Made by a program: the position numbers and the translations under genes. 64,000 nucleotides of DNA. Origin: Lepidodermella squamata (Eukaryota > Animalia > Gastrotricha). Under the pieces are notes generated by a model. The model did not search any database, was not told the DNA's origin, and worked only from the letters and a program-made list of their open reading frames with translations. The stretch covers positions 124,001 through 188,000 of the forward strand of contig JBLDXI010000033.1 of assembly GCA_047495785.1 (NCBI GenBank), written 5' to 3'. Of this stretch, positions 1 through 64,000 are shown piece after piece; position 1 is the first letter of the stretch; each line of letters opens with the position of its first letter.

Positions 1-706
1 CACATTGGTGGAGTCACATATACCACCTTCACCAGGGCCGAATACACAGGATGGAGCGCAAACTTCTCTCGACAAATTCGGGCACTTCTTTAGTAAATCT
101 ATCGTCCAGCGATTAGAGACATGTACCAACTCGTTAGCCATCCCCAATGTCATCAAAAGCGAGTACAAGATCAATGCCCTACTCATCTTCTGACGAATAT
201 GAAGGACTTATTAATGGAACCGCAGCTTTTAGCATCTAGATGTGCTTACGCATCTGCGCAAAAAACGTATCTATTATGTGCGCTTACAGACAGGTCCTTC
301 GTCGTGTTCTGTCGTGTCAAGAGGCGTATTTACCCAGACATCAAAAACCAGAAAATGCTTATAGCGGTTAACCATTGCACTATTGTTACCAGAAGAAAAC
401 AAACTAGAACGAGGGACACATGCATAACTTGTGTTTAACCTCAGAATAGTCTTGGGCTGTTCCACGGAGGCCTTAACTAGTGGCTCGAGTACAGAATTTT
501 GAGTTCTACAAATTCCAAGGAGCTTTCATCGCTTTTCATCAAAACGAATCCTTATAGTGCAAGAGGACCGAATCAGTGAAATATCTGAGATTTCGAGATT
601 ATTTAGAAAAATAGATAAACACGAGGTAGAGGAATTATCGAAGCAGTCAAATCAAAAAAAAAAATTTCGAACGTAAATCAAGTTTATTCAACTAATCACC
701 GAGTAA

Positions 707-1876
707 CTAGCTTGTAGATGCTACCGAAAATGCGTACACATTAACACCGATGAGACTAGCTAACACAATCATAGCGGCAACAAAATCTATAACTGAACAG
801 TGTTTAATTCTCAACGGTTTTCCTTTCCATGAAATGAACCGAAATTCAAACTTCCCTAAGAACCATTTAAAATCATTCGCAAAGCCGCATGTTAACAAGG
901 CGTAGATAGTACAAGCCCATGAGATAATCACACAAATATCGCAATAATTGCTCAGAAGAATTCGAGTCGGTTTTTTAGGCACTTCACTCGAAATTTGCGC
1001 TTGTAGAAAAGTTAGCGCAAGAAGAATTGTCATTGTAAAAGCTGGCCGGTCCGGAAATTCCGCGTTCATTGCAAATGAAAATAATTCCAGAGAAGTCAGT
1101 AGCAAAGTAGGCGCCATCAAGTTGTAGATGAAGTATTCCGGTTGCCTTCTGAAAAATAACGTGAAAATTGCGACGCTTCGATTGCCCTGCATGTCCATAA
1201 TCGACCGACGAACGGTGGAATTCAGTACAGTCCAGCCTTGTCCCGGTCTGATAAAATCTGGCTGGAATTTCAGGGTGGGCTGAAGAAATCGCGCACCATT
1301 ATACGCCTCTTGCAGCATGAGAATGATCGAACATTGCTGCTTGTCAAACGGGAAATCGTCGAGATCCATCGAGCATGACGAAGAGAAAATACCGTATCGT
1401 TGCCAGACAAATAGTAATGTGTAATTTTTAACCATGTCACAATACATCCTGCTCGAAAAGCCTTCGATCATTCCGTAATTATTCGCCGTATTTTTGTGGT
1501 TCACTCGCGGCTTCCACACCTGATTTTCGTCAACGTAAAAAATCATTTGCAACCCGGGCCAAAAGAAATTCGGACAAGGAGCTTCCCAGCTGAGACGGAG
1601 AGACCCAGTGACAGTCCATGTTTCATGAACCTCGTCGATTCCGTAGAAATTTTCGATTATTAGAACAGATGTTATGTTTGTTAGATTGCACCTCGGCCAA
1701 CCGATTCCGAAGTCAAAATCGCAGTCAAAACAGTTGGGCACGTAAGATTGAGTCGCAACATGGCTACAGTTGGTCAGAAGTTCATTTAACCGATTTGGAG
1801 GGCCAATTTCAAACAACTGGCCCGATGATAATCGAAAAAATATGAACAGAAAGGTATGTATGACGGGCGATGCCAT
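707..1876 (-). CDS. Divergent Cys-loop (pentameric) ligand-gated ion channel subunit, intronless, paralog A
   Basis: 389-aa ORF with a signal peptide, loop A VWKP, Cys-loop CSMDLDDFPFDKQQC, pre-M1 FRRQPEYFIYNLMAP and four hydrophobic TM segments (M2 DRPAFTMTILLALTFLQ). No vicinal Cys-Cys in loop C. Confidence 0.92.
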   Translation of the reverse strand: MASPVIHTFLFIFFRLSSGQLFEIGPPNRLNELLTNCSHVATQSYVPNCFDCDFDFGIGWPRCNLTNITSVLIIENFYGIDEVHETWTVTGSLRLSWEAPCPNFFWPGLQMIFYVDENQVWKPRVNHKNTANNYGMIEGFSSRMYCDMVKNYTLLFVWQRYGIFSSSCSMDLDDFPFDKQQCSIILMLQEAYNGARFLQPTLKFQPDFIRPGQGWTVLNSTVRRSIMDMQGNRSVAIFTLFFRRQPEYFIYNLMAPTLLLTSLELFSFAMNAEFPDRPAFTMTILLALTFLQAQISSEVPKKPTRILLSNYCDICVIISWACTIYALLTCGFANDFKWFLGKFEFRFISWKGKPLRIKHCSVIDFVAAMIVLASLIGVNVYAFSVASTS

Positions 1877-2587
1877 AAGTTCTTAGGTTATAATAGCAAT
1901 CAAATATGGTAATCTTCACTAATTTTTAGTCGTAGGATTTGATGGTAATGCGATGTCATGTTAATGACCATAATTAAACATTAAACAATTCATTAAACAA
2001 CTTTCTTGTTATCCGGTGTAAATTTTGCGTTAAATATTAATAGATATGGATCGGTAAACAGATCCAAGCCCAACCAATAAAAATTTATTTAATTCAATCA
2101 GAACGGTTAGAGGGCACAATCGATTTACGGGAAATTCAGAATATATTGAGGGTGAAACCTTATGACACAACAACACATGCCGGAGGTGGCAAAAAAATTG
2201 ATGAACGCAGATTTTTCGCTTGGGGCTACCAAGAAACAATTTTCATCCAGTTTTCTATTCTTCACCCGAAAGCAATCAAGTATCCTGGGATGGCGTTGAA
2301 TCATCATCAAAACTGAGTTATAGTGGGAAAAGTGGACGGTTTACGGTGTATAAAATAAGATAAAATTATTTGAACTCCCTACTTTTTGCCTTTTTTCAAT
2401 TACCTTTCGGAAGACTTCAGCTATTTAACGTCGTAACTAATTTCTTTATTCAACCAATAATTTCTCGAGAATGGTTATGAATAAATAAAAGAAAATTTGA
2501 CAATAATCAATGGGAATGACTTATCACGGTGACTTCGAAGAAACCGGGCTATTTCAGGATCAGTTTTCACCCAGCCTGTAGTTCACT

Positions 2588-3754
2588 TCAACTGTTTGAA
2601 GCTACCGAAAATGCATAAATATTCACTCCGATTAGGCTAAACAAAGTGAGTATTGCAGCCACAATGTCAACAATTCGTACCACCTTGATTTTCCACACTT
2701 TGCCTTTAGTCGACAACCATTTAAGCTTCACCTTTCCTTGTAATAACTTCACATCATTTGACAAGCCGCACAAGAATAACGCATAAATCGTACTCGACCA
2801 GGAAATGATGGCGCAAATGTCGCAATAATTGCTTAGGAAAATTCGAGTCGGTTTCTTTGGAACATCACTGGAAATCTGAGACTGGAGGAACGTCAAAGCG
2901 AGAAGTATAGTCATGGTAAAAGCTGGTCGGTCCGGAAAATCCGGGTCCATGGCCAACGCGAACAGCTCTAATGAAGTCAATAGCACAGTCGGAGCCATTA
3001 AATTATAGATGAAGTAATCAGGCTGTCGCAGAAATTCAAGAGTGAATACAGCCACACTTCGATTGCCCTCCATATCCATGATTGATTGATAAGAACTCGA
3101 ATTCAAAAATGACCAGCCTTGCCCGGGCCTCAAAAAATCTGGCTGAAGCCTTAAAATGCTTTGAACAAATCTCGCGCCGTTATATGCCTCTTGCAGCATC
3201 AGAACTATCGAGCACTTCTGCCGGTCGAATGGGAAATGTTGTAAATCCATTGAACATGAGGAGGATAAAATGCCATATCGCTGCCATACAAACTGAAGCG
3301 TGTTGTTTTTCGTCATTTTACAGTACATTCTACTGGAAAATCCGTCGATCATTCCGTAGTTAGTCACCGTATTTTTGTGGTTAACTTTCGGTTTCCAAAC
3401 CTGGTTTTCATCGATGTAAAATACCATTTGAGGACCAGGCCAGGAATAACGGTAGCAAGGTACCTCCCAATTGAGTCGGACAGACCCGGTAGCAGTCCAA
3501 GTTTCTTGAACTTCATTGATATCGTAGAAATTTTCGATATTTATGATCGCTGTTATATTCGTTAAATTGCACCGCGGCCAGCCGATTCCGAAGTCGAAAA
3601 GGCTGTCTCGACAGTTAGGAACATAGGATTGCATTGAAACCTGGCTGCAGTTAGTTAGCAACTCGGCGAGGCGATCTGGTGGCCCAAAATCAGACAACTG
3701 CCCTTCAGTAATTTCGATCAGGACGAAAATAACCGCATACACGAAATTTTGCAT
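2588..3754 (-). CDS. Divergent Cys-loop ligand-gated ion channel subunit, intronless, paralog B
   Basis: 388-aa ORF colinear with paralog A. Cys-loop CSMDLQHFPFDRQKC and the same M2 sequence DRPAFTMTILLALTFLQ. Confidence 0.92.
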   Translation of the reverse strand: MQNFVYAVIFVLIEITEGQLSDFGPPDRLAELLTNCSQVSMQSYVPNCRDSLFDFGIGWPRCNLTNITAIINIENFYDINEVQETWTATGSVRLNWEVPCYRYSWPGPQMVFYIDENQVWKPKVNHKNTVTNYGMIDGFSSRMYCKMTKNNTLQFVWQRYGILSSSCSMDLQHFPFDRQKCSIVLMLQEAYNGARFVQSILRLQPDFLRPGQGWSFLNSSSYQSIMDMEGNRSVAVFTLEFLRQPDYFIYNLMAPTVLLTSLELFALAMDPDFPDRPAFTMTILLALTFLQSQISSDVPKKPTRIFLSNYCDICAIISWSSTIYALFLCGLSNDVKLLQGKVKLKWLSTKGKVWKIKVVRIVDIVAAILTLFSLIGVNIYAFSVASNS

Positions 3755-5173
3755 TGTCCAGCTCGCTGTTCTATATCATGAAACAAGTTCGTTTCACGAT
3801 TTGTAAAAGACTTCAGGTTTCAGTTAATCAGTAAGAAAATCTTCAAGTCAAAGAATTATTGATCATTTCAAAACAATCAAATACGATTCCGGTAGGCATG
3901 GAAAAAGCAGGACCTTCAACTACGGAGTGGGTACGGAATTCTCTCTAACTGCCTTCGCCCTCTTCAAAACCGGAAACGGTAAATGACGCCAGTCTAAAAA
4001 GGCTAAATCATTATTATATCGCCATTATATAGAAAAGAAAATGACGAGAATACCCCATATATTTCGTTAACAACTTGGAAAAGGTAAATAATCATTTTAA
4101 ATCGTTGAAAAATGACGAATGAAAATTATAAAAATGACAAATTGGATTTCTTCAAATAAAAGATGGACTAAAATATGCGATTTTCGACGATATGACCAGG
4201 ACTTTCACATGTAGCATTTTCCAACGTGCTAATTTTCTCGCGTCAGTGCGCAGCGGTAGCAATCAATTAAGCACACGATAGAAAGTTTTTAGCAAACATC
4301 GCGGAGCGAACTTGCATGTCATTTCCCAAAATATATCAATTCTAGGTCATCAAATAACCATGCATTTATGTAAACCCAGTAACATGAGATACCGAGGGAT
4401 AAATCAATTCTCTCACTATAGATATTACATCTATCGGCTTGCCATGCTATTTTCTGCGACGATCCTGAACAAATTTGCCCATTTAAAGTCGGTTTATAGG
4501 CACCGAAGGATGAATTCATTTGATTAACCTGATTTATTGGATTCGCTATTATTCGGAACTGGGCCTTATTGACTATTGGCCTCCAGTTGCAAAAACTAAG
4601 TAAATTACAGAGATAGAGCACAGCTGTCAAGTTTATCTTGGCCCTTGGCCACAACTTTATAACCAAGGTCAAAGCTAAAAATAACTTCGTACCTAATACT
4701 TATTTTGGCTTTTATTTTTCTAGTAATTCATATTCTGCCCTTGGTTTCAAGCAGTTAAAACGGTTCTAAACTGACCAGTACGAAATCTTCAGGAATAAAT
4801 CCCGGCTTCAAGTCCGAGAGAAATCGATAAACAGCATCGGCATTTGCTCGGGCAACAGCATCTTCTTAAACCTTGATTAATGGTTAACATTTTGAGAAAA
4901 TAATTCGAAACAGCTTTTTGAACGAATTCTTCTTTCGCGAGCAATCAGGTTTATACAAATCTGAAAAATTAAATTGAATTGACATGTGAATTCGGCAGTA
5001 ATAAATTATTTATTGAGATCTTTCTCATGAGCAGCAGTATGTCGAAACACAATATAGTTCATATCATTAAAATCTGATATATCACAGCTTTGAAATGAAA
5101 GTGAGCAAAAGCGGTGCAAAAATATAAAGTTTTGTGGTAGAGATAGTCATCAGTCCGAATTTTCCCCTGATTC

Positions 5174-6492
5174 TCAAACTCGGCGTCTAGCCATTCCGGT
5201 TATTGAGGCAAAAGTACCGGCAGAAATTGTCGCGGACCTTCGCGGTTCGTAGCGACTACGCTGGTCAGAATTATTCGAATTACGGACCGAAATTGAATCC
5301 GAGCATTCCGAACTAGCCAGTGCCCAAGTTTGACTGCTGGACAGTAGCGCGTTATTGTTGCAAGATAATTGATTGTTCGTATTGTTTTGAACGTTGACCG
5401 TGTTTATCCCGGTTGATGGTCGACGGCGGTACTGAACCACGCTCGAAGACCGTTGTGCCACTCGGCCACGATTGTTATTCGACGACGATCCGGCAGTTGA
5501 CGGGCGATTTGTGTGGGACTGATGCGGGTGGCGAGGAGTGATTTGCCGCTTTAGACCGTCTTCTTCATCGTTGTCGTAGTCGGATTCGTTCTCAGAGCCG
5601 AAACTCGAGTTGCTAGCACCCGCTTTTGCAGAGCGGTAGGGTACGGATTCGGTAGAGATTTCTAAGAAATTAGACGCAATATAAAGAATTTTATAGGTAA
5701 GCTAAACCGATTTTCCACAAATAACCCGGTGACAAATCAATTCCGTCAATTTTTAGAGCCTTCCATGACAAAATTACGTGAGAAAGTTAAAAAAATATAA
5801 AAAGGTTAATTACAAATTATTTTATTTTATTTAAATTTTAAATTTCAAAGTTATAAAAATTTGAAAAAGCTACCTTAATCAAATTTCTAAGCAAATGATG
5901 AGAAAAGTTTCTCATTTTTCAGCTTTCTCAAGAAATTCGTTCATAAAATTCAAAATTCAAAAATAAAATATATTGCAAGGACATCGTCTATCCAAATCCT
6001 AACTGAAATAGATGACTCACTGTTAGACGAGCAAAGTTCCTCGAGAAAGCAAATTCTCTCACGAGCTTCGAAGAGTTTTATCGCCAGAGATTGCCGTTTA
6101 CTGCTAGTTCTCGACCTCAGCTCTCGCAACTGCCCATCATAAGCCGATAGTTTGATCCTCATTTCGGCTACCATAGACTCCAGAGACCCGATAATGATGT
6201 CTTTATCAACAGCTAACTGGCATAATGCGTCACACCGCCGGCAGTGTTCGTTATTCAGGTCATAATTGCTTTGGTGGTGGTGTAAAGCGCCTTGGGATCC
6301 GTACATCTGACTACTTTGGCTGTGTTTCCGGTACAATTTTCGGAAATGATGATGCGGTCGCCATAGATGGGTAAAATCTTGGCCAGAGTTGTTGAGCACA
6401 CTGAGGGAGGATTGAGCCCTCATGGGGAGATTATCATAGCCCATTTTATCTGCTCCAGCAGCAGAGCCAACTTTACTCGGAACAGCTCCCAT
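5174..6492 (-). CDS. Uncharacterised two-exon protein with an N-terminal MGAVPS (possible myristoylation), a coiled coil and a Ser/Arg-rich tail
   Basis: ATG at 6492. A phase-0 GT..AG intron (~6004-5662) joins the 5950..6534 ORF to an exon that continues in frame into the 5174..5461 ORF. Heptad-like LESMVAEMRIKLSAYDGQLRELR. Confidence 0.6.
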
Positions 6493-6620
6493 TTCAGGTC
6501 TTAAAATCCTATAAAACCAATGAATATTCAACATTTTGAGCCCTCGAACTTGGATATCTTTTCATCAAATAGAAGATCAAAATATAAGCTCAAAAAATTG
6601 CAGCGTCTATAGACCGGATT

Positions 6621-8385
6621 TTAGCATGGAATTAGAGCACGAGAAGCTGCTCGATGAACGTGCGCAGATAAGCGATCTGAAATTTGAAAAATATATATAT
6701 AAAAAAATAGATAAATCTAGAAAAAAACTTGCATAAGTTAGGCTTTTGACCCGTGACAGGGAATTGGATCGACAGAAGTTTCGGATTCGATAAAATCCAG
6801 ACAAATAAATCCTCACATTCGCCATCTGGGAATCGTTCTCGATATTGATCTTGAGGCAAGCAATCAACCACATCAACACAACCCAGTAGACACCCATTTG
6901 GGTAGGCTTTTGGAAACGGAATCTTATCGTCTGAAAAAATTGGAAGAAATTTATTAAAATCAATAAAATATTCAAAATCCGATCGGAAATTAAAGGTAAT
7001 TTTCCAAAAAATCTTTTTGTATTATGAAGTGATAATTTACCTTGATAAAGCGCTTTGTAAAATTTTTCAACCGAAGAGATTTGCTCTTGTGTGCATGGTT
7101 TCGACGAAGAAACAATCCAAAGCCGACCTCGATGAGAAGTTGCCCAAGAACGGCCTTCAAAGAGCTTTATTCCCAGAACAATCAACGAAGCATAAGGTTG
7201 CTGGACGGATAAACAAACACCCCGATCTGTCATTTCCATCAACTGGTTATCCTGCAGACGACCAGGTCGAACCGTCAAATCGACAACTGAATTCTTATCC
7301 TCGTCATTTTTCTGATTTTTCGAGTCGCTAGACATGTACTTCGGCGTTGGGTATTCGGAATCTGCTGAAGTCAACGGATTTCTCAGGTAACTAGGGTCGT
7401 TTTCGAGCTGCTCGCGGCCGGCAAAACCAGGCGGTCGGTTACTACTCGAGTTACCACTCACCTCCTCTTCATCATCAAACGTCAACTCCTTTTGAGCAAC
7501 CTCGACAATTTGTCGACCAGCAAAATCCAACGCAACGGTTTTGTGCCGTCGAGGTCCGAATCGTTGGTCGTATAGCTTGGCCTGTTTATCAATCAACGCT
7601 TTTCGCTCCTTCTCGTTCAACCAGGCCGAACCAGTTGCGAAAAAATCGCTTTGGTCGTCGTAGATTTTCGTACGTTGCGCACTTGTTCGTTCATATTCAA
7701 GCAATTTATCACGGTGTTCAAGGGCAGCGGCTAAACTTGAGTCAACGTTGTCACCCTGTTGAGGCCCCATAACGTCTTTTAAGGTGGCTGCAGATTTACC
7801 AACATCCCCGACTGGATTACCGCAGAATAAGCAAGGACCAGGGCCTTCTTGCAGGCAAATAATTCGCCCGCATTTAACGCAATTCCCGACAAGGCCATGC
7901 CGGCTAGCTAGGCACTGGCACTGCCGGCGGCCGGGTAAAACCATCCGGTCAAGTTGAGCCGCGTCTTTCAGCGAAATAGCTTGAGCATTCGCGTGTTTAT
8001 GCTTCGAACTGGGCGATGTTTTCTGCTGGGCTGGTTGCTGCTGTGGCACTTGAAGGGGCGCGGCCGGGGCGGCGATTACCGAGTTCTTCGATTCCCGAGG
8101 TAAATTTCGCAGCCGAACCACATCGTTGATAAATCGCTTGCAAACGTCTCGTTTCATGTCCAAAAGATTTTGAAGGAAATCAACGAGAGCTTCTTCGGTT
8201 TCGGCAATCATTACATGACTAATAGAAAATTTTGAGATTTTGAATTTTTCCGAAAATTAGTAATAAACTTACTTGACAACTTCGACAGGTGGTTCAAATT
8301 GCAGGCAGTCAGTAAGTCCTTTCATGAGCCAATCTTTCATCGAAAGTTCATGGCCTCCTGACTTTTTAGGCGGATTTTTCGACAT
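6621..8385 (-). CDS. TRIP4: Activating signal cointegrator 1 (zf-C2HC5 plus ASCH domain)
   Basis: C2HC5 finger CQCLASRHGLVGNCVKCGRIICLQEGPGPCLFCG, RTKIYDDQSDFF, and ASCH CLSVQQPYASLIVLGIKLFEGRSWATSHRGRLWI. Four exons; the last intron (6677-6732) is GC-AG. Confidence 0.95.
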
Positions 8386-8771
8386 TTTCAATAAATTAAA
8401 ATTTCTACAATAGGTATAACAAATTAATTGAAAAACCGAAAAAATTGCTTTTTGTCTCAAATTGACTATCTTTCAATAGGTTTTTGAACCCAGTTAAAAG
8501 CACGTTCATCACTAAATACAAGGAGAAAACGCTCGTCACAGCTTTTTCCAAATATGAGCACTAAATAGCATACAGATAAATATAGAGAATTTTCTTTTTC
8601 AAAAACGATCACCACGAAAAGAGAGGAATATCTTCCATACACAACATAATGCACGAAGTTTTGTTGACGAGAAAAACTGAAACAATCATTTTTTTAGAAA
8701 TAAATCATTGTTTAATTTCGAGCAATGAAAGGGCAATGTGTCGTGGTCTTTATTCGAAGATCAAAAATTCA

Positions 8772-9414
8772 TCAACGAGGCCGGCCTTTCGACCGAGCAG
8801 GGTGTTTACTGTGGTGGTGATGACTTTGATGGCCGGATTGAGCGCCAGAGGTTGGAGTAGATCCAGGCAGAACGTCAATAGTTTGCCAGCCTTCGGTCGC
8901 ATTTCCGCCATTTTGTTCGTCCCAATCGGTTAATTCTGAGGTCTATAATTATATATTCAATAATTAATGGAAATTTCAATTTCAATTTATAACTCACAAG
9001 AGGAGGAAAGAGATCTTCTTTGAGAGCAAGTTTTGACGCATCAGGCCGCACAATTTCGCGAGATTTTTTCACAATCAACGGGGCTTTACTGACTTTAGGC
9101 GCCATATCCAACTCGCCAAAATAATCCGGCTCTGGTTCTGCTTCTTCCTGTTGTTTCGCTTGCTGAGCTTTCGCGGCGAGGATCTTATTTTTCGGAGCAG
9201 GTAAGGCCGGTTCCCAGTCTTGCCATTGGCCAAAACTGGAACTGCTGGACTCTACAAACACGCCTTCGAGGGGTTTATCACTGGATGATGATGAGCGGTC
9301 GAGGCCCAAAACGCGTAAAACGCGGCCCCGACATCGACAACAAAATAATGAAACGAAAGCGACAAAAATTTTGCGAAAGATGTTGCCGATCATTCGCAAA
9401 ACGACTTGTGACAT
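8772..9414 (-). CDS. EBAG9: EBAG9/RCAS1-like protein
   Basis: N-terminal hydrophobic/Cys segment, WQDW, and EPEPDYFGELDMAPKVSKAPLIVKK, which resembles EBAG9 EPDYFKDMTP. One phase-0 intron (~8997-8943) followed by TSELTDWDEQ...W. Confidence 0.8.
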
Positions 9415-10239
9415 AATTAAAACCCTAACAAAAAATATACAAAATATATATTCATTTCAATTTATTATGTTCTGCTTCATAAAAATCGGTCGTATACATT
9501 TAGAAAAGTATGTCAGCGCTACGCAGTGAATTGCCCGAAAGTTTTGTTCACAATATTGGTTTCAATTGTATCAAGGCGACAACAATTTCAACAACACATA
9601 CATTGGTGGTCAAGCTGTAAATACGCGTTCAATATGAATAACAGAAATAAACGAAGGCCAAAGTGAAAAATGCATTTATGAATTCATATGCATTGAGCGC
9701 AATTTCAACAACAAAACTGTGTCCATTTTTTCCCACAAAAAGAAATTTTCCGCTTGACCACGCACAAAGTCATGAGGCTAATAATCTCAGCCACAGAAAT
9801 TAAAATACGAAAATTCTGCGAGTGATTGGAAATACAGCACAATTTTTTACGGGTATTGAAGAAAATAGAATAAATTAAATTGACAAGAAGAGAAAACAAA
9901 ACAATCAGTGTAGTAGACTAAAATTATACTGATACAGAGGTTAAGAGTGTACATAGTAAATTGATGTACACAAAATAAAATTGTAGTAAGGTTCAATCGT
10001 AATGGAACGTCTTCTACGTATTTTATTGAATTCCATACTAGAAAAAAACAGGCGAATGATTTTCCCGTTACAACATTGCCACAAATTATTTAAAAACTAG
10101 TTGAAAGGCAATGCGTCTGAAATTTAAGAAAAGCAGATATAAGGCAGATTTGGATCGATCGTTTTTATCAGCTGAGTGAACGTGCCACCATTTACCGAAA
10201 TTTGCTGTGTGTATGTGCTCGGGAGATCATCATCAATCA

Positions 10240-13200
10240 TCACTCAGATAAAAGTGGTCGCTGGTGAAAAAAAGCGAAATTATATGATCGAATAAACCCA
10301 TCACCGATATAAACTAGCTAAGCTGTAATTTCTTGCGTTACCTGTTCAGGATTGACAATGTTCGGCTCCATGGAATCGGTTCCATCTGAGTTTTCAGACG
10401 CTGTTCTATTGTGGCCGTTCTTGTTGTTGGAAAACACGCCAGACGATATTGGTGATAACGGGGCTTTTATGACTCGAAACACTGTACCTAAAAATATTTG
10501 GGAAAAAATCCACCTTAATCATATATTACAGATACAATCAAAATTTTGCGAGCAATTTATATTAACCATGGAACCGGCTCTAAAATACGGCGGAGTGATG
10601 AGCATAAAAAGTAACATGTGAAGAGTCTTGACAAAATTAAGGCGCAAAAGAGGCGCTTTAAATATATCTAAACACCCGCAACCAAAAAGCAAGCATTTTT
10701 TTCAAAAATTCGAATGTGATAGAATTTGAAGCCAAGACTGAAAAAATGAATATTTTTCACACACTATATTAATGGGTCTGCAGGTAATTGTCTACCAATC
10801 AATCACACTTTCTTCGGCTATTTTGCGCAATAAAATTAGCAAAATTAGTTCTAAAATTTGGGAGAAATTTTACCTGCTCTACCGTTTGATGGGCTGTATT
10901 CGACAACTTTCCGCCGATAGCCGGATTCAGACAGAGCCGGTGAGCCGGGAACTACCCTCTCGAGTACGCTTCGAGTAATATCGACCGTATCTTCCGGAAT
11001 CGTCGTCGCGTCATTATCTCCGAGAATGAAAGCCGCCTTCGTAACTGCATCTTCATCCTCCTCGTTCGGCTCTTCTTCAAACAACATGCCAGAGACGGCG
11101 CGGCGCAACAATGACGCCTCTATGCTTTGAATCGCCGTCGCACTTGCCTGAGAAAATAAAAATCGCGTTAATTATAAATTGTACACGAAAAATCTTTGTT
11201 TTAGTCAAGTATCTAAACAGAAATGATAAAGACAGCGGTATAAGTAAATGATAAGTATTTTTAGAATGCATTGCGGTTATCATTAAGGTGGATCGTTTCA
11301 AGCGTAAAATTTCAGCGGCTATTCTATGAAAAATAGGAGGTTATTTATGTAAATTGGCGTGTTTTTGCGCTCACAAAGCCTGTGTCGGGTAAGCAAAAGA
11401 CGTCATCATCATCGTTGTTATCTTCAGCGGCCTCGTCCTATACGTATTAATCAATGTAAACAGCGTGTATTTATTTTTCTTGCCTTTGACGGCGGCAATG
11501 AATTGGACGAGCTATTTTCAGAACGTGGCAGAAGGCCCGAATCAAAACTGCTCGACTGCCCTTCTGGCACATATCTCTGCCGCTTATTGCTGCTGAGAAC
11601 CAGCAACGAGCTCGAGTGCCGCCGCTGGATCACGTGGGGTGCCTCGTTATGATGGTGGTTCAAAATGTGATTGGCCACAAACTTTTCAGATAACTGAAAA
11701 GCGCGTGGGCCATAAAAAAATACACGGCAGTGATAAACAAGAGCAAATTAAGGTGGATTGATTAAACACGCCGAAAAACACGCGTGGCTATCAATAGCCG
11801 AGTAAATAAAGCATTCACTTCAAACCGGGTGGCAAGAATAAGAAAAAGCTAGGTTAAAATTACCGATGAGGTCATTGCGGGCGGATCTTGGTTGACAACA
11901 TTCGCCACATTCGTCATGACCAAGTCGCCGATAACGGACTCGCCCTCACCATCGTACGACTGAACAGGCGTTTTCAAGTCTTCGGCGGCTGAATCCGGCG
12001 TGACATAGCTATCGTGCACTTCCGCGATCACTTGCGGAACAGTCAACATCTAATTTACAGGGGTAGAAAAAACATGCGTCAATATGAGAAAAATATTGAT
12101 AGATAAAGAACAAGCAACTAGAACTCAAGATATAAGTAACAAGGCGAAGGAAAAAATTTCGCCTTAATGTCCCGTGAATTTCTTTTTTGTTCAAAATTGA
12201 AACTCACACAGGTAATTGAATCAGATTTTTAAACAAGATCTTTAATATTATTTAAAAAAAACAAGTAAAAATAAGCGTATATGCTGTCTGATTAAACTTT
12301 TCCAAAACTTCAGATAATATGAGTTAACGTATTTTTCCCGATATTCCCGAAATTTTCGGCAAAAATAATGCCGAGTTAACAATTTTCAAAACACTGAATT
12401 TTCAAGAAAAAAATCGAAAATTAGACAATATGATGTCGAATTGAAAGAAAGTCGAAAAGGAAGAACCAGCAGAAATGCGGTCAACTAATAGCTGAGAAAC
12501 ACTCTTGCGATTGAAGTTCAACTTTTCAACCATGCTTTCAGGCGGCATTCTTGGACTGAAAAATCAATCAAGCTAAATCAGTCGGCATCGTATTTCTATC
12601 CCTTATTCATACTGCTACCATGGTAAACGACTAAAATGGCTCGAATTTTCAACTCACCAATGCTGATTTTGGAGCATCTTTTGATGTAGGACCATCCATA
12701 ACACTAGTAGTTCGAGATACGCTGGCTGATTGGCCTTGGGATACACCAACCTGACCACTGCTGTCAAATTCCGTCGATTTCAGCGAAGAAATTGCGGCGG
12801 CAAACAACTGCCAATCGCCGAAAGACATCGGCAAAGAGTGTCTCAGGTCTTCGAGGTTACAAATCGCAAGAACTGGGCCGCAAATGTTGTTCTCAAGCAG
12901 CAACTCGCGATACCGATCGACGTTATTCCGCGAAATGTACGGAATTTTCGCCATAAAATCGCACACTTCCTCAACACTCAGCATAGCTAGAGGTTTGCCG
13001 GACTTGACCACCTTAACTATCGGGGCAGGGGGCGGTTTCGTCGCAACTGGAGCGTTAACTGATGGCTGGCGAGATGGACTAGGATGGCCGATTCCTGCGG
13101 GCTGGTTATAAATCAGAATCCGGTTTTGATGTGCGTGGTCGCGAACAATTCTACGCAGATACGGGTCAAGATTGACGGTAAATCGCAGAAAGGTGACTAC

Positions 13201-16200
13201 ATCGTTCAAAGTCAGCAAAGGATTTGAGCTACTCAAGGCAGCCTCGAGTTTTAAAGGGCTTTTATCCATGAAACGCATAGCATCGTTCGGCGGCATTAGC
13301 CGCTTCACACTGATATAAGCTGAACTGATAGGTGTTTTCATATCGTAATTCTGCGAGCTGGAAGCCGTGTTTTCGATATAGACCAAAATCCAAGACAAAT
13401 GGTACGGCCATTGTTCGGTTAAATTAACCCAGGCTGTTAGGTTGTACCAGTTGAAATGAACCCCACTTGCGTGTAACAGGCGAGCCATGAATGCGCAGAT
13501 ATTGGTAACACGAGTCAGCGTTCGAGGATTCACATCGCTGAAATACTCCGCACTCATACTGCCGATGAGTTCGGACAGACCGGTCGAGCCTTTCGCAATG
13601 GCAGCAACGTTGGGGATGCTCATTAGATATGAATTCTCCTCATTCGGTACGTAGGATGAATTTCGGTGGCGACCAGCGGCTTGCGAAACAGTGCTCTTGA
13701 TACTGACTGTATCCGCCTTAAAAGAATAAAACTTGAAATTAGAAAAGCTAACTCATTATTTCAAGCGAAAATTCAAACAAATTGGGCTGAATAGGAATGC
13801 ATTTATATCGCCAAGATCGATTTAGAATAAATAAAGCAGTTAGTTTCGAGAAATTCAACTAAAACACCAGGTTGGCGGGAAAATTCCAGCCTCAGAAGGT
13901 ATATTGTTATTATCCGCGGGTTGGATAATAAAACGCGACTACTTAACGTACATTTTCAGGAATTGCAATCGACGAAAAACGTCGAAAAGACTTATTGTTT
14001 TCGGGCTAAAACTCAACGATTCATGAATCATATTAAATTTATACCTGTTTATTCCTCGATCTCATCAAATAACGCTGTTTGACAGGATCAGGTCCAACTC
14101 CTCCTGCCACGGATTGCTGCGAGGCAAAAGGCTGTGGTTCAACTGCAGAGTGTTTAATCGCAATCGAAGGCTGGGCCTGCAGAAAAATCGGCAGATGAAC
14201 GACCGATCTCAAATAGTCATGCCCCGTCATTTGAACGCCCTCGTAATTTGACGAGGCCAAATGCGCGTCTAAATGTTTGATTATGATGTGAGGATCCAGC
14301 ACGAGGACGTTGATGAATGGAGCTCGGGATTCGCTGGCGAAATATCGATGCACTACATCGAGCATGTGAACGACATTGGCCTGGTCGTAGGTGTCCAGTT
14401 CGTCGAGGATGACCAGAAAACGAGTCTGGGTATTGGCGAAAACGTCGATGGCGTGAACGCATCGAGCCAATAGATTGATGTGGTACTTGACCAAGCGACC
14501 AAGCGCCTCCTATTTTCACGAAATAAATTAGAACTCACATATTAGATTGAAAGATGGGTAATTTTAGCAAGTGGCAAAAATAATATTTGGCACCAAAATA
14601 TTTTTTGAATTTTGAAACTCAACAATTTTATAGCCCCAGAATGGTTATTAAAAATTTGAAGAAAAAACCCGAATTCGAGAATATTTTCAAAAATTACATT
14701 TTGATCGAATCGAAAATTACCTCTGTTAGCACCGAATTTTCAGTCTCGCTAGCCAAAAGCTGGGCGTAAGGCGGGCGAATAGAAAGGTAGCAGAATCGAC
14801 AAACAACCGCGAAAAACAAAATCAACAGGCCAAAGAGTGACATCGCCGACAAAATTATGATAAAAATGCTGGCAGTGGTATCTGAAGTAAAAATCAAAGT
14901 GATTAACAACATTTTGGAGATGCCAAAAATAATTACCATCGCTTCCCTCAGCGGGGAAAACTCCTCTCCACGTAGCAAACGGCGGCCAGGTCGCGTAAAT
15001 TAGCAGGCAGTCAACGTAGAAAATTAGCCCCCAACCAAAAGCCCAAAAGTGGAGAGGTAGACAACAGAATTGGCGGTAAGACCGATGGCTGGACTCATTC
15101 GGCTTGAAAATCAGCAGCAACCGGCTGGTCAACGAGCCGTACGCCGCCTCAACTTGCAGGTACATTTCCGCTAATACCGCTCGAATGATACCGCCAGGCC
15201 GGACATTACCGCTGAATTTCGGACAATTGACAACGATGAAACGCAACTGTTGCAGGTATTGAGTGTTCGCAACGGGGTTGCAGAAAATCACGTTAGTTAT
15301 GATTGACAACTTCCGCATGAAAGATTCGAGGTTTTGACTGAGTGAAATCACCCATTTCGCGGCTCGATGTCGCGAAAACCACCAAATTGCGAGAAGAGCG
15401 CAGATCAGAGCGAGTAGAACTGATAGCGCAACAATAATTCCGAGAAACCAAACATCTCGCGATAGGGACAGGGTACAAACAAGCCCGACCAATGCCGCGA
15501 TGATGCAACTCAAAAATATGACAAGGGGTGAAAATCTGAATAGCACAACGCCGTCTTGTATTGCGTATTGGTACAAATATTCCTTGAGCTGGGACACAAC
15601 AAACGACTTGCCTGAACCCCATCTTGCGTACAATCCAACGGTTAAAGGAGTGCATAGGGTAGGTTCTGATAACATGACTGCCAACGAACTCGAGTACAAC
15701 TCGTAACCAACTAAACTTTGACTATGCTCGGCCCTGTTCAGATTTGTCGTTCCGAATAGCTGCGGCAAAATCGGCTGATCTTGCCCTTCGTCGATCGAAT
15801 ACGGCGTTATATTGTGCTTATTCGGTTTATACAACAACCTAGCGTTTCTAGGATTCCTCAGGAGTAACTGAACAATTTTCCTCGAACGCTGCCTTAATGC
15901 TATGTGAAGAACTGTGTCGCCATTTTTGTCTGTTGCGGTTAGTTTCGCATTCGAATTCAACAACATTTCAACAATAGTCGCGTTTTTTAGCTTGACTGCC
16001 TTTAAAAGTGGCGTGCTTTTATCACCAGCTGCCACTTCAACATCAGGCCGGTACGATAGTAGTAGACCGACTGTGTCTTGGTACATTTTTTCAACTGCCA
16101 AATACAGTGCGGTTTTGCCCTCCTGACCCTGGTGGTTAATATCGATTCGGCCTTCGCATAGTTTTCGCACAACCTCGAGCCGCCCAGCTCGGACGGCGTA

Positions 16201-17770
16201 GATGAGGGCTGAATCGGATTTTTTATCGGTCAGGTTCAAGGAAGCACCGGCATGCATCAGGGCTGATACGACTTCGAGATGCCCTTCTTTCGACGCGATC
16301 ATTAAAGGTGTGCAGCCCTCCTAAAAAATGCAAACAATTAAATATAGAGGAAAGTCAAAATATGGGAAATAATTTTTTCAAAATCGGTATTTGAATTTAT
16401 TTTCAATTTTTTCATAAAATTTTGATATTGCGGACTTACCACATCAGTCATGTTGACATTGGCATTTGACATGTTCAGTATGACGTTAACCAGGTCGATA
16501 TTTCCAGCTTTTGCAGCCAGCATAAGCGGCGTTTTGCCATTCTAAATTTAGCAAAAAAAACAGGATGTTTTCTCTAATTTTGCATCGATTATTTGCTTAC
16601 AAGGCCAGGAATGTCTGGATTTGCACCGTTTTGTAGTAAATATTTAGCGACCGTAACGCGATTGTGCCGGCAGGCCCAGAAGAAGGCTGTACTGCCGAAC
16701 TTATCGGTAACATTCACAGAGGCGCTGTTTTGCACCAGCAGCTTGCAAACGTCCTCATGACCACGACCAGCTGCCCACATCAGGCAAGTCATGTTGTTAT
16801 CGGCCCGGAGATTGACGTTCGCTCGGCCAACTCGAACGAGCACGTCAGCAGCCGCCTGCAGGCCTTTGTAACAAGCCCACATTAGCGCGGTAAATCCGCC
16901 CTAAAAAATCGAAATAAACTTGTTTAATTCGTCGACACAAAACATTCCCACGTCAATTTCTAGACACGGCTAAAAATTTACTGATTCTGAAATAAATCTA
17001 AAAATCCCAAAATATATTCTCACTATTTTCGAAAAGTTTTTCAAGTATGCTGTGATTCCCGATCCATTCAGAAAAATCTAGAATTTCACTTCGAAAAATT
17101 CTCCGTAAATCGTAGAAAATTCAGAAAGTTTGCCCCAATTTGTTCCCATGCATAAAATTTAAAAGTTGAAAAATCTCATTGATAAAATTAGGGTGAAAAT
17201 GCACTTGGTATAAGAATTGGCTGAAGCCTTGAAATTTTCCCAACTTATGATACTTTCAACCATAAGATCACTTACACTATCTCTGTAGTCGATAACGATA
17301 TCGTCGCGCCGTTCCAATAAAAACTCGACTAAACAGCGAATAGTCTCGGCATGTCCCATTTCAGCCGCGATCATTAGCGCTGTTTTCCGATCCTTGTTGG
17401 TCCGCTTGCAGAGCGATAGAAAAGTATCGAATCGCATCAGCTCTTCGATAACTTCTTTCCGACCATACCGACACGCCAACATCAACAGACTTTCGCCCTC
17501 GGCCGCATCGAGAATGCATCCTAGATCGTAAGGCCGTTTTGCGCGAAAATGGTCGATGATAACGCTGGTTTGCCCGGTTGACAGGGCTTCTCTAAACTGA
17601 GAGGCGACGTTTAGCGCACTGCTAGCTGGGGTGCTCAAACGGGGTGTTGTGGTCACCTCGATTGTTGGCACTCGCAACTGGCTGGATGATTGCTGAGCTT
17701 CCTGCTCACTTTGAAGGGCAGCGATAACATCGAATGTATCCAATGATATGCTACCCTCGTCTTCTGCCAT
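10240..17770 (-). CDS. KIDINS220: Kinase D-interacting substrate 220 kDa (ARMS): ankyrin repeats, KAP NTPase with TM segments, SAM-like domain
   Basis: Multiple ankyrin repeats (17770-15800), Walker A EPTLCTPLTVGLYARWGSGKSF, TM segments, Walker B RFLVILDELD, WVNLTEQWPYHLSW and SAM-like LLENNICGPVLAIC...MSFGDWQLF. The phase-compatible 3' exons end in RPLLSE*; the 3' end is less certain. Confidence 0.93.
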
Positions 17771-17895
17771 ACATCAAAACTCTACATTAAACAAATATAA
17801 GATCATCAAATTTATTCTAATTTGAATCAAAGAAAGCTTGATCGTGTAGAAAAAATCGACAAAAAATCACGATGAATCATGGAAAATTGCATAAA

Positions 17896-19449
17896 TTAAC
17901 GCTTTTCAAGCGCGAGAGACAAAACACCCTTAGGATACAATAAAGTTTCGTAGGTTTGATTAAAACTGGAGTCGCCAGTCCAGCGCAATTTAAATCGTGA
18001 AAGAAGCCTAACTACTAAGGCCATCATTTCCATCTCAGCAAAACGCCGCCCAGCACACATTCTAGCACCGTGTCCAAATGGAAGAACTAAGAAAGGATGA
18101 GCTTGATTAATACCAGCCTCGGATTTAAGCCACCGCTCTGGGGCATACGCTTCAACGTCTGGCGGCGATGGAATGAACGATTTGGCCTTGAACAAAGAAT
18201 GCGTGTTGATTTCAACGACAGTTCCTGCAGGTATAAAATAGCCTCCGATGACTAAATCACGTTGCGGGATTCGAGAAATATCTGTCGTGATTGTGTGTAA
18301 TCTCATCGCCTCCTTGACGCAAGCTCGAATATAAGTTAAATGACTGGCTAAAATGTCATAATTCAGCGATCCGTTGCCCATTTTTAAGGCAGCCTGTGCT
18401 TCCTCAGCTGCTTTGTTTTGCGCATCCGAGTTTTTGGCGAGGCAATATAGAAGAGCAAGCACTGTGGGCGATGTAGTTGAAAGCCCGTCAAACATCATTC
18501 CGAGGCAGATAATGTCACGCTCTGATTTCGAAAGATCCTCCCGTTGAGAAAAATGGTAAAGCACAGGGTAAGTTTCAGCAGCTTTCCGCTGGTCAGTCTT
18601 CATTAATTCGTGATATTTGACCCAAGCTTCGTCTAACCAACGTTGCCCTGTGCCAAAAACAACATCCTCCTCGACAGATAATTTGCGAAATGAGGGGCAC
18701 ATTGAGGGCAAGTACCGGTAAATTGGTAGGCTATATTTTAGCCGAGCTGTTAATTGAAAGACGTTCCTATTCCCTTCGTACAAGCGATAGCCAGGTTCCG
18801 GGTTTTCGAAGTAACCCAGACGTTGACGCGATACCACGCGAGCGCCAGACTCCATTTGCCAAATAGGAATTTTCTTTTCTAAATCAGAGACGTCACCAAA
18901 CTTAGCAAACCAATCAACGGCTTCGCAAGCAACTTCATCAACAATTGTCAACAGTGATTCTGCCAATCGTTCCGGTCGCATGAGAAAGGGAGTAACGGCA
19001 GTCCTCAGCCGTGTCCATGGCTCACCATTGGTGTTCCCTAAGCCAGGACTCATCTCTCGCTGTTGGCGATATACCTGTGTGGTTTCCATGAGTGGTTTTA
19101 TATACGGCGTCTTTCCATCTGCTTGGAAAACGACTTTGGCAAATTCAGGCTCAAAAATATGAATAACAGTTTCGCCAAGCCTCTCCTCCCGAACGAGCGG
19201 CCCATATTCTGCATACATTTTCAATAGTGTCATGTGATAATCAGTAACAGGCCATTTTCCAAAGCGATAGTTGAAATAAGTTCCAAAATAAGGCAAGCCT
19301 CTTGGTCCCGGCATTTCACTCAATGGCCGAGAAGCATTCACATCAGAGTTGACTGTGGCATTAGTGCTCGATGCTAAGGTCCGCGAAATCGAGCGAAAGC
19401 TAGCCAGATAAATATGATTTCGGCTTAAAGCTTTCGTAATAGCCACCAT
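17896..19449 (-). CDS. Mitochondrial-clan cytochrome P450, CYP44-like, intronless
   Basis: Arg/Ser-rich N-terminal targeting-like peptide, PGP hinge, I-helix DGLSTT, EAMR (ExxR), PERW and heme motif FGHGARMCAG. The segments ETTQVYRQQREMSPGLGNTNG and DGLSTT resemble CYP44 as I recall it. Confidence 0.9.
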   Translation of the reverse strand: MVAITKALSRNHIYLASFRSISRTLASSTNATVNSDVNASRPLSEMPGPRGLPYFGTYFNYRFGKWPVTDYHMTLLKMYAEYGPLVREERLGETVIHIFEPEFAKVVFQADGKTPYIKPLMETTQVYRQQREMSPGLGNTNGEPWTRLRTAVTPFLMRPERLAESLLTIVDEVACEAVDWFAKFGDVSDLEKKIPIWQMESGARVVSRQRLGYFENPEPGYRLYEGNRNVFQLTARLKYSLPIYRYLPSMCPSFRKLSVEEDVVFGTGQRWLDEAWVKYHELMKTDQRKAAETYPVLYHFSQREDLSKSERDIICLGMMFDGLSTTSPTVLALLYCLAKNSDAQNKAAEEAQAALKMGNGSLNYDILASHLTYIRACVKEAMRLHTITTDISRIPQRDLVIGGYFIPAGTVVEINTHSLFKAKSFIPSPPDVEAYAPERWLKSEAGINQAHPFLVLPFGHGARMCAGRRFAEMEMMALVVRLLSRFKLRWTGDSSFNQTYETLLYPKGVLSLALEKR

Positions 19450-20533
19450 CCTATTGCTAATGAAATGAGAACAAAGAAGAAATAAATGAACTGTATGAAT
19501 GCACGAAAGAAACAATAAAAATATTAACCAGGGGCAGAAGTGGCAGATAGCAACATTTTACTAATAGAAAAATTTCGTGCCAAGAAGACAACAGGAATAA
19601 TGAGATATTCAATTATTCGAGGATCTCGCTCTCGATTTCTCACAAAAGGAAAGTAATCGTTGATCGTACATTGGGTAAAAAAATATGCTGATTGTTTATG
19701 TCAAATCAAGTCAAGTTATCCTTAATTCACGAGGCATTTGAAAATTGGAAAGATGAATACATGTATTGACGATTGACTATTGATATCTCGCAGCTTTTGT
19801 TTTCTGTTTAACGTCAAGAACCAGGTTAATTTTCGGGGTATTTTTGGCACTAAAGTAGCAGTGCAACCCCGCCGAGTCACAACTGTGGTGCAACATGCAT
19901 TTTGCTGACAAAGCTAACAGTTCGAGGCACAGGGCAGCTCTTCGACGATAAATCAAAAGCAGAACATACCCCCGAAAAAGCCGGCAAAAGCCAAGAAGGC
20001 GCCAAATACTTTCATTTAGTTTTAATCGATTTTATTAAAAAGTGTATTAAATACATCTCATCTCAAAAATGTAATTTTTTGGTATTTTTTTGTGCCATAT
20101 TTTAAAAAATCTTTTCATATACGCGCCCAAACGCCCAAATGTTGCGCCCGAGGGAAAGCCTCACCCACCGAAAATCCGTTTTTTGCCGAAGTTTTTTGGC
20201 GTGACCCACGGTGTAATTGGGTCGTTGATTAGTGCGAAAGTCGAAGTTGAAACTTGGACAAATCCATTGATCAGGATTTTAGTGATTTCTAACCATTTTT
20301 TATTGGAGTTTTCGAGTGGGAGATTCCCCACCCTCAATATATGCTTTCTTCATTTTAGTATTTTTCCGACTCATTATTCATAAGGTTTCATTGTATGAAT
20401 CACGTCGTTTGCGATTTTTGCTATCAACCTTCGAGTTTTTGTGTAATGTGTAATAACTTCGTGACATTTGACAGTTCTACGATCCAACTGTTCAGCTAGG
20501 CATTGTTTCTATTTCTGTTAGATTTTTATTACA

Positions 20534-23500
20534 ATGAGGGCGAAGGGAAATGTTGAATCCACCAAGGTTGAAGATGTCAAGGGATCACAGATCCGTTTCA
20601 AAAAAGTAAGTAGATCAAATTATTTGTTGCTAGTTTCCAATTACGTTTATTGTTTCAGCCCACCACTGAAGAAATGCGCTTAGCGCAGCTGCTCGATGAC
20701 AAACAGCAAGATGTCGAGCGCGAAAACATTATTCTTCAGGTTATCGATGCTACCAGCCGTCTCCGTGACGATGTCATAATTGCACTCCATGATTGCAATT
20801 ATGATCCCATCAGAGCCATCGAGATCCTGATGGATCACGATGAACTAGCCAAAGTTCGTTCACTTTTTGCCGTCCTCGGTAGCGCGAACCATTTCTTTAT
20901 TTTATAGGAAGAATGGCAAGAATGCGGCATAGCCAATAAAAAAAAGAAGAAAGCAGCGGCTGCTGACGATGTTCCTGCGGAAAACCATGATGACGGCTTT
21001 CACACAGCTAATGAAAACCCTCAGAACTCGTCCCGGGGCAATCGCCGATCTCGCGGTGAAAAAGATCGGTCAAATGATGCCAGGGATAATTCAAAACCAC
21101 ATGCTGGTCGCCCTACTCGCGGCCGAGGAGGTTGTTATCTGCAATAATATCTAATTTGCGAAAAGCCTAACTTTGTACTTATCTAGATGACCGTAGAAGC
21201 CGCACTGTTGGCGAACGTCACCCTTTATCCGGCAGCAATAACGAAAATGCCGCCGACTGGAACGAATCTGAAGGTGTTAACCATGCGAATCACAAGCCTT
21301 ATCACAGACGTAATTATGAACCTGGAGCTGACGAAACTAACGAAGTCAGTGGCCGTCGCGGCGGACCTCGTGGAGGAGCCAGCGCCCGGGGTCGGTCGTG
21401 GTTTGGTGGTCGCAACGGTGGCGATGGCCATGCCCGTGGAGGCATGCAAAACGGCGTCGGTCGAGGCCGATACGCCGATCGCCAAGGCGGCGGGGGTCAT
21501 TCGGAAAATGCCGACAATGCCAACTCCTTTACTGTTGGCACTTGGGAAAATTCTGGCGGAAACGGCCCAAGTGGTCGCGGCGGTAACACTGACGATTACG
21601 AAATCGATGAGTGGGATGGCAGCTTGACTCAAACTCAGGTTTTCGAGCGTAGTAACGCTAACCAAGACTCGTCGAAACCCTCATATGGAGCTATTGGTGC
21701 CAAGCCAGGGCATGTTCAATCTCTGCATGTTGACGATTCAGTCAACGGCCCGAATTCCGCCCACAGCCCTAATGCTGGTCCGATTCGCGTTAGTCTCGAT
21801 AATGTGATGAACGTTGCTGGTCCCACGCATAAAGGTCATAAGGATGAGGCTGAAGCCTCGGCGAAGAATAAATCGCCTCGCCGGGAGCCTCAGGAGAAGC
21901 CGAAACCGCCCACGCCTCAAAGGCAACAACAGGAAAAGCCGACTCAACAGCCGCCCCAAAGATCTCAGCAACAGCCAAAAACGGCTCAGGAACCTCCGGT
22001 GGTTATTCTCGACAACCGGCGACATGTTGTGGAATCGCACGGACCGGCTGGTCTGCGGTTCGGATCTGGACTTGACTCGATCGGACTTTCAGTCCACGGC
22101 AGTGGGGCTAATGGTGAGAAACAGACCACTCAGAGCCAAAATGCGACGCAGAACCGATCTGGTTTCCCGACCTCGCCGTATCGTGATCAACAACAGCAGC
22201 AAAGCAGCTCCCCGACTAAGCAGCCTGAGGTTCAGGCTGAGAAAGCGCCGGGTTTCGCTGCGAATCGATCTGCAATTGCCCAGCAGCAACAACAAGCCGT
22301 CGGAGCTCCGTCTCGCCCTCAACAAGCAGGTGGTTTTCAACAACAGCAACAAAACGAACAGCAATACACAGCGCCCTTCCAACGGCCTCCTTCGTCCGGG
22401 GCGTCGAAACCGGCTGGACTCGACCCGTCGATCACGTCGGCTCGAAACCAGTCGCAGAGCCCGTATCAACAGCAGCAACCAGTGCAATCAGTCAAGCCCG
22501 CCGAGCCTCAACAACAGAATTTCGCGAATCAAACTCGGCAATCAACTCAGCAACAGCAACAACAGCCGCAGCAATCTTCGGCTCAGGCCTCGATTCCTCC
22601 TCTTTTGTTGCAACAAAGCGGTGCGAGCCAACCGGTGTACACGGGCGCGTCATCGAATTCTAGCGCATTTTCTGGTAAGATAACTAATTATTTGTTTATT
22701 CGAATTTTTGCTAATGAAATCGAGTTATAGAGCTTTTTTGGTCCTAATTCAGGTTCAATTTTGGAGCTTTAATTATCCTTTTTTAATTTTAGGTCAACAA
22801 TCACAACAACAACAAGCCGCGACAAAGTTGACGGAATCAATGACGAAATTGAGCGTTCAGGACGTTGTGAAATCGCCTCAAAGACAACAACAGCAACAAC
22901 AACAGGCGTCGCAACCCCAGCCCCAACAACAGCAGCAACAACCACCGACCTCGAATGCTTCGTCCTCGGGAAATTTCGATCAGGCTAACATGATGAAATT
23001 CCAACAGCAACAGCAGCAGCAACAACAACAACAACAGCCGCAGCAAAACCAGGCCCCGCCACCGGCTGCCTACGCTGTTCCGACCCAGCAGGGTACGATG
23101 CCCTACTATTTCCCGCAATACACTGGTCAACAGCAGCAACAGGCGAATCCAGGACAGCAACAAAACTCGCAACAGAACCAGCAAAACTCGCAAACCGCGT
23201 CGGTCAGCGACTACTTCAACACGAACGATGTTGCGAATTTGTACCAGCGGAACCTCCTGGAACAGGCCGGTCATCAACAGCAGCAACAGGCGGGCCAGCA
23301 AGCGGCCGCCAGTCCGATGATGAAGCCGAACCAGGGCGATTCGCGCCAACAACCCCTCGGCCCGGAGCAGTTGTTGAACATGGCAGCGGCGCATGGCCAG
23401 ACGAGCGCGCCGGGTAGTGCGCAACTGCCGCCGCACAGCTCGGCAGCCGGTTTGCCCCCGGGTGGAGTCCCGCCAGCGTTTTTGACGCCGCAGCTCTTCT

Positions 23501-24914
23501 ACCCGTTGATGCAGTTGTTCGCCGCGAACCCGACTCTGATGGCGCCGTTCTTGCAGCAAGTCCCGCCGCCACCCCCGGCCGCTGATATCAAGCAGCAACA
23601 GCAGTTTTTGCAGGCGGTTGGCATGTCGCCGTTCCTTCACTACCCGCAGCAACAGCAGACGCCTGGATCCTCGCACCCGTCGATTAGCGATGACGTGTTG
23701 GCGAGCGCGGCAGCGGCGGCTGGTCAGCACTCCGGCCAGCCGGGTTCGATGGTGGTCGGGCATCAGGGCCCGCAGGACGCGTCGAACATTGTCGGCCAGC
23801 ACCAGCAACAGAGCCATCAGCAACACCAGCAGCAATCCATCAGACCGCCACCAGGATTTCTTCTCCCTGTCAGGCAGTCGAATTCAGGTCAGTTGGACGC
23901 TAGTTTATTATTCAACAATTTCTGCAGGTGGTTTAATTTCGACTAAAAATGAAATTAGTCTGCAGCAATCGAAAAATATAAAATCTAATGTAACCGAAAA
24001 TTGACGCTAAAATTTATATTAGATTCGTGGGGATTTTCTTAATTTCAGTCGTTGAATTCTATGATAACATTCAAATAATTGAGACCGCGAAATTGATCAT
24101 TTTTTACCATTGCTTCCTAAGCTATCCAGACTATTTTGATGTTCTATTTTGGTCCGAAATTTCCTGCTGTTCCAGATTTCTGATAAATTTGTCATGCAAA
24201 TCATTGCGAGTATTTTTTGCCTGTGCCGTCATTCAATCGAAAAATAAATAGCATTTCAAGTCTCGTAGAGCGGCATGGTAATTCACTCAGCCTAGAATCG
24301 ATTTTTATTGATCATGACCCAGTTTTCAAATGATGCTATTTATTAGAACGGTGATGAGCAAAAAAGTACCATATCGAAAGTATCAACAAAATTGTTCATG
24401 ACTCAATGGGTCTGAGGCCATTAAAATAGTTTTTGTATTACGTCGCCTGCAAGAATTTTAATTCTCGTCTGAATATTAGCAAGTCTTTATTTACGAGTAA
24501 GGAGACCAGTAATGCGCAGGGTGTAAACAGCAGGCATTGTGACCTCATCTGCCTTTCTCGGGTTGAAAAAACGCGTAAATTGCGCGATTAATTTCAAATG
24601 TCATCGTGACGGTGATTAATTTGATTATAAAATTCAAAATTTTCCATTTGCTTTTCTGAAAATCCAACTTATATTTTGCAGGAATGAACATGGCTCCATC
24701 GAACAACAACGATGGTGGCATGAGCGGATTCCGCGCCTTCCAGCAGCAGCAAGACAAGGGCCCGTCGTCGGGCGCTGGTGGTCCTCCGGGTCTGTTCGGC
24801 CAGAACCCGAACCAGGCGTTTCTAGCGGGCGGTGGCCAAGGCCGGCAAGCCCCGCAACAGCCCGGCGTCATGAAGCAGTCGCACATGAATCAGTACTGGA
24901 CGCAGAATTCGTGA
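20534..24914 (+). CDS. UBAP2L: UBAP2/UBAP2L (lingerer) ortholog: UBA domain, RGG region, Q-rich low-complexity C-terminus
   Basis: PTTEEMRLAQLL followed by a UBA-like segment (VIIALHDCNYDPIRAIEILM), EEWQE..KKKKK, RGG repeats, EWDGSLTQTQVF, and a C-terminal QYW. About six exons. Confidence 0.88.
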
Positions 24915-26035
24915 AAATACCGCAATAGCAGCTGCATGATGGTGGATGGAAACCGAGGATCATGACCTTGCATTTTAACCACACACGTTACACTACAGAA
25001 ATCTTGTCTCTATCTATATCTCTTTATCCAACAGCAACAGCAGGAAGTAATAGAAGCACACGTGTCACGCTCTTTACACTTAATAAAATTTACGTTTAAT
25101 ATCGATAATGGCGTGTAAATTTGAATAAAACTGTAACCAAGCTTATCGAGTTCGAAAGCGAACACACTTTCGTAAAGGATATCATTGTATTGTGTGCGGT
25201 GATAATCGTATTCGTAGCATGTCGCGAGCTTCGAGCGCCACTTTGAGTGGTTTGCAAAAATCATCAGATTTCGCCCGAAAACTGATATTTGAGCATCAAT
25301 TTTTCAGTTGTAAATACACTAATTATTAATCATCGGCAATTATTACTACTATTGATGAGAATAAAATCTATCTATATTGGAATAAATATATATTTGGGTT
25401 TATAAATGATGTGAACTGCAACTGAAGTCTCGAAAAGATGTGTTATGAAAATCTTCGGCGTGTTTCATTCATTCTTATGTAAAAATATTAACCGCAAGTT
25501 ATATTATTATTGTTAATATTATTACTACTTCGGATTTAGTAGAGTTTAGCAGTGATTGAGTAAAATCAACGTGAAAAACGAAAACGCTTTTTTCTATTGT
25601 TCATTCAACATCCAATCTTGTCGTCTCGTGTTGTCTTGTCTTTGGTCGTACTGAATAATACACATTTTTTCTGTGTTCTTTTGGTCATCTACGTCGTCGC
25701 AGACGTGTCTTCATTTGCAAAGCATAAATATATCGTTAAATAAAAAGATCAGCAGTGCGTCGTCTTTAGTTGTCCATGCGTGCGTGTGTTTGAATTTGAT
25801 ATTCAGCGACTGAATTAAAGCGACAATAAAACGACGCGGATCGGATATCAGAAAATCGTGTTTTTTATTCAAGGCGTTCATAATACATTAATACTATCAA
25901 TTCTCAAAGCTTGATATAATATTAAATCTGGAAAGACGGATAATTTTTTCGCAGCAATTTTCGAAGCATTAAATCACATTAATTAGAAACATGACATGTA
26001 ATGTTAAAACAGTTAAAATTTAAGGGTGGTTTTCA

Positions 26036-27450
26036 CTACTGCTCGTTGACCAGAAGGTGGGAATCAGCTGCTTCCTTCCGCTTTCGAATCATGCGCGCTA
26101 CCACAACGATAACGGCAACGACAATCAAAACCGCCGGAACACCAACACCAACAGATATAGCAGCAATAACTTCGGCACTCATCGAGTCGAGGACAGGCTG
26201 TCCAACGCTGTATACAGCCGTGAATGACGAATAATTGAAGTTTGTGTAGAAACCGTCCTGGTAACTTCCAATAGTCAAGTTCGCAGATTGCACATTCCGA
26301 TAGCGAGTATCGTCACCGTAATAAGCACGAGACAAACCAGCTTGTTTGGAGGCGACTAGACCAGCGTAATCGAAAAATCTCACTTTGCTCAACAGAGCCG
26401 GTTCAATGCTTTAAAGAAATCTCATTTAACAACTAAACATTAAACCTTAGATAAAAATACCTCTCAAGCGTCCGCTCAACATTCATATAACTGACTGGCT
26501 TGTAGTGCATAAAAGAGCTTGGTAGAGGGAAGTTCGGATCAGCATTCATCAACCATGTCACGACTTGGAACACGCCAGGCGAGTATTCATCGTCAATCGT
26601 GGCCACAGATGAGAAATCACTCGCGTCGGGCAAAGCATCGCTAACGATAACAAATTCCAGCGCAAATCGAGATTTGTTGAAATGCGTTGTGAAATTGACC
26701 ATCTGAACGTCGAACATTCCGGCTGCGGCATCGTGGGAAATACTAGGATTAACCGACGTTCGACCGGCTTCTTTCATGATATTGAAATCAATCGAGAAAA
26801 AGGCATTAGTAGCATTTTTCATCAGCAGGTCTTGATCGTCGAGGTGCTGTGTGACATTCAGGGTCATACCGGCGCGAGTGAAATCTTTAGCAGAGATAGG
26901 AAGCCATTTAGTGTCAGCCAAATAAGTGTTCTTCACAGATTCGGGTTTGTATGAAAACGAGCGCACGTCACGAGTGTCTTTTTCGTCATCATATTCAACA
27001 AGCTGAGAAATTATTGCAAAATAACAGACTGAGAGATTACTGACAAGTTGCTTACTCTATAAAAGACGTATGTTGACGTGAAAACGGGATCGATATTAAA
27101 CTTAATGCAGTTCTGATCCATTTTCTGGACGCATTCGAAATCGACCTTGGCTTCCACTGGTGTTGACGAATTAAAAGCGGCAGTCAGAAGCGTGGGCGCT
27201 CCTACAGACGAAATCATGTAAACGATTTGATCGTGACCATCTGTCGATGTGACTTGAAGCAACTGCAGATTGTCAGTGCAGTTTCCACAGCCGGGATTCG
27301 GAACTACGTTGATCTGAAAAATGAAGATAATTGAAACCGTGTTGAATGAAAATACATAGCTGAATCTGAATCTTAACTCACAGTTCGAGCATCTGCGCAG
27401 TATGCAACTACGCAAAGAATAGCTGCGAAGGTTATACTTGATCCGGCCAT
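26036..27450 (-). CDS. GLMP: Glycosylated lysosomal membrane protein (NCU-G1 family)
   Basis: Signal peptide exon, VVPNPGC, SSVGAPTLL, SRFALEF, TIDDEYSPGVFQV, HYKPVSY, QDGFY and a C-terminal TM segment. Four exons. Confidence 0.9.
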
Positions 27451-28026
27451 CTTCTCTCTAAAAGCAAGTCAGTTTGACTATTTCTACAGTGGAATAAACG
27501 CACAAAGTAAATTTAGTTAAAATATCGCTTATCCCGTATAGGCTTAAGCCTATGCCGTATAAGCTTAGATCCTCTAAAGGCGTACAACATACATCATACA
27601 TCTCGAGTTCAGACAAATAAGTAAGCGCAAAGCCACTAGCCTGAGCAAAAACGCAAACTGAACCATCTGTGGGACCAGAGAGAAACTGAGGACAAATGCA
27701 GCCGCAAGAAAAATCCGAACACGTAAAAAGGGGGCCAAAACCTCAGCGGCCTGCTCGTTTCCCGAAAAGATAAGCCTGCTGAAGAAATAGCGCGCCAAAT
27801 CTTAGGCGTAATTTCACATAAATAAACTGGTCACTGCAAAGTAAAAATAAATGCGTTTTAAAACGGTTTACTGCAATTTACTTTTTTAAAGTCGCTTAGA
27901 TACGGCTATTTGCATTGTTGCTTGGTGCAATGTTTCGAAATTCAGCGGTAGTACTATTCTAGCCGCAATCATTCAACTATTACAAGGACTGTTCCTAAGG
28001 ATTTAAATTTGAGGATCATATCAAAT

Positions 28027-29105
28027 ATGGCACACGTGAGACCATATAGGCCAAGTGTCAGGGTCGGCAACTGGTTTGAAGACATTTCACTCGAAGAGGT
28101 TTGTTCTTATACTATCATGTGCTTTTAGCAACTCATTCAATGTTTTAGGACAAACTGCGGATTTATTTAGAGAAAAAGCAGCGTGGAGAATTGGTTGTGC
28201 AGCGCGTGGGAGATTTTGTCTCTCAGGCAACCCAACCTGTACAGTTGACAGCGTCAGCTGACGGCTTTATTCGATTTGGGGAAACGTTATGCTTGCTCAA
28301 TCCCGGAGCCCCAGATCCATGTGCCAAAGGAGGAAGGAAGAGTAGCCTGTTGTCGGCAAATTTTTCTTTCGACCCATCTGTGGTCGCGCCCAAAGACTCC
28401 CCAGTTGCGGGCAGCGAAGACGTAGAAATAACGGGATCGTGCGTTGTTGATCCTTCGTCGCGAAACTCGTTCACCGTCGAAAGGTGATGACTCAAACTCG
28501 TTCTCCCAAATGGTTCCATTAATTTGTGGAAATTTTAGGGCTGACAATCGCCTCGGACCTAGCGAAGTGTTAAGATATGGTGAAAAGTTTTATCTTCGAC
28601 TCGCAGGAACTGATGTACGTTTCTCGCTGCTCGTTTACTATATATGTGTTCAAGTCATATTTTCAGTATTACCTATGCTCTGACGTGATAACTTTCCAAA
28701 AATGCGCCCGGAAATCTCGGCATCAACTGGTTTATCTTAGCAAAGGAGCTTCTCAACTGGCAGAATGGAAGGTGCAGCACTCCAATCCTCAGCTGCGTAT
28801 GGAAATGGAGTTCCAACCTGTTCATGCGAATGCTTTGACTATCATCACTCATTGGAAAACTAACAGCAATTTATCTGTCGAGGAAGCTTATTCGATTCGG
28901 TGAGACTAACTTGATTTACCAATAGACCAATGCAACTCAGCCTCATTTTCCCTAAATATTTAGCACCCTACTGGGCTACGAATACGAAATTGCCTGCAAC
29001 AACTATTACGACACTCACAAAGCTGAGAAAGATTGCAGCCTCTGGGTCTTTTTCATGCCTCCTTTTCAAAATCTAGAGAACATGCGCCGTGGAGGAACGC
29101 ACTAA
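28027..29105 (+). CDS. CFAP161: Cilia- and flagella-associated protein 161
   Basis: MAHVRPYRPSVRVGNWFEDISLEE, DGFIRFGE, LRYGEKFYL, PQLRMEMEFQPVHAN and EYEIACNNYYDTHKAE. Five exons with short GT-AG introns. Confidence 0.9.
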
Positions 29106-29588
29106 AAGAAATGAAGACGTATAAGACCATGCAAATCTTAATTATAGATTTTCGTCTACTTGAGTTCGTAATACATGCCTAATTTTCAAAAATAAAAAGT
29201 CGTCGATTGTTTTGAAAAGAAGCTGTGTTTGTCACCTGAAAGGCACTAAAGAGCGTTTTAGCAACACCCATTTTATTAAAATTCGTTCATTCATTTGATG
29301 ACACTTGCAACTGCAGCAACAAACTTTTTTACAATTAGCACAAAGACTTACTTCAACGTTTAAAACAGTAAGAGTAAGGAAACAACAATAGTGTTAGCAA
29401 AATATTCGGTAACTGAAATCGTTAGACTTTACACGCGGCACAACGTCGAAGAGACTATCAAGATGACCGCTTTCATGGTCAATGCCATTTTTCATACTAT
29501 AGTATGACTTGAGTCGGAAGAAGGGATGATTGCTAAAGCTGTTCAACAGAAACTTTGGAGGTTATATAATATTGAAAGTATTTCATAG

Positions 29589-32500
29589 TTAATGGAAAGT
29601 TTCTTCAGCTGAGGATGACTTGAGAGTTGGGGTTGTTGTGGGGTGTTCGGTGGCATTGATTTGCGCACGTTGTGACGCACCGTAAGCCGCAGCTGAAGCG
29701 CAAGTATTGCAGCAAGAGTCTTTGTAGTAAGCATACTCGCATAGTTTAGGATTCTTGGCCAAAATATAGCAGTTGTTGAATCGATCTTCGCAAACCGTGG
29801 CTGATTCTTTAGCTGGGCATTTCGGTTCCTCGCAAACTCTCCGTTCGTCAGGTCGTTCATCACCCGGACAATTATCGCTTGCCTCGCCACTTTTAGCATC
29901 AAGACAACGAACTTCTCGTGTTTGATAGCCAGCTCCGCATGTGACGGAGCACTTGGACCAGCGGGTAGTATACCATTCAGCCTCACATTTAGTTTCAGGG
30001 CATTTATCGACGCCTCGAGGCTTTTCGCCCTCGACGCAATATTGATCGGTAACCGCGACCCAGGTATTTTGGTACTGCTTCATGCAGACGACCTCGCGAT
30101 GCCGCATGCCACTACACGATGAAGTGCATTTACTCCATGGGCCAGAAAACCACTTTCCACCGCAAGTTTGAGTGCCCTCTGTTCCACAAGGAGCAAACTC
30201 TTTCGGGCGCTCAGTGTTGTCACATTCGCCTGGTGACATGTCGTTAGCAGAAAGGCACTGAACCTTTCGAGTGTACACACCTTGTCCGCAGTCCGAGGAA
30301 CACTGCAATAGTAAAATGATGTAAGGGAGAGTTAATAAAGTAAAAAGAACGTACATAGTCTGACCACTTAGTGAAGAACCAGCAACTGGCGGAATCACCT
30401 TGGCACGAGTCTTTATCTCGAGGTCGGGGTCCATCACATTCTGAATCGGGAAGTAGGCGATTGGCTTGATCGACGCAGCGAACATCGCGTGACTTGAATC
30501 CGCGACCGCACCTGGAGCTGCATTCTCCCCAAGGACCCAAGTTCCACACTCCGCAGCCTCTTCTTCTGCAATTCTGAACACTGGGCGCCTTTTTGGCCGC
30601 ATCGCATAGGCTAGCCGAAACGTAGACAAACTCTTTGGGAGTTGGCCCTATCCTATGAACGCATTCAACAACACGGGTCTGTCTCCCTTGTCCACACGTG
30701 GCGCTGCAATCACTCCAGTTGGTTTTCACGAACCACTCCGGTTTATCACAAGGTTGTGTTTTACAAGGCGCCACATCTCTCTGGGGCTTCTTCTTCGGAT
30801 CGCAATTCTCGTCAGTAACTTGAGCTTTTGTTCTGCGTTGGATGCAGAGAATAATCGATTCCTGAACACCCCCGGCGCATGTTCTGGAGCATTCCGTGAA
30901 GCCACTTTTACGCCATACGTATTCATCGAGGTCTTCCAAATGTTCCTCCCTTGCTCGAGGGGCGATGACTGGGGGCTGATACTGCTGAGGTGGAGGCTGC
31001 TGGGCAGGTGCATAGGGTGCTTGCTGCTGCTGTTGATATGGCTGTTGTTGATACGGCTGTTGCTGGTAAGCACTACTGCGAGGTGGCCCGTAGGGTTGGG
31101 GCGCCAGTTGAGAATTTTGAGGCACCGGATAACCCTGGTAAGGAGCATATTGAACTGGACGACTTTCTTGAGCTTGTTGTTGCTGAGGTAGGTAAGGCCC
31201 TACTGCCCCAGGCTGTTGCTGCTGAGGCTGATAGGCCCCATAGGGTGGTGGTTGAGGTTGGATTTGTTGTTGAGGGTAGGCACCATACGGTGGCGGGTGC
31301 TGCTGGCTCCGATGTTGACCGTGCTGCCTGGCCACATGCTGTTGACTTCCCGGTCTAGGTTGAGCTCCTTGGTTTGGCACGCCCGATGCTCCAACTGGGT
31401 AATAATATTCCACAGCCCGCCCCTGCTGGTAGCCAAAGCCATTTTCAGACGAAGCGACGTCGAGTTGGTACTGGCTGCTCTGGTATCCTTCCGGCGCGTA
31501 TTGAACTGCGGCTGGCTGAGGCGCTTGCTGCTGCTGTTGATCCAGGCGAGCCTGATTTACGCCGACTAGACTCTGGCTTTGCGAGGGGACAACTTGAAGA
31601 CTTGGCGCTGGGCGGTCGTCGGTCGGCCTGAGATATTGGTAGATGATACCAGGGTTTTCCTCGGTTGAGTAAATAAGCAGCCGAAGAGGTTCAGTGAGCC
31701 GGCCATTTAAAATCAAAGCCTGAGACCTGCCTCCTCCTGGTTTGTAGTAAGTCATGCTAGTACCGAGGCCTTGATAATCTTGTGTGCGTTCGACCTGCCT
31801 ACTGCCATCCAAAATCGTCTGCCCGACGGAGTCTTGAACGACATAGTAATTGACTGTCGGCTTCAAGTCGGTTACGTTCAAGTTAGAGGTGCTGGCCGGG
31901 ATCGTGACGACGTGTAACAAATCGTTGACCACCTCTGTTCGCATAAAGATTCCGGAATAGGTTTGGCAGGTTTTACCGGAACCGCCGCATATCCCGCAGG
32001 CATCTCGAGTTGCACCACTGTCAATCACGCCATCACAGCCAACAGTTCGGCATTCTCCTCGAATGCAAACCGCTCCATTCGAATGAGCAGGGTTAGAGGC
32101 AGCACCGCATCTCACACCGTCAGGCACCCTGTGCGCCAGTCTTGCGTGAAAGTCGTAACCGTGCGCCTTGCAGACGAGCTCACAACGGTCCTCAGTACCT
32201 TCTTTCGGCACCCATTTATAGCGACGGTTGTTGAAAGGGCGCGAGTCGTATTTGGAACACTCTTCTAGGCGAAGGTCGACATCTCCATTCGGACACGTCT
32301 GGGTGTTACATATACGAAACTGTTTGTAGGGCCCGGAACAGTAAGAGGTGTGGCTACTAGTGGATGAGTGTGTAGGTGCTGATCGGCCGCGATGGCTGCC
32401 GGCCGCATGTGATGAGTTGGTGCATCGGCGTGTGCGTAATTGCAAGCCTCCGCCGCATGGCCGGCTGCATGTCGACCACACGGAAAAGTCTGTCCATCGA

Positions 32501-33101
32501 CCGGGTACTCGTTCGAGAATCTAAAGAAAAAGGATGCAGGATACTTTAAAACGAAACTGCCCACAGCTGATTTCTACATGGATTTCTAAGGTTAATCGAC
32601 ATTGTGCCAAGTTTCAATAGTATGGTGGTGGTTATCCTGTCTCCTTCATGCAGTGAAGGCCGCGAATTTGACCTTACCTTAAGTAATGATTTTGGCTAGA
32701 TTTAAAACTTGTGTCGCTACAAAAATCCCGACAAATCAAAAAGAGAAACTCCAGGATACAAACTGATTTATCTGAGATCAGTAAAAAGCAAGGTTCTGGC
32801 GAGGTTCGAACTCGCGACCTTCTCCGTGTGAAGGAGACGTGATAACCACTACACTACAGAACCTTCGATAAAGATTCGTTGTAAAACTAAGGAAACAGTA
32901 TCTTCAAGTTTAATCGAAAATAAAATAATTTACCTCTCCACTATCACCGTAATTGTGTGCGGCTTTAGCCGAAAATGTGAAAAATGACAGGACAACGAGA
33001 AGAAGCAGGCAGGGCGATGACGAGGATATAAGTTGTCGAAGTCGGAAACCGAGCATCCTTGAAGCCAAAACTCGGTGACAAGAAACAGGGCGGCTTGTCA
33101 T
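29589..33101 (-). CDS. ADAMTS-like protein (ADAMTSL4/THSD4 type): TSP1, Cys-rich, spacer, multiple TSP1, PLAC
   Basis: Signal exon 33101-32933, WSTCSRPCGGG TSP1, CIRGECRTVGCDG...DACGICGGSG, spacer domain, about six further TSP1 repeats and a PLAC domain (CEDRFNNC...YYKDSCCNTC). No metalloprotease domain. Confidence 0.9.
32610..32682 (+). pseudogene. Decayed tRNA-Val copy, inverted relative to the intact tRNA
   Basis: GTGGTTATCCTGTCTCCTTCATGCAGTGAAGGCCGCGAATTTGACCTTACC aligns with GTGGTTATCACGTCTCCTTCACACGGAGAAGGTCGCGAGTTCGAACCTCGCC of the intact gene. The stems and B box are broken. Confidence 0.75.
32791..32863 (-). tRNA. tRNA-Val(CAC), located in intron 1 of the ADAMTSL gene
   Basis: Minus strand reads GGTTCTGTAGTGTAGTGGTTATCACGTCTCCTTCACACGGAGAAGGTCGCGAGTTCGAACCTCGCCAGAACCT. 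It has a 7-bp acceptor stem, anticodon arm TCTCC-TTCACAC-GGAGA, T arm GCGAG-TTCGAAC-CTCGC, and a T5 Pol III terminator just downstream. Confidence 0.97.
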
Positions 33102-35915
33102 CGCTTCAAGTCATGTCGTGGTAATTGGGTTGTAATGTTAAATTCCTATTTAGCACGTAATACAAACGTAAGGAATGTGCGTTCAAGCGAGCTAATTAAT
33201 CGATTAGCGATAACTGCAGGTGTTCGAAAAATTCCGGCGTGGGAAGACGCCAAGATGCGGTCGGCCGAGTCACGTGTCACCCTGGTCAAGAACTTGACCT
33301 CGAGAAATACGCTCACAAATATGACGTTATCGCGAAAAAGCGCGCGCGTTGTTGAATTAGCCGCGCAATTATCAAAGTGACGCGCTCGATGAGGCAACAA
33401 ACAAGAGAGCAGGAAACCCGCCGATAAAATACGGCAGTGGGTTTCTAGGTGCCTAAGCATATAAAACGTCGGTCTGTTTCCGTTTAGACATCATACATAC
33501 GCAAAAAGGCGCGCGACGAGGCGTTTGTTTGCGCGTTTTAAAAAGGGGCAATAAAACATGCATCATGTTGTTGATGTATACCATGTATATTTACACCGGA
33601 TGTTATATCACAAAAATAATGCAATTATTACACGGTAATCGGCTACAAAAGTTACTGGAGAATTAGCAAAACGGAAGCCGCGTGCTACTTGATCTCGCGG
33701 TTGAACACCAGAAGCTGTTCATTTTGCGAAAACAAAAAATACTAGAAATAGCACAGATGGAATAACACGCGCACGGCTGCAGGAAAAATACGTCGAGGAG
33801 GCAACGAGTAGGGCTGTTAATAACCGCTCGCAGGACAAAGACGGGCGCGCTCGTCGGACGTCTGGGCGGGCCGAAGACGCAAACAAAACAAAAGTAGCAG
33901 CGCACCAGTCGCTATTTTGCGCGCGGTAAATAAACCGCCTTTGTCCAGGTATGCGCGTAATTTTTCGCCAAATGAATAACGTATTATGCGGTATTAATGT
34001 TAATGCAAAATGGAGTTTTTTTGCGACTGAAAGAATATGTCTGGTCAGCAAGCTGACATACCGGAAAAATGAGGCAGGGAGCATAAATAAACAGCTCAGT
34101 TATGGCCTCATCGAAAGATACTCACCCTGAACAAAGGTCATTAAGTAATGTCTTTTATTAGAACAAAGGGGTGGTCACAAATACAACTAATAAATTATAA
34201 AGAAAGCGCTCCCCTAGCCAGAGCAATTTCGAAGATTCGCCCAGATCCCAGAAAACATAATTTTTTCACATCATTCAGAAACCATCAGAGGGGCATTAAG
34301 AATGATTCCTCCTGAACTCCTATACAACAAAGAATCAGACCAAGGCAAAATGTTTCCCTTGTAACGATTGTGGGTGATAAGTGGTTGCAATTTCGAAAAA
34401 ACCGCCATTCTGTCCCACTTTTGGGAAAGCATCAATTCGCCACAAAATTTAAGCGAGGGCAGGTCGATGACACGTGCAGAACTTATGGATTGGGCTTGTT
34501 TTGACTTGTCTGACAGATAGTAGATTCGCTTAACCTACCCAATTTCACTAATCATGCGCCGCTTGGTCTACGCTGAAAATTCATCAAAGCAAAGTAAAAT
34601 AACAATAGCAAGAGCCTTGGCTTCGTTATCAGTAATTGGTAGCCTCAGAATTAAGGGAGTCGATCACTCCTTGAGGTACCGGTTGGTTAAATCAAACAAG
34701 CAAGCCTCGTCCAGATGCCCTCATCGTAGGTCGTCAAAAAGGCAGCAGGTAGCAAACAAGTTTCTTGTAGCGAGTAGGAATAAGCCGTTGCATATTGCGC
34801 ACAGCGCACTACTGGTCACATGGCCGCAAAAAACAGCAGTTAACGCGCCATTGATGTAGCCTGTGCATGCCATAGTGCGCATGTCTCAAGTCGACCGTAA
34901 TAAGCCGCTTTTCCTGCGCGGTAATGGCGCGTATTACACGCTTCTCGTAATAACCGGCGAAAATAAAGAGGCGAAACGATGGTGGTAAAATGGGAGAAAA
35001 TAACATTCATAGGTACGCGATGAGCTAGATCCTAAAAAACACCGTGGGCTATCAATTTAGGGCGGAGCTGAAAATTGTTAATTGCAACGCGCAAAATAAA
35101 TATCTGGACACCTTTTTTCGAGTAATAAAAAGCTACAAAGTGACCACCGCGCGAGATAATTCGAGAAAATAATATAGCCGCTAGCGGATAATTACTGCTG
35201 ATTATTACCTATTATTTTCTGTCTACCTGACCGCCGTCGCCCGTGAGCCAAAAAGCGAACGTGACGATAAGCCCGCTTTTGCGGCGTCCCTAATGATAAA
35301 AAATTTCAACGGCTAAAGGAGTAAACAATAAATAAATAATTCTATAATCTTCGGCAAAACTCGGCTTCATTATTGTGATAAAAGCCCAAAGGCCAGGGGC
35401 GGCTGTCTGAAAGAAAAAAGTGACCATGAATCATGGTCATTCGACCTTTGGTCACATTGCCCGGTAGCTAAACATTTTTGCGATAATGCTTTTTAACCCG
35501 TTTCTAACTGACCTTGGTTTTTGATAACGCACAACAACAACAATAACGGCTACTGAGTACCAAGTTGGAGGCGGATTTCATTCAAAAATGCGCATTTTTC
35601 CTTGCCTTAATAAAGAGCGATAACAGATGTCTTAACGAATGGCCAGTTTATTTTTTCACGCAAAAGTCTCGAACTAGGCCGCTTTTCGCACCTATCTAGA
35701 CATTTTGATGCGAAGTGAGAAGTGAATGCTCTCAATTTCCTGATACCAGCTCCCACTAATTGAGGACGCAGCCTGACGGATAAACACTTCCGGGAGCACT
35801 GGCACTAGAGGATACCCGAGATTGACCTTGAAGATGCAGAAGTGGTCGAAAGCCTATAAAAGCTCCTATTTCATGGGCAATAAATTAGAAAAATGAGTGT
35901 TAAATAATATCAATT

Positions 35916-38900
35916 TTATTCAACAGGATTCAACAGCTCTGGGTTTTCAGGAAGCTCCATGACGCCTTCAACATGAACGTCATGGTGGGACCTCGACAAA
36001 TTTACACCTGTGACAGGACGATCATCTGAATTTTCCCGCACCAGAGGATTCGGAACCAATGCGGGCTCTCCGCCTGCATCAACAACATAACCAGCTGCTG
36101 CTAATTTCTGCTTTTCATTGATGTCGTTCTTCCTTCGCAGGTATTCTTCTTTCGCAACCCGGCCTCTGACAACTTGCCGTAGATCGTGAAGTCGTTTGAC
36201 TCTACTAGCATCCCGAATCCGCTTGAGGAAATGGTTGAAATTATGGCGCAGTCGATTCAAGTCTCGAGCGAGCGTTACGTAGTCCAGGCAAATGACTATT
36301 CCAATAATGAAGGCCAGAATGGATAAAACCGTTGTTCCAGTTGCAACGGCTGTAGATGATTCGTAGACTTGTTTTGTTTGCCGTACAGTTTGCGCTGTCA
36401 ACAGCGAACTTTGCACGCATTTGATAGTATCCTTCTCCCATGTAGCGTTAGCGGTGCAAAACCACTGAACGTTGACTTTCGTTTGATTCGGGGCAGGTTC
36501 GAAACCCTGGTTCCAGTCGCATTCGAATATAATGATATTCCCATAAAGAAGAGTTTCAAGTTCTGAGGAACTATTGAGTGAGCGTAATGTCGATAATTCA
36601 AAGCTGGGAGGCGTGGGACACTGAGCAACTGGGAGAATTAAATTTTTAGTGATTCCAATAATGCTCTTGGCAAACATACGTAAACAACTCAAGGTCTGGG
36701 TAGTCCATGTGCCCCACTCTGTGCATGCCTTCTCCATTTTCTCCAGGGGTACGGAATCATCGCCAGGCTCGGTGTACAAACTCGTAGCTCCAGCTGAGCA
36801 GTAAACTGTGATCTTATCCCCAAATACGTATTGAACACCTTTCGGCTTCTCGCCCTCGATGTAAGTATTAGGCTCATACGGAGGCGCAGGGCATTTAATA
36901 ACTGCGGGAAGATTAATCAGCCGTGTGGTCGGTGAATATTATTATGAAGGAACTTACTTTCACAAATAGGTTTGCCACGTGGAGTCCATGAGCCGTCAAT
37001 TTGGCAAATTTTCGTGAACAGCTTTTTGTCATTAGAAGGTTCGTAACCCGGTAAGCACGAGTAAGAAGCGACTCCGCCAGTTTCGTTGCTTGATATGTTG
37101 ACGATGACATTACTGCCACTTTCAACAGGCAGACAAGGCGGAACTAATATACATTCCTATCAATTATCGGAAGTAATATAAGTCATTCTACTCACGAATA
37201 CATTCCGGAATGCTATCGGCCCAGCTCCACCCGGATTTCGTATCCAAGGTGCAATTAGCTTCAGGCTTCGAGGTTCCAGCTAAGACATACCCTGTCTCAC
37301 ATTTGTAAGTTACTTTATCTCCAAACCCGAAGTTTGGAGACGAAGTGTAGTTGACAGCCACGCCGTTTTTTATCGAAGGCGGATCAGGACATGTAGCAAC
37401 TAAGACAATTCTGTGCATAAAAATTGGACACTTGGAAATTTAACTAACCCTTGCAAGTCGGTAGTTTGAAGTTTATCTGTCGCCAGTTTCCGCTGGTGGA
37501 GTTTGGACTTAAAGGATCGCAAATGTGGAAGCAGTTCAATTTGTATTCGTCTGGCAAATATCCCGGTTTGCAAACTACTGTCGCGGATTGAAGGTATGCA
37601 GCTTGTGATCCATAGTAACTTGGTGGTGGTGATGACAGCGCCCACATAGTTCTCGGGGGTAAGGTTATGTGTTTCGGTGTCGGAGAGCACGTCATGGAGG
37701 CGCTTGAATCTTAAATTCAGCATTAAAGCTCCATTTATATCACTAAAAATGTCGAATTACTTTGACGCTTTGAACAGGTGAACGGGCAACTGCTTTGAAC
37801 CAAGTTATCGGTCTCACAAAGACCAGAGGCTGCCCAATCTCCACAGGTACAATTTGTATCAGCGACTGCAGGTGCTACAACGTCGCATTCGCAAACCGAA
37901 TACTTCGTACAAGAAGCTGGACAAGACGCCCACATGTAAGCTAAAAACAACAGAAATAAGCAAATTTTACGGATGGATTGGCTGGAAAACTTGCAGGGAT
38001 TTGTGAGGCAGTGACCTTGTGATGCCCAGGCTGCGCATGAGCTTGGCGAGGAGTCCGATTTTGGAAATGCACACTTCAAAGTCGCTGGAAAGTAAATGAA
38101 TAATGTTGACTACCCTGTTCATGTAGCTAAGCTATTAATAATTACGCGTAGCGCAGTCAGAACCTGTCCACCCAGGCGTGCATGTACAGGTATATCCGAT
38201 TGAAGTAGTAAAATTCATTCGGCAAAGGCACTGCGGCTTAGGGGAGTATGGACAAGTGATTTCTTGGAAAAAATCAAAGATGAAAGTATTCGTATGGTGG
38301 CTAAATAGCACACTCACCTGAATTATACATTGGGCAAATGGTTTTAATTTTCAATAAATCAGCTTGGGACAGTGCACTTTTGAAGATATGCAAGCAAGCA
38401 AACTGAAAGTCGCTTCCTGCTCCACCAGCGTAAGACCTGCAAGAAATTGTCATGAAAAGCTACATGAGGAGTGAGGAGTATAGAGAAACCTGTAACCCGC
38501 AAAGAATGTTGTTGAAGTTGCTGGCGGAGTCGACTGCGCAACAGCTGAGCTGAACATGTCGTTACAGAAGATGCGAAGCGTTTTTGCTGATCCGTCGTAG
38601 ACCCATGCGACTAATTGCCAGCTAGACAAGTCACATGGCATGGAAAACCAAGCGCTAGTCGCTGGGTTTGTTAAAAGTGTCCCCGCTTCAGGGTATTGCC
38701 ATAAATGCGCAGCCATAGCCTGCCCTGATGATAGAGCATAATCCAAAATCGGCCCGACAGCTCCCTTCGTGTTAACGAAAGCAGCCATCGTCCAAGAGGA
38801 TGCTCCGAAGTTGAACTGCGCCGAGGTAAAGTTCATGTATTGGTTGTCTGCGGCCGTTTCTCCGGTCTCGAGCGCAGCTCCAGCCATTCCTGACAGTCCG

Positions 38901-39094
38901 GCGACTCTCACCACATGGTTCGCGGAGTACAGACCATCGATGTTATTGCCGGAACCATCAAATAGGCCAAATTGCCCCAAAGGATAGACGGCAAGCGGTG
39001 TCGGAAGCTGGCCATACAACGTTTTGAGCGTACTATACGACGCTCTGACCTCATCTACTCCCATTAGCAACAGCAAAATTAGTCGTAGGTGCAT
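35916..39094 (-). CDS. Type I membrane mosaic protein: LamG/ConA-like, EGF, 2x ShK, about five Sushi/CCP, TM
   Basis: Signal peptide; AVYPL...WTMAAFV...WQLVAWVYDG (LamG-like); YTCTCTPGWTGSDC (EGF); CAAWASQGHC...CPASC and CGDWAASGLC...CPFTC (ShK); CPDPPSIKNG...YKCETGY (Sushi); TM TVLSILAFIIGIVICL. Multi-exon. Confidence 0.8.
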
Positions 39095-41227
39095 AATTTC
39101 AGATTTCGCGGGGACAATTTCCAGAACTGAAGACACACGACTGAAGAAGTTTGTCTCATTAGCGCCATCATGAATGATTTAAACAGCACCTGAGCCGGCA
39201 ATGTTGTGATGCATCCCAGGCCTAGAATCGAATGCTTTAATATTTTCAGTTCGAATTTTTTCCTCCTTAATTGTTCTATCACTCGATAGTGTTGATGGAA
39301 ACCCATTCCATATTCGTTGCAGCAGATAGTTTGTAGCACGCATATGTCTTGTCGTCACTGGGTTACTGGTATCGAAGCAAAAAATGTTATTTTTCGCGGC
39401 TTAGACGCATCATCGACGAATTTTTTCCCGATTACTGCGTTCTTTATTCGAGACTACCAGCATTCACACCTTATTTTGTCAAACAGAATGCCCGAGCTTC
39501 GGAATGCTGCCGATTATTTTCTAAAAAATCGCCCTCATTTCTTGGAATATTTTTCCAGCGTTTGCTACTCCCTCGAGAATGGCGCGTCAAAATAGGTCGA
39601 GTAGAAAAAAATCAAATTGCGTGACTTTGACGGCTGAATGCTGAGAAATCAACTCTCTTGAGATGGAAGTTTCTGGGTGTGGCATTTCTCGAGCTTCTAT
39701 CAAAAGTTTTCCGGTTTTCTTTTTCCACGTTCCACGTAATTCCAAGAATTCCAAAATATTCCTAATTCCGAAGAACAACACCAATTCTTGCATATTCTCA
39801 CGTCTTTTATTTGATTTTTTGGCATTTGTTATTCATCCTTGTTAGTGCAACACTCGCACATCACTTCTTCACGCACCTTTTTCCAGATGCAGCGAAAAAA
39901 ACGGAGATAATATTACATAGAAGTAGCATGGTAAGATGATTTAATAGTATAGGATAATAAGAGAGAAAGAAACGTGATTTTTTCCGTATTATTTCTTCAT
40001 AACAAACATATCGCGATTTGTTTATTTACGTCGATATACCAGAATTGGGTACGTATTTTTTCAACCACTCGTGCCTAACAACCAGCAGCTTTGAAATAAT
40101 AACGATAAATCATGATCATTCAAAATCGATCGAGAGCAATTCTATAATCATGTTCTACGTACAACTTTTCCGAGGTAAATCCTAAAGTACTCCCTGTTTT
40201 TCTCCTAACAACAAAAGCATCAGAGAAAACGACATTTTACAGTATAATTAATTAATTTAATAACCGATTTTTGTTGTTGAAATAATTCACATCCGAGGGA
40301 AGCATGATATATATACGTAACGTATAAAGAGAGCAGTATTTTTTTTCTCGAATAATTTATGCGTTTCCTGCGTCCTATATCAATTTACACGCTACATTTA
40401 GAAAAATAATGATGCCGCGGTTTAAAAAAAAGTAACACAGACTTTTCAAGAATAATAACAATTACAAAAAGAACATTTCGCCATGCATTCCAGCCCATAG
40501 ACCTATAATATTTTATAATCAACTGATGATTAGTGCAACACCATAAAGCACCACATGTAAATTTTGTTTAGTTTGCGAAATAAACGTTGAGAAGGATTGC
40601 CAATGTAGTTAGTCGACTATTATTTTTTGAGTATAACAAGCCTCCGTGAATTCGTATAGTATATAATGACATTAGTTCAGTGATTATTTCCCACGAATTT
40701 GACTACATCAAGTCGATAATTATTAATTTAACGATTATATTATAAGAAAGAACCGAAAGAAGTAAACTGGCACATGTCTCGTGTTGTTCGTAATTGTTTA
40801 AGAAAATCCGTCTAAATTGTCTGGAATTACTATTTCGTCATTATCTACAACTCAGTTTCAAATAGAAAAGATATAAGAAAAATATAACAACTAAATCAAT
40901 AATTTCCGAGGAAAATCTTTTCCGAAGAGCAAAAAACGAGCGAGAAATTATTATATATTTTAGTTTATTTATTACAATAGTAATGAGGATATGTTTATAC
41001 AACTTTAGAGAAAGACGCGTCGAATTTTAAAAGTGACAGTTGTAATCCAGAAAATCCAGTACTTAGACTTGAATCGGCTTTTGCAGTTTTTTTTAGAATG
41101 AATCGTGTGATCGCGCGTGAACACAAAACCATGAAGAGAAAATCGAAGACCGCGGTTGAAGATCCGAAAATCGAAGAAAGAAATGAACTCAGTCGCTGAT
41201 TTTGTCGATTTTTTCCGTCACGCTATT

Positions 41228-44200
41228 TTACTCGCTCGACGGCGAACTCGCCGCTTGCGCCTGTTGCTGCGGCCCTGCTAGCACCATCTGTTCGGCCAGC
41301 CGATCCAGACTTGTTTTCACCTTTAAAAAATCAATAAATAAATATAAAAAATTTCAAAAATTCAAGGAAATTAGGAATTTTTATGAGAGAATAAAAAATG
41401 ATGATACTTACACGTCCCAACATGGTAGCACTGGTGTCGAGCGTGTTCAGCAGATTCTCCTCGGGCGAGCACGATACCGACGAGCAATAGCGTTGATATC
41501 CCTGAGCTATCATCAGTTCAATGTTATTGATGCGATAAGATATGTGTACACTGACTAGCACCGTCACGAGCAACCTGCGAGATACGTACAAATAATTAAC
41601 CGAAATTAATTTCACCATACCATCAAAACATGGCATTTTTGATAACAATATGCGCGTCTTAACTCCGTTCCGAGGGCAAACTAGTTGCGGACTTCAATTA
41701 TATTATCTCATGGTCCGGTGTATTAGGATTAATGATGTTAATCAAGAGGAAAACTCATCATTTACACATGTCCCTTGAATGACCTAGCGGGAAAATTAAG
41801 AATTTACCTACGGAATTTCGTTATTTTTAGAAAATATTTTTATTTAGCAGTCGGCTAAATTTTAAAAGGGAAAAGCGAAAAAATATATAAAATTGCGAAT
41901 TTAATAAATAAAAATTCCAGCTTAATAATTTTTTCTTAAATATTTTAGCCTTAATTAAACTTGATCCAATTCCGGTCATCTTTTAAACTAACATTAAAAA
42001 GCAGATCATAAGGTAATTCGATGTGTTGGCCTGGTTCCAGTTGGCCTCGCTCGACACAGGCGCCGCGTGGCCAGAGTGCGTTTTCTGCGGAATGCCGCCG
42101 TTGGCAAATCGTTGCTGATGTTGATTAGACGTCAATGCCCCGCCTAGACTCGAATTCGCATTGACCGTACCAGATTTCGGGTAGGACGGCGGTTCTTCGT
42201 CCAGCCCTGTCTGAGCCAGGTACCGCGAATGCGTCCGGTCGATCAACTGCGGGTGCGATAGACCAGGCAGTTGTTGCTGGCTTTGAAGCAGTGTCGCCGG
42301 GTCTTCGCTCGACCCGTCGCCCGGCACCGGCGTCACCGAGGTTGTCGACGCTGTTGTAGGATCGCTAGCGCCGAGTAGTAAATTAGCACCAACTTCGTTG
42401 ACCGGCAGTGATTCAATGCCATTTAGGAGCGGGCCGTCGACTAGAGCGCCGAGTTCGAGCGCCGTCTGGCATCGGGGCGCGCCGCCCAGAAGGCCGGCCG
42501 TGTCCGGGGTCGACGGGCCGATCGAGGCGTTGGCGCGGTTCTTCTCTAGCACCTTAACGAGCAGTTTAAAAGTCTGCTTCCGCGATAATAGCGATCCAAA
42601 GACATACTGCAAATTGAAAAAAGAATAATTAATTTACACCTAATTAACAGCCTCGAAAATTCTTTAATTTAAATCATTTCAATCGATTGCGAAATCCCCT
42701 TAGATATTAGGTGTGATTTTCGTCTTGAAACCGGGCAATAAAAAGCAATTATCGGAGAAAAAAATCAATGTAAACAAACTTTGTTTTGTTGAGTGACGAT
42801 GCCAACGGCATTCGGGATAAGATACGCCACTTTTTCGAGAGTAATACTTAGAACCTCGGCAACCGGAATGATAATCTGAAATCAAGAAAAAAATCAAACG
42901 CATCGCTCGGTTATTCGATTGAAAAAATACCTGAGTTTTAACACCGAATAATGTTGATGAAAAGCAGAAGTAATTACGCGAGACGTAGAGATAGCCTTGA
43001 GTGAGAATTTCACCGACATAAGCGCAGGAATAATCTAAACAATAAACAGAAATAAATTCCTGTAATAATCGAAAAATAAATCAACTCACAATTGATCAGA
43101 ACTTCAGTCCGCGGTATATCTGAGAACATTTTCAGAAATTTGACTGCATGCTGTTTTTTGATAGTTCCATCGACAGCCTGAAACAGAATAAAAAATCATT
43201 GCAATAGGAATTTAAGAAAAAAGCTAACGGACATCGAGTCTTATTTTAAACACAGCTACCGCGGCTAACATGGTTTTTCTTGAGCAGGGAAAATTATACG
43301 AAATACTGCAGTATTTCCGTTTGAGTAAAACAGATACGACGCAGCGCCGTGAACGTTATACGTCAAATTACGCTATATAATGTGCATTGCATGTGGACGC
43401 ATGGCATTTAAAAGCGGGCCTTGAGATTGCGTGAATGAAGCAAGCAGCTTCGTCTTTTTGCTGCGCTATTCACAGCGGCTAAACAAGCGGGAAAACGTTG
43501 CGTTGCAGCCACCGGTAAACAAGAGACAGTGCGGCTGAGATCAAACAGGGACGCACAATACGCGCTTAGAAAGTGGAGCGTAACCCTTCGAGCGCGCGCG
43601 CCGAATAAACAGAACTGGCAAATACTCTGGCATTAAAGTACACAGTATCGAACCTGAGCGAGGTGTTTTATCCCTTCGTCGACACGAAAGTCGAGAGGCG
43701 CGTCGAAATACGACAAGTCTTCCATTATTTTTAGGCAATTTCAAATCCGCAATTGTCTTAAAGAAACAATAAAACAACACTTTATCGCTTTCTAGAGCTC
43801 GCGAAGAAACTGCTGTAATGGTACAAAGTACACATGCGATAACACACTAGTGTAATTAAGACAAAAGCGATTAGTGTTGCGCAAACAATGAACTGCTTAT
43901 CTTAATCCCACAAACGGAGATTTATAATCACCTGACGCGCGCAGTGTTGCGACACAGCTAAAAAAACTTACAATTTCATCCTCGTCGATTTTTAAATTAG
44001 CATCGACAAGATCAGTCTTGCTGTCGATTAATGCGTGACTAGCTAGAGCGTAATCAGAGCTGGATGTTTCCAGACCACCGGCACTGCCTGGAATACCTCT
44101 TTGGCCGGTGACAGGTGTGCATCCGTTGATATTATTGATGGAAGAACCGTCTTTCTCCGGAACCATTGATGACTTCCTCGAGGACTGACTCTTGCCGAAA

Positions 44201-46850
44201 GTTCCTTTAGTCTTGAAAAAGATATTGAATTCGGACGCGGAGCTGAAAATATAAACGAGAACATTTCAACACACGAAAACAGATTCATCGCAATTCTTTA
44301 GGTGCAAGCCCAGCGAACAGTTATGAGAAAGCGTGCATTTTGTGCGAAGTAGCAACCTACCGAGTGTGCTTAAATCCATTTTTCAAGACTTTGTCCATCA
44401 AGTTATCAATGCGCATCAGATCTCAGAAAGATGATTGTCAAATGCTTGATATGTACACGGGTTGGTGAAGGTGGCAATAGATAGCAATGAGGTACTTTAT
44501 GAACAACTCATTATATCGTAGGGTATAAAATCTAAACAGATTCTAGAATTAATAAAGCCTAACACATAGTATAAAGAATTAAGAATTCATTAGGTGGCAT
44601 AGCGATAATGAGCAACAGCTTTGACTAAATGGAATACGGCATTGCAAGACATGAAGATTCAACATAAATAATTCCCGGTTCCCTCTGCGCTACTAGCCCT
44701 CGGCAGTTGATATATGAAGACTGAAAGTGTAAAGAGTAAAAAATAGGCAGTTTGATGAGTGGTCGCTGCCATTACAAGTGCACAGAACAGATGCATATGG
44801 GCCCACCACACCCTACAAACTTATATTGATCTGCTATATGAATTAATCAGCTTTGAATCAGAAAACCATGGCACCACCGCCCATACGACCGGCACTTGAT
44901 TTCATGTTAAAACCCCATGCCGTAGATAAGAACACTCGTTTTTTTCTGTGTTTCAGCCAAAGAATGATAGCAGCAAGGGATACTATTACTCAATAGAGCA
45001 TTAAAGTAATGGCAGATGTTAGATAGCGCGAAATTATTGACGACGAACAAAAAGGTGTCAGGAGACACACCTGTGGAGGCGTCAAAAAGCGATCCTAGAG
45101 ATAACGCAATTGTAGGACAAACCCACTTGGCAGTGGCTACGCGGTCACGCCACTAAAACAATATTTTACAAAATTTGAGCGCCAAAACTCGAATAGTTTT
45201 GAATGATAATAAATGAAAACAAAAATTTATCAGTTGAAAGTTTAATTTAAATCTATAAATATATTCAAGTATTGATTTAAAAAATACATTTTGTAGCATG
45301 GAGGTCTGACCGAAAAGCGGATTTTTCAGATCAAAGTGATCGTCAACCTCGCGAAGCTTGGGTGGTAAATATAAATTGATACTATTAAGCGCAGTTCTGG
45401 AAGCTAGAATGATCTTCGAATGATCTGAACTTAGCTGAGAATGAGTCACGAAGAATGCATGCAAGCATTATCTTAACAAGCCGAGCCCAGATGCTCAATG
45501 CTTCAAGCGTTATCACTCACTGATAAGCGGTTGCAACAAGAACTGCGCTTCAGGGATGCTTAACTGCTTGCGAAAGTGCTGGGCAAGATTCAATGCTGGC
45601 GTATGTACAAATGATTACACACACGCATAAATAATTTACGAGTTTGCCGACAATAGCTGCAAATGATTGGCTCGCTCGAAAGGTGTGAAGTTCGAGTACA
45701 TTCAGAAAGTAATAACGGATAAAACTTAATGTTAGCGGGCATGCATACAGTCTTAGAGGTCGAGCTTTCGAATTAGCAACGGTTGCAGACGATTGCATGC
45801 CCGATCAAACTCCATCAATCAATCACATGTATCAACCTAACCATGGCCTAACCCTCGAAAATACTTGTTATTTTTGTTTTTACAAACCTGAGTATTAATC
45901 GATGGCCATGGATCTCGAAGTCTGCAGCACTGCTCGATGGATGGCCGAATCGTTAATGCATTTCATTAAAGTCATGCATTAGGGTTCAACATATAAATCA
46001 CAAGGGTTTCCGCCGTAGAAATGGTTCTCTTCAAGTATAACTGAAGCTAATAAAAGACAACTGAAAGTTATTGGCATATGCACTAGCACAATATGTATGA
46101 CCAAGGGATGAAACAAATTACACAGGGTGGGACAAGATGGCAATAAAATGGGTTCTTAGATGCACCTAAGTGGTTCGAAAATTCCAAAAATTCCATGTAC
46201 TGATTTTATATCTGCTGTCGCGATGGGGCCACTTTAAAGACATAGCTTTTGAGTGAATTACGATTTACAAGAACGTCTTGTATATAGCGAAACAAATTTT
46301 CTGCTACGAATCAATCAATATATATTTTCTAGATATCACAATATGACGCTCGCTTGCCTCTTGATATTGCAGAAGCAGCAAAAAATTCACTAGCTACAGA
46401 AGGAGAGAGAAGGAGATGGAGGACAGACAAGAAGGCGGCGCAAAAAAACTACGTCTCAAATATGCAATATGCGCAGCGTACAAAACGCCTCGCATACGAT
46501 TTTAAGTGTATCCTTGCTGTAGTGCGCCAATTATCGAACGATTTTCTATACATCACGCATGAGCGCGAGCGCATTTTCATTATTATTACGCGCGTAAAAT
46601 TCTAATAATAATAGTAAAAAACGATAGCGGAGCCGTATAAAAAATATCACTCTTCATGAGAAAAATGCATTGTCGCAAATCGATAAAACCACGCCACCCA
46701 AATACGCTTGTAATTGAAGCTTTCGGACCATTTTTTTATATTTATCGGAAAAATTGCGTAAAGCATTAATGCGAGGGAGAAAAATAACTTAATTTCACCA
46801 TCACGTGTCGTTTCAAGCCGCAACAGTGCTTACCTTTTCAAATTTCGCAT
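41228..46850 (-). CDS. GRAM-domain protein with a C-terminal TM segment (GRAMD2-like)
   Basis: Spliced exons give FLKMFSDIPRTEVLIN / YSCAYVGEILTQGYLYVSRNYFCFSSTLFG / TREKVAYLIPNAVGI / YVFGSLLSRKQTFKLL. The first exon MRNLKS (46850) is phase-compatible with the acceptor at ~44243; the 5' end is less certain. Confidence 0.82.
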
Positions 46851-47371
46851 GGAGATTTGCGTCACAATCACTCGCCCGAGAAAAGTTCCGCTTGACCGAG
46901 AGTGAACTTCTAGCCGAAAAATGACTAAAAATTAACGTTAAAAAGCTGATACTAAGCATATCCTTCTGTGAAATTACACTGATTGAGGAAGTTCGTAGTC
47001 AAATTAAGATCGCCACTGTTGAACCGCGCTGCACGTTGAACTGCTAAAGCGTGAAATTTTAGTCGAAAACGCTTCTCCAGAAACTTCGATCAAGGGTGTG
47101 CAATACTTTGATATCGAAAATGAAAAAAATGTGCTTTTACTGATCGGCGCAACAGGAAAAAAGTCGAGAGCAAATATAAGCGCGCGCTATTTTTTGCCGC
47201 TCGTTATATGCGCCGACAAAAAATAATTAAATTTCGGTATAGATTTGCTTTCAACATGTTTTCATCGGCTGATTTTTGGCAGCTCGTTATCAAAGAGAAA
47301 TTTCTCGAAAATATTGCAATAATTCTTTTATTATTTTCATGACGTTTGATTTTTCTCAATTTCTACTATAG

Positions 47372-48515
47372 TTAATCTTGATAATACGTATAAGGTGACC
47401 GACATATATGAGGGTAACAAGGCTGAGCTAGTTTAACAGTCGGATGATTTTCTGCATTTAAAGGCACCATATTGTGACCAGTTAGCCGCCCCTGCTCCTC
47501 GTAAGTAGATTCCGGCCACGGTTCTTGCGGGTTCGGAAATACGGTTATATTCCATTTTTTCGCTAATAAACTAAAAACCGTTTGATCGTGCCGGTTCGAT
47601 ACGAAATTAGGCGATTCCTCGCGGTGAGAACTCGCGTCGTTGCCAACTATCCGCTCGTCTTGGGCGTAAGTCAGCCATTCTGCGACGAATCGAAGTGACT
47701 TTGCACTTCTTCGCATTATGTTGTAGCCAGCCATGACCTGGGCAGTTTTCCGAAATTCACTTTCATTCGCCTCGAGATTCATGAAGAAAAACGCATCAGC
47801 TTTAGACCATTCATCTTCGACGTATTCTTGATAAAACGTAACGATATCAACACCTAATTGATGCTGAAAAAGTAACGTGATTTAGATTAGGAAAAATATG
47901 AAAAATTCGAGATAAACCTGTAAGCAAATGTAAGGCTTTATTGAGTTGTAAACACGATGATCGCCATCCAAGTTGAATAAATAATCGCCATCTTTCATTG
48001 CCAAGAGTGTGTGGAAAACGATGTAGGGTTTCCACAACCAAAGACCTGAGAAAATTGTCAAAAAATTCCACGCGAGACTGGTAAATTTTAATTATACCTC
48101 CGCCAGTGGATGCGCTGAGAACTTTGTTATTGACCCACCGAAATTCGTCGTCGAGAAAATCAGGCGAAAATGAAAGACATACGTCTAGTTCGCCAGCTTG
48201 TAATGCTGTATGGCAACTTCGCCTTTGCTCCTCCCGCCTTGATTCCGAATCGCCGTAATTTATCACAACAATTTTAGGCCTCTTTCTTTCGTTTTCGAAC
48301 AACGGGCAAGGCGCGGGATTGACTTTTCGTGCTTCTAATTGCTCTTCAGTCGGGTATCTCACGAAAATTCCCTTCGATTCGGCCAGAAATTTAGGGTCGA
48401 AAATCGATTCCCTCTCGTTTTCATCGATAGAGTTAGCGACCATATTTAAAATAAATAGTGTCCAACATGATAAGATCAAAAGGGTCATCAATCCATAAAA
48501 ATTGGACCCTCTCAT
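47372..48515 (-). CDS. Type II membrane glycosyltransferase-like protein (GGGxWxWKPY / DxD / RHDQ family)
   Basis: N-terminal TM anchor. Three exons splice to STGGGLWLWKPYIV...DGDYLFNLDGD...EDEWSKADAFFFM...WLTYAQDERIV...FVSNRHDQTVFSLLAKKW. Confidence 0.75.
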
Positions 48516-48602
48516 GATGTCTAAAACGTAACTAGAAAAATTCATTTTTTTAAATAATTTTTTTTTTAATTTCAAGTCGATCTATTTAAACTGAATTTAT
48601 TG

Positions 48603-50359
48603 CTAATTAGGATTTAAATTCGAAGAAACGCTAAGAACGTGGCAAAATACGCAGTCTTTAGTCGCATCGTTTTTAAGAAACCGCCCAGTGTTCGTACTGA
48701 CGACTTTGATTGCCGATTTATTCGCGATTATTTCCGCGAGTTCGCTTGGCGGTGTTAGTTTCTCGCTGAATACTGAGCTAAGTTTGATTGGATGCATATA
48801 GGGCAGGGTCATGTCGTAGACGTGACCGATTGGCTTCACCCTGATGTCGCCGTTAGACCAGTCCTGGCCGGTCAGGGTCAGTAGTTGGACGTCATCTTTG
48901 TGGAGAAGTGCTGAAACTGAGGTTCCAACTGCGAATTCGAGCCATACTCGATGCCTGGTTAGTATTAAACATATTTTTGTAATAAAATTGAGTCATTTGT
49001 GATTTTTAGTGTAACATTGAACTTGCTTGATTTTTATAGTTTTCGAATTCAGTAGAATAAATAAATGAATAAATATTTCGACAAAATTCTGAATTTTCAG
49101 ATTGAAATTTTAAAATAATTATTCAAATTTATTCATAACTTCCTGATCGTTGAGAAATCTGAAAAATTAGGAAGAAACTTCAAATCAAGAGCCACACATA
49201 TTTAATTGATGAATAACCGAAGATTAAAATCTGGAAACAAATTAAAAGAATTCCTTACTTTGCTATGAGTTGGAACATTTCAGCGAACTGCCGCCATTTC
49301 GATTTTGTGATGTAGAAAAAATCCCCGCCGCTAAACATGACCCGCCGAGGACCGAATGTGGCTTCGAGCGCGTTTTTATGGGCCAACTGCCAAAATTCCG
49401 AACCCGATTTGCCCAGTTCATCGAACTCATCGAAAAATGATACCAACTCTGTCCTATACTCGGTCGTATAAAACCACCTGGATTCATTCGTACAATCGAC
49501 CTCATTGTCCGAATTGAGTCCTAAGCATTCACCTCCCTAGGAAAAATTCAGGAATCAGTCTATTTGAGGATAGGAATTAATTTATACCGTATCAACTTGG
49601 TGGATTACAATGCCACGGGTTACATCTCTAGGCCGCAATCCTGGGTACTGAATCATCATAAACCAATTTTTATCCAGACTCCTGTCGTCATTTGGACCGC
49701 CCCAATTCCAGTAATTGAGCATAACGTCGTCACCCGCGACCAAAATCCCGTCGAAATCATCAGGACGTATCAAATAGAGGGCCTCGTTGAAGCAAAGGTA
49801 GGCCGATTCGCCATTGTCCCATTGCGGCTTGGGATAGGTTAGAAATTTGACATGTTCCGGCAGGGCAAGTTCAGGCATTATTTCTCGAACACTTTGCCAC
49901 AATGGCCAGAAGTTTGATTTTTCGCCAGCTTCAGGGCCGCAAAACATAATTTCTCCGAATATCCTGAACAACAGTTGAAAGATGGGATACAGGAAATATT
50001 CAACCTTACCTTCTATATAGGGCGTAATTTTTAATTGCCGAGACATAGAGCGGATCGTTGAAGTAAATGACGAGCAAAACCCGGTTTAAATTTAAATAGG
50101 TTTTAGTAAAATTGCCGCGATTAGGGTCGAACCATTTTCCATTTTCGAGGTTTTCTTGGACGATTGAGCGGCATTCATCGCATTCTTGCAGTAATTTTCG
50201 ACATTCTTCGTCAAAATAATTCGATTGAAATTCGTCTCCGCTGATTTGCTGTTGAAATTCGATTTCCGGTGCTGTGTAAAATATATCGAGAACAAATAAC
50301 AGGTAAAACGCGACAAAGCTTGTTACAACAAGCATGAAACGCCTAGTTCGCCGAATCAT
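48603..50359 (-). CDS. DUF288/STELLO-like putative glycosyltransferase, type II membrane protein
   Basis: N-terminal TM anchor, VLLVIYFNDPLY, IMFCGP, AYLCFNEA, GILVAGDDVMLNYWN, DFFYITK, HRVWLEFAVGT and HPIKLS. Four exons. Confidence 0.75.
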
Positions 50360-50373
50360 TCAAAATGTTGATT

Positions 50374-52443
50374 TTAAAAAGGTGGAACTACGACACATTG
50401 ACAATAATTTGTAAGCATTTTTTTATTTTTTACTCGCGAGATCTTGCGAACGTGTGCCTTTTCGAAGACAGGCTTTGACGTTGTCATGGAGTGTTCAGGC
50501 GTATAAAGGATAAAATACACAACCAAAATGACTAGTTTTCCAAAGAAGTAACCGATCGCTATCGCAAGATACTTCTTAACGTGTACTTTGCTTTCGTCGT
50601 CGAAGGAAAGGAAAATTGTTTCATTTGCCACTGTTTTAGTATGCTTCTTCTTTCTTTTGCTATGCTTTTCCTTAAATACTTCGTGGATGTCTGCTGCAAC
50701 CTTTAACCGGGAGACAACAGCTCTGGTTGACACTTTCTTGATTCCCGAAAGGAACCAAGCAGCGTGCAGGAAAACGAAAGCATTCGGTAAGGACATGCTA
50801 GCGTTGAATATCAAACCACGAATCATGCACTCGAGATATGGGAACCAGGTAGCTCCAATTACGATCAGCATCGCCACTGAATTCATCACGAGACAAAACA
50901 ATAAGAGTATGACTGGGTTAGCTTTTCTGAAAACCACGGAGCGGCCTTTCCGATTAACCGCAATGATGCCAGCGTAGCACTGAGCAATAGAGATAATGGC
51001 CGTAACGATTGGGAATACTCCTTCTCGGTCACAGGATGCAGTAATGTCCAGTGTATCAGACAAATCTTTTGGTAAGGTGTTACCAGGCCAATAAGGCTTC
51101 TTCACAACCGTGAAGTCGTAGCTACTCAGATTGAAAGTTGGGTTATTTTTCTTGACAAGTTTCGCAAGAAGATCGGCCTTCCCTTTCCGCATTTGAGCAA
51201 TCCAAAGATCGTCCCCTGATATTTCTCCGAGTCTGCTAAAGGCTAGCCTACCCAGTCTTAATCCATTTATGTCTGTGTTTTCGGATACAGCTCTCACAAC
51301 GTCTGCGACAAGTGCAGGGTCCCTTTCAAAACTAGCTAGACTTTTGTTGTAATTCGATCGCAGAATCCTGTCTGCTTTATCAGCGTTCATAATTGCGGTC
51401 AAAATCGCGTCGTGACATAGGTACCTTGTTGAAAAATCCGTGCTATTAGTGAGAGGTGCCATGTAGGCGTCGAATTCTGCGAGGGTATAGTCAAGACTTG
51501 TTCGACTAATAGAAGGGTTCGCCGGAATCGGAAGAGACCCAGCATAAAAGTAAATCTCCAGCTGTTCCACCAACATACCTATAGTGCATCCGTCAGGTAG
51601 CGAAGTATCTTGCTCATCGATTTCGAACGCGCACCATAACAAATTAATGAAAGCATAATAGGGCGCACGCATTCCGACAACGTGAGACAGGCATAAGAAT
51701 TTTATACAAGTCGCGCCGGATGCCAATGACAAGACGATAATTCTTGCATCACTGATGTTCAACTCGTTCGCAATTTCTAAATCGATGTCATAGACGCTGT
51801 CGTAGCGAATAACAGATATGTTATAATCAGAGGCGATTCCATTCATTCTTTCCGCTACTAGGTATTCGTTGGAGTTGTTGGCGTTAGTCAAAATTGCTAT
51901 TTCTCTCCAATATCCGATGAATTTAAGAAAAGCTAACCCAGCCATGACGTTTGCCTCTGTAGCGGTTGATACAGTGAATACTGATGAGTATAGGTTTGAT
52001 CTTCTAAAAAGGGGCGGACCGCTGCAGCGAGGTGAGTATTCAGTGAGCTGAAGATGTTTTAAAGTCAAAGCTACAACGTTACAAGAAGATGTTGGTCCAA
52101 AAACAATAGGAGCCATGATACTAGTTGGCGACTCTGCCTGCTTTCGATAAAAATTAATTGTCGCCGCATTAGCTTTGTTTGCACCTTGACCTTCATCTTT
52201 CACTTGGAGCTGAAAAATATAATCAGCTAGGATGTCTTTCCGGGGATTCACCGAGTCAATGACGAATTGAACAGCGGCTTCACAGGCTGATGAATTAGCA
52301 GAAGCAGTTGCATTACCTCTCGGTAATAATGCCAGCATTGTGAGATAAACGGTAGAGCTGTCATTCTGAGCGAGAGTTAGACAGCCACTTCCGAAGGCCA
52401 TTATTGCCAGAAGAATTAGGATAATTCGAAATTCGCAATTCAT
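50374..52443 (-). pseudogene. Class C (GABA-B-like) GPCR paralog 1, truncated after TM4 (pseudogene or 4-TM variant)
   Basis: Colinear with paralogs 2 and 3 up to SKPVFE, followed by an unrelated tail (KAHVRKISRVKNKK...PPF*). TM5-7 are absent and there is no room for further exons before the next gene. Confidence 0.75.
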
Positions 52444-52699
52444 TTCAAAGCGAAGTGCAGAACATCTGATATGTTTAAAGTTTATGACTGGTCCACTTCG
52501 CAATGTCAACAATAAATGAATTCAATATTTTGAAGCATGGGCGTCATTTTCTAAGCAAGTTATTGGATTTCAGCAAGACGGAAGCTTTTATCCTATCCAT
52601 ATATATCACCATCTATATGTCCAGTATTGTCGTCATTTTAAGGGAAACAGTAATGCATTAGTCACGAAATGGACTGTGTGGGCGATGAATGGCCATTAG

Positions 52700-53140
52700 G
52701 TATGTTTCCGATTTTTCCGATAAAGCTCGTGACCTGAGTGCGTCTTGACGATGGCGAAACCCACGTACTTGGCAATACTTTTCAATATTTTTATTTGTAA
52801 CGAAAGAATTGTCTTTGAAGATAGGAAAGTTTCTAATGGGCAGCAAATCTCATAACTGGAAGCAGAGCGGATGTTTCCAACTACCGACCCATCTCCACTG
52901 GTCTTCCAGTGAAAAGCGCACCTGCCATGTTTCAAGTTCTGGACATCAGCCTAGCACGGCTCTAGAGAAAAGCACTACACAGATACATGCGTCGCCGAAT
53001 TTACCGAAGATTGGCAAAGCTTTTATCTCAGGCTTTGGCACATCGTTGAGGTGCCCGGCCCACAGGGTCATCTGCTCCCGCTTGTCAGCAGCCTACCACC
53101 TTTGTTATTGAAGGGCGCCGAGCGACTCGATTTTGTCACC
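52700..53140 (+). mobile_element. Degenerate non-LTR (LINE) reverse transcriptase fragment
   Basis: Frameshifted remnants AKPTYLAILFN, SLKIGKF, GSRADVSNYRPIS (52858-52896), IGKAF and GPQGHLLPLVSS occur in the order expected for the N-terminal RT motifs of LINEs. Confidence 0.7.
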
Positions 53141-53267
53141 TGCTAAAAGCTTGATCTATGTTCAGATTGATCTTTAAATATTAGCTTGTTTATTAGTAAG
53201 AGGACTGCCTAATAGCATATTACAAACCACGCCAATTGAAATGAACTGAAAACTGGCTGCTAGTTGA

Positions 53268-55637
53268 TCACACTGGTACAACATCGCTGTTTCGCAAGAT
53301 GGGCACAAAGTAAACAGCGAATGTCGAGGATGAAAGCAGCATCAATCCGGCAGATGTTGACAGCAGTTTGCCACATGACTTGGTTTCATCAGACAGAACC
53401 ATGAATATAAAGGTAAAAGCCAGCAGCAGAGCGAACTGATTAACAGAAGCGAGAGTACCCGAAACAAACTCATGATGTACGGCTTTAGGATGTTGTACGT
53501 TCTTCAATTGTTGGCACAAGAACAAGCAACAAATCATAAGCGTGACATCTATTGCAAACAGGGCGATCTGGAATTCGCCAATGTGGAGCATAGTACAAAT
53601 ATTCTTGCTGTAATCGACATAAGCATCTACAGCCGCTTCAAAATACGGGTTTGAAATTGATGTAACATGCTGAACGGGAAACAAGGTAACACCGATCAGG
53701 ATCAATGCAAGTTTAATCGCAATATAGCTGACAGCAACTAGGATAGACATTTTCGACAGCTTGACAGCTCCAATGGAAGGTACAGCTAGCCGGGCTATCT
53801 TCCTCACGTCAGGGCTAGGCTCCCTGTAGTGATGATTTCTCTGCCGGATTCTCAGCCCTCGATTCTGGCGCGGCGAATCAGCAACACCGAATGCGCGTTG
53901 GGCGAATGGACTTCCAGTAATAGCGATAATAACTGGGGTAATTCTTATTCCAGAAATTAAGCTGGCAACATGAATGTACACAAAAGCGTGCAGAAACGAA
54001 TTGGCTAAGATGAATAGCATATTCTGAATCATGCATCCAATATCAGGAAAGAAATTAGCTCCCAGAGGTATCATCAAAGCCACCACATTTAGGGATAAGC
54101 ACATTGCCATCAAATAGACCATGCTCTTGCTGTTAAATACAATATATGGAGCTTTCCTTCGAAGGGCGGTGTAAGTGACGTAAAGCTGTGGAATTGAGAT
54201 TAGAATTGCTGGGATTGATGTCAGTCCCAATGAATCACACACCTCTGAAAAGTGAAGAGTTTCGGACAAATCCTTCGGTGGTTTCCCTGAGGGCCAATCC
54301 GGCTCTTTTAAAGCTATGAATTCGTAGCTGTTCAGCTTGAAACTATCATTTCTTCTGCGCACCAATTTTGCGAGGAAATTCGGAGTACCACCTCTCATTT
54401 GAACAATCCATTGGTCATCGTACAGAATCTCTCCTAGTTTTCGAAATGCGAGCTTTCCAAGCCTCAGCCCGTTCACTTCCGTGTTGCTGGAGACATACCT
54501 AACCACTTCGGCTACCAAAGTAGGATCTGTCTCAAAGCTAGCCAAGCTTCCATTATATTTGGCTTTCAAAATACGATCTGCTTTGTCTGCGTTCATTATT
54601 GCTGTTAATATCGCATCGTGGCAAACAAATCGAGTGAAAAAATCCGACGTCATCGCATAAGGCTTCATGTAAGCTTCGAAATCTGCCATGGTATAGCCTA
54701 GGCTCGTTACGTGAGTAGCGGATGAGTTGTATGCAATCGGAACTGAACCAGTAAAGAAGTAAATATTTAGCTGCTCCATTAACATGTTTTTCGTGCATCC
54801 GTCGGGAAGCACCAAGTCCGGTCGAGAAATCTCTATGGGGCACCATAACAGGTTGATGAATGCGAAATATGGAGATTTCACGCCGACGAAGTAGGAAAGG
54901 CAGAGCACCTGAATACAGTTCGCGCTAGAAGCCAAGGACATGACTATAATTCTTGCATTACTGGCATTGAGAGCCGCAATAGTATCCAAATTGATGTCGT
55001 AGGTGCTATCATAATGTATGACTGATACTTCATTTTTGCTGGCAACTTCGTTCATGCTTTGAGCGACGAGGTATTCGTTCGAATTATTCGCATTCGTTAA
55101 AATGGCTATTTCGCGCCAACGACCGATTTTTTTGATGAAAGCAAGTGCTGCCATAACATTGAACTCAGCTGCTGTTTGAACGGTGAAGAAAGAGTTATAA
55201 AGATCCGGCTTCCTTGCGATTGCCGGACCACTGCAACGGGGTGAATACTGCGTTAGTTCAAGGTGTTTCAACGTGAGAGCAACGTTGAAACACGCCGTTG
55301 TAGGCCCGAAAACTATCGGCGCCATTGCACTATCCACCAGCTCTTTCTGCCGTCTGTAAAAATTCATCGCTCCATAGTTTGCGAGTACAGCAGAAGGGCC
55401 TTCATTTTCGATTTGGAGCCGGAAAATAAAGTCGGGAAGAATGTCATGCCTTGGATTAACGATATCAATAACGTATCTCACGGCAGCCTCGCACGCTAAA
55501 GATCCGTTATACGAACTATTGTCACTTGGAGGTAAAAACGCAAGCATCGTAAGGTATACAGGGTTAGCCGTTGACCCGATTTCCTTTAACAAAAGAAAGA
55601 CTAGAACCATGCAAATACAACTTTCGCAGAAATTCAT
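53268..55637 (-). CDS. Class C (GABA-B-like) GPCR paralog 2: Venus-flytrap domain plus 7TM, intronless
   Basis: Signal peptide, ANF/VFT fold (AAVRYVIDIVNPRHDILPDF, PIVFGP, IGRWREIAIL, NARIIV, HDAI), no Cys-rich linker, seven TM segments with TM3/ECL2 Cys, and TM7 ending in YFVP. Confidence 0.88.
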   Translation of the reverse strand: MNFCESCICMVLVFLLLKEIGSTANPVYLTMLAFLPPSDNSSYNGSLACEAAVRYVIDIVNPRHDILPDFIFRLQIENEGPSAVLANYGAMNFYRRQKELVDSAMAPIVFGPTTACFNVALTLKHLELTQYSPRCSGPAIARKPDLYNSFFTVQTAAEFNVMAALAFIKKIGRWREIAILTNANNSNEYLVAQSMNEVASKNEVSVIHYDSTYDINLDTIAALNASNARIIVMSLASSANCIQVLCLSYFVGVKSPYFAFINLLWCPIEISRPDLVLPDGCTKNMLMEQLNIYFFTGSVPIAYNSSATHVTSLGYTMADFEAYMKPYAMTSDFFTRFVCHDAILTAIMNADKADRILKAKYNGSLASFETDPTLVAEVVRYVSSNTEVNGLRLGKLAFRKLGEILYDDQWIVQMRGGTPNFLAKLVRRRNDSFKLNSYEFIALKEPDWPSGKPPKDLSETLHFSEVCDSLGLTSIPAILISIPQLYVTYTALRRKAPYIVFNSKSMVYLMAMCLSLNVVALMIPLGANFFPDIGCMIQNMLFILANSFLHAFVYIHVASLISGIRITPVIIAITGSPFAQRAFGVADSPRQNRGLRIRQRNHHYREPSPDVRKIARLAVPSIGAVKLSKMSILVAVSYIAIKLALILIGVTLFPVQHVTSISNPYFEAAVDAYVDYSKNICTMLHIGEFQIALFAIDVTLMICCLFLCQQLKNVQHPKAVHHEFVSGTLASVNQFALLLAFTFIFMVLSDETKSCGKLLSTSAGLMLLSSSTFAVYFVPILRNSDVVPV

Positions 55638-56147
55638 TTTCAGAAAATGATGCTACTGGTGAAAATGATGCTAAACAACACTGCAGATCTCAACTTTGAA
55701 ACATGAAACGACGTAGGGCGCCAAAGTGGCGAAGAATGCTCACCACACGCTTCCCGTCGCCACGCTCACTCATCATGTGTGCTGACTTTCGAAAATATCA
55801 GCAAGTAAAATAACACTGCCCGACTCGTCCGTTCAAGTTCAATATAATCCAGTATTCAGTTGTATCACATGAGAGCCACGATGATTTCAACTAGTGAGCA
55901 GCTCGCTATCCCTCGGTTCATGATTACAGCACGAAATCCTTAGCTTCGCAATAAACAGATAACAGCTTGAGTAACTTCAGTTAGCAAATCTAATTAATTA
56001 AAAAAAACTCAACATTTACGCGAGTTTGAAGAGGGAAATTTTTTTGGTAGATTTTCCAAAACAATAGGTTGCTTCTGCAGTTTATTAGATTGGCTATAGA
56101 ATTATAATCGGACCATACAGCAGCATCGTTGTCTCTTGTCTCATGGC

Positions 56148-58484
56148 TCATGGCTCCCTTCTCAACTTGGGCAATACAAAAATGGCGAAAGTGCTGATGG
56201 AATATATAAGAAGCCAGGCGGACAACAGCAACGCTTTACCACAAAATGACGCTGAAGTTGTAAGAGTTACAAAAACCAGTAGAAAACCCATCAACAAGAC
56301 ACATTGATTCACTGCTGCAAGTGAGATGGCCTTGAATTCTAGTCGCAAAGTATTTTCCAACTTATAATATCCTAACCTGTTACAAATGAACAGAGTGCCA
56401 ATCATCAAAACGAAGTCGGTCGAGAAAAGCATAGCTACCAGTTCAATCAAATGAGGTGTAAAACAGTATGTCTCCACGAAATCAATATACGCATCCATAT
56501 ACGCGTCAAAGTGTGGCAGTGATACACTGAATTCGATTTGAGCCCTGAAAAGGCTTGAGAATCCAATTAGGATCGCCACTTTAAAGGCGAAATAAAAGCC
56601 TGAGGCAAATCCTGTTTTCTTGGAAATTAATGGACTTCGGCTATCAAATGTAACCGTAGAATCACTACTTTTAGACTTCTTAGGCTTCTTGGATTTGGTC
56701 TTCCTCGCTCGGGCTTTCCGTTTCCTTCCAGCAGATTTTCGATTATCACAATCAATATCCACTACTCTAAGGGTTATCTCACTAGGAGTAACTCTTTTAA
56801 TACCTGCCAATATCCGAGCACCGTGGATGAAGACGAAACATTTTATCAAGGCTACTGCTATGCCAAAGACGATAAATCTCATCCTGCATTCAACCTCTGG
56901 GAACCAGTTTGATCCGACAGGAATAAGAATAGCCGCGCTGTTCATTAGCAGGCAAATTGAAAGGAGTAAAGATGCACTTCGCGTTTTGAATACAACTGTG
57001 GAAGCTTTCCGCCTTATAAAAGTATATATCGAAATGCATTGAATGGTAGATACACCAAGTGCAAGAAAAGTTGTTACTTGGTTTGGATCGCATAATATCG
57101 GGATATCAATTGTATCAGATAAATCCTTCGGTGCTTTGCTCAACGGCCATTTTGGTTCCCCCAGCTGTATAATTGAGTAGTTACGTAAGTCGAAACTAAG
57201 ACTCGTTTTTCGCTCAAGTTTCACAAGAAGGCCAATTGTAGCATTTCTCATTTGAACGATCCAGAAATGGTCATTTGATACTTCGCCTAATTTTTTGAAC
57301 GCAAGTCGACCCAGCCGGAAACCATACAAATCAGTGTTAGCTGACACATTTCTCACAATATCAGCAACGAAAGCGGGGTACGTTTCGAATGCCGCTAAGC
57401 TAAGGTTCTGCGATCTCAAAATCTGATCTGCTTTGTCTGCGTTCATAACGGCTGTCAAAATCGCATCGTGACAAATGTATCGCGTCGAAAAATCCGGTGA
57501 CAAGGCATACGGTCTCATATAAGTGTCGAACTCAACAATTGAGTGGCCTAATGATGATATCGCCCTCGATGAGGACGTAGACAAATTCACCGGAACCGGA
57601 AGCGAACCGGTAAAGAAGTATATTTCAAGCTGCTCAAAAACTATCTCTATCGTGCAGCCTTCAACTATCGGGAAATCGAGCTGATCCATCTCAAAAGAAC
57701 ACCACAGTAAATTGACAAAAACATAATATGGAGACCGCATACCAACAAGATGAGAGAGGCATAGAAATTTTAAGCAATTGTTTCGCGTAGATAACGATAG
57801 AACGATGATCCTTGCGTCGCTAATGTTGAGTGCAGTTACAGTTTCAATGTTGATTTCAAACGTGCTGTCATAAAGGACTACTTCTATACCATTATTACTG
57901 GCAATTTCATTCATGCGATCTGCAACAAGATAGTCATTCGAGTTGTTAGCGTTGGTCAAAATTGCGATTTCTCGCCACTGTCCGATGAGCTTGAGGAATG
58001 CCAATCCGGCTACAACATTAAATTCAGTTGAAGTTTGAACCGTGAAAAGTGAACTGAAAAGATCAGCTTTCCTAGAAATTGCCGGTCCGCTACAACGCGG
58101 TGAATATTGCGTGAGTTGAAGATGTTTCAGAGTCAAGGCTACGGTGTTGCATGACGTTGTGGGCCCGAAAACGATTGGAGCCATAAAGCTCTCAGCCCAT
58201 TCACTTTGTCTTCGGTAGAAACTTATGGCGCCAGAATTAGCGAGAACGGCCTCTGGACCTTCATTTTCTATCTGGAGACGAAAAACAAAATCGGGCAGAA
58301 TATCCTGCCGGCTATTTACGGAATCGATAACAAATCTGACAGCTGCTTCACATGCAGACAATTGACTGTCGTTTCTTGCTGGTAGAAAGGCAAGCATTGT
58401 CAAGTAGACCGACGAGTTGTCCTGCTGAGCGAGAATCACCCCAATACCTCCAATACAACATAAAACTAGGGTTTCAATGAGCAT
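56148..58484 (-). CDS. Class C (GABA-B-like) GPCR paralog 3: Venus-flytrap domain plus 7TM, intronless
   Basis: Same architecture as paralog 2. TM7 ends in FVLPKL. Confidence 0.88.
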   Translation of the reverse strand: MLIETLVLCCIGGIGVILAQQDNSSVYLTMLAFLPARNDSQLSACEAAVRFVIDSVNSRQDILPDFVFRLQIENEGPEAVLANSGAISFYRRQSEWAESFMAPIVFGPTTSCNTVALTLKHLQLTQYSPRCSGPAISRKADLFSSLFTVQTSTEFNVVAGLAFLKLIGQWREIAILTNANNSNDYLVADRMNEIASNNGIEVVLYDSTFEINIETVTALNISDARIIVLSLSTRNNCLKFLCLSHLVGMRSPYYVFVNLLWCSFEMDQLDFPIVEGCTIEIVFEQLEIYFFTGSLPVPVNLSTSSSRAISSLGHSIVEFDTYMRPYALSPDFSTRYICHDAILTAVMNADKADQILRSQNLSLAAFETYPAFVADIVRNVSANTDLYGFRLGRLAFKKLGEVSNDHFWIVQMRNATIGLLVKLERKTSLSFDLRNYSIIQLGEPKWPLSKAPKDLSDTIDIPILCDPNQVTTFLALGVSTIQCISIYTFIRRKASTVVFKTRSASLLLSICLLMNSAAILIPVGSNWFPEVECRMRFIVFGIAVALIKCFVFIHGARILAGIKRVTPSEITLRVVDIDCDNRKSAGRKRKARARKTKSKKPKKSKSSDSTVTFDSRSPLISKKTGFASGFYFAFKVAILIGFSSLFRAQIEFSVSLPHFDAYMDAYIDFVETYCFTPHLIELVAMLFSTDFVLMIGTLFICNRLGYYKLENTLRLEFKAISLAAVNQCVLLMGFLLVFVTLTTSASFCGKALLLSAWLLIYSISTFAIFVLPKLRREP

Positions 58485-60273
58485 TAAAGCTTTCTGTGAT
58501 CAAATATGCGTATCTGAGAATTCGTGTTATAGGTTTCCTCTACTAAAATAGCTCCAGCAAATCACTCGAGAAGTGGCTGAACTCTTCGCCAGTGACTGAA
58601 ATTCGACTCTGACTTTGCCGAAATGTTAGGTAGTCATTTCCGACTCATCGAGCGCATAATGTACCTGACAATCGCCTCTGCACCAAATGCGTGCGCCTTT
58701 ATCTTTTCCTGTCATGGGTATAGCTATTGGATTGTCTGCTGTCACTGCCGGTTTTTGAACCCGAAGGTATAAGGACAAATGAAACGTTTTCTGCTCTTGT
58801 TTCTTGAACCTCTTTAATCGCACATGTTTCACACTCAACACAAAAATTGAATGGATGAAGTGATCGCCATGGGATGCTGGCGTTGGTTGGCAACCAGGTC
58901 CATATTCGACTGACCTTTCGGCTCATCGGTCAACTACTATGCGTCAACTAGAAAATTGAAGCCTCCCATCGTGAACCAACAATACATATAGCATAAAAAT
59001 TGCTACTAGAAATTTGACAGACGCCCGTAGACCGAAGTAGAGTTTTGGAGATTTGTGTGGCTAATTATCCCCAGCTCGCGCTTGCAGCAAACTGGACCCA
59101 AGTAATTGAGAAACCTATCTCAGCCTACGGAGTTCGGTCAGGGTATCTGTAGGGTACCAGTTACAAAAAATGGGCCAATAATCGAATGGGCCAATTCACT
59201 GATTTTTAGTGAATCATTTGTCTTTTGAAGCTGTGAATGCAAGCTGAAATATTCGCAATTCATTCGATTTCCTGGATCAATATGCTGCTCAGAAACAGAT
59301 TATAATGAATTGTCAAACCGTCCACAGTCAATATCATGTCATTGCGATATGCATAAAAATGCAAAAATTAAAGCCGAGATGAAAATTAAGTCCAATTTGC
59401 TGGGAATCGAGCATCAGAGAAGTCTTCAATAAACTGCGCAGTACCTTTTCAAGAAACCTTTTCATTCATCTGAAGAAAGATGATAGGAGGCTTCTGACTT
59501 GACTTGGGAACTCAGTCATTCATTGAGCAAAAATTGCGGAGCCGCTAACATCCAAATAGCACTCAACATCATCTGAAGCCGGGGGTTAGTTCGGAAAAAT
59601 ATGGCAGACGTCATTCGTGCTCATTGGAGGCTCAAATTTTAATTACCTCAGCGACTTTACGATTCGCATCAAAGAACCAACCAATTTTTAAACTATTTTT
59701 CTCGACTTTTATTGTGATTGTACCACCAGCTTGTCAGTCAAAATCGGTCAAAAATGAAACAAAGTTACCGTATTTGTTCCAATAGTAGCCCATCCACAGC
59801 CCAGGGTTGAGGGGTCAAAACAAACAAACATTCGACGAAAACAAAAAATGAACGATTCACCAAATATTAATTTTTGAAATTTTTGAAATGTCGAGGTTGA
59901 AATTTTAGTAGCCTGGGCTGTTATAGGAACAAATACGGTGCCATTTTTTTCCTTCAATCCATGATGGCTGTCCTCGCCGAGTATCCATATTGCTCGTCGA
60001 AAATACGGCAATGAGGTCAAAGCAATAATAACGCGTGCACCTAAACGTGTCGTACACGCGCGCACTTCATTCATAAAAAATTACGTTTAGAGCAATAGAC
60101 GATAACTTCCGTTATAATAAAATAAGGTTGAAAGGCTCTATGCTGTAGATGGACAAACGCCATCTTTAGCTGCAATAAGGCTGTGATTTTCTGTTTGCCC
60201 TGTCTAACAAAATTAATAGGTTCCACAATTTTCTCACTTTCATTATTTTTCCTCGTGTTTTGTAGATATTATC

Positions 60274-63200
60274 ATGAAAACTTTTGAGGCTTTGTTCGGT
60301 AAATTCGAGTACGGTGATAAAATTTCTTCGCCGAATGCAGACGTATCGGAAACACTAAACTTGTTAACCGGTATCAAATCAGTCAGCGATGTTACGCAGC
60401 TACACAAGAATATTCGAACCGAACTGAGCGGCGGTGAATCCTTCCTAAAAGAAATCGCTGATAAGCAAGAAAAGCTGCGTCTTGAAGGCAACAAATTATA
60501 CGAAGCTGAAGATTTTCTCGGCGCCTTTGAGACATACAAATCAGCGGTTTGTTCGAGCGACTGGCCGCCGCCCAGCGACACTCGTTTCTACACAAATGCC
60601 GCGCTATGTTTGATTCGGCTGCAACGGTTCGAGGAAGCGGCCGTCTACTCGAAGTTGGCCTTTCAAATCGACAAAAATTCCGCCCGGGCGTGCCAGTTGT
60701 GTGCCATGGCTTTCACGCATTTGGGCTACGACGAAATAGCTGGTAAACATCTGAGAGACATTCGGTACGCCATGCCTCCTGTAACCCCAGATTTTCTCAA
60801 AGGTAAGAAAATTTGTCATCCGGCACGTGAATGATTTCATCCGAAGTGCGACTCAATTTTAACAGTATTTACTCCTTAATTACAACTGCCTTGCATTTAA
60901 ATTTCCCTACGTACCGTAATGTTGGGCAATAGTCTGTATTTCAAAAGTTAAATGTAGCTTTTGTTCTAAAAATTTGTTTATGCATTTTTTCGTCAGACGT
61001 ACCTATGTCTTCATTTTATCCGACAACCTAAAATTTGACATTTCTGGTGGAAATAAGACATATATGTCTGAATATGTCTGATAAAAGAAGATGTCTGATG
61101 TCTGATGAAAACAGTTTTGCTCTCCGGAAATTGGAAACCGAAGTGAAATTTTACCTGCAAATCCATAATTTTTCAATATTGAAATTTAACACGCGTTTGC
61201 CCAATTTCAGATTAGCCCTCCGATTTATTTTCGCCACTGGAAAGAAATTGCGAAAAATTGTACGCGAATTTGGAGTAAATTGTGATTTTTCGCTAAGCTG
61301 CTGTCCACTGGTTTGAAGTTCGCGAAACTAGTTGATGCGCGATTAAAAAATCACTGATATAATTCCCTGAAGCTAAAAGCCTAATGTCTTCGATGCTGTT
61401 CTAGAGAGTAAGGTCTTTTATATTGCTTAAGAAAGAAAACAAAAAATAACGTAACGAAATATAATGCGAGGGGAGCGAGCCGATTTTTCGGCGATTCGCC
61501 TCTGAAAATGCGAAAATAAGCATCTCGAAGCTGGTTTTTTTCTTAATAGGAAGGAATTTTAGGTCTCCTTCTAACTTCCTTTCGGACAGATTCCAGATCA
61601 TTGAAAATTGGCACTAATGAAAATAGGAACTGTTGGCTTAGGGGAATAGAAAACAAGAGGAAAATGGATATTTTTCGATTTAGTTGCACAAAAATTGCGA
61701 ATTGTTAACTCAAAAAAATTCCTAAACCTGGCCGGCTTCATAAGGTTTGAAAATTGTACGCCGATTAACTATGCCCCTACCCCTTTTACTCAACGAAGTA
61801 TTTTTATAATATGGAATATTATAAGGAATATAAGGAATAAGGATGAGGACTATTTTTTGTGTCTGCCACTGAGCGTGGTCCAGTGGGCAAAAATCGGAAC
61901 ACTGATTATTCGATTATTTGAGACGCACACGAAGAAAAATTGAGAAATTGCAAGATCTAATTTATTTCCGTCTTAATTGCTCCATCGCTCAATTGTGTTT
62001 GGAAACCCAGAACCCATTCTCTACGATCAACTCGCAATTTCTTTGTACTATTCCGAAGTCTTTTTGCCTGATTCAAAATTCTTATTCGGTCAGTTACATT
62101 TTTCCGCACAGGCCCTGGCAAATCCTATCGAAATTATATTTGCCCGTTTACAAATGAAAAGTGGGGCTTGGCGAAATTTTCGACTTCGTGAGAATTGTGT
62201 ACCACTTTGAAGATTGATGAACAAGGAGTCGAGGGTTAATCTTTTTTCATCTTGCCAAAATATTTTTTCATCTTGCCAAACATCTTTTTCTATCTAACCG
62301 AAAATTTCCATCTTTATTCATCTAACCAGCATTTTCTTAGGTTGACATGAATTTAAAAAAAAAAATCTAAAAAATACGATAAGATAAGAAAAATAAAATA
62401 AATAAAAAGAGGTTGATTATCAGGGTCGCTGAGAAATCGGGCTTGAAAGTTCACCAGTGAAAAATGCAAATTTCGAAAAAAGTGCGACTAAAATTAAGTT
62501 ATTGATGCCTCAATTAATAATTTCCTGCGCAATAAATTCTAGTGTCTCCACATCAACCTGAATCAATTATACTTGAGTGCGACACTCTTGTGTTTACTGC
62601 ATTTTAAGGAGAATGGGAGCATCCTAGAGGTCTGAAATTTGTAAATTAAAAATTCTCAAGAAAAAAGTGACAACATGTTAAGTCAACACACTTTTTATAG
62701 ATTTGCTGGAAAATGAAAAAAGTTCGCCGAACCTCACTTTTCACTCGTTAAAACGGTCATTTTGGTTGTTTTTGCGGGACTTGACTGCTGATAATTTTAG
62801 GCGGACTTAGAGTGAACGGTTCTAACTTCGGACACGAAACAGTCAAAGAATTCTCGGCTTCTGTGGGAATGAAATGGGGGAAAGTGCCAAGTGGCAAACC
62901 TGTGGCCTGGCTATCTGGCTACCTGTAGCAATTTTCCAAATTTTTACATCTATTTGCCTTGATTTCCTGTTAATTGTTCAGCCATCATGGCGCTGTCCGA
63001 AGTTAGGGCCCTAAGTGCCCTAATTTCGGACACATCAAGGTAAATCACATTCACCTTGAATTTGGAGTCATTCGAAAGCCCTCTACTAGGCGATGAGGAA
63101 TATCTGGTTTGCCGCTTTAAAAAAGATCACATAGCATCGATAAAAAATATTTATATTTGAAAAAATTCATGAACAATTTGGCGTATTTTGACTAGATTTC

Positions 63201-63988
63201 CTTGAGACAAAGGTATACAGTAACTAGATAACAATGGGAGTGGCAAGTGTGCACCTTAAATTTAGGGTTCCAGCACTAATATTGAGACTCCGGCCCTAGA
63301 TTTCCACTAAATATGGGTTTTCGGGTTTCAAGTCTCCACTAGAATCTAAATTTTCCTCTTATCATGCCTAACCGATAGATCGTCATATTACGAGTATTTT
63401 GCGCTATAAGCGGTCCGTTTACGAGTTATACTTAAGCCTGCAGAGCTGATATCGATTCCAAGTATCGATTTAAAAAATCAGTGATTTTACCGATATCACC
63501 CGTTATGGAACCCAACATCGATAGTTTTCTATGCAGCTTAGGGCACCAGGTAGCTAAAATAACAAATCCTAGGTTCAGGGAGGGCATCAGTATCGATCAA
63601 ACTGAAAACACCGAAATCGCATTAAGAATGTTTGTTCGAGCGGCCGAGTGAAAAATGACCAAAAAAAGCTTTAGAATTATGAAATTATAAAATATGAATA
63701 ATGAAATATGAACTATATGAAATATGAAATAGGTAATATAGCGATTTTCAGATTCAAATGCTTCTTGAAGTAAAAACGCGCGCGAAATGCAAGTGATAAA
63801 CACGCGGACCTCTGCTAACCGCAAAGAACGAGGCTAACCGCGAAAAAGCGACGGGAAAATCGTGGCTTGAGAATCACTGAATTAAGTAATCCCCTTTGTA
63901 CCTATCATTTTGCATCATTAGTATCTTGATTTCAGGTGAATTTTCAAAGCTAAAAGCAATAGCTAGATTGAACATCAACAAAAATTAA
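60274..63988 (+). CDS. TPR-repeat protein (three TPRs, co-chaperone-like); second exon tentative
   Basis: KLRLEGNKLYEAEDFLGAFETYKSA / RFYTNAALCLIRLQRFEEA / ARACQLCAMAFTHLG. A phase-1 donor AAG|GTAAGA at 60802/3 is compatible with the acceptor TTCAG at 63935 (GEFSKLKAIARLNINKN*). Confidence 0.7.
60986..61111. repeat. Imperfect fold-back (MITE-like) element in the TPR intron
   Basis: TTTTCGTCAGACG..GTCTTCATTTTATCCGACA is approximately the reverse complement of TGTCTGATAAAAGAAGATGTCTGATGTCTGATGAAAA. Confidence 0.5.
62822..63032. repeat. Inverted-repeat motif (TGTCCGAAGTTAG) in three copies, including a 16-bp-stem hairpin
   Basis: TGTCCGAAGTTAGGGC-CCTAAGT-GCCCTAATTTCGGACA at 62994-63032, plus CTAACTTCGGACAC at 62822-62835. 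Likely a DNA-transposon terminal remnant. Confidence 0.5.
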
Positions 63989-64000
63989 AAATATAAATTT

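What the first reader, a model, noticed from the sequence alone, without database searches (positions are those of the whole stretch)
5174..19460. Candidate five-gene eukaryotic operon resolved by spliced-leader trans-splicing (CYP44 > KIDINS220 > EBAG9 > TRIP4 > orphan)
Seen in sequence: five consecutive minus-strand genes with stop-to-ATG spacers of 125, 825, 386 and 128 nt. Each ATG is preceded by a T-rich YAG acceptor-like site: AG at 19451-2 (1 nt before ATG), 17782-3 (11 nt), 9425-6 (10 nt), 8405-6 (19 nt) and 6509-10 (16 nt). Spacers of ~125 nt leave little room for a 3' UTR, a promoter, a first exon and an intron. Established: unpaired acceptors just 5' of the ATG and short co-oriented spacers are the signature of SL trans-spliced operons in nematodes, tunicates and flatworms, which typically hold unrelated housekeeping genes. 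Inference: this is one polycistronic unit. The first gene has a possible cis donor (CTG|GTTAAT at ~19528).
Basis: partly seen in the sequence, partly recalled or inferred. Interest (0 to 1): 0.85.

Follow-up and report, generated by a model that had tools for sequence, protein, structure and literature searches.

The report
Conserved five-gene operon-like cluster
Five unrelated genes sit nose to tail on one strand of a small invertebrate's genome, each with a lone intron-end signal before its start codon. The same five-gene block survives in a distant relative, so it looks like an animal operon cut up by spliced-leader trans-splicing, but the leader was not seen at this locus.

Summary
Five minus-strand genes (CYP44, KIDINS220-like, an EBAG9-like gene, TRIP4 and a conserved orphan) have stop-to-ATG spacers of 125, 825, 386 and 128 nt. 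Each ATG has a T-rich YAG acceptor 1-19 nt upstream, and no spacer holds a donor.

New evidence:
- RNA-derived contigs confirm four introns. They also show that the two long "spacers" are mostly 3' UTR of the upstream gene. The EBAG9-like transcript reaches within 70 nt of the TRIP4 acceptor.
- AATAAA lies 28 and 35 nt before two of the acceptors.
- In a relative (59-65% protein identity; three overlapping metagenome contigs) the same five genes keep their order and strand, with spacers of 65, about 348 and 99 nt and an acceptor before each downstream ATG. Both outer flanks differ.
- Three of the four downstream acceptors share the 11-mer TAGRRTTTTRA, found nowhere else in the 64 kb.

Not shown: no spliced leader, no bridging RNA and no promoter. 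No RNA contig covers any of the three 5' ends examined.

The operon reading is likely (about 0.55) but unproven. Operons of this type are known in other phyla. This scan already found the same layout, and a leader, at other loci of this genome, so this is a further member of a known kind.

The parts
17896..19449 (-). Gene 1: CYP44-type cytochrome P450. Single exon, 517 aa, stop included.
   Evidence: Pfam p450 at E 2.6e-59. Best named hits are 'probable cytochrome P450 CYP44'. 65% identical to the relative's protein P0001.
19450..20533 (.). 1.08-kb region shared with a divergent plus-strand UBAP2-like gene (ATG 20534, own acceptor at 20520-1). It is the candidate promoter region of the cluster. 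Acceptors lie at 19458-7 and 19452-1, with a possible cis donor GTGAG at 19643.
   Evidence: The divergent neighbour is also syntenic in the relative (L001 5800-8870). No promoter was demonstrated.
17771..17895 (-). Spacer 1 (125 nt). AATAAA at 17816-17811, acceptor ...tttgtttaatgtAG at 17783-2, then AGTTTTGA.
   Evidence: The relative has a 65-nt spacer with ttataatttAG 11 nt before the ATG.
10240..17770 (-). Gene 2: KIDINS220-like scaffold protein (ankyrin repeats, KAP NTPase, SAM_KIDINS220). Multi-exon, stop TGA at 10242-10240.
   Evidence: Pfam. Collinear tblastx matches to L001. RNA joint 10261-10341 and an upstream-exon loose end at 10489. Frame check.
9415..10239 (-). Spacer 2 (825 nt), mostly KIDINS220 3' UTR. 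Distal AATAAA at 9466-9461, acceptor tttttgttAG at 9426-5, then GGTTTTAA.
   Evidence: RNA contig 9618-10152 plus further depth in bin 9456-9649. Hexamers, motif.
8772..9414 (-). Gene 3: EBAG9-like small membrane-anchored protein. Two exons, intron 8943-8997.
   Evidence: RNA joint 8942/8998. Homologues in three related species (L003/L085, L086). The family name is not confirmed by tools.
8386..8771 (-). Spacer 3 (386 nt), mostly EBAG9-like 3' UTR. Acceptor cctattgtAG at 8406-5, then AAATTTTAA.
   Evidence: A spliced RNA contig runs 9287 to 8475 without a break. Acceptor.
6621..8385 (-). Gene 4: TRIP4 / activating signal cointegrator 1, 514 aa. Exons 8385-8273, 8218-7041, 6930-6733 and 6676-6621.
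   Evidence: Pfam, named hits, RNA joint 6930/7041, model. The C-terminal frame is fixed by conservation with L003/L085.
6493..6620 (-). Spacer 4 (128 nt). Acceptor ttggttttatAG at 6510-09, then GATTTTAA. No canonical AATAAA.
   Evidence: The relative's spacer is 99 nt with cttctgtAG.
5174..6492 (-). Gene 5: conserved orphan, 319 aa. N-terminal MGAVPSK (myristoylation-like), a coiled-coil stretch and a conserved C-terminus. Intron 5662-6020.
   Evidence: RNA joint 5661/6021. Full-length homologue in L085 3417-4471, with the last ~45 aa 78-86% identical. No Pfam family.
4994..5173 (-). 3' UTR of gene 5, with AATAAA at 5014-5009. This is the end of the cluster.
   Evidence: RNA depth is present in bin 4994-5187 and zero in 4800-4993. 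Hexamer.

Best explanation
The five genes form an operon-like transcription unit of the spliced-leader (SL) type.

Proposed mechanism (inferred): transcription starts in the 1.08-kb region shared with the divergent UBAP2-like gene and runs through CYP44, KIDINS220, the EBAG9-like gene, TRIP4 and the orphan. Each upstream message is cleaved and polyadenylated a few tens of bases before the next gene. Each downstream message gets its capped 5' end by trans-splicing of a leader onto the unpaired T-rich TAG acceptor 10-19 nt before its ATG. The unit ends at the orphan's AATAAA (5014-5009).

Shown here: the gene models, the spacers, the unpaired acceptors, upstream 3' UTRs filling the long spacers, and conservation of the block.

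Inferred: the leader addition at these sites, the polycistronic precursor and the single promoter.
For: (1) All five ATGs have a T-rich YAG 1-19 nt upstream. The joint probability is 1.3e-4 under composition-keeping shuffles, against 5.5% for all ATG triplets in the window.

(2) No GTRAG donor occurs in any spacer. RNA contigs cross 8475-8775 and 9618-10152 without a joint. The acceptors therefore have no local partner.

(3) Run X1 is RNA: it has four GT..AG joints and zero depth inside the 359-nt orphan intron. It shows the EBAG9-like transcript reaching 8475, 70 nt from the TRIP4 acceptor. It shows the KIDINS220 3' UTR extending into 9456-9617, near the AATAAA at 9466.

(4) AATAAA lies 28 nt before the KIDINS220 acceptor and 35 nt before the EBAG9-like acceptor. 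This leaves no room for a promoter plus a first exon.

(5) L001, L003 and L085 overlap at 99% identity, so they are one relative species (CYP44 65%, TRIP4 59% identical). They carry the same five genes in the same order and strand, with spacers of 65, about 348 and 99 nt and an acceptor before each downstream ATG. The DNA beyond the divergent neighbour and beyond the orphan is not syntenic.

(6) Two further relatives, L002 and L086, also have an acceptor 11-12 nt before the KIDINS220 and EBAG9-like ATGs. L086 has an AATAAA about 55 nt upstream of its acceptor.

(7) None of 80 TRIP4 loci from other organisms has any of the other four genes beside it. The linkage is specific to this clade.

(8) Unchecked leads: earlier follow-ups on other loci of this genome report a leader pasted on at exactly such acceptors.
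Against: No leader was seen here. The RNA contigs stop at 9287, 8177 and 6353 and leave all three examined 5' ends uncovered. Only one X1 loose end was listed, and three further loose ends were not shown. The CYP44 and KIDINS220 5' ends were not examined at all.

No contig bridges two genes. Contigs cannot show starts, ends or strand.

The 386-nt and 825-nt spacers could hold internal promoters inside the upstream 3' UTR.

The divergent neighbour is conserved too, so order conservation is not unique to the same-strand genes.

TRIP4>orphan and EBAG9>TRIP4 have no canonical poly(A) hexamer near the acceptor. No SL RNA gene lies in the window.
Confidence: 0.55

Rival explanations
1. The cluster is not one five-gene unit but two or three shorter ones. 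The tight pairs CYP44>KIDINS220 and TRIP4>orphan would be dicistronic. The EBAG9-like gene and/or TRIP4 would start from internal promoters in the preceding 3' UTR, as in 'hybrid' operons, and their outrons would be trans-spliced.
For: The 825-nt and 386-nt spacers are long enough for a compact promoter, and they are similarly long in the relative (about 850 and 348 nt). Proximal AATAAA or ATTAAA signals lie at 10027, 8754 and 8716, so some upstream transcripts may end early. No bridging RNA was seen.
Against: RNA contigs run through the proximal signals to within 70 nt of the TRIP4 acceptor and towards the EBAG9-like acceptor. No donor or separate first exon exists in the spacers. All five genes stay together in the relative while both flanks changed.
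Confidence: 0.25
2. The five genes are independently transcribed and merely packed tightly. Each would have its own promoter overlapping the upstream gene's end. Microsynteny would be kept by interleaved regulatory DNA or by the low rearrangement rate of a small block. The TAG acceptors would serve trans-splicing of monocistronic outrons.
For: In SL-using animals monocistronic genes are trans-spliced too (PMC7986045, read). Acceptors before ATGs also occur at non-clustered genes of this window, for example 3771 and 55671. The divergent neighbour, which cannot be in the operon, is conserved as well.
Against: With 125-nt and 128-nt spacers (65 and 99 nt in the relative), a 3' UTR, a poly(A) site, a promoter and an outron would all have to fit. 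In spacer 1 only 28 nt separate AATAAA from the acceptor.
Confidence: 0.15
3. There is no trans-splicing at these sites. The T-rich tract plus TAG plus RRTTTTRA would be a core-promoter or initiator element, and transcription of each gene would start there.
For: TAGRRTTTTRA occurs only three times in 64 kb, always at these gene starts. TRIP4 has a one-base-longer variant. RNA contig coverage does not extend upstream of any of the sites.
Against: The sites look like the confirmed cis acceptors of the same genes (T-rich tract plus YAG). The motif is only partly kept in the relatives, whereas the acceptor is always kept. Earlier follow-ups report leader addition at such TAGs elsewhere in this genome (unchecked).
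Confidence: 0.05

Closest known systems
Tunicate operons (Ciona intestinalis, Oikopleura dioica), with a single SL and little or no intercistronic region
   Same: Co-oriented unrelated genes. The poly(A) signal lies almost on top of the next gene's trans-splice acceptor. The reference cut-offs are 60-84 bp and the median intercistronic distances 1-33 bp (PMC7986045). Here AATAAA lies 28-35 nt before two of the acceptors.
   Different: Ciona operons are mostly dicistronic, and this cluster would have five cistrons. The leader is not shown here. The lineage is a protostome, so any relation would be convergent.
Caenorhabditis elegans SL2-type operons
   Same: Several unrelated housekeeping-type genes in a row. 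Stop-to-ATG gaps are of the order of 100 nt (about 100 bp intercistronic; PMC7986045). There is a U-rich element close to the trans-splice site, and gene order is conserved between species.
   Different: It is unknown whether a specialised SL2-like leader exists here. The U-rich motif lies just after the acceptor, not about 50 nt before it (position of the nematode Ur element from my own knowledge). The acceptors are mostly UAG rather than UUUCAG.
Flatworm and chaetognath SL operons
   Same: These are spiralian or gnathiferan lineages with SL trans-splicing and polycistrons (chaetognaths: PMC12460157, listed; platyhelminths: PMC7986045).
   Different: No shared leader or shared operon content was tested. 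The phylum of this genome was not verified here. Earlier notes guess a gastrotrich, and the window's GC of about 42% fits the 43% of Lepidodermella squamata (PMC11660948).

Membership tests
SL trans-spliced eukaryotic operon | Two or more co-oriented genes with short intercistronic distances | tested here: met
   Stop-to-ATG spacers are 125, 825, 386 and 128 nt. The long ones are mostly 3' UTR according to the RNA contigs. The relative has 65, about 348 and 99 nt.
SL trans-spliced eukaryotic operon | A 3' splice acceptor with no local donor just upstream of each downstream cistron | tested here: met
   Acceptors at 17783-2, 9426-5, 8406-5 and 6510-09. No GTRAG in any spacer. No joints in the RNA contigs across the spacers.
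SL trans-spliced eukaryotic operon | A common non-genomic leader joined to the downstream mRNAs at those acceptors | tested here: inconclusive
No leader-type loose end was listed, and three loose ends were not shown.
SL trans-spliced eukaryotic operon | The organism has SL RNA genes (leader exon, donor, Sm site) and SL-capped mRNAs | not testable with these tools
   No SL RNA family or other candidate in the window (Rfam at gathering and at E<=1). The rest of the genome is not available to me. Earlier scan notes report an SL-like gene in the rDNA spacer and leaders at other loci, which I did not check.
SL trans-spliced eukaryotic operon | A polycistronic precursor from a single upstream promoter | not testable with these tools
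   Contigs of poly(A)-type RNA cannot show precursors. None bridges two genes. No CAGE or chromatin data are available.
SL trans-spliced eukaryotic operon | Gene order kept by selection (supporting, not defining) | tested here: met
   The five-gene order and strand are identical in a relative at 59-65% protein identity. Both outer flanks are non-syntenic. The linkage is absent from 80 TRIP4 loci of other organisms.
EBAG9 (RCAS1) family, for gene 3 | Significant sequence similarity to named EBAG9 proteins | tested here: not met
   No Pfam hit even at E<=5. No usable Atlas hit. phmmer against 1.84 billion representatives found only two clade-specific fragments. The resemblance rests on motif order recalled from human EBAG9.

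The most novel reading that the evidence does not exclude
This would be a five-cistron SL operon in a phylum (probably Gastrotricha) where neither SL trans-splicing nor operons are reported in the searched literature. It would have been conserved as a block across a deep split within the clade. It would use a compact coupling module: AAUAAA, about 30 nt, a pyrimidine tract, UAG, then RRUUUURA. In this reading the U-rich element just inside the downstream 5' UTR acts as the downstream element for 3'-end formation of the upstream message, and so links polyadenylation to trans-splicing. That would be functionally analogous to the nematode Ur element, but placed after the acceptor.
Probability: 0.25. 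Interest if true: 0.65.

Novelty: new member of a known kind. Interest (0 to 1): 0.45.

Why it matters
If confirmed, the cluster adds a well-delimited multi-gene example to the case that this lineage uses SL-resolved operons. The literature searches found no report linking gastrotrichs or Lepidodermella with spliced leaders or trans-splicing. That bears on the open question of how often operons and SL trans-splicing arose in animals.

The block has clean breakpoints on both sides in a diverged relative, which makes it a good test case for whether operon membership constrains genome rearrangement. The TAG|RRTTTTRA motif gives a concrete candidate signal to test.

On its own it is one more instance of a layout this scan has already flagged many times in this genome.

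Tried and rejected
**Leader detection by reads.** Only two runs hold the stretch, and both are kept as contigs. Laying them on 4800-10600 confirmed the introns and 3' UTRs, but no contig covers the 5' ends of the EBAG9-like gene, TRIP4 or the orphan. The 25 unmatched letters of record 3 most likely lie at a heterozygous bubble boundary (7832), not at a leader junction. Position 8177 has no acceptor.

**Transcript contigs through the protein index.** The N-terminal KIDINS220 exon found only one metagenomic relative. The species' own proteins are not in the collection, so no SL-bearing transcript could be fetched.

**SL RNA gene in the window.** Rfam at gathering and at E<=1 gave only tRNA-Val.

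**JGI metagenome scan with a TRIP4 profile.** It returned 80 loci, the best at 36% identity, none from this clade and none with the neighbouring genes.

**Nucleotide conservation of the spacers and the putative promoter region between window and relative.** Nothing above chance.

**Naming gene 3 and the orphan.** Pfam, the Atlas and the phmmer search gave nothing.

I reject it as weak next to the GTRAGT donors of the confirmed introns. GTGAG at 19643 is a better but untested candidate.

**Chance.** I reject chance as the explanation for the acceptors.
Full report
**What is there**

The region 5174-19449 carries five genes on the minus strand.
- Pfam identifies a cytochrome P450 in the single long ORF 17896-19515.
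- It identifies ankyrin repeats, a KAP NTPase and the KIDINS220 SAM-like domain in exons between 17770 and 12649.
- It identifies the three TRIP4 domains (zf-C2HC5, TRIP4_3rd, ASCH) in 6607-8211.
- The best named relatives of the P450 are 'probable cytochrome P450 CYP44' of molluscs and a priapulid, at about 40% identity.
- The best named relatives of the fourth gene are 'activating signal cointegrator 1'.
- The third gene has no Pfam, Atlas or distant phmmer match. The EBAG9 name rests only on motif order as I recall it from the human protein: an N-terminal hydrophobic anchor, W..W, EPDYF...KK and SEL..W. I therefore call it EBAG9-like.
- The fifth gene has no family. It starts with MGAVPSK and is a real gene: it is spliced in RNA and conserved in a relative.

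**Exact anatomy**

I rebuilt the models from the sequence and from four GT..AG joints seen in RNA-derived contigs.
- CYP44: 19449-17896.
- KIDINS220-like: 17770-10240.
- EBAG9-like: 9414-8772, intron 8943-8997.
- TRIP4: exons 8385-8273, 8218-7041, 6930-6733 and 6676-6621. The last intron is GC-AG. The C-terminal frame is fixed by conservation with the relative.
- Orphan: 6492-6021 and 5661-5174.

CYP44 has a second, better acceptor at 19458-7.

**Is it more than chance?**

A T-rich YAG within 20 nt upstream occurs at 5.5% of all 2085 ATG triplets in the window. Under shuffles that keep the composition of each 60-nt upstream segment, the per-gene probability is 0.09-0.24 and the joint probability is 1.3e-4. 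None of the four spacers holds a GTRAG donor.

**RNA evidence**

Run X1 behaves as RNA of a close strain or species. It has four minus-strand GT..AG joints and zero depth inside the 359-nt orphan intron and downstream of 4994.
- One spliced contig runs from 9287 through the EBAG9-like stop to 8475. The '386-nt spacer' is therefore at least 300 nt of 3' UTR, and only 70 nt remain before the TRIP4 acceptor.
- A contig covers 9618-10152, and more depth lies in 9456-9617. The '825-nt spacer' is therefore mostly KIDINS220 3' UTR, running towards the distal AATAAA at 9466-9461, which is 35 nt before the EBAG9-like acceptor.
- In spacer 1, AATAAA (17816-17811) lies 28 nt before the acceptor.
- The orphan ends at AATAAA 5014-5009.

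The data do not show a leader.
- From the depth arithmetic, nothing in X1 covers 9288-9455, 8178-8474 or 6354-6545.
- All three examined 5' ends are therefore missing, and no contig bridges two genes.
- These are assembled contigs, so the holes prove nothing either way. They are at least compatible with mRNA 5' ends lying near the acceptors.

**Comparative evidence**

Three metagenome contigs overlap at 99% identity and so come from one relative species: L001 (18 kb), L003 (5.3 kb) and L085 (9.5 kb). Its proteins are 65% (CYP44), 56-67% (KIDINS220 pieces) and 59% (TRIP4) identical to the window's.
- Joined, the contigs read: a NIDO-AMOP-VWD gene (-), a UBAP2-like gene (-), then CYP44 > KIDINS220 > EBAG9-like > TRIP4 > orphan on the plus strand, then unrelated opposite-strand genes.
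- The five genes and the divergent UBAP2-like neighbour match the window (20534-24914 on the plus strand). The DNA beyond on both sides does not match.
- The relative's spacers are 65 nt (CYP44>KIDINS220), about 348 nt (EBAG9-like>TRIP4) and 99 nt (TRIP4>orphan). Each downstream ATG is again preceded by a T-rich TAG.
- Two more relatives known from short contigs show the same. L002 has ttgttttttAG 12 nt before the KIDINS220 ATG. L086 has an AATAAA about 55 nt before tttcatttttAG and the EBAG9-like ATG.
- The spacer sequences themselves are not alignable, so the acceptors are kept while the surrounding DNA has diverged.
- A TRIP4 locus from a more distant animal (L004) and 80 TRIP4 loci from JGI metagenomes carry none of the other four genes.

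**A shared motif**

The 11-mer TAGRRTTTTRA occurs three times in the 64-kb window on both strands (0.7 expected). All three hits are the acceptors of KIDINS220, the EBAG9-like gene and the orphan. TRIP4 has TAGAAATTTTAA. The first gene lacks the motif, and the eight confirmed or modelled cis acceptors of these genes lack a T-run after the AG.

In the relative, a T-run followed by RA is kept after the EBAG9-like and orphan acceptors, and loosely after the TRIP4 one, but not after the KIDINS220 one. The divergent UBAP2-like gene also has TAG|ATTTTTAT, so the motif is not strictly confined to downstream cistrons.

My reading is an inference. The motif sits 12-25 nt beyond where cleavage would follow the AATAAA signals, so it could be the U-rich downstream element of the upstream gene's poly(A) site. 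That would tie 3'-end formation to trans-splicing.

**Interpretation**

The anatomy is what SL-type operons look like in tunicates and nematodes. Intercistronic distances there run from 1-33 bp up to about 100 bp (PMC7986045).
- For CYP44>KIDINS220 and TRIP4>orphan, the space (125 and 128 nt; 65 and 99 nt in the relative) cannot reasonably hold a 3' UTR, a poly(A) site, a promoter and an outron. I rate co-transcription of these pairs as likely.
- For the two longer spacers, the RNA contigs leave 70 nt or less, and roughly 30-190 nt, not covered by the upstream transcript. An internal promoter inside the 3' UTR cannot be excluded.
- Overall I put about 0.55 on polycistronic expression with trans-splicing. 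About 0.25 of the rest goes to a split into shorter units, 0.15 to fully independent genes and 0.05 to a promoter-motif reading.

The first gene may be trans-spliced as well, or cis-spliced.

**Context and novelty**

Earlier notes of this scan report the same layout at many loci of this genome. They also report a leader joined at such TAG acceptors at a few loci, an SL-like gene in the rDNA spacer, and a guess that the animal is a gastrotrich. I used these as leads only. I re-tested only the 'order conserved in a relative' type of claim, on my own locus.

The window's GC of about 42% fits the 43% reported for the Lepidodermella squamata genome, whose paper mentions neither operons nor trans-splicing (PMC11660948). 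Full-text searches for gastrotrich or Lepidodermella together with spliced leader or trans-splicing found nothing relevant.

The mechanism is a known kind. Its occurrence in this lineage may be unreported. This locus is a further member, notable for its clean five-gene conserved block and for the post-acceptor motif.

Noticed in passing
window 17774-17784, 9417-9427, 6501-6511 and 8396-8407 (minus strand): TAGRRTTTTRA occurs only three times in the 64-kb window, each time at the start-proximal acceptor of a downstream gene of this cluster. TRIP4 has a one-base-longer variant. It may be a U-rich element coupling polyadenylation and trans-splicing, or a 5' UTR signal.
   Followed up: partly
window 6677-6732 (minus strand): The last TRIP4 intron has a GC donor (TTAT|GCAAGT), where the relative has GT (TTAT|GTAAGC). 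It is a GC-AG intron, supported by reading-frame conservation of the C-terminus.
   Followed up: partly
window 17768-17776 (minus strand): An out-of-frame ATG lies 4 nt upstream of the KIDINS220 start (GATGTATGG). It opens a 7-codon overlapping uORF within the 11-nt leader-proximal 5' UTR.
   Followed up: no
window 20534-24914 (plus strand): A GC-rich (about 54%) multi-exon UBAP2-like gene lies head to head with CYP44, with the two ATGs 1085 nt apart. It has its own TAG acceptor 12 nt before the ATG, and the arrangement is the same in the relative. This suggests a conserved bidirectional promoter region.
   Followed up: partly
window 5174-6492; L085 3417-4471: The orphan gene has a myristoylation-like MGxxxS start and a coiled-coil stretch. 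Its C-terminal ~45 residues are 78-86% identical in the relative, far better conserved than the rest of the protein. No family was found.
   Followed up: partly
window 32790-32864 (minus strand): A single tRNA-Val(CAC) gene. It is the only Rfam or ARAGORN hit in the window.
   Followed up: no
window 5811-5861: The DNA run X2 shows several contig breaks and loose ends inside the AT-rich orphan intron. These suggest a repeat or a structural polymorphism there.
   Followed up: no
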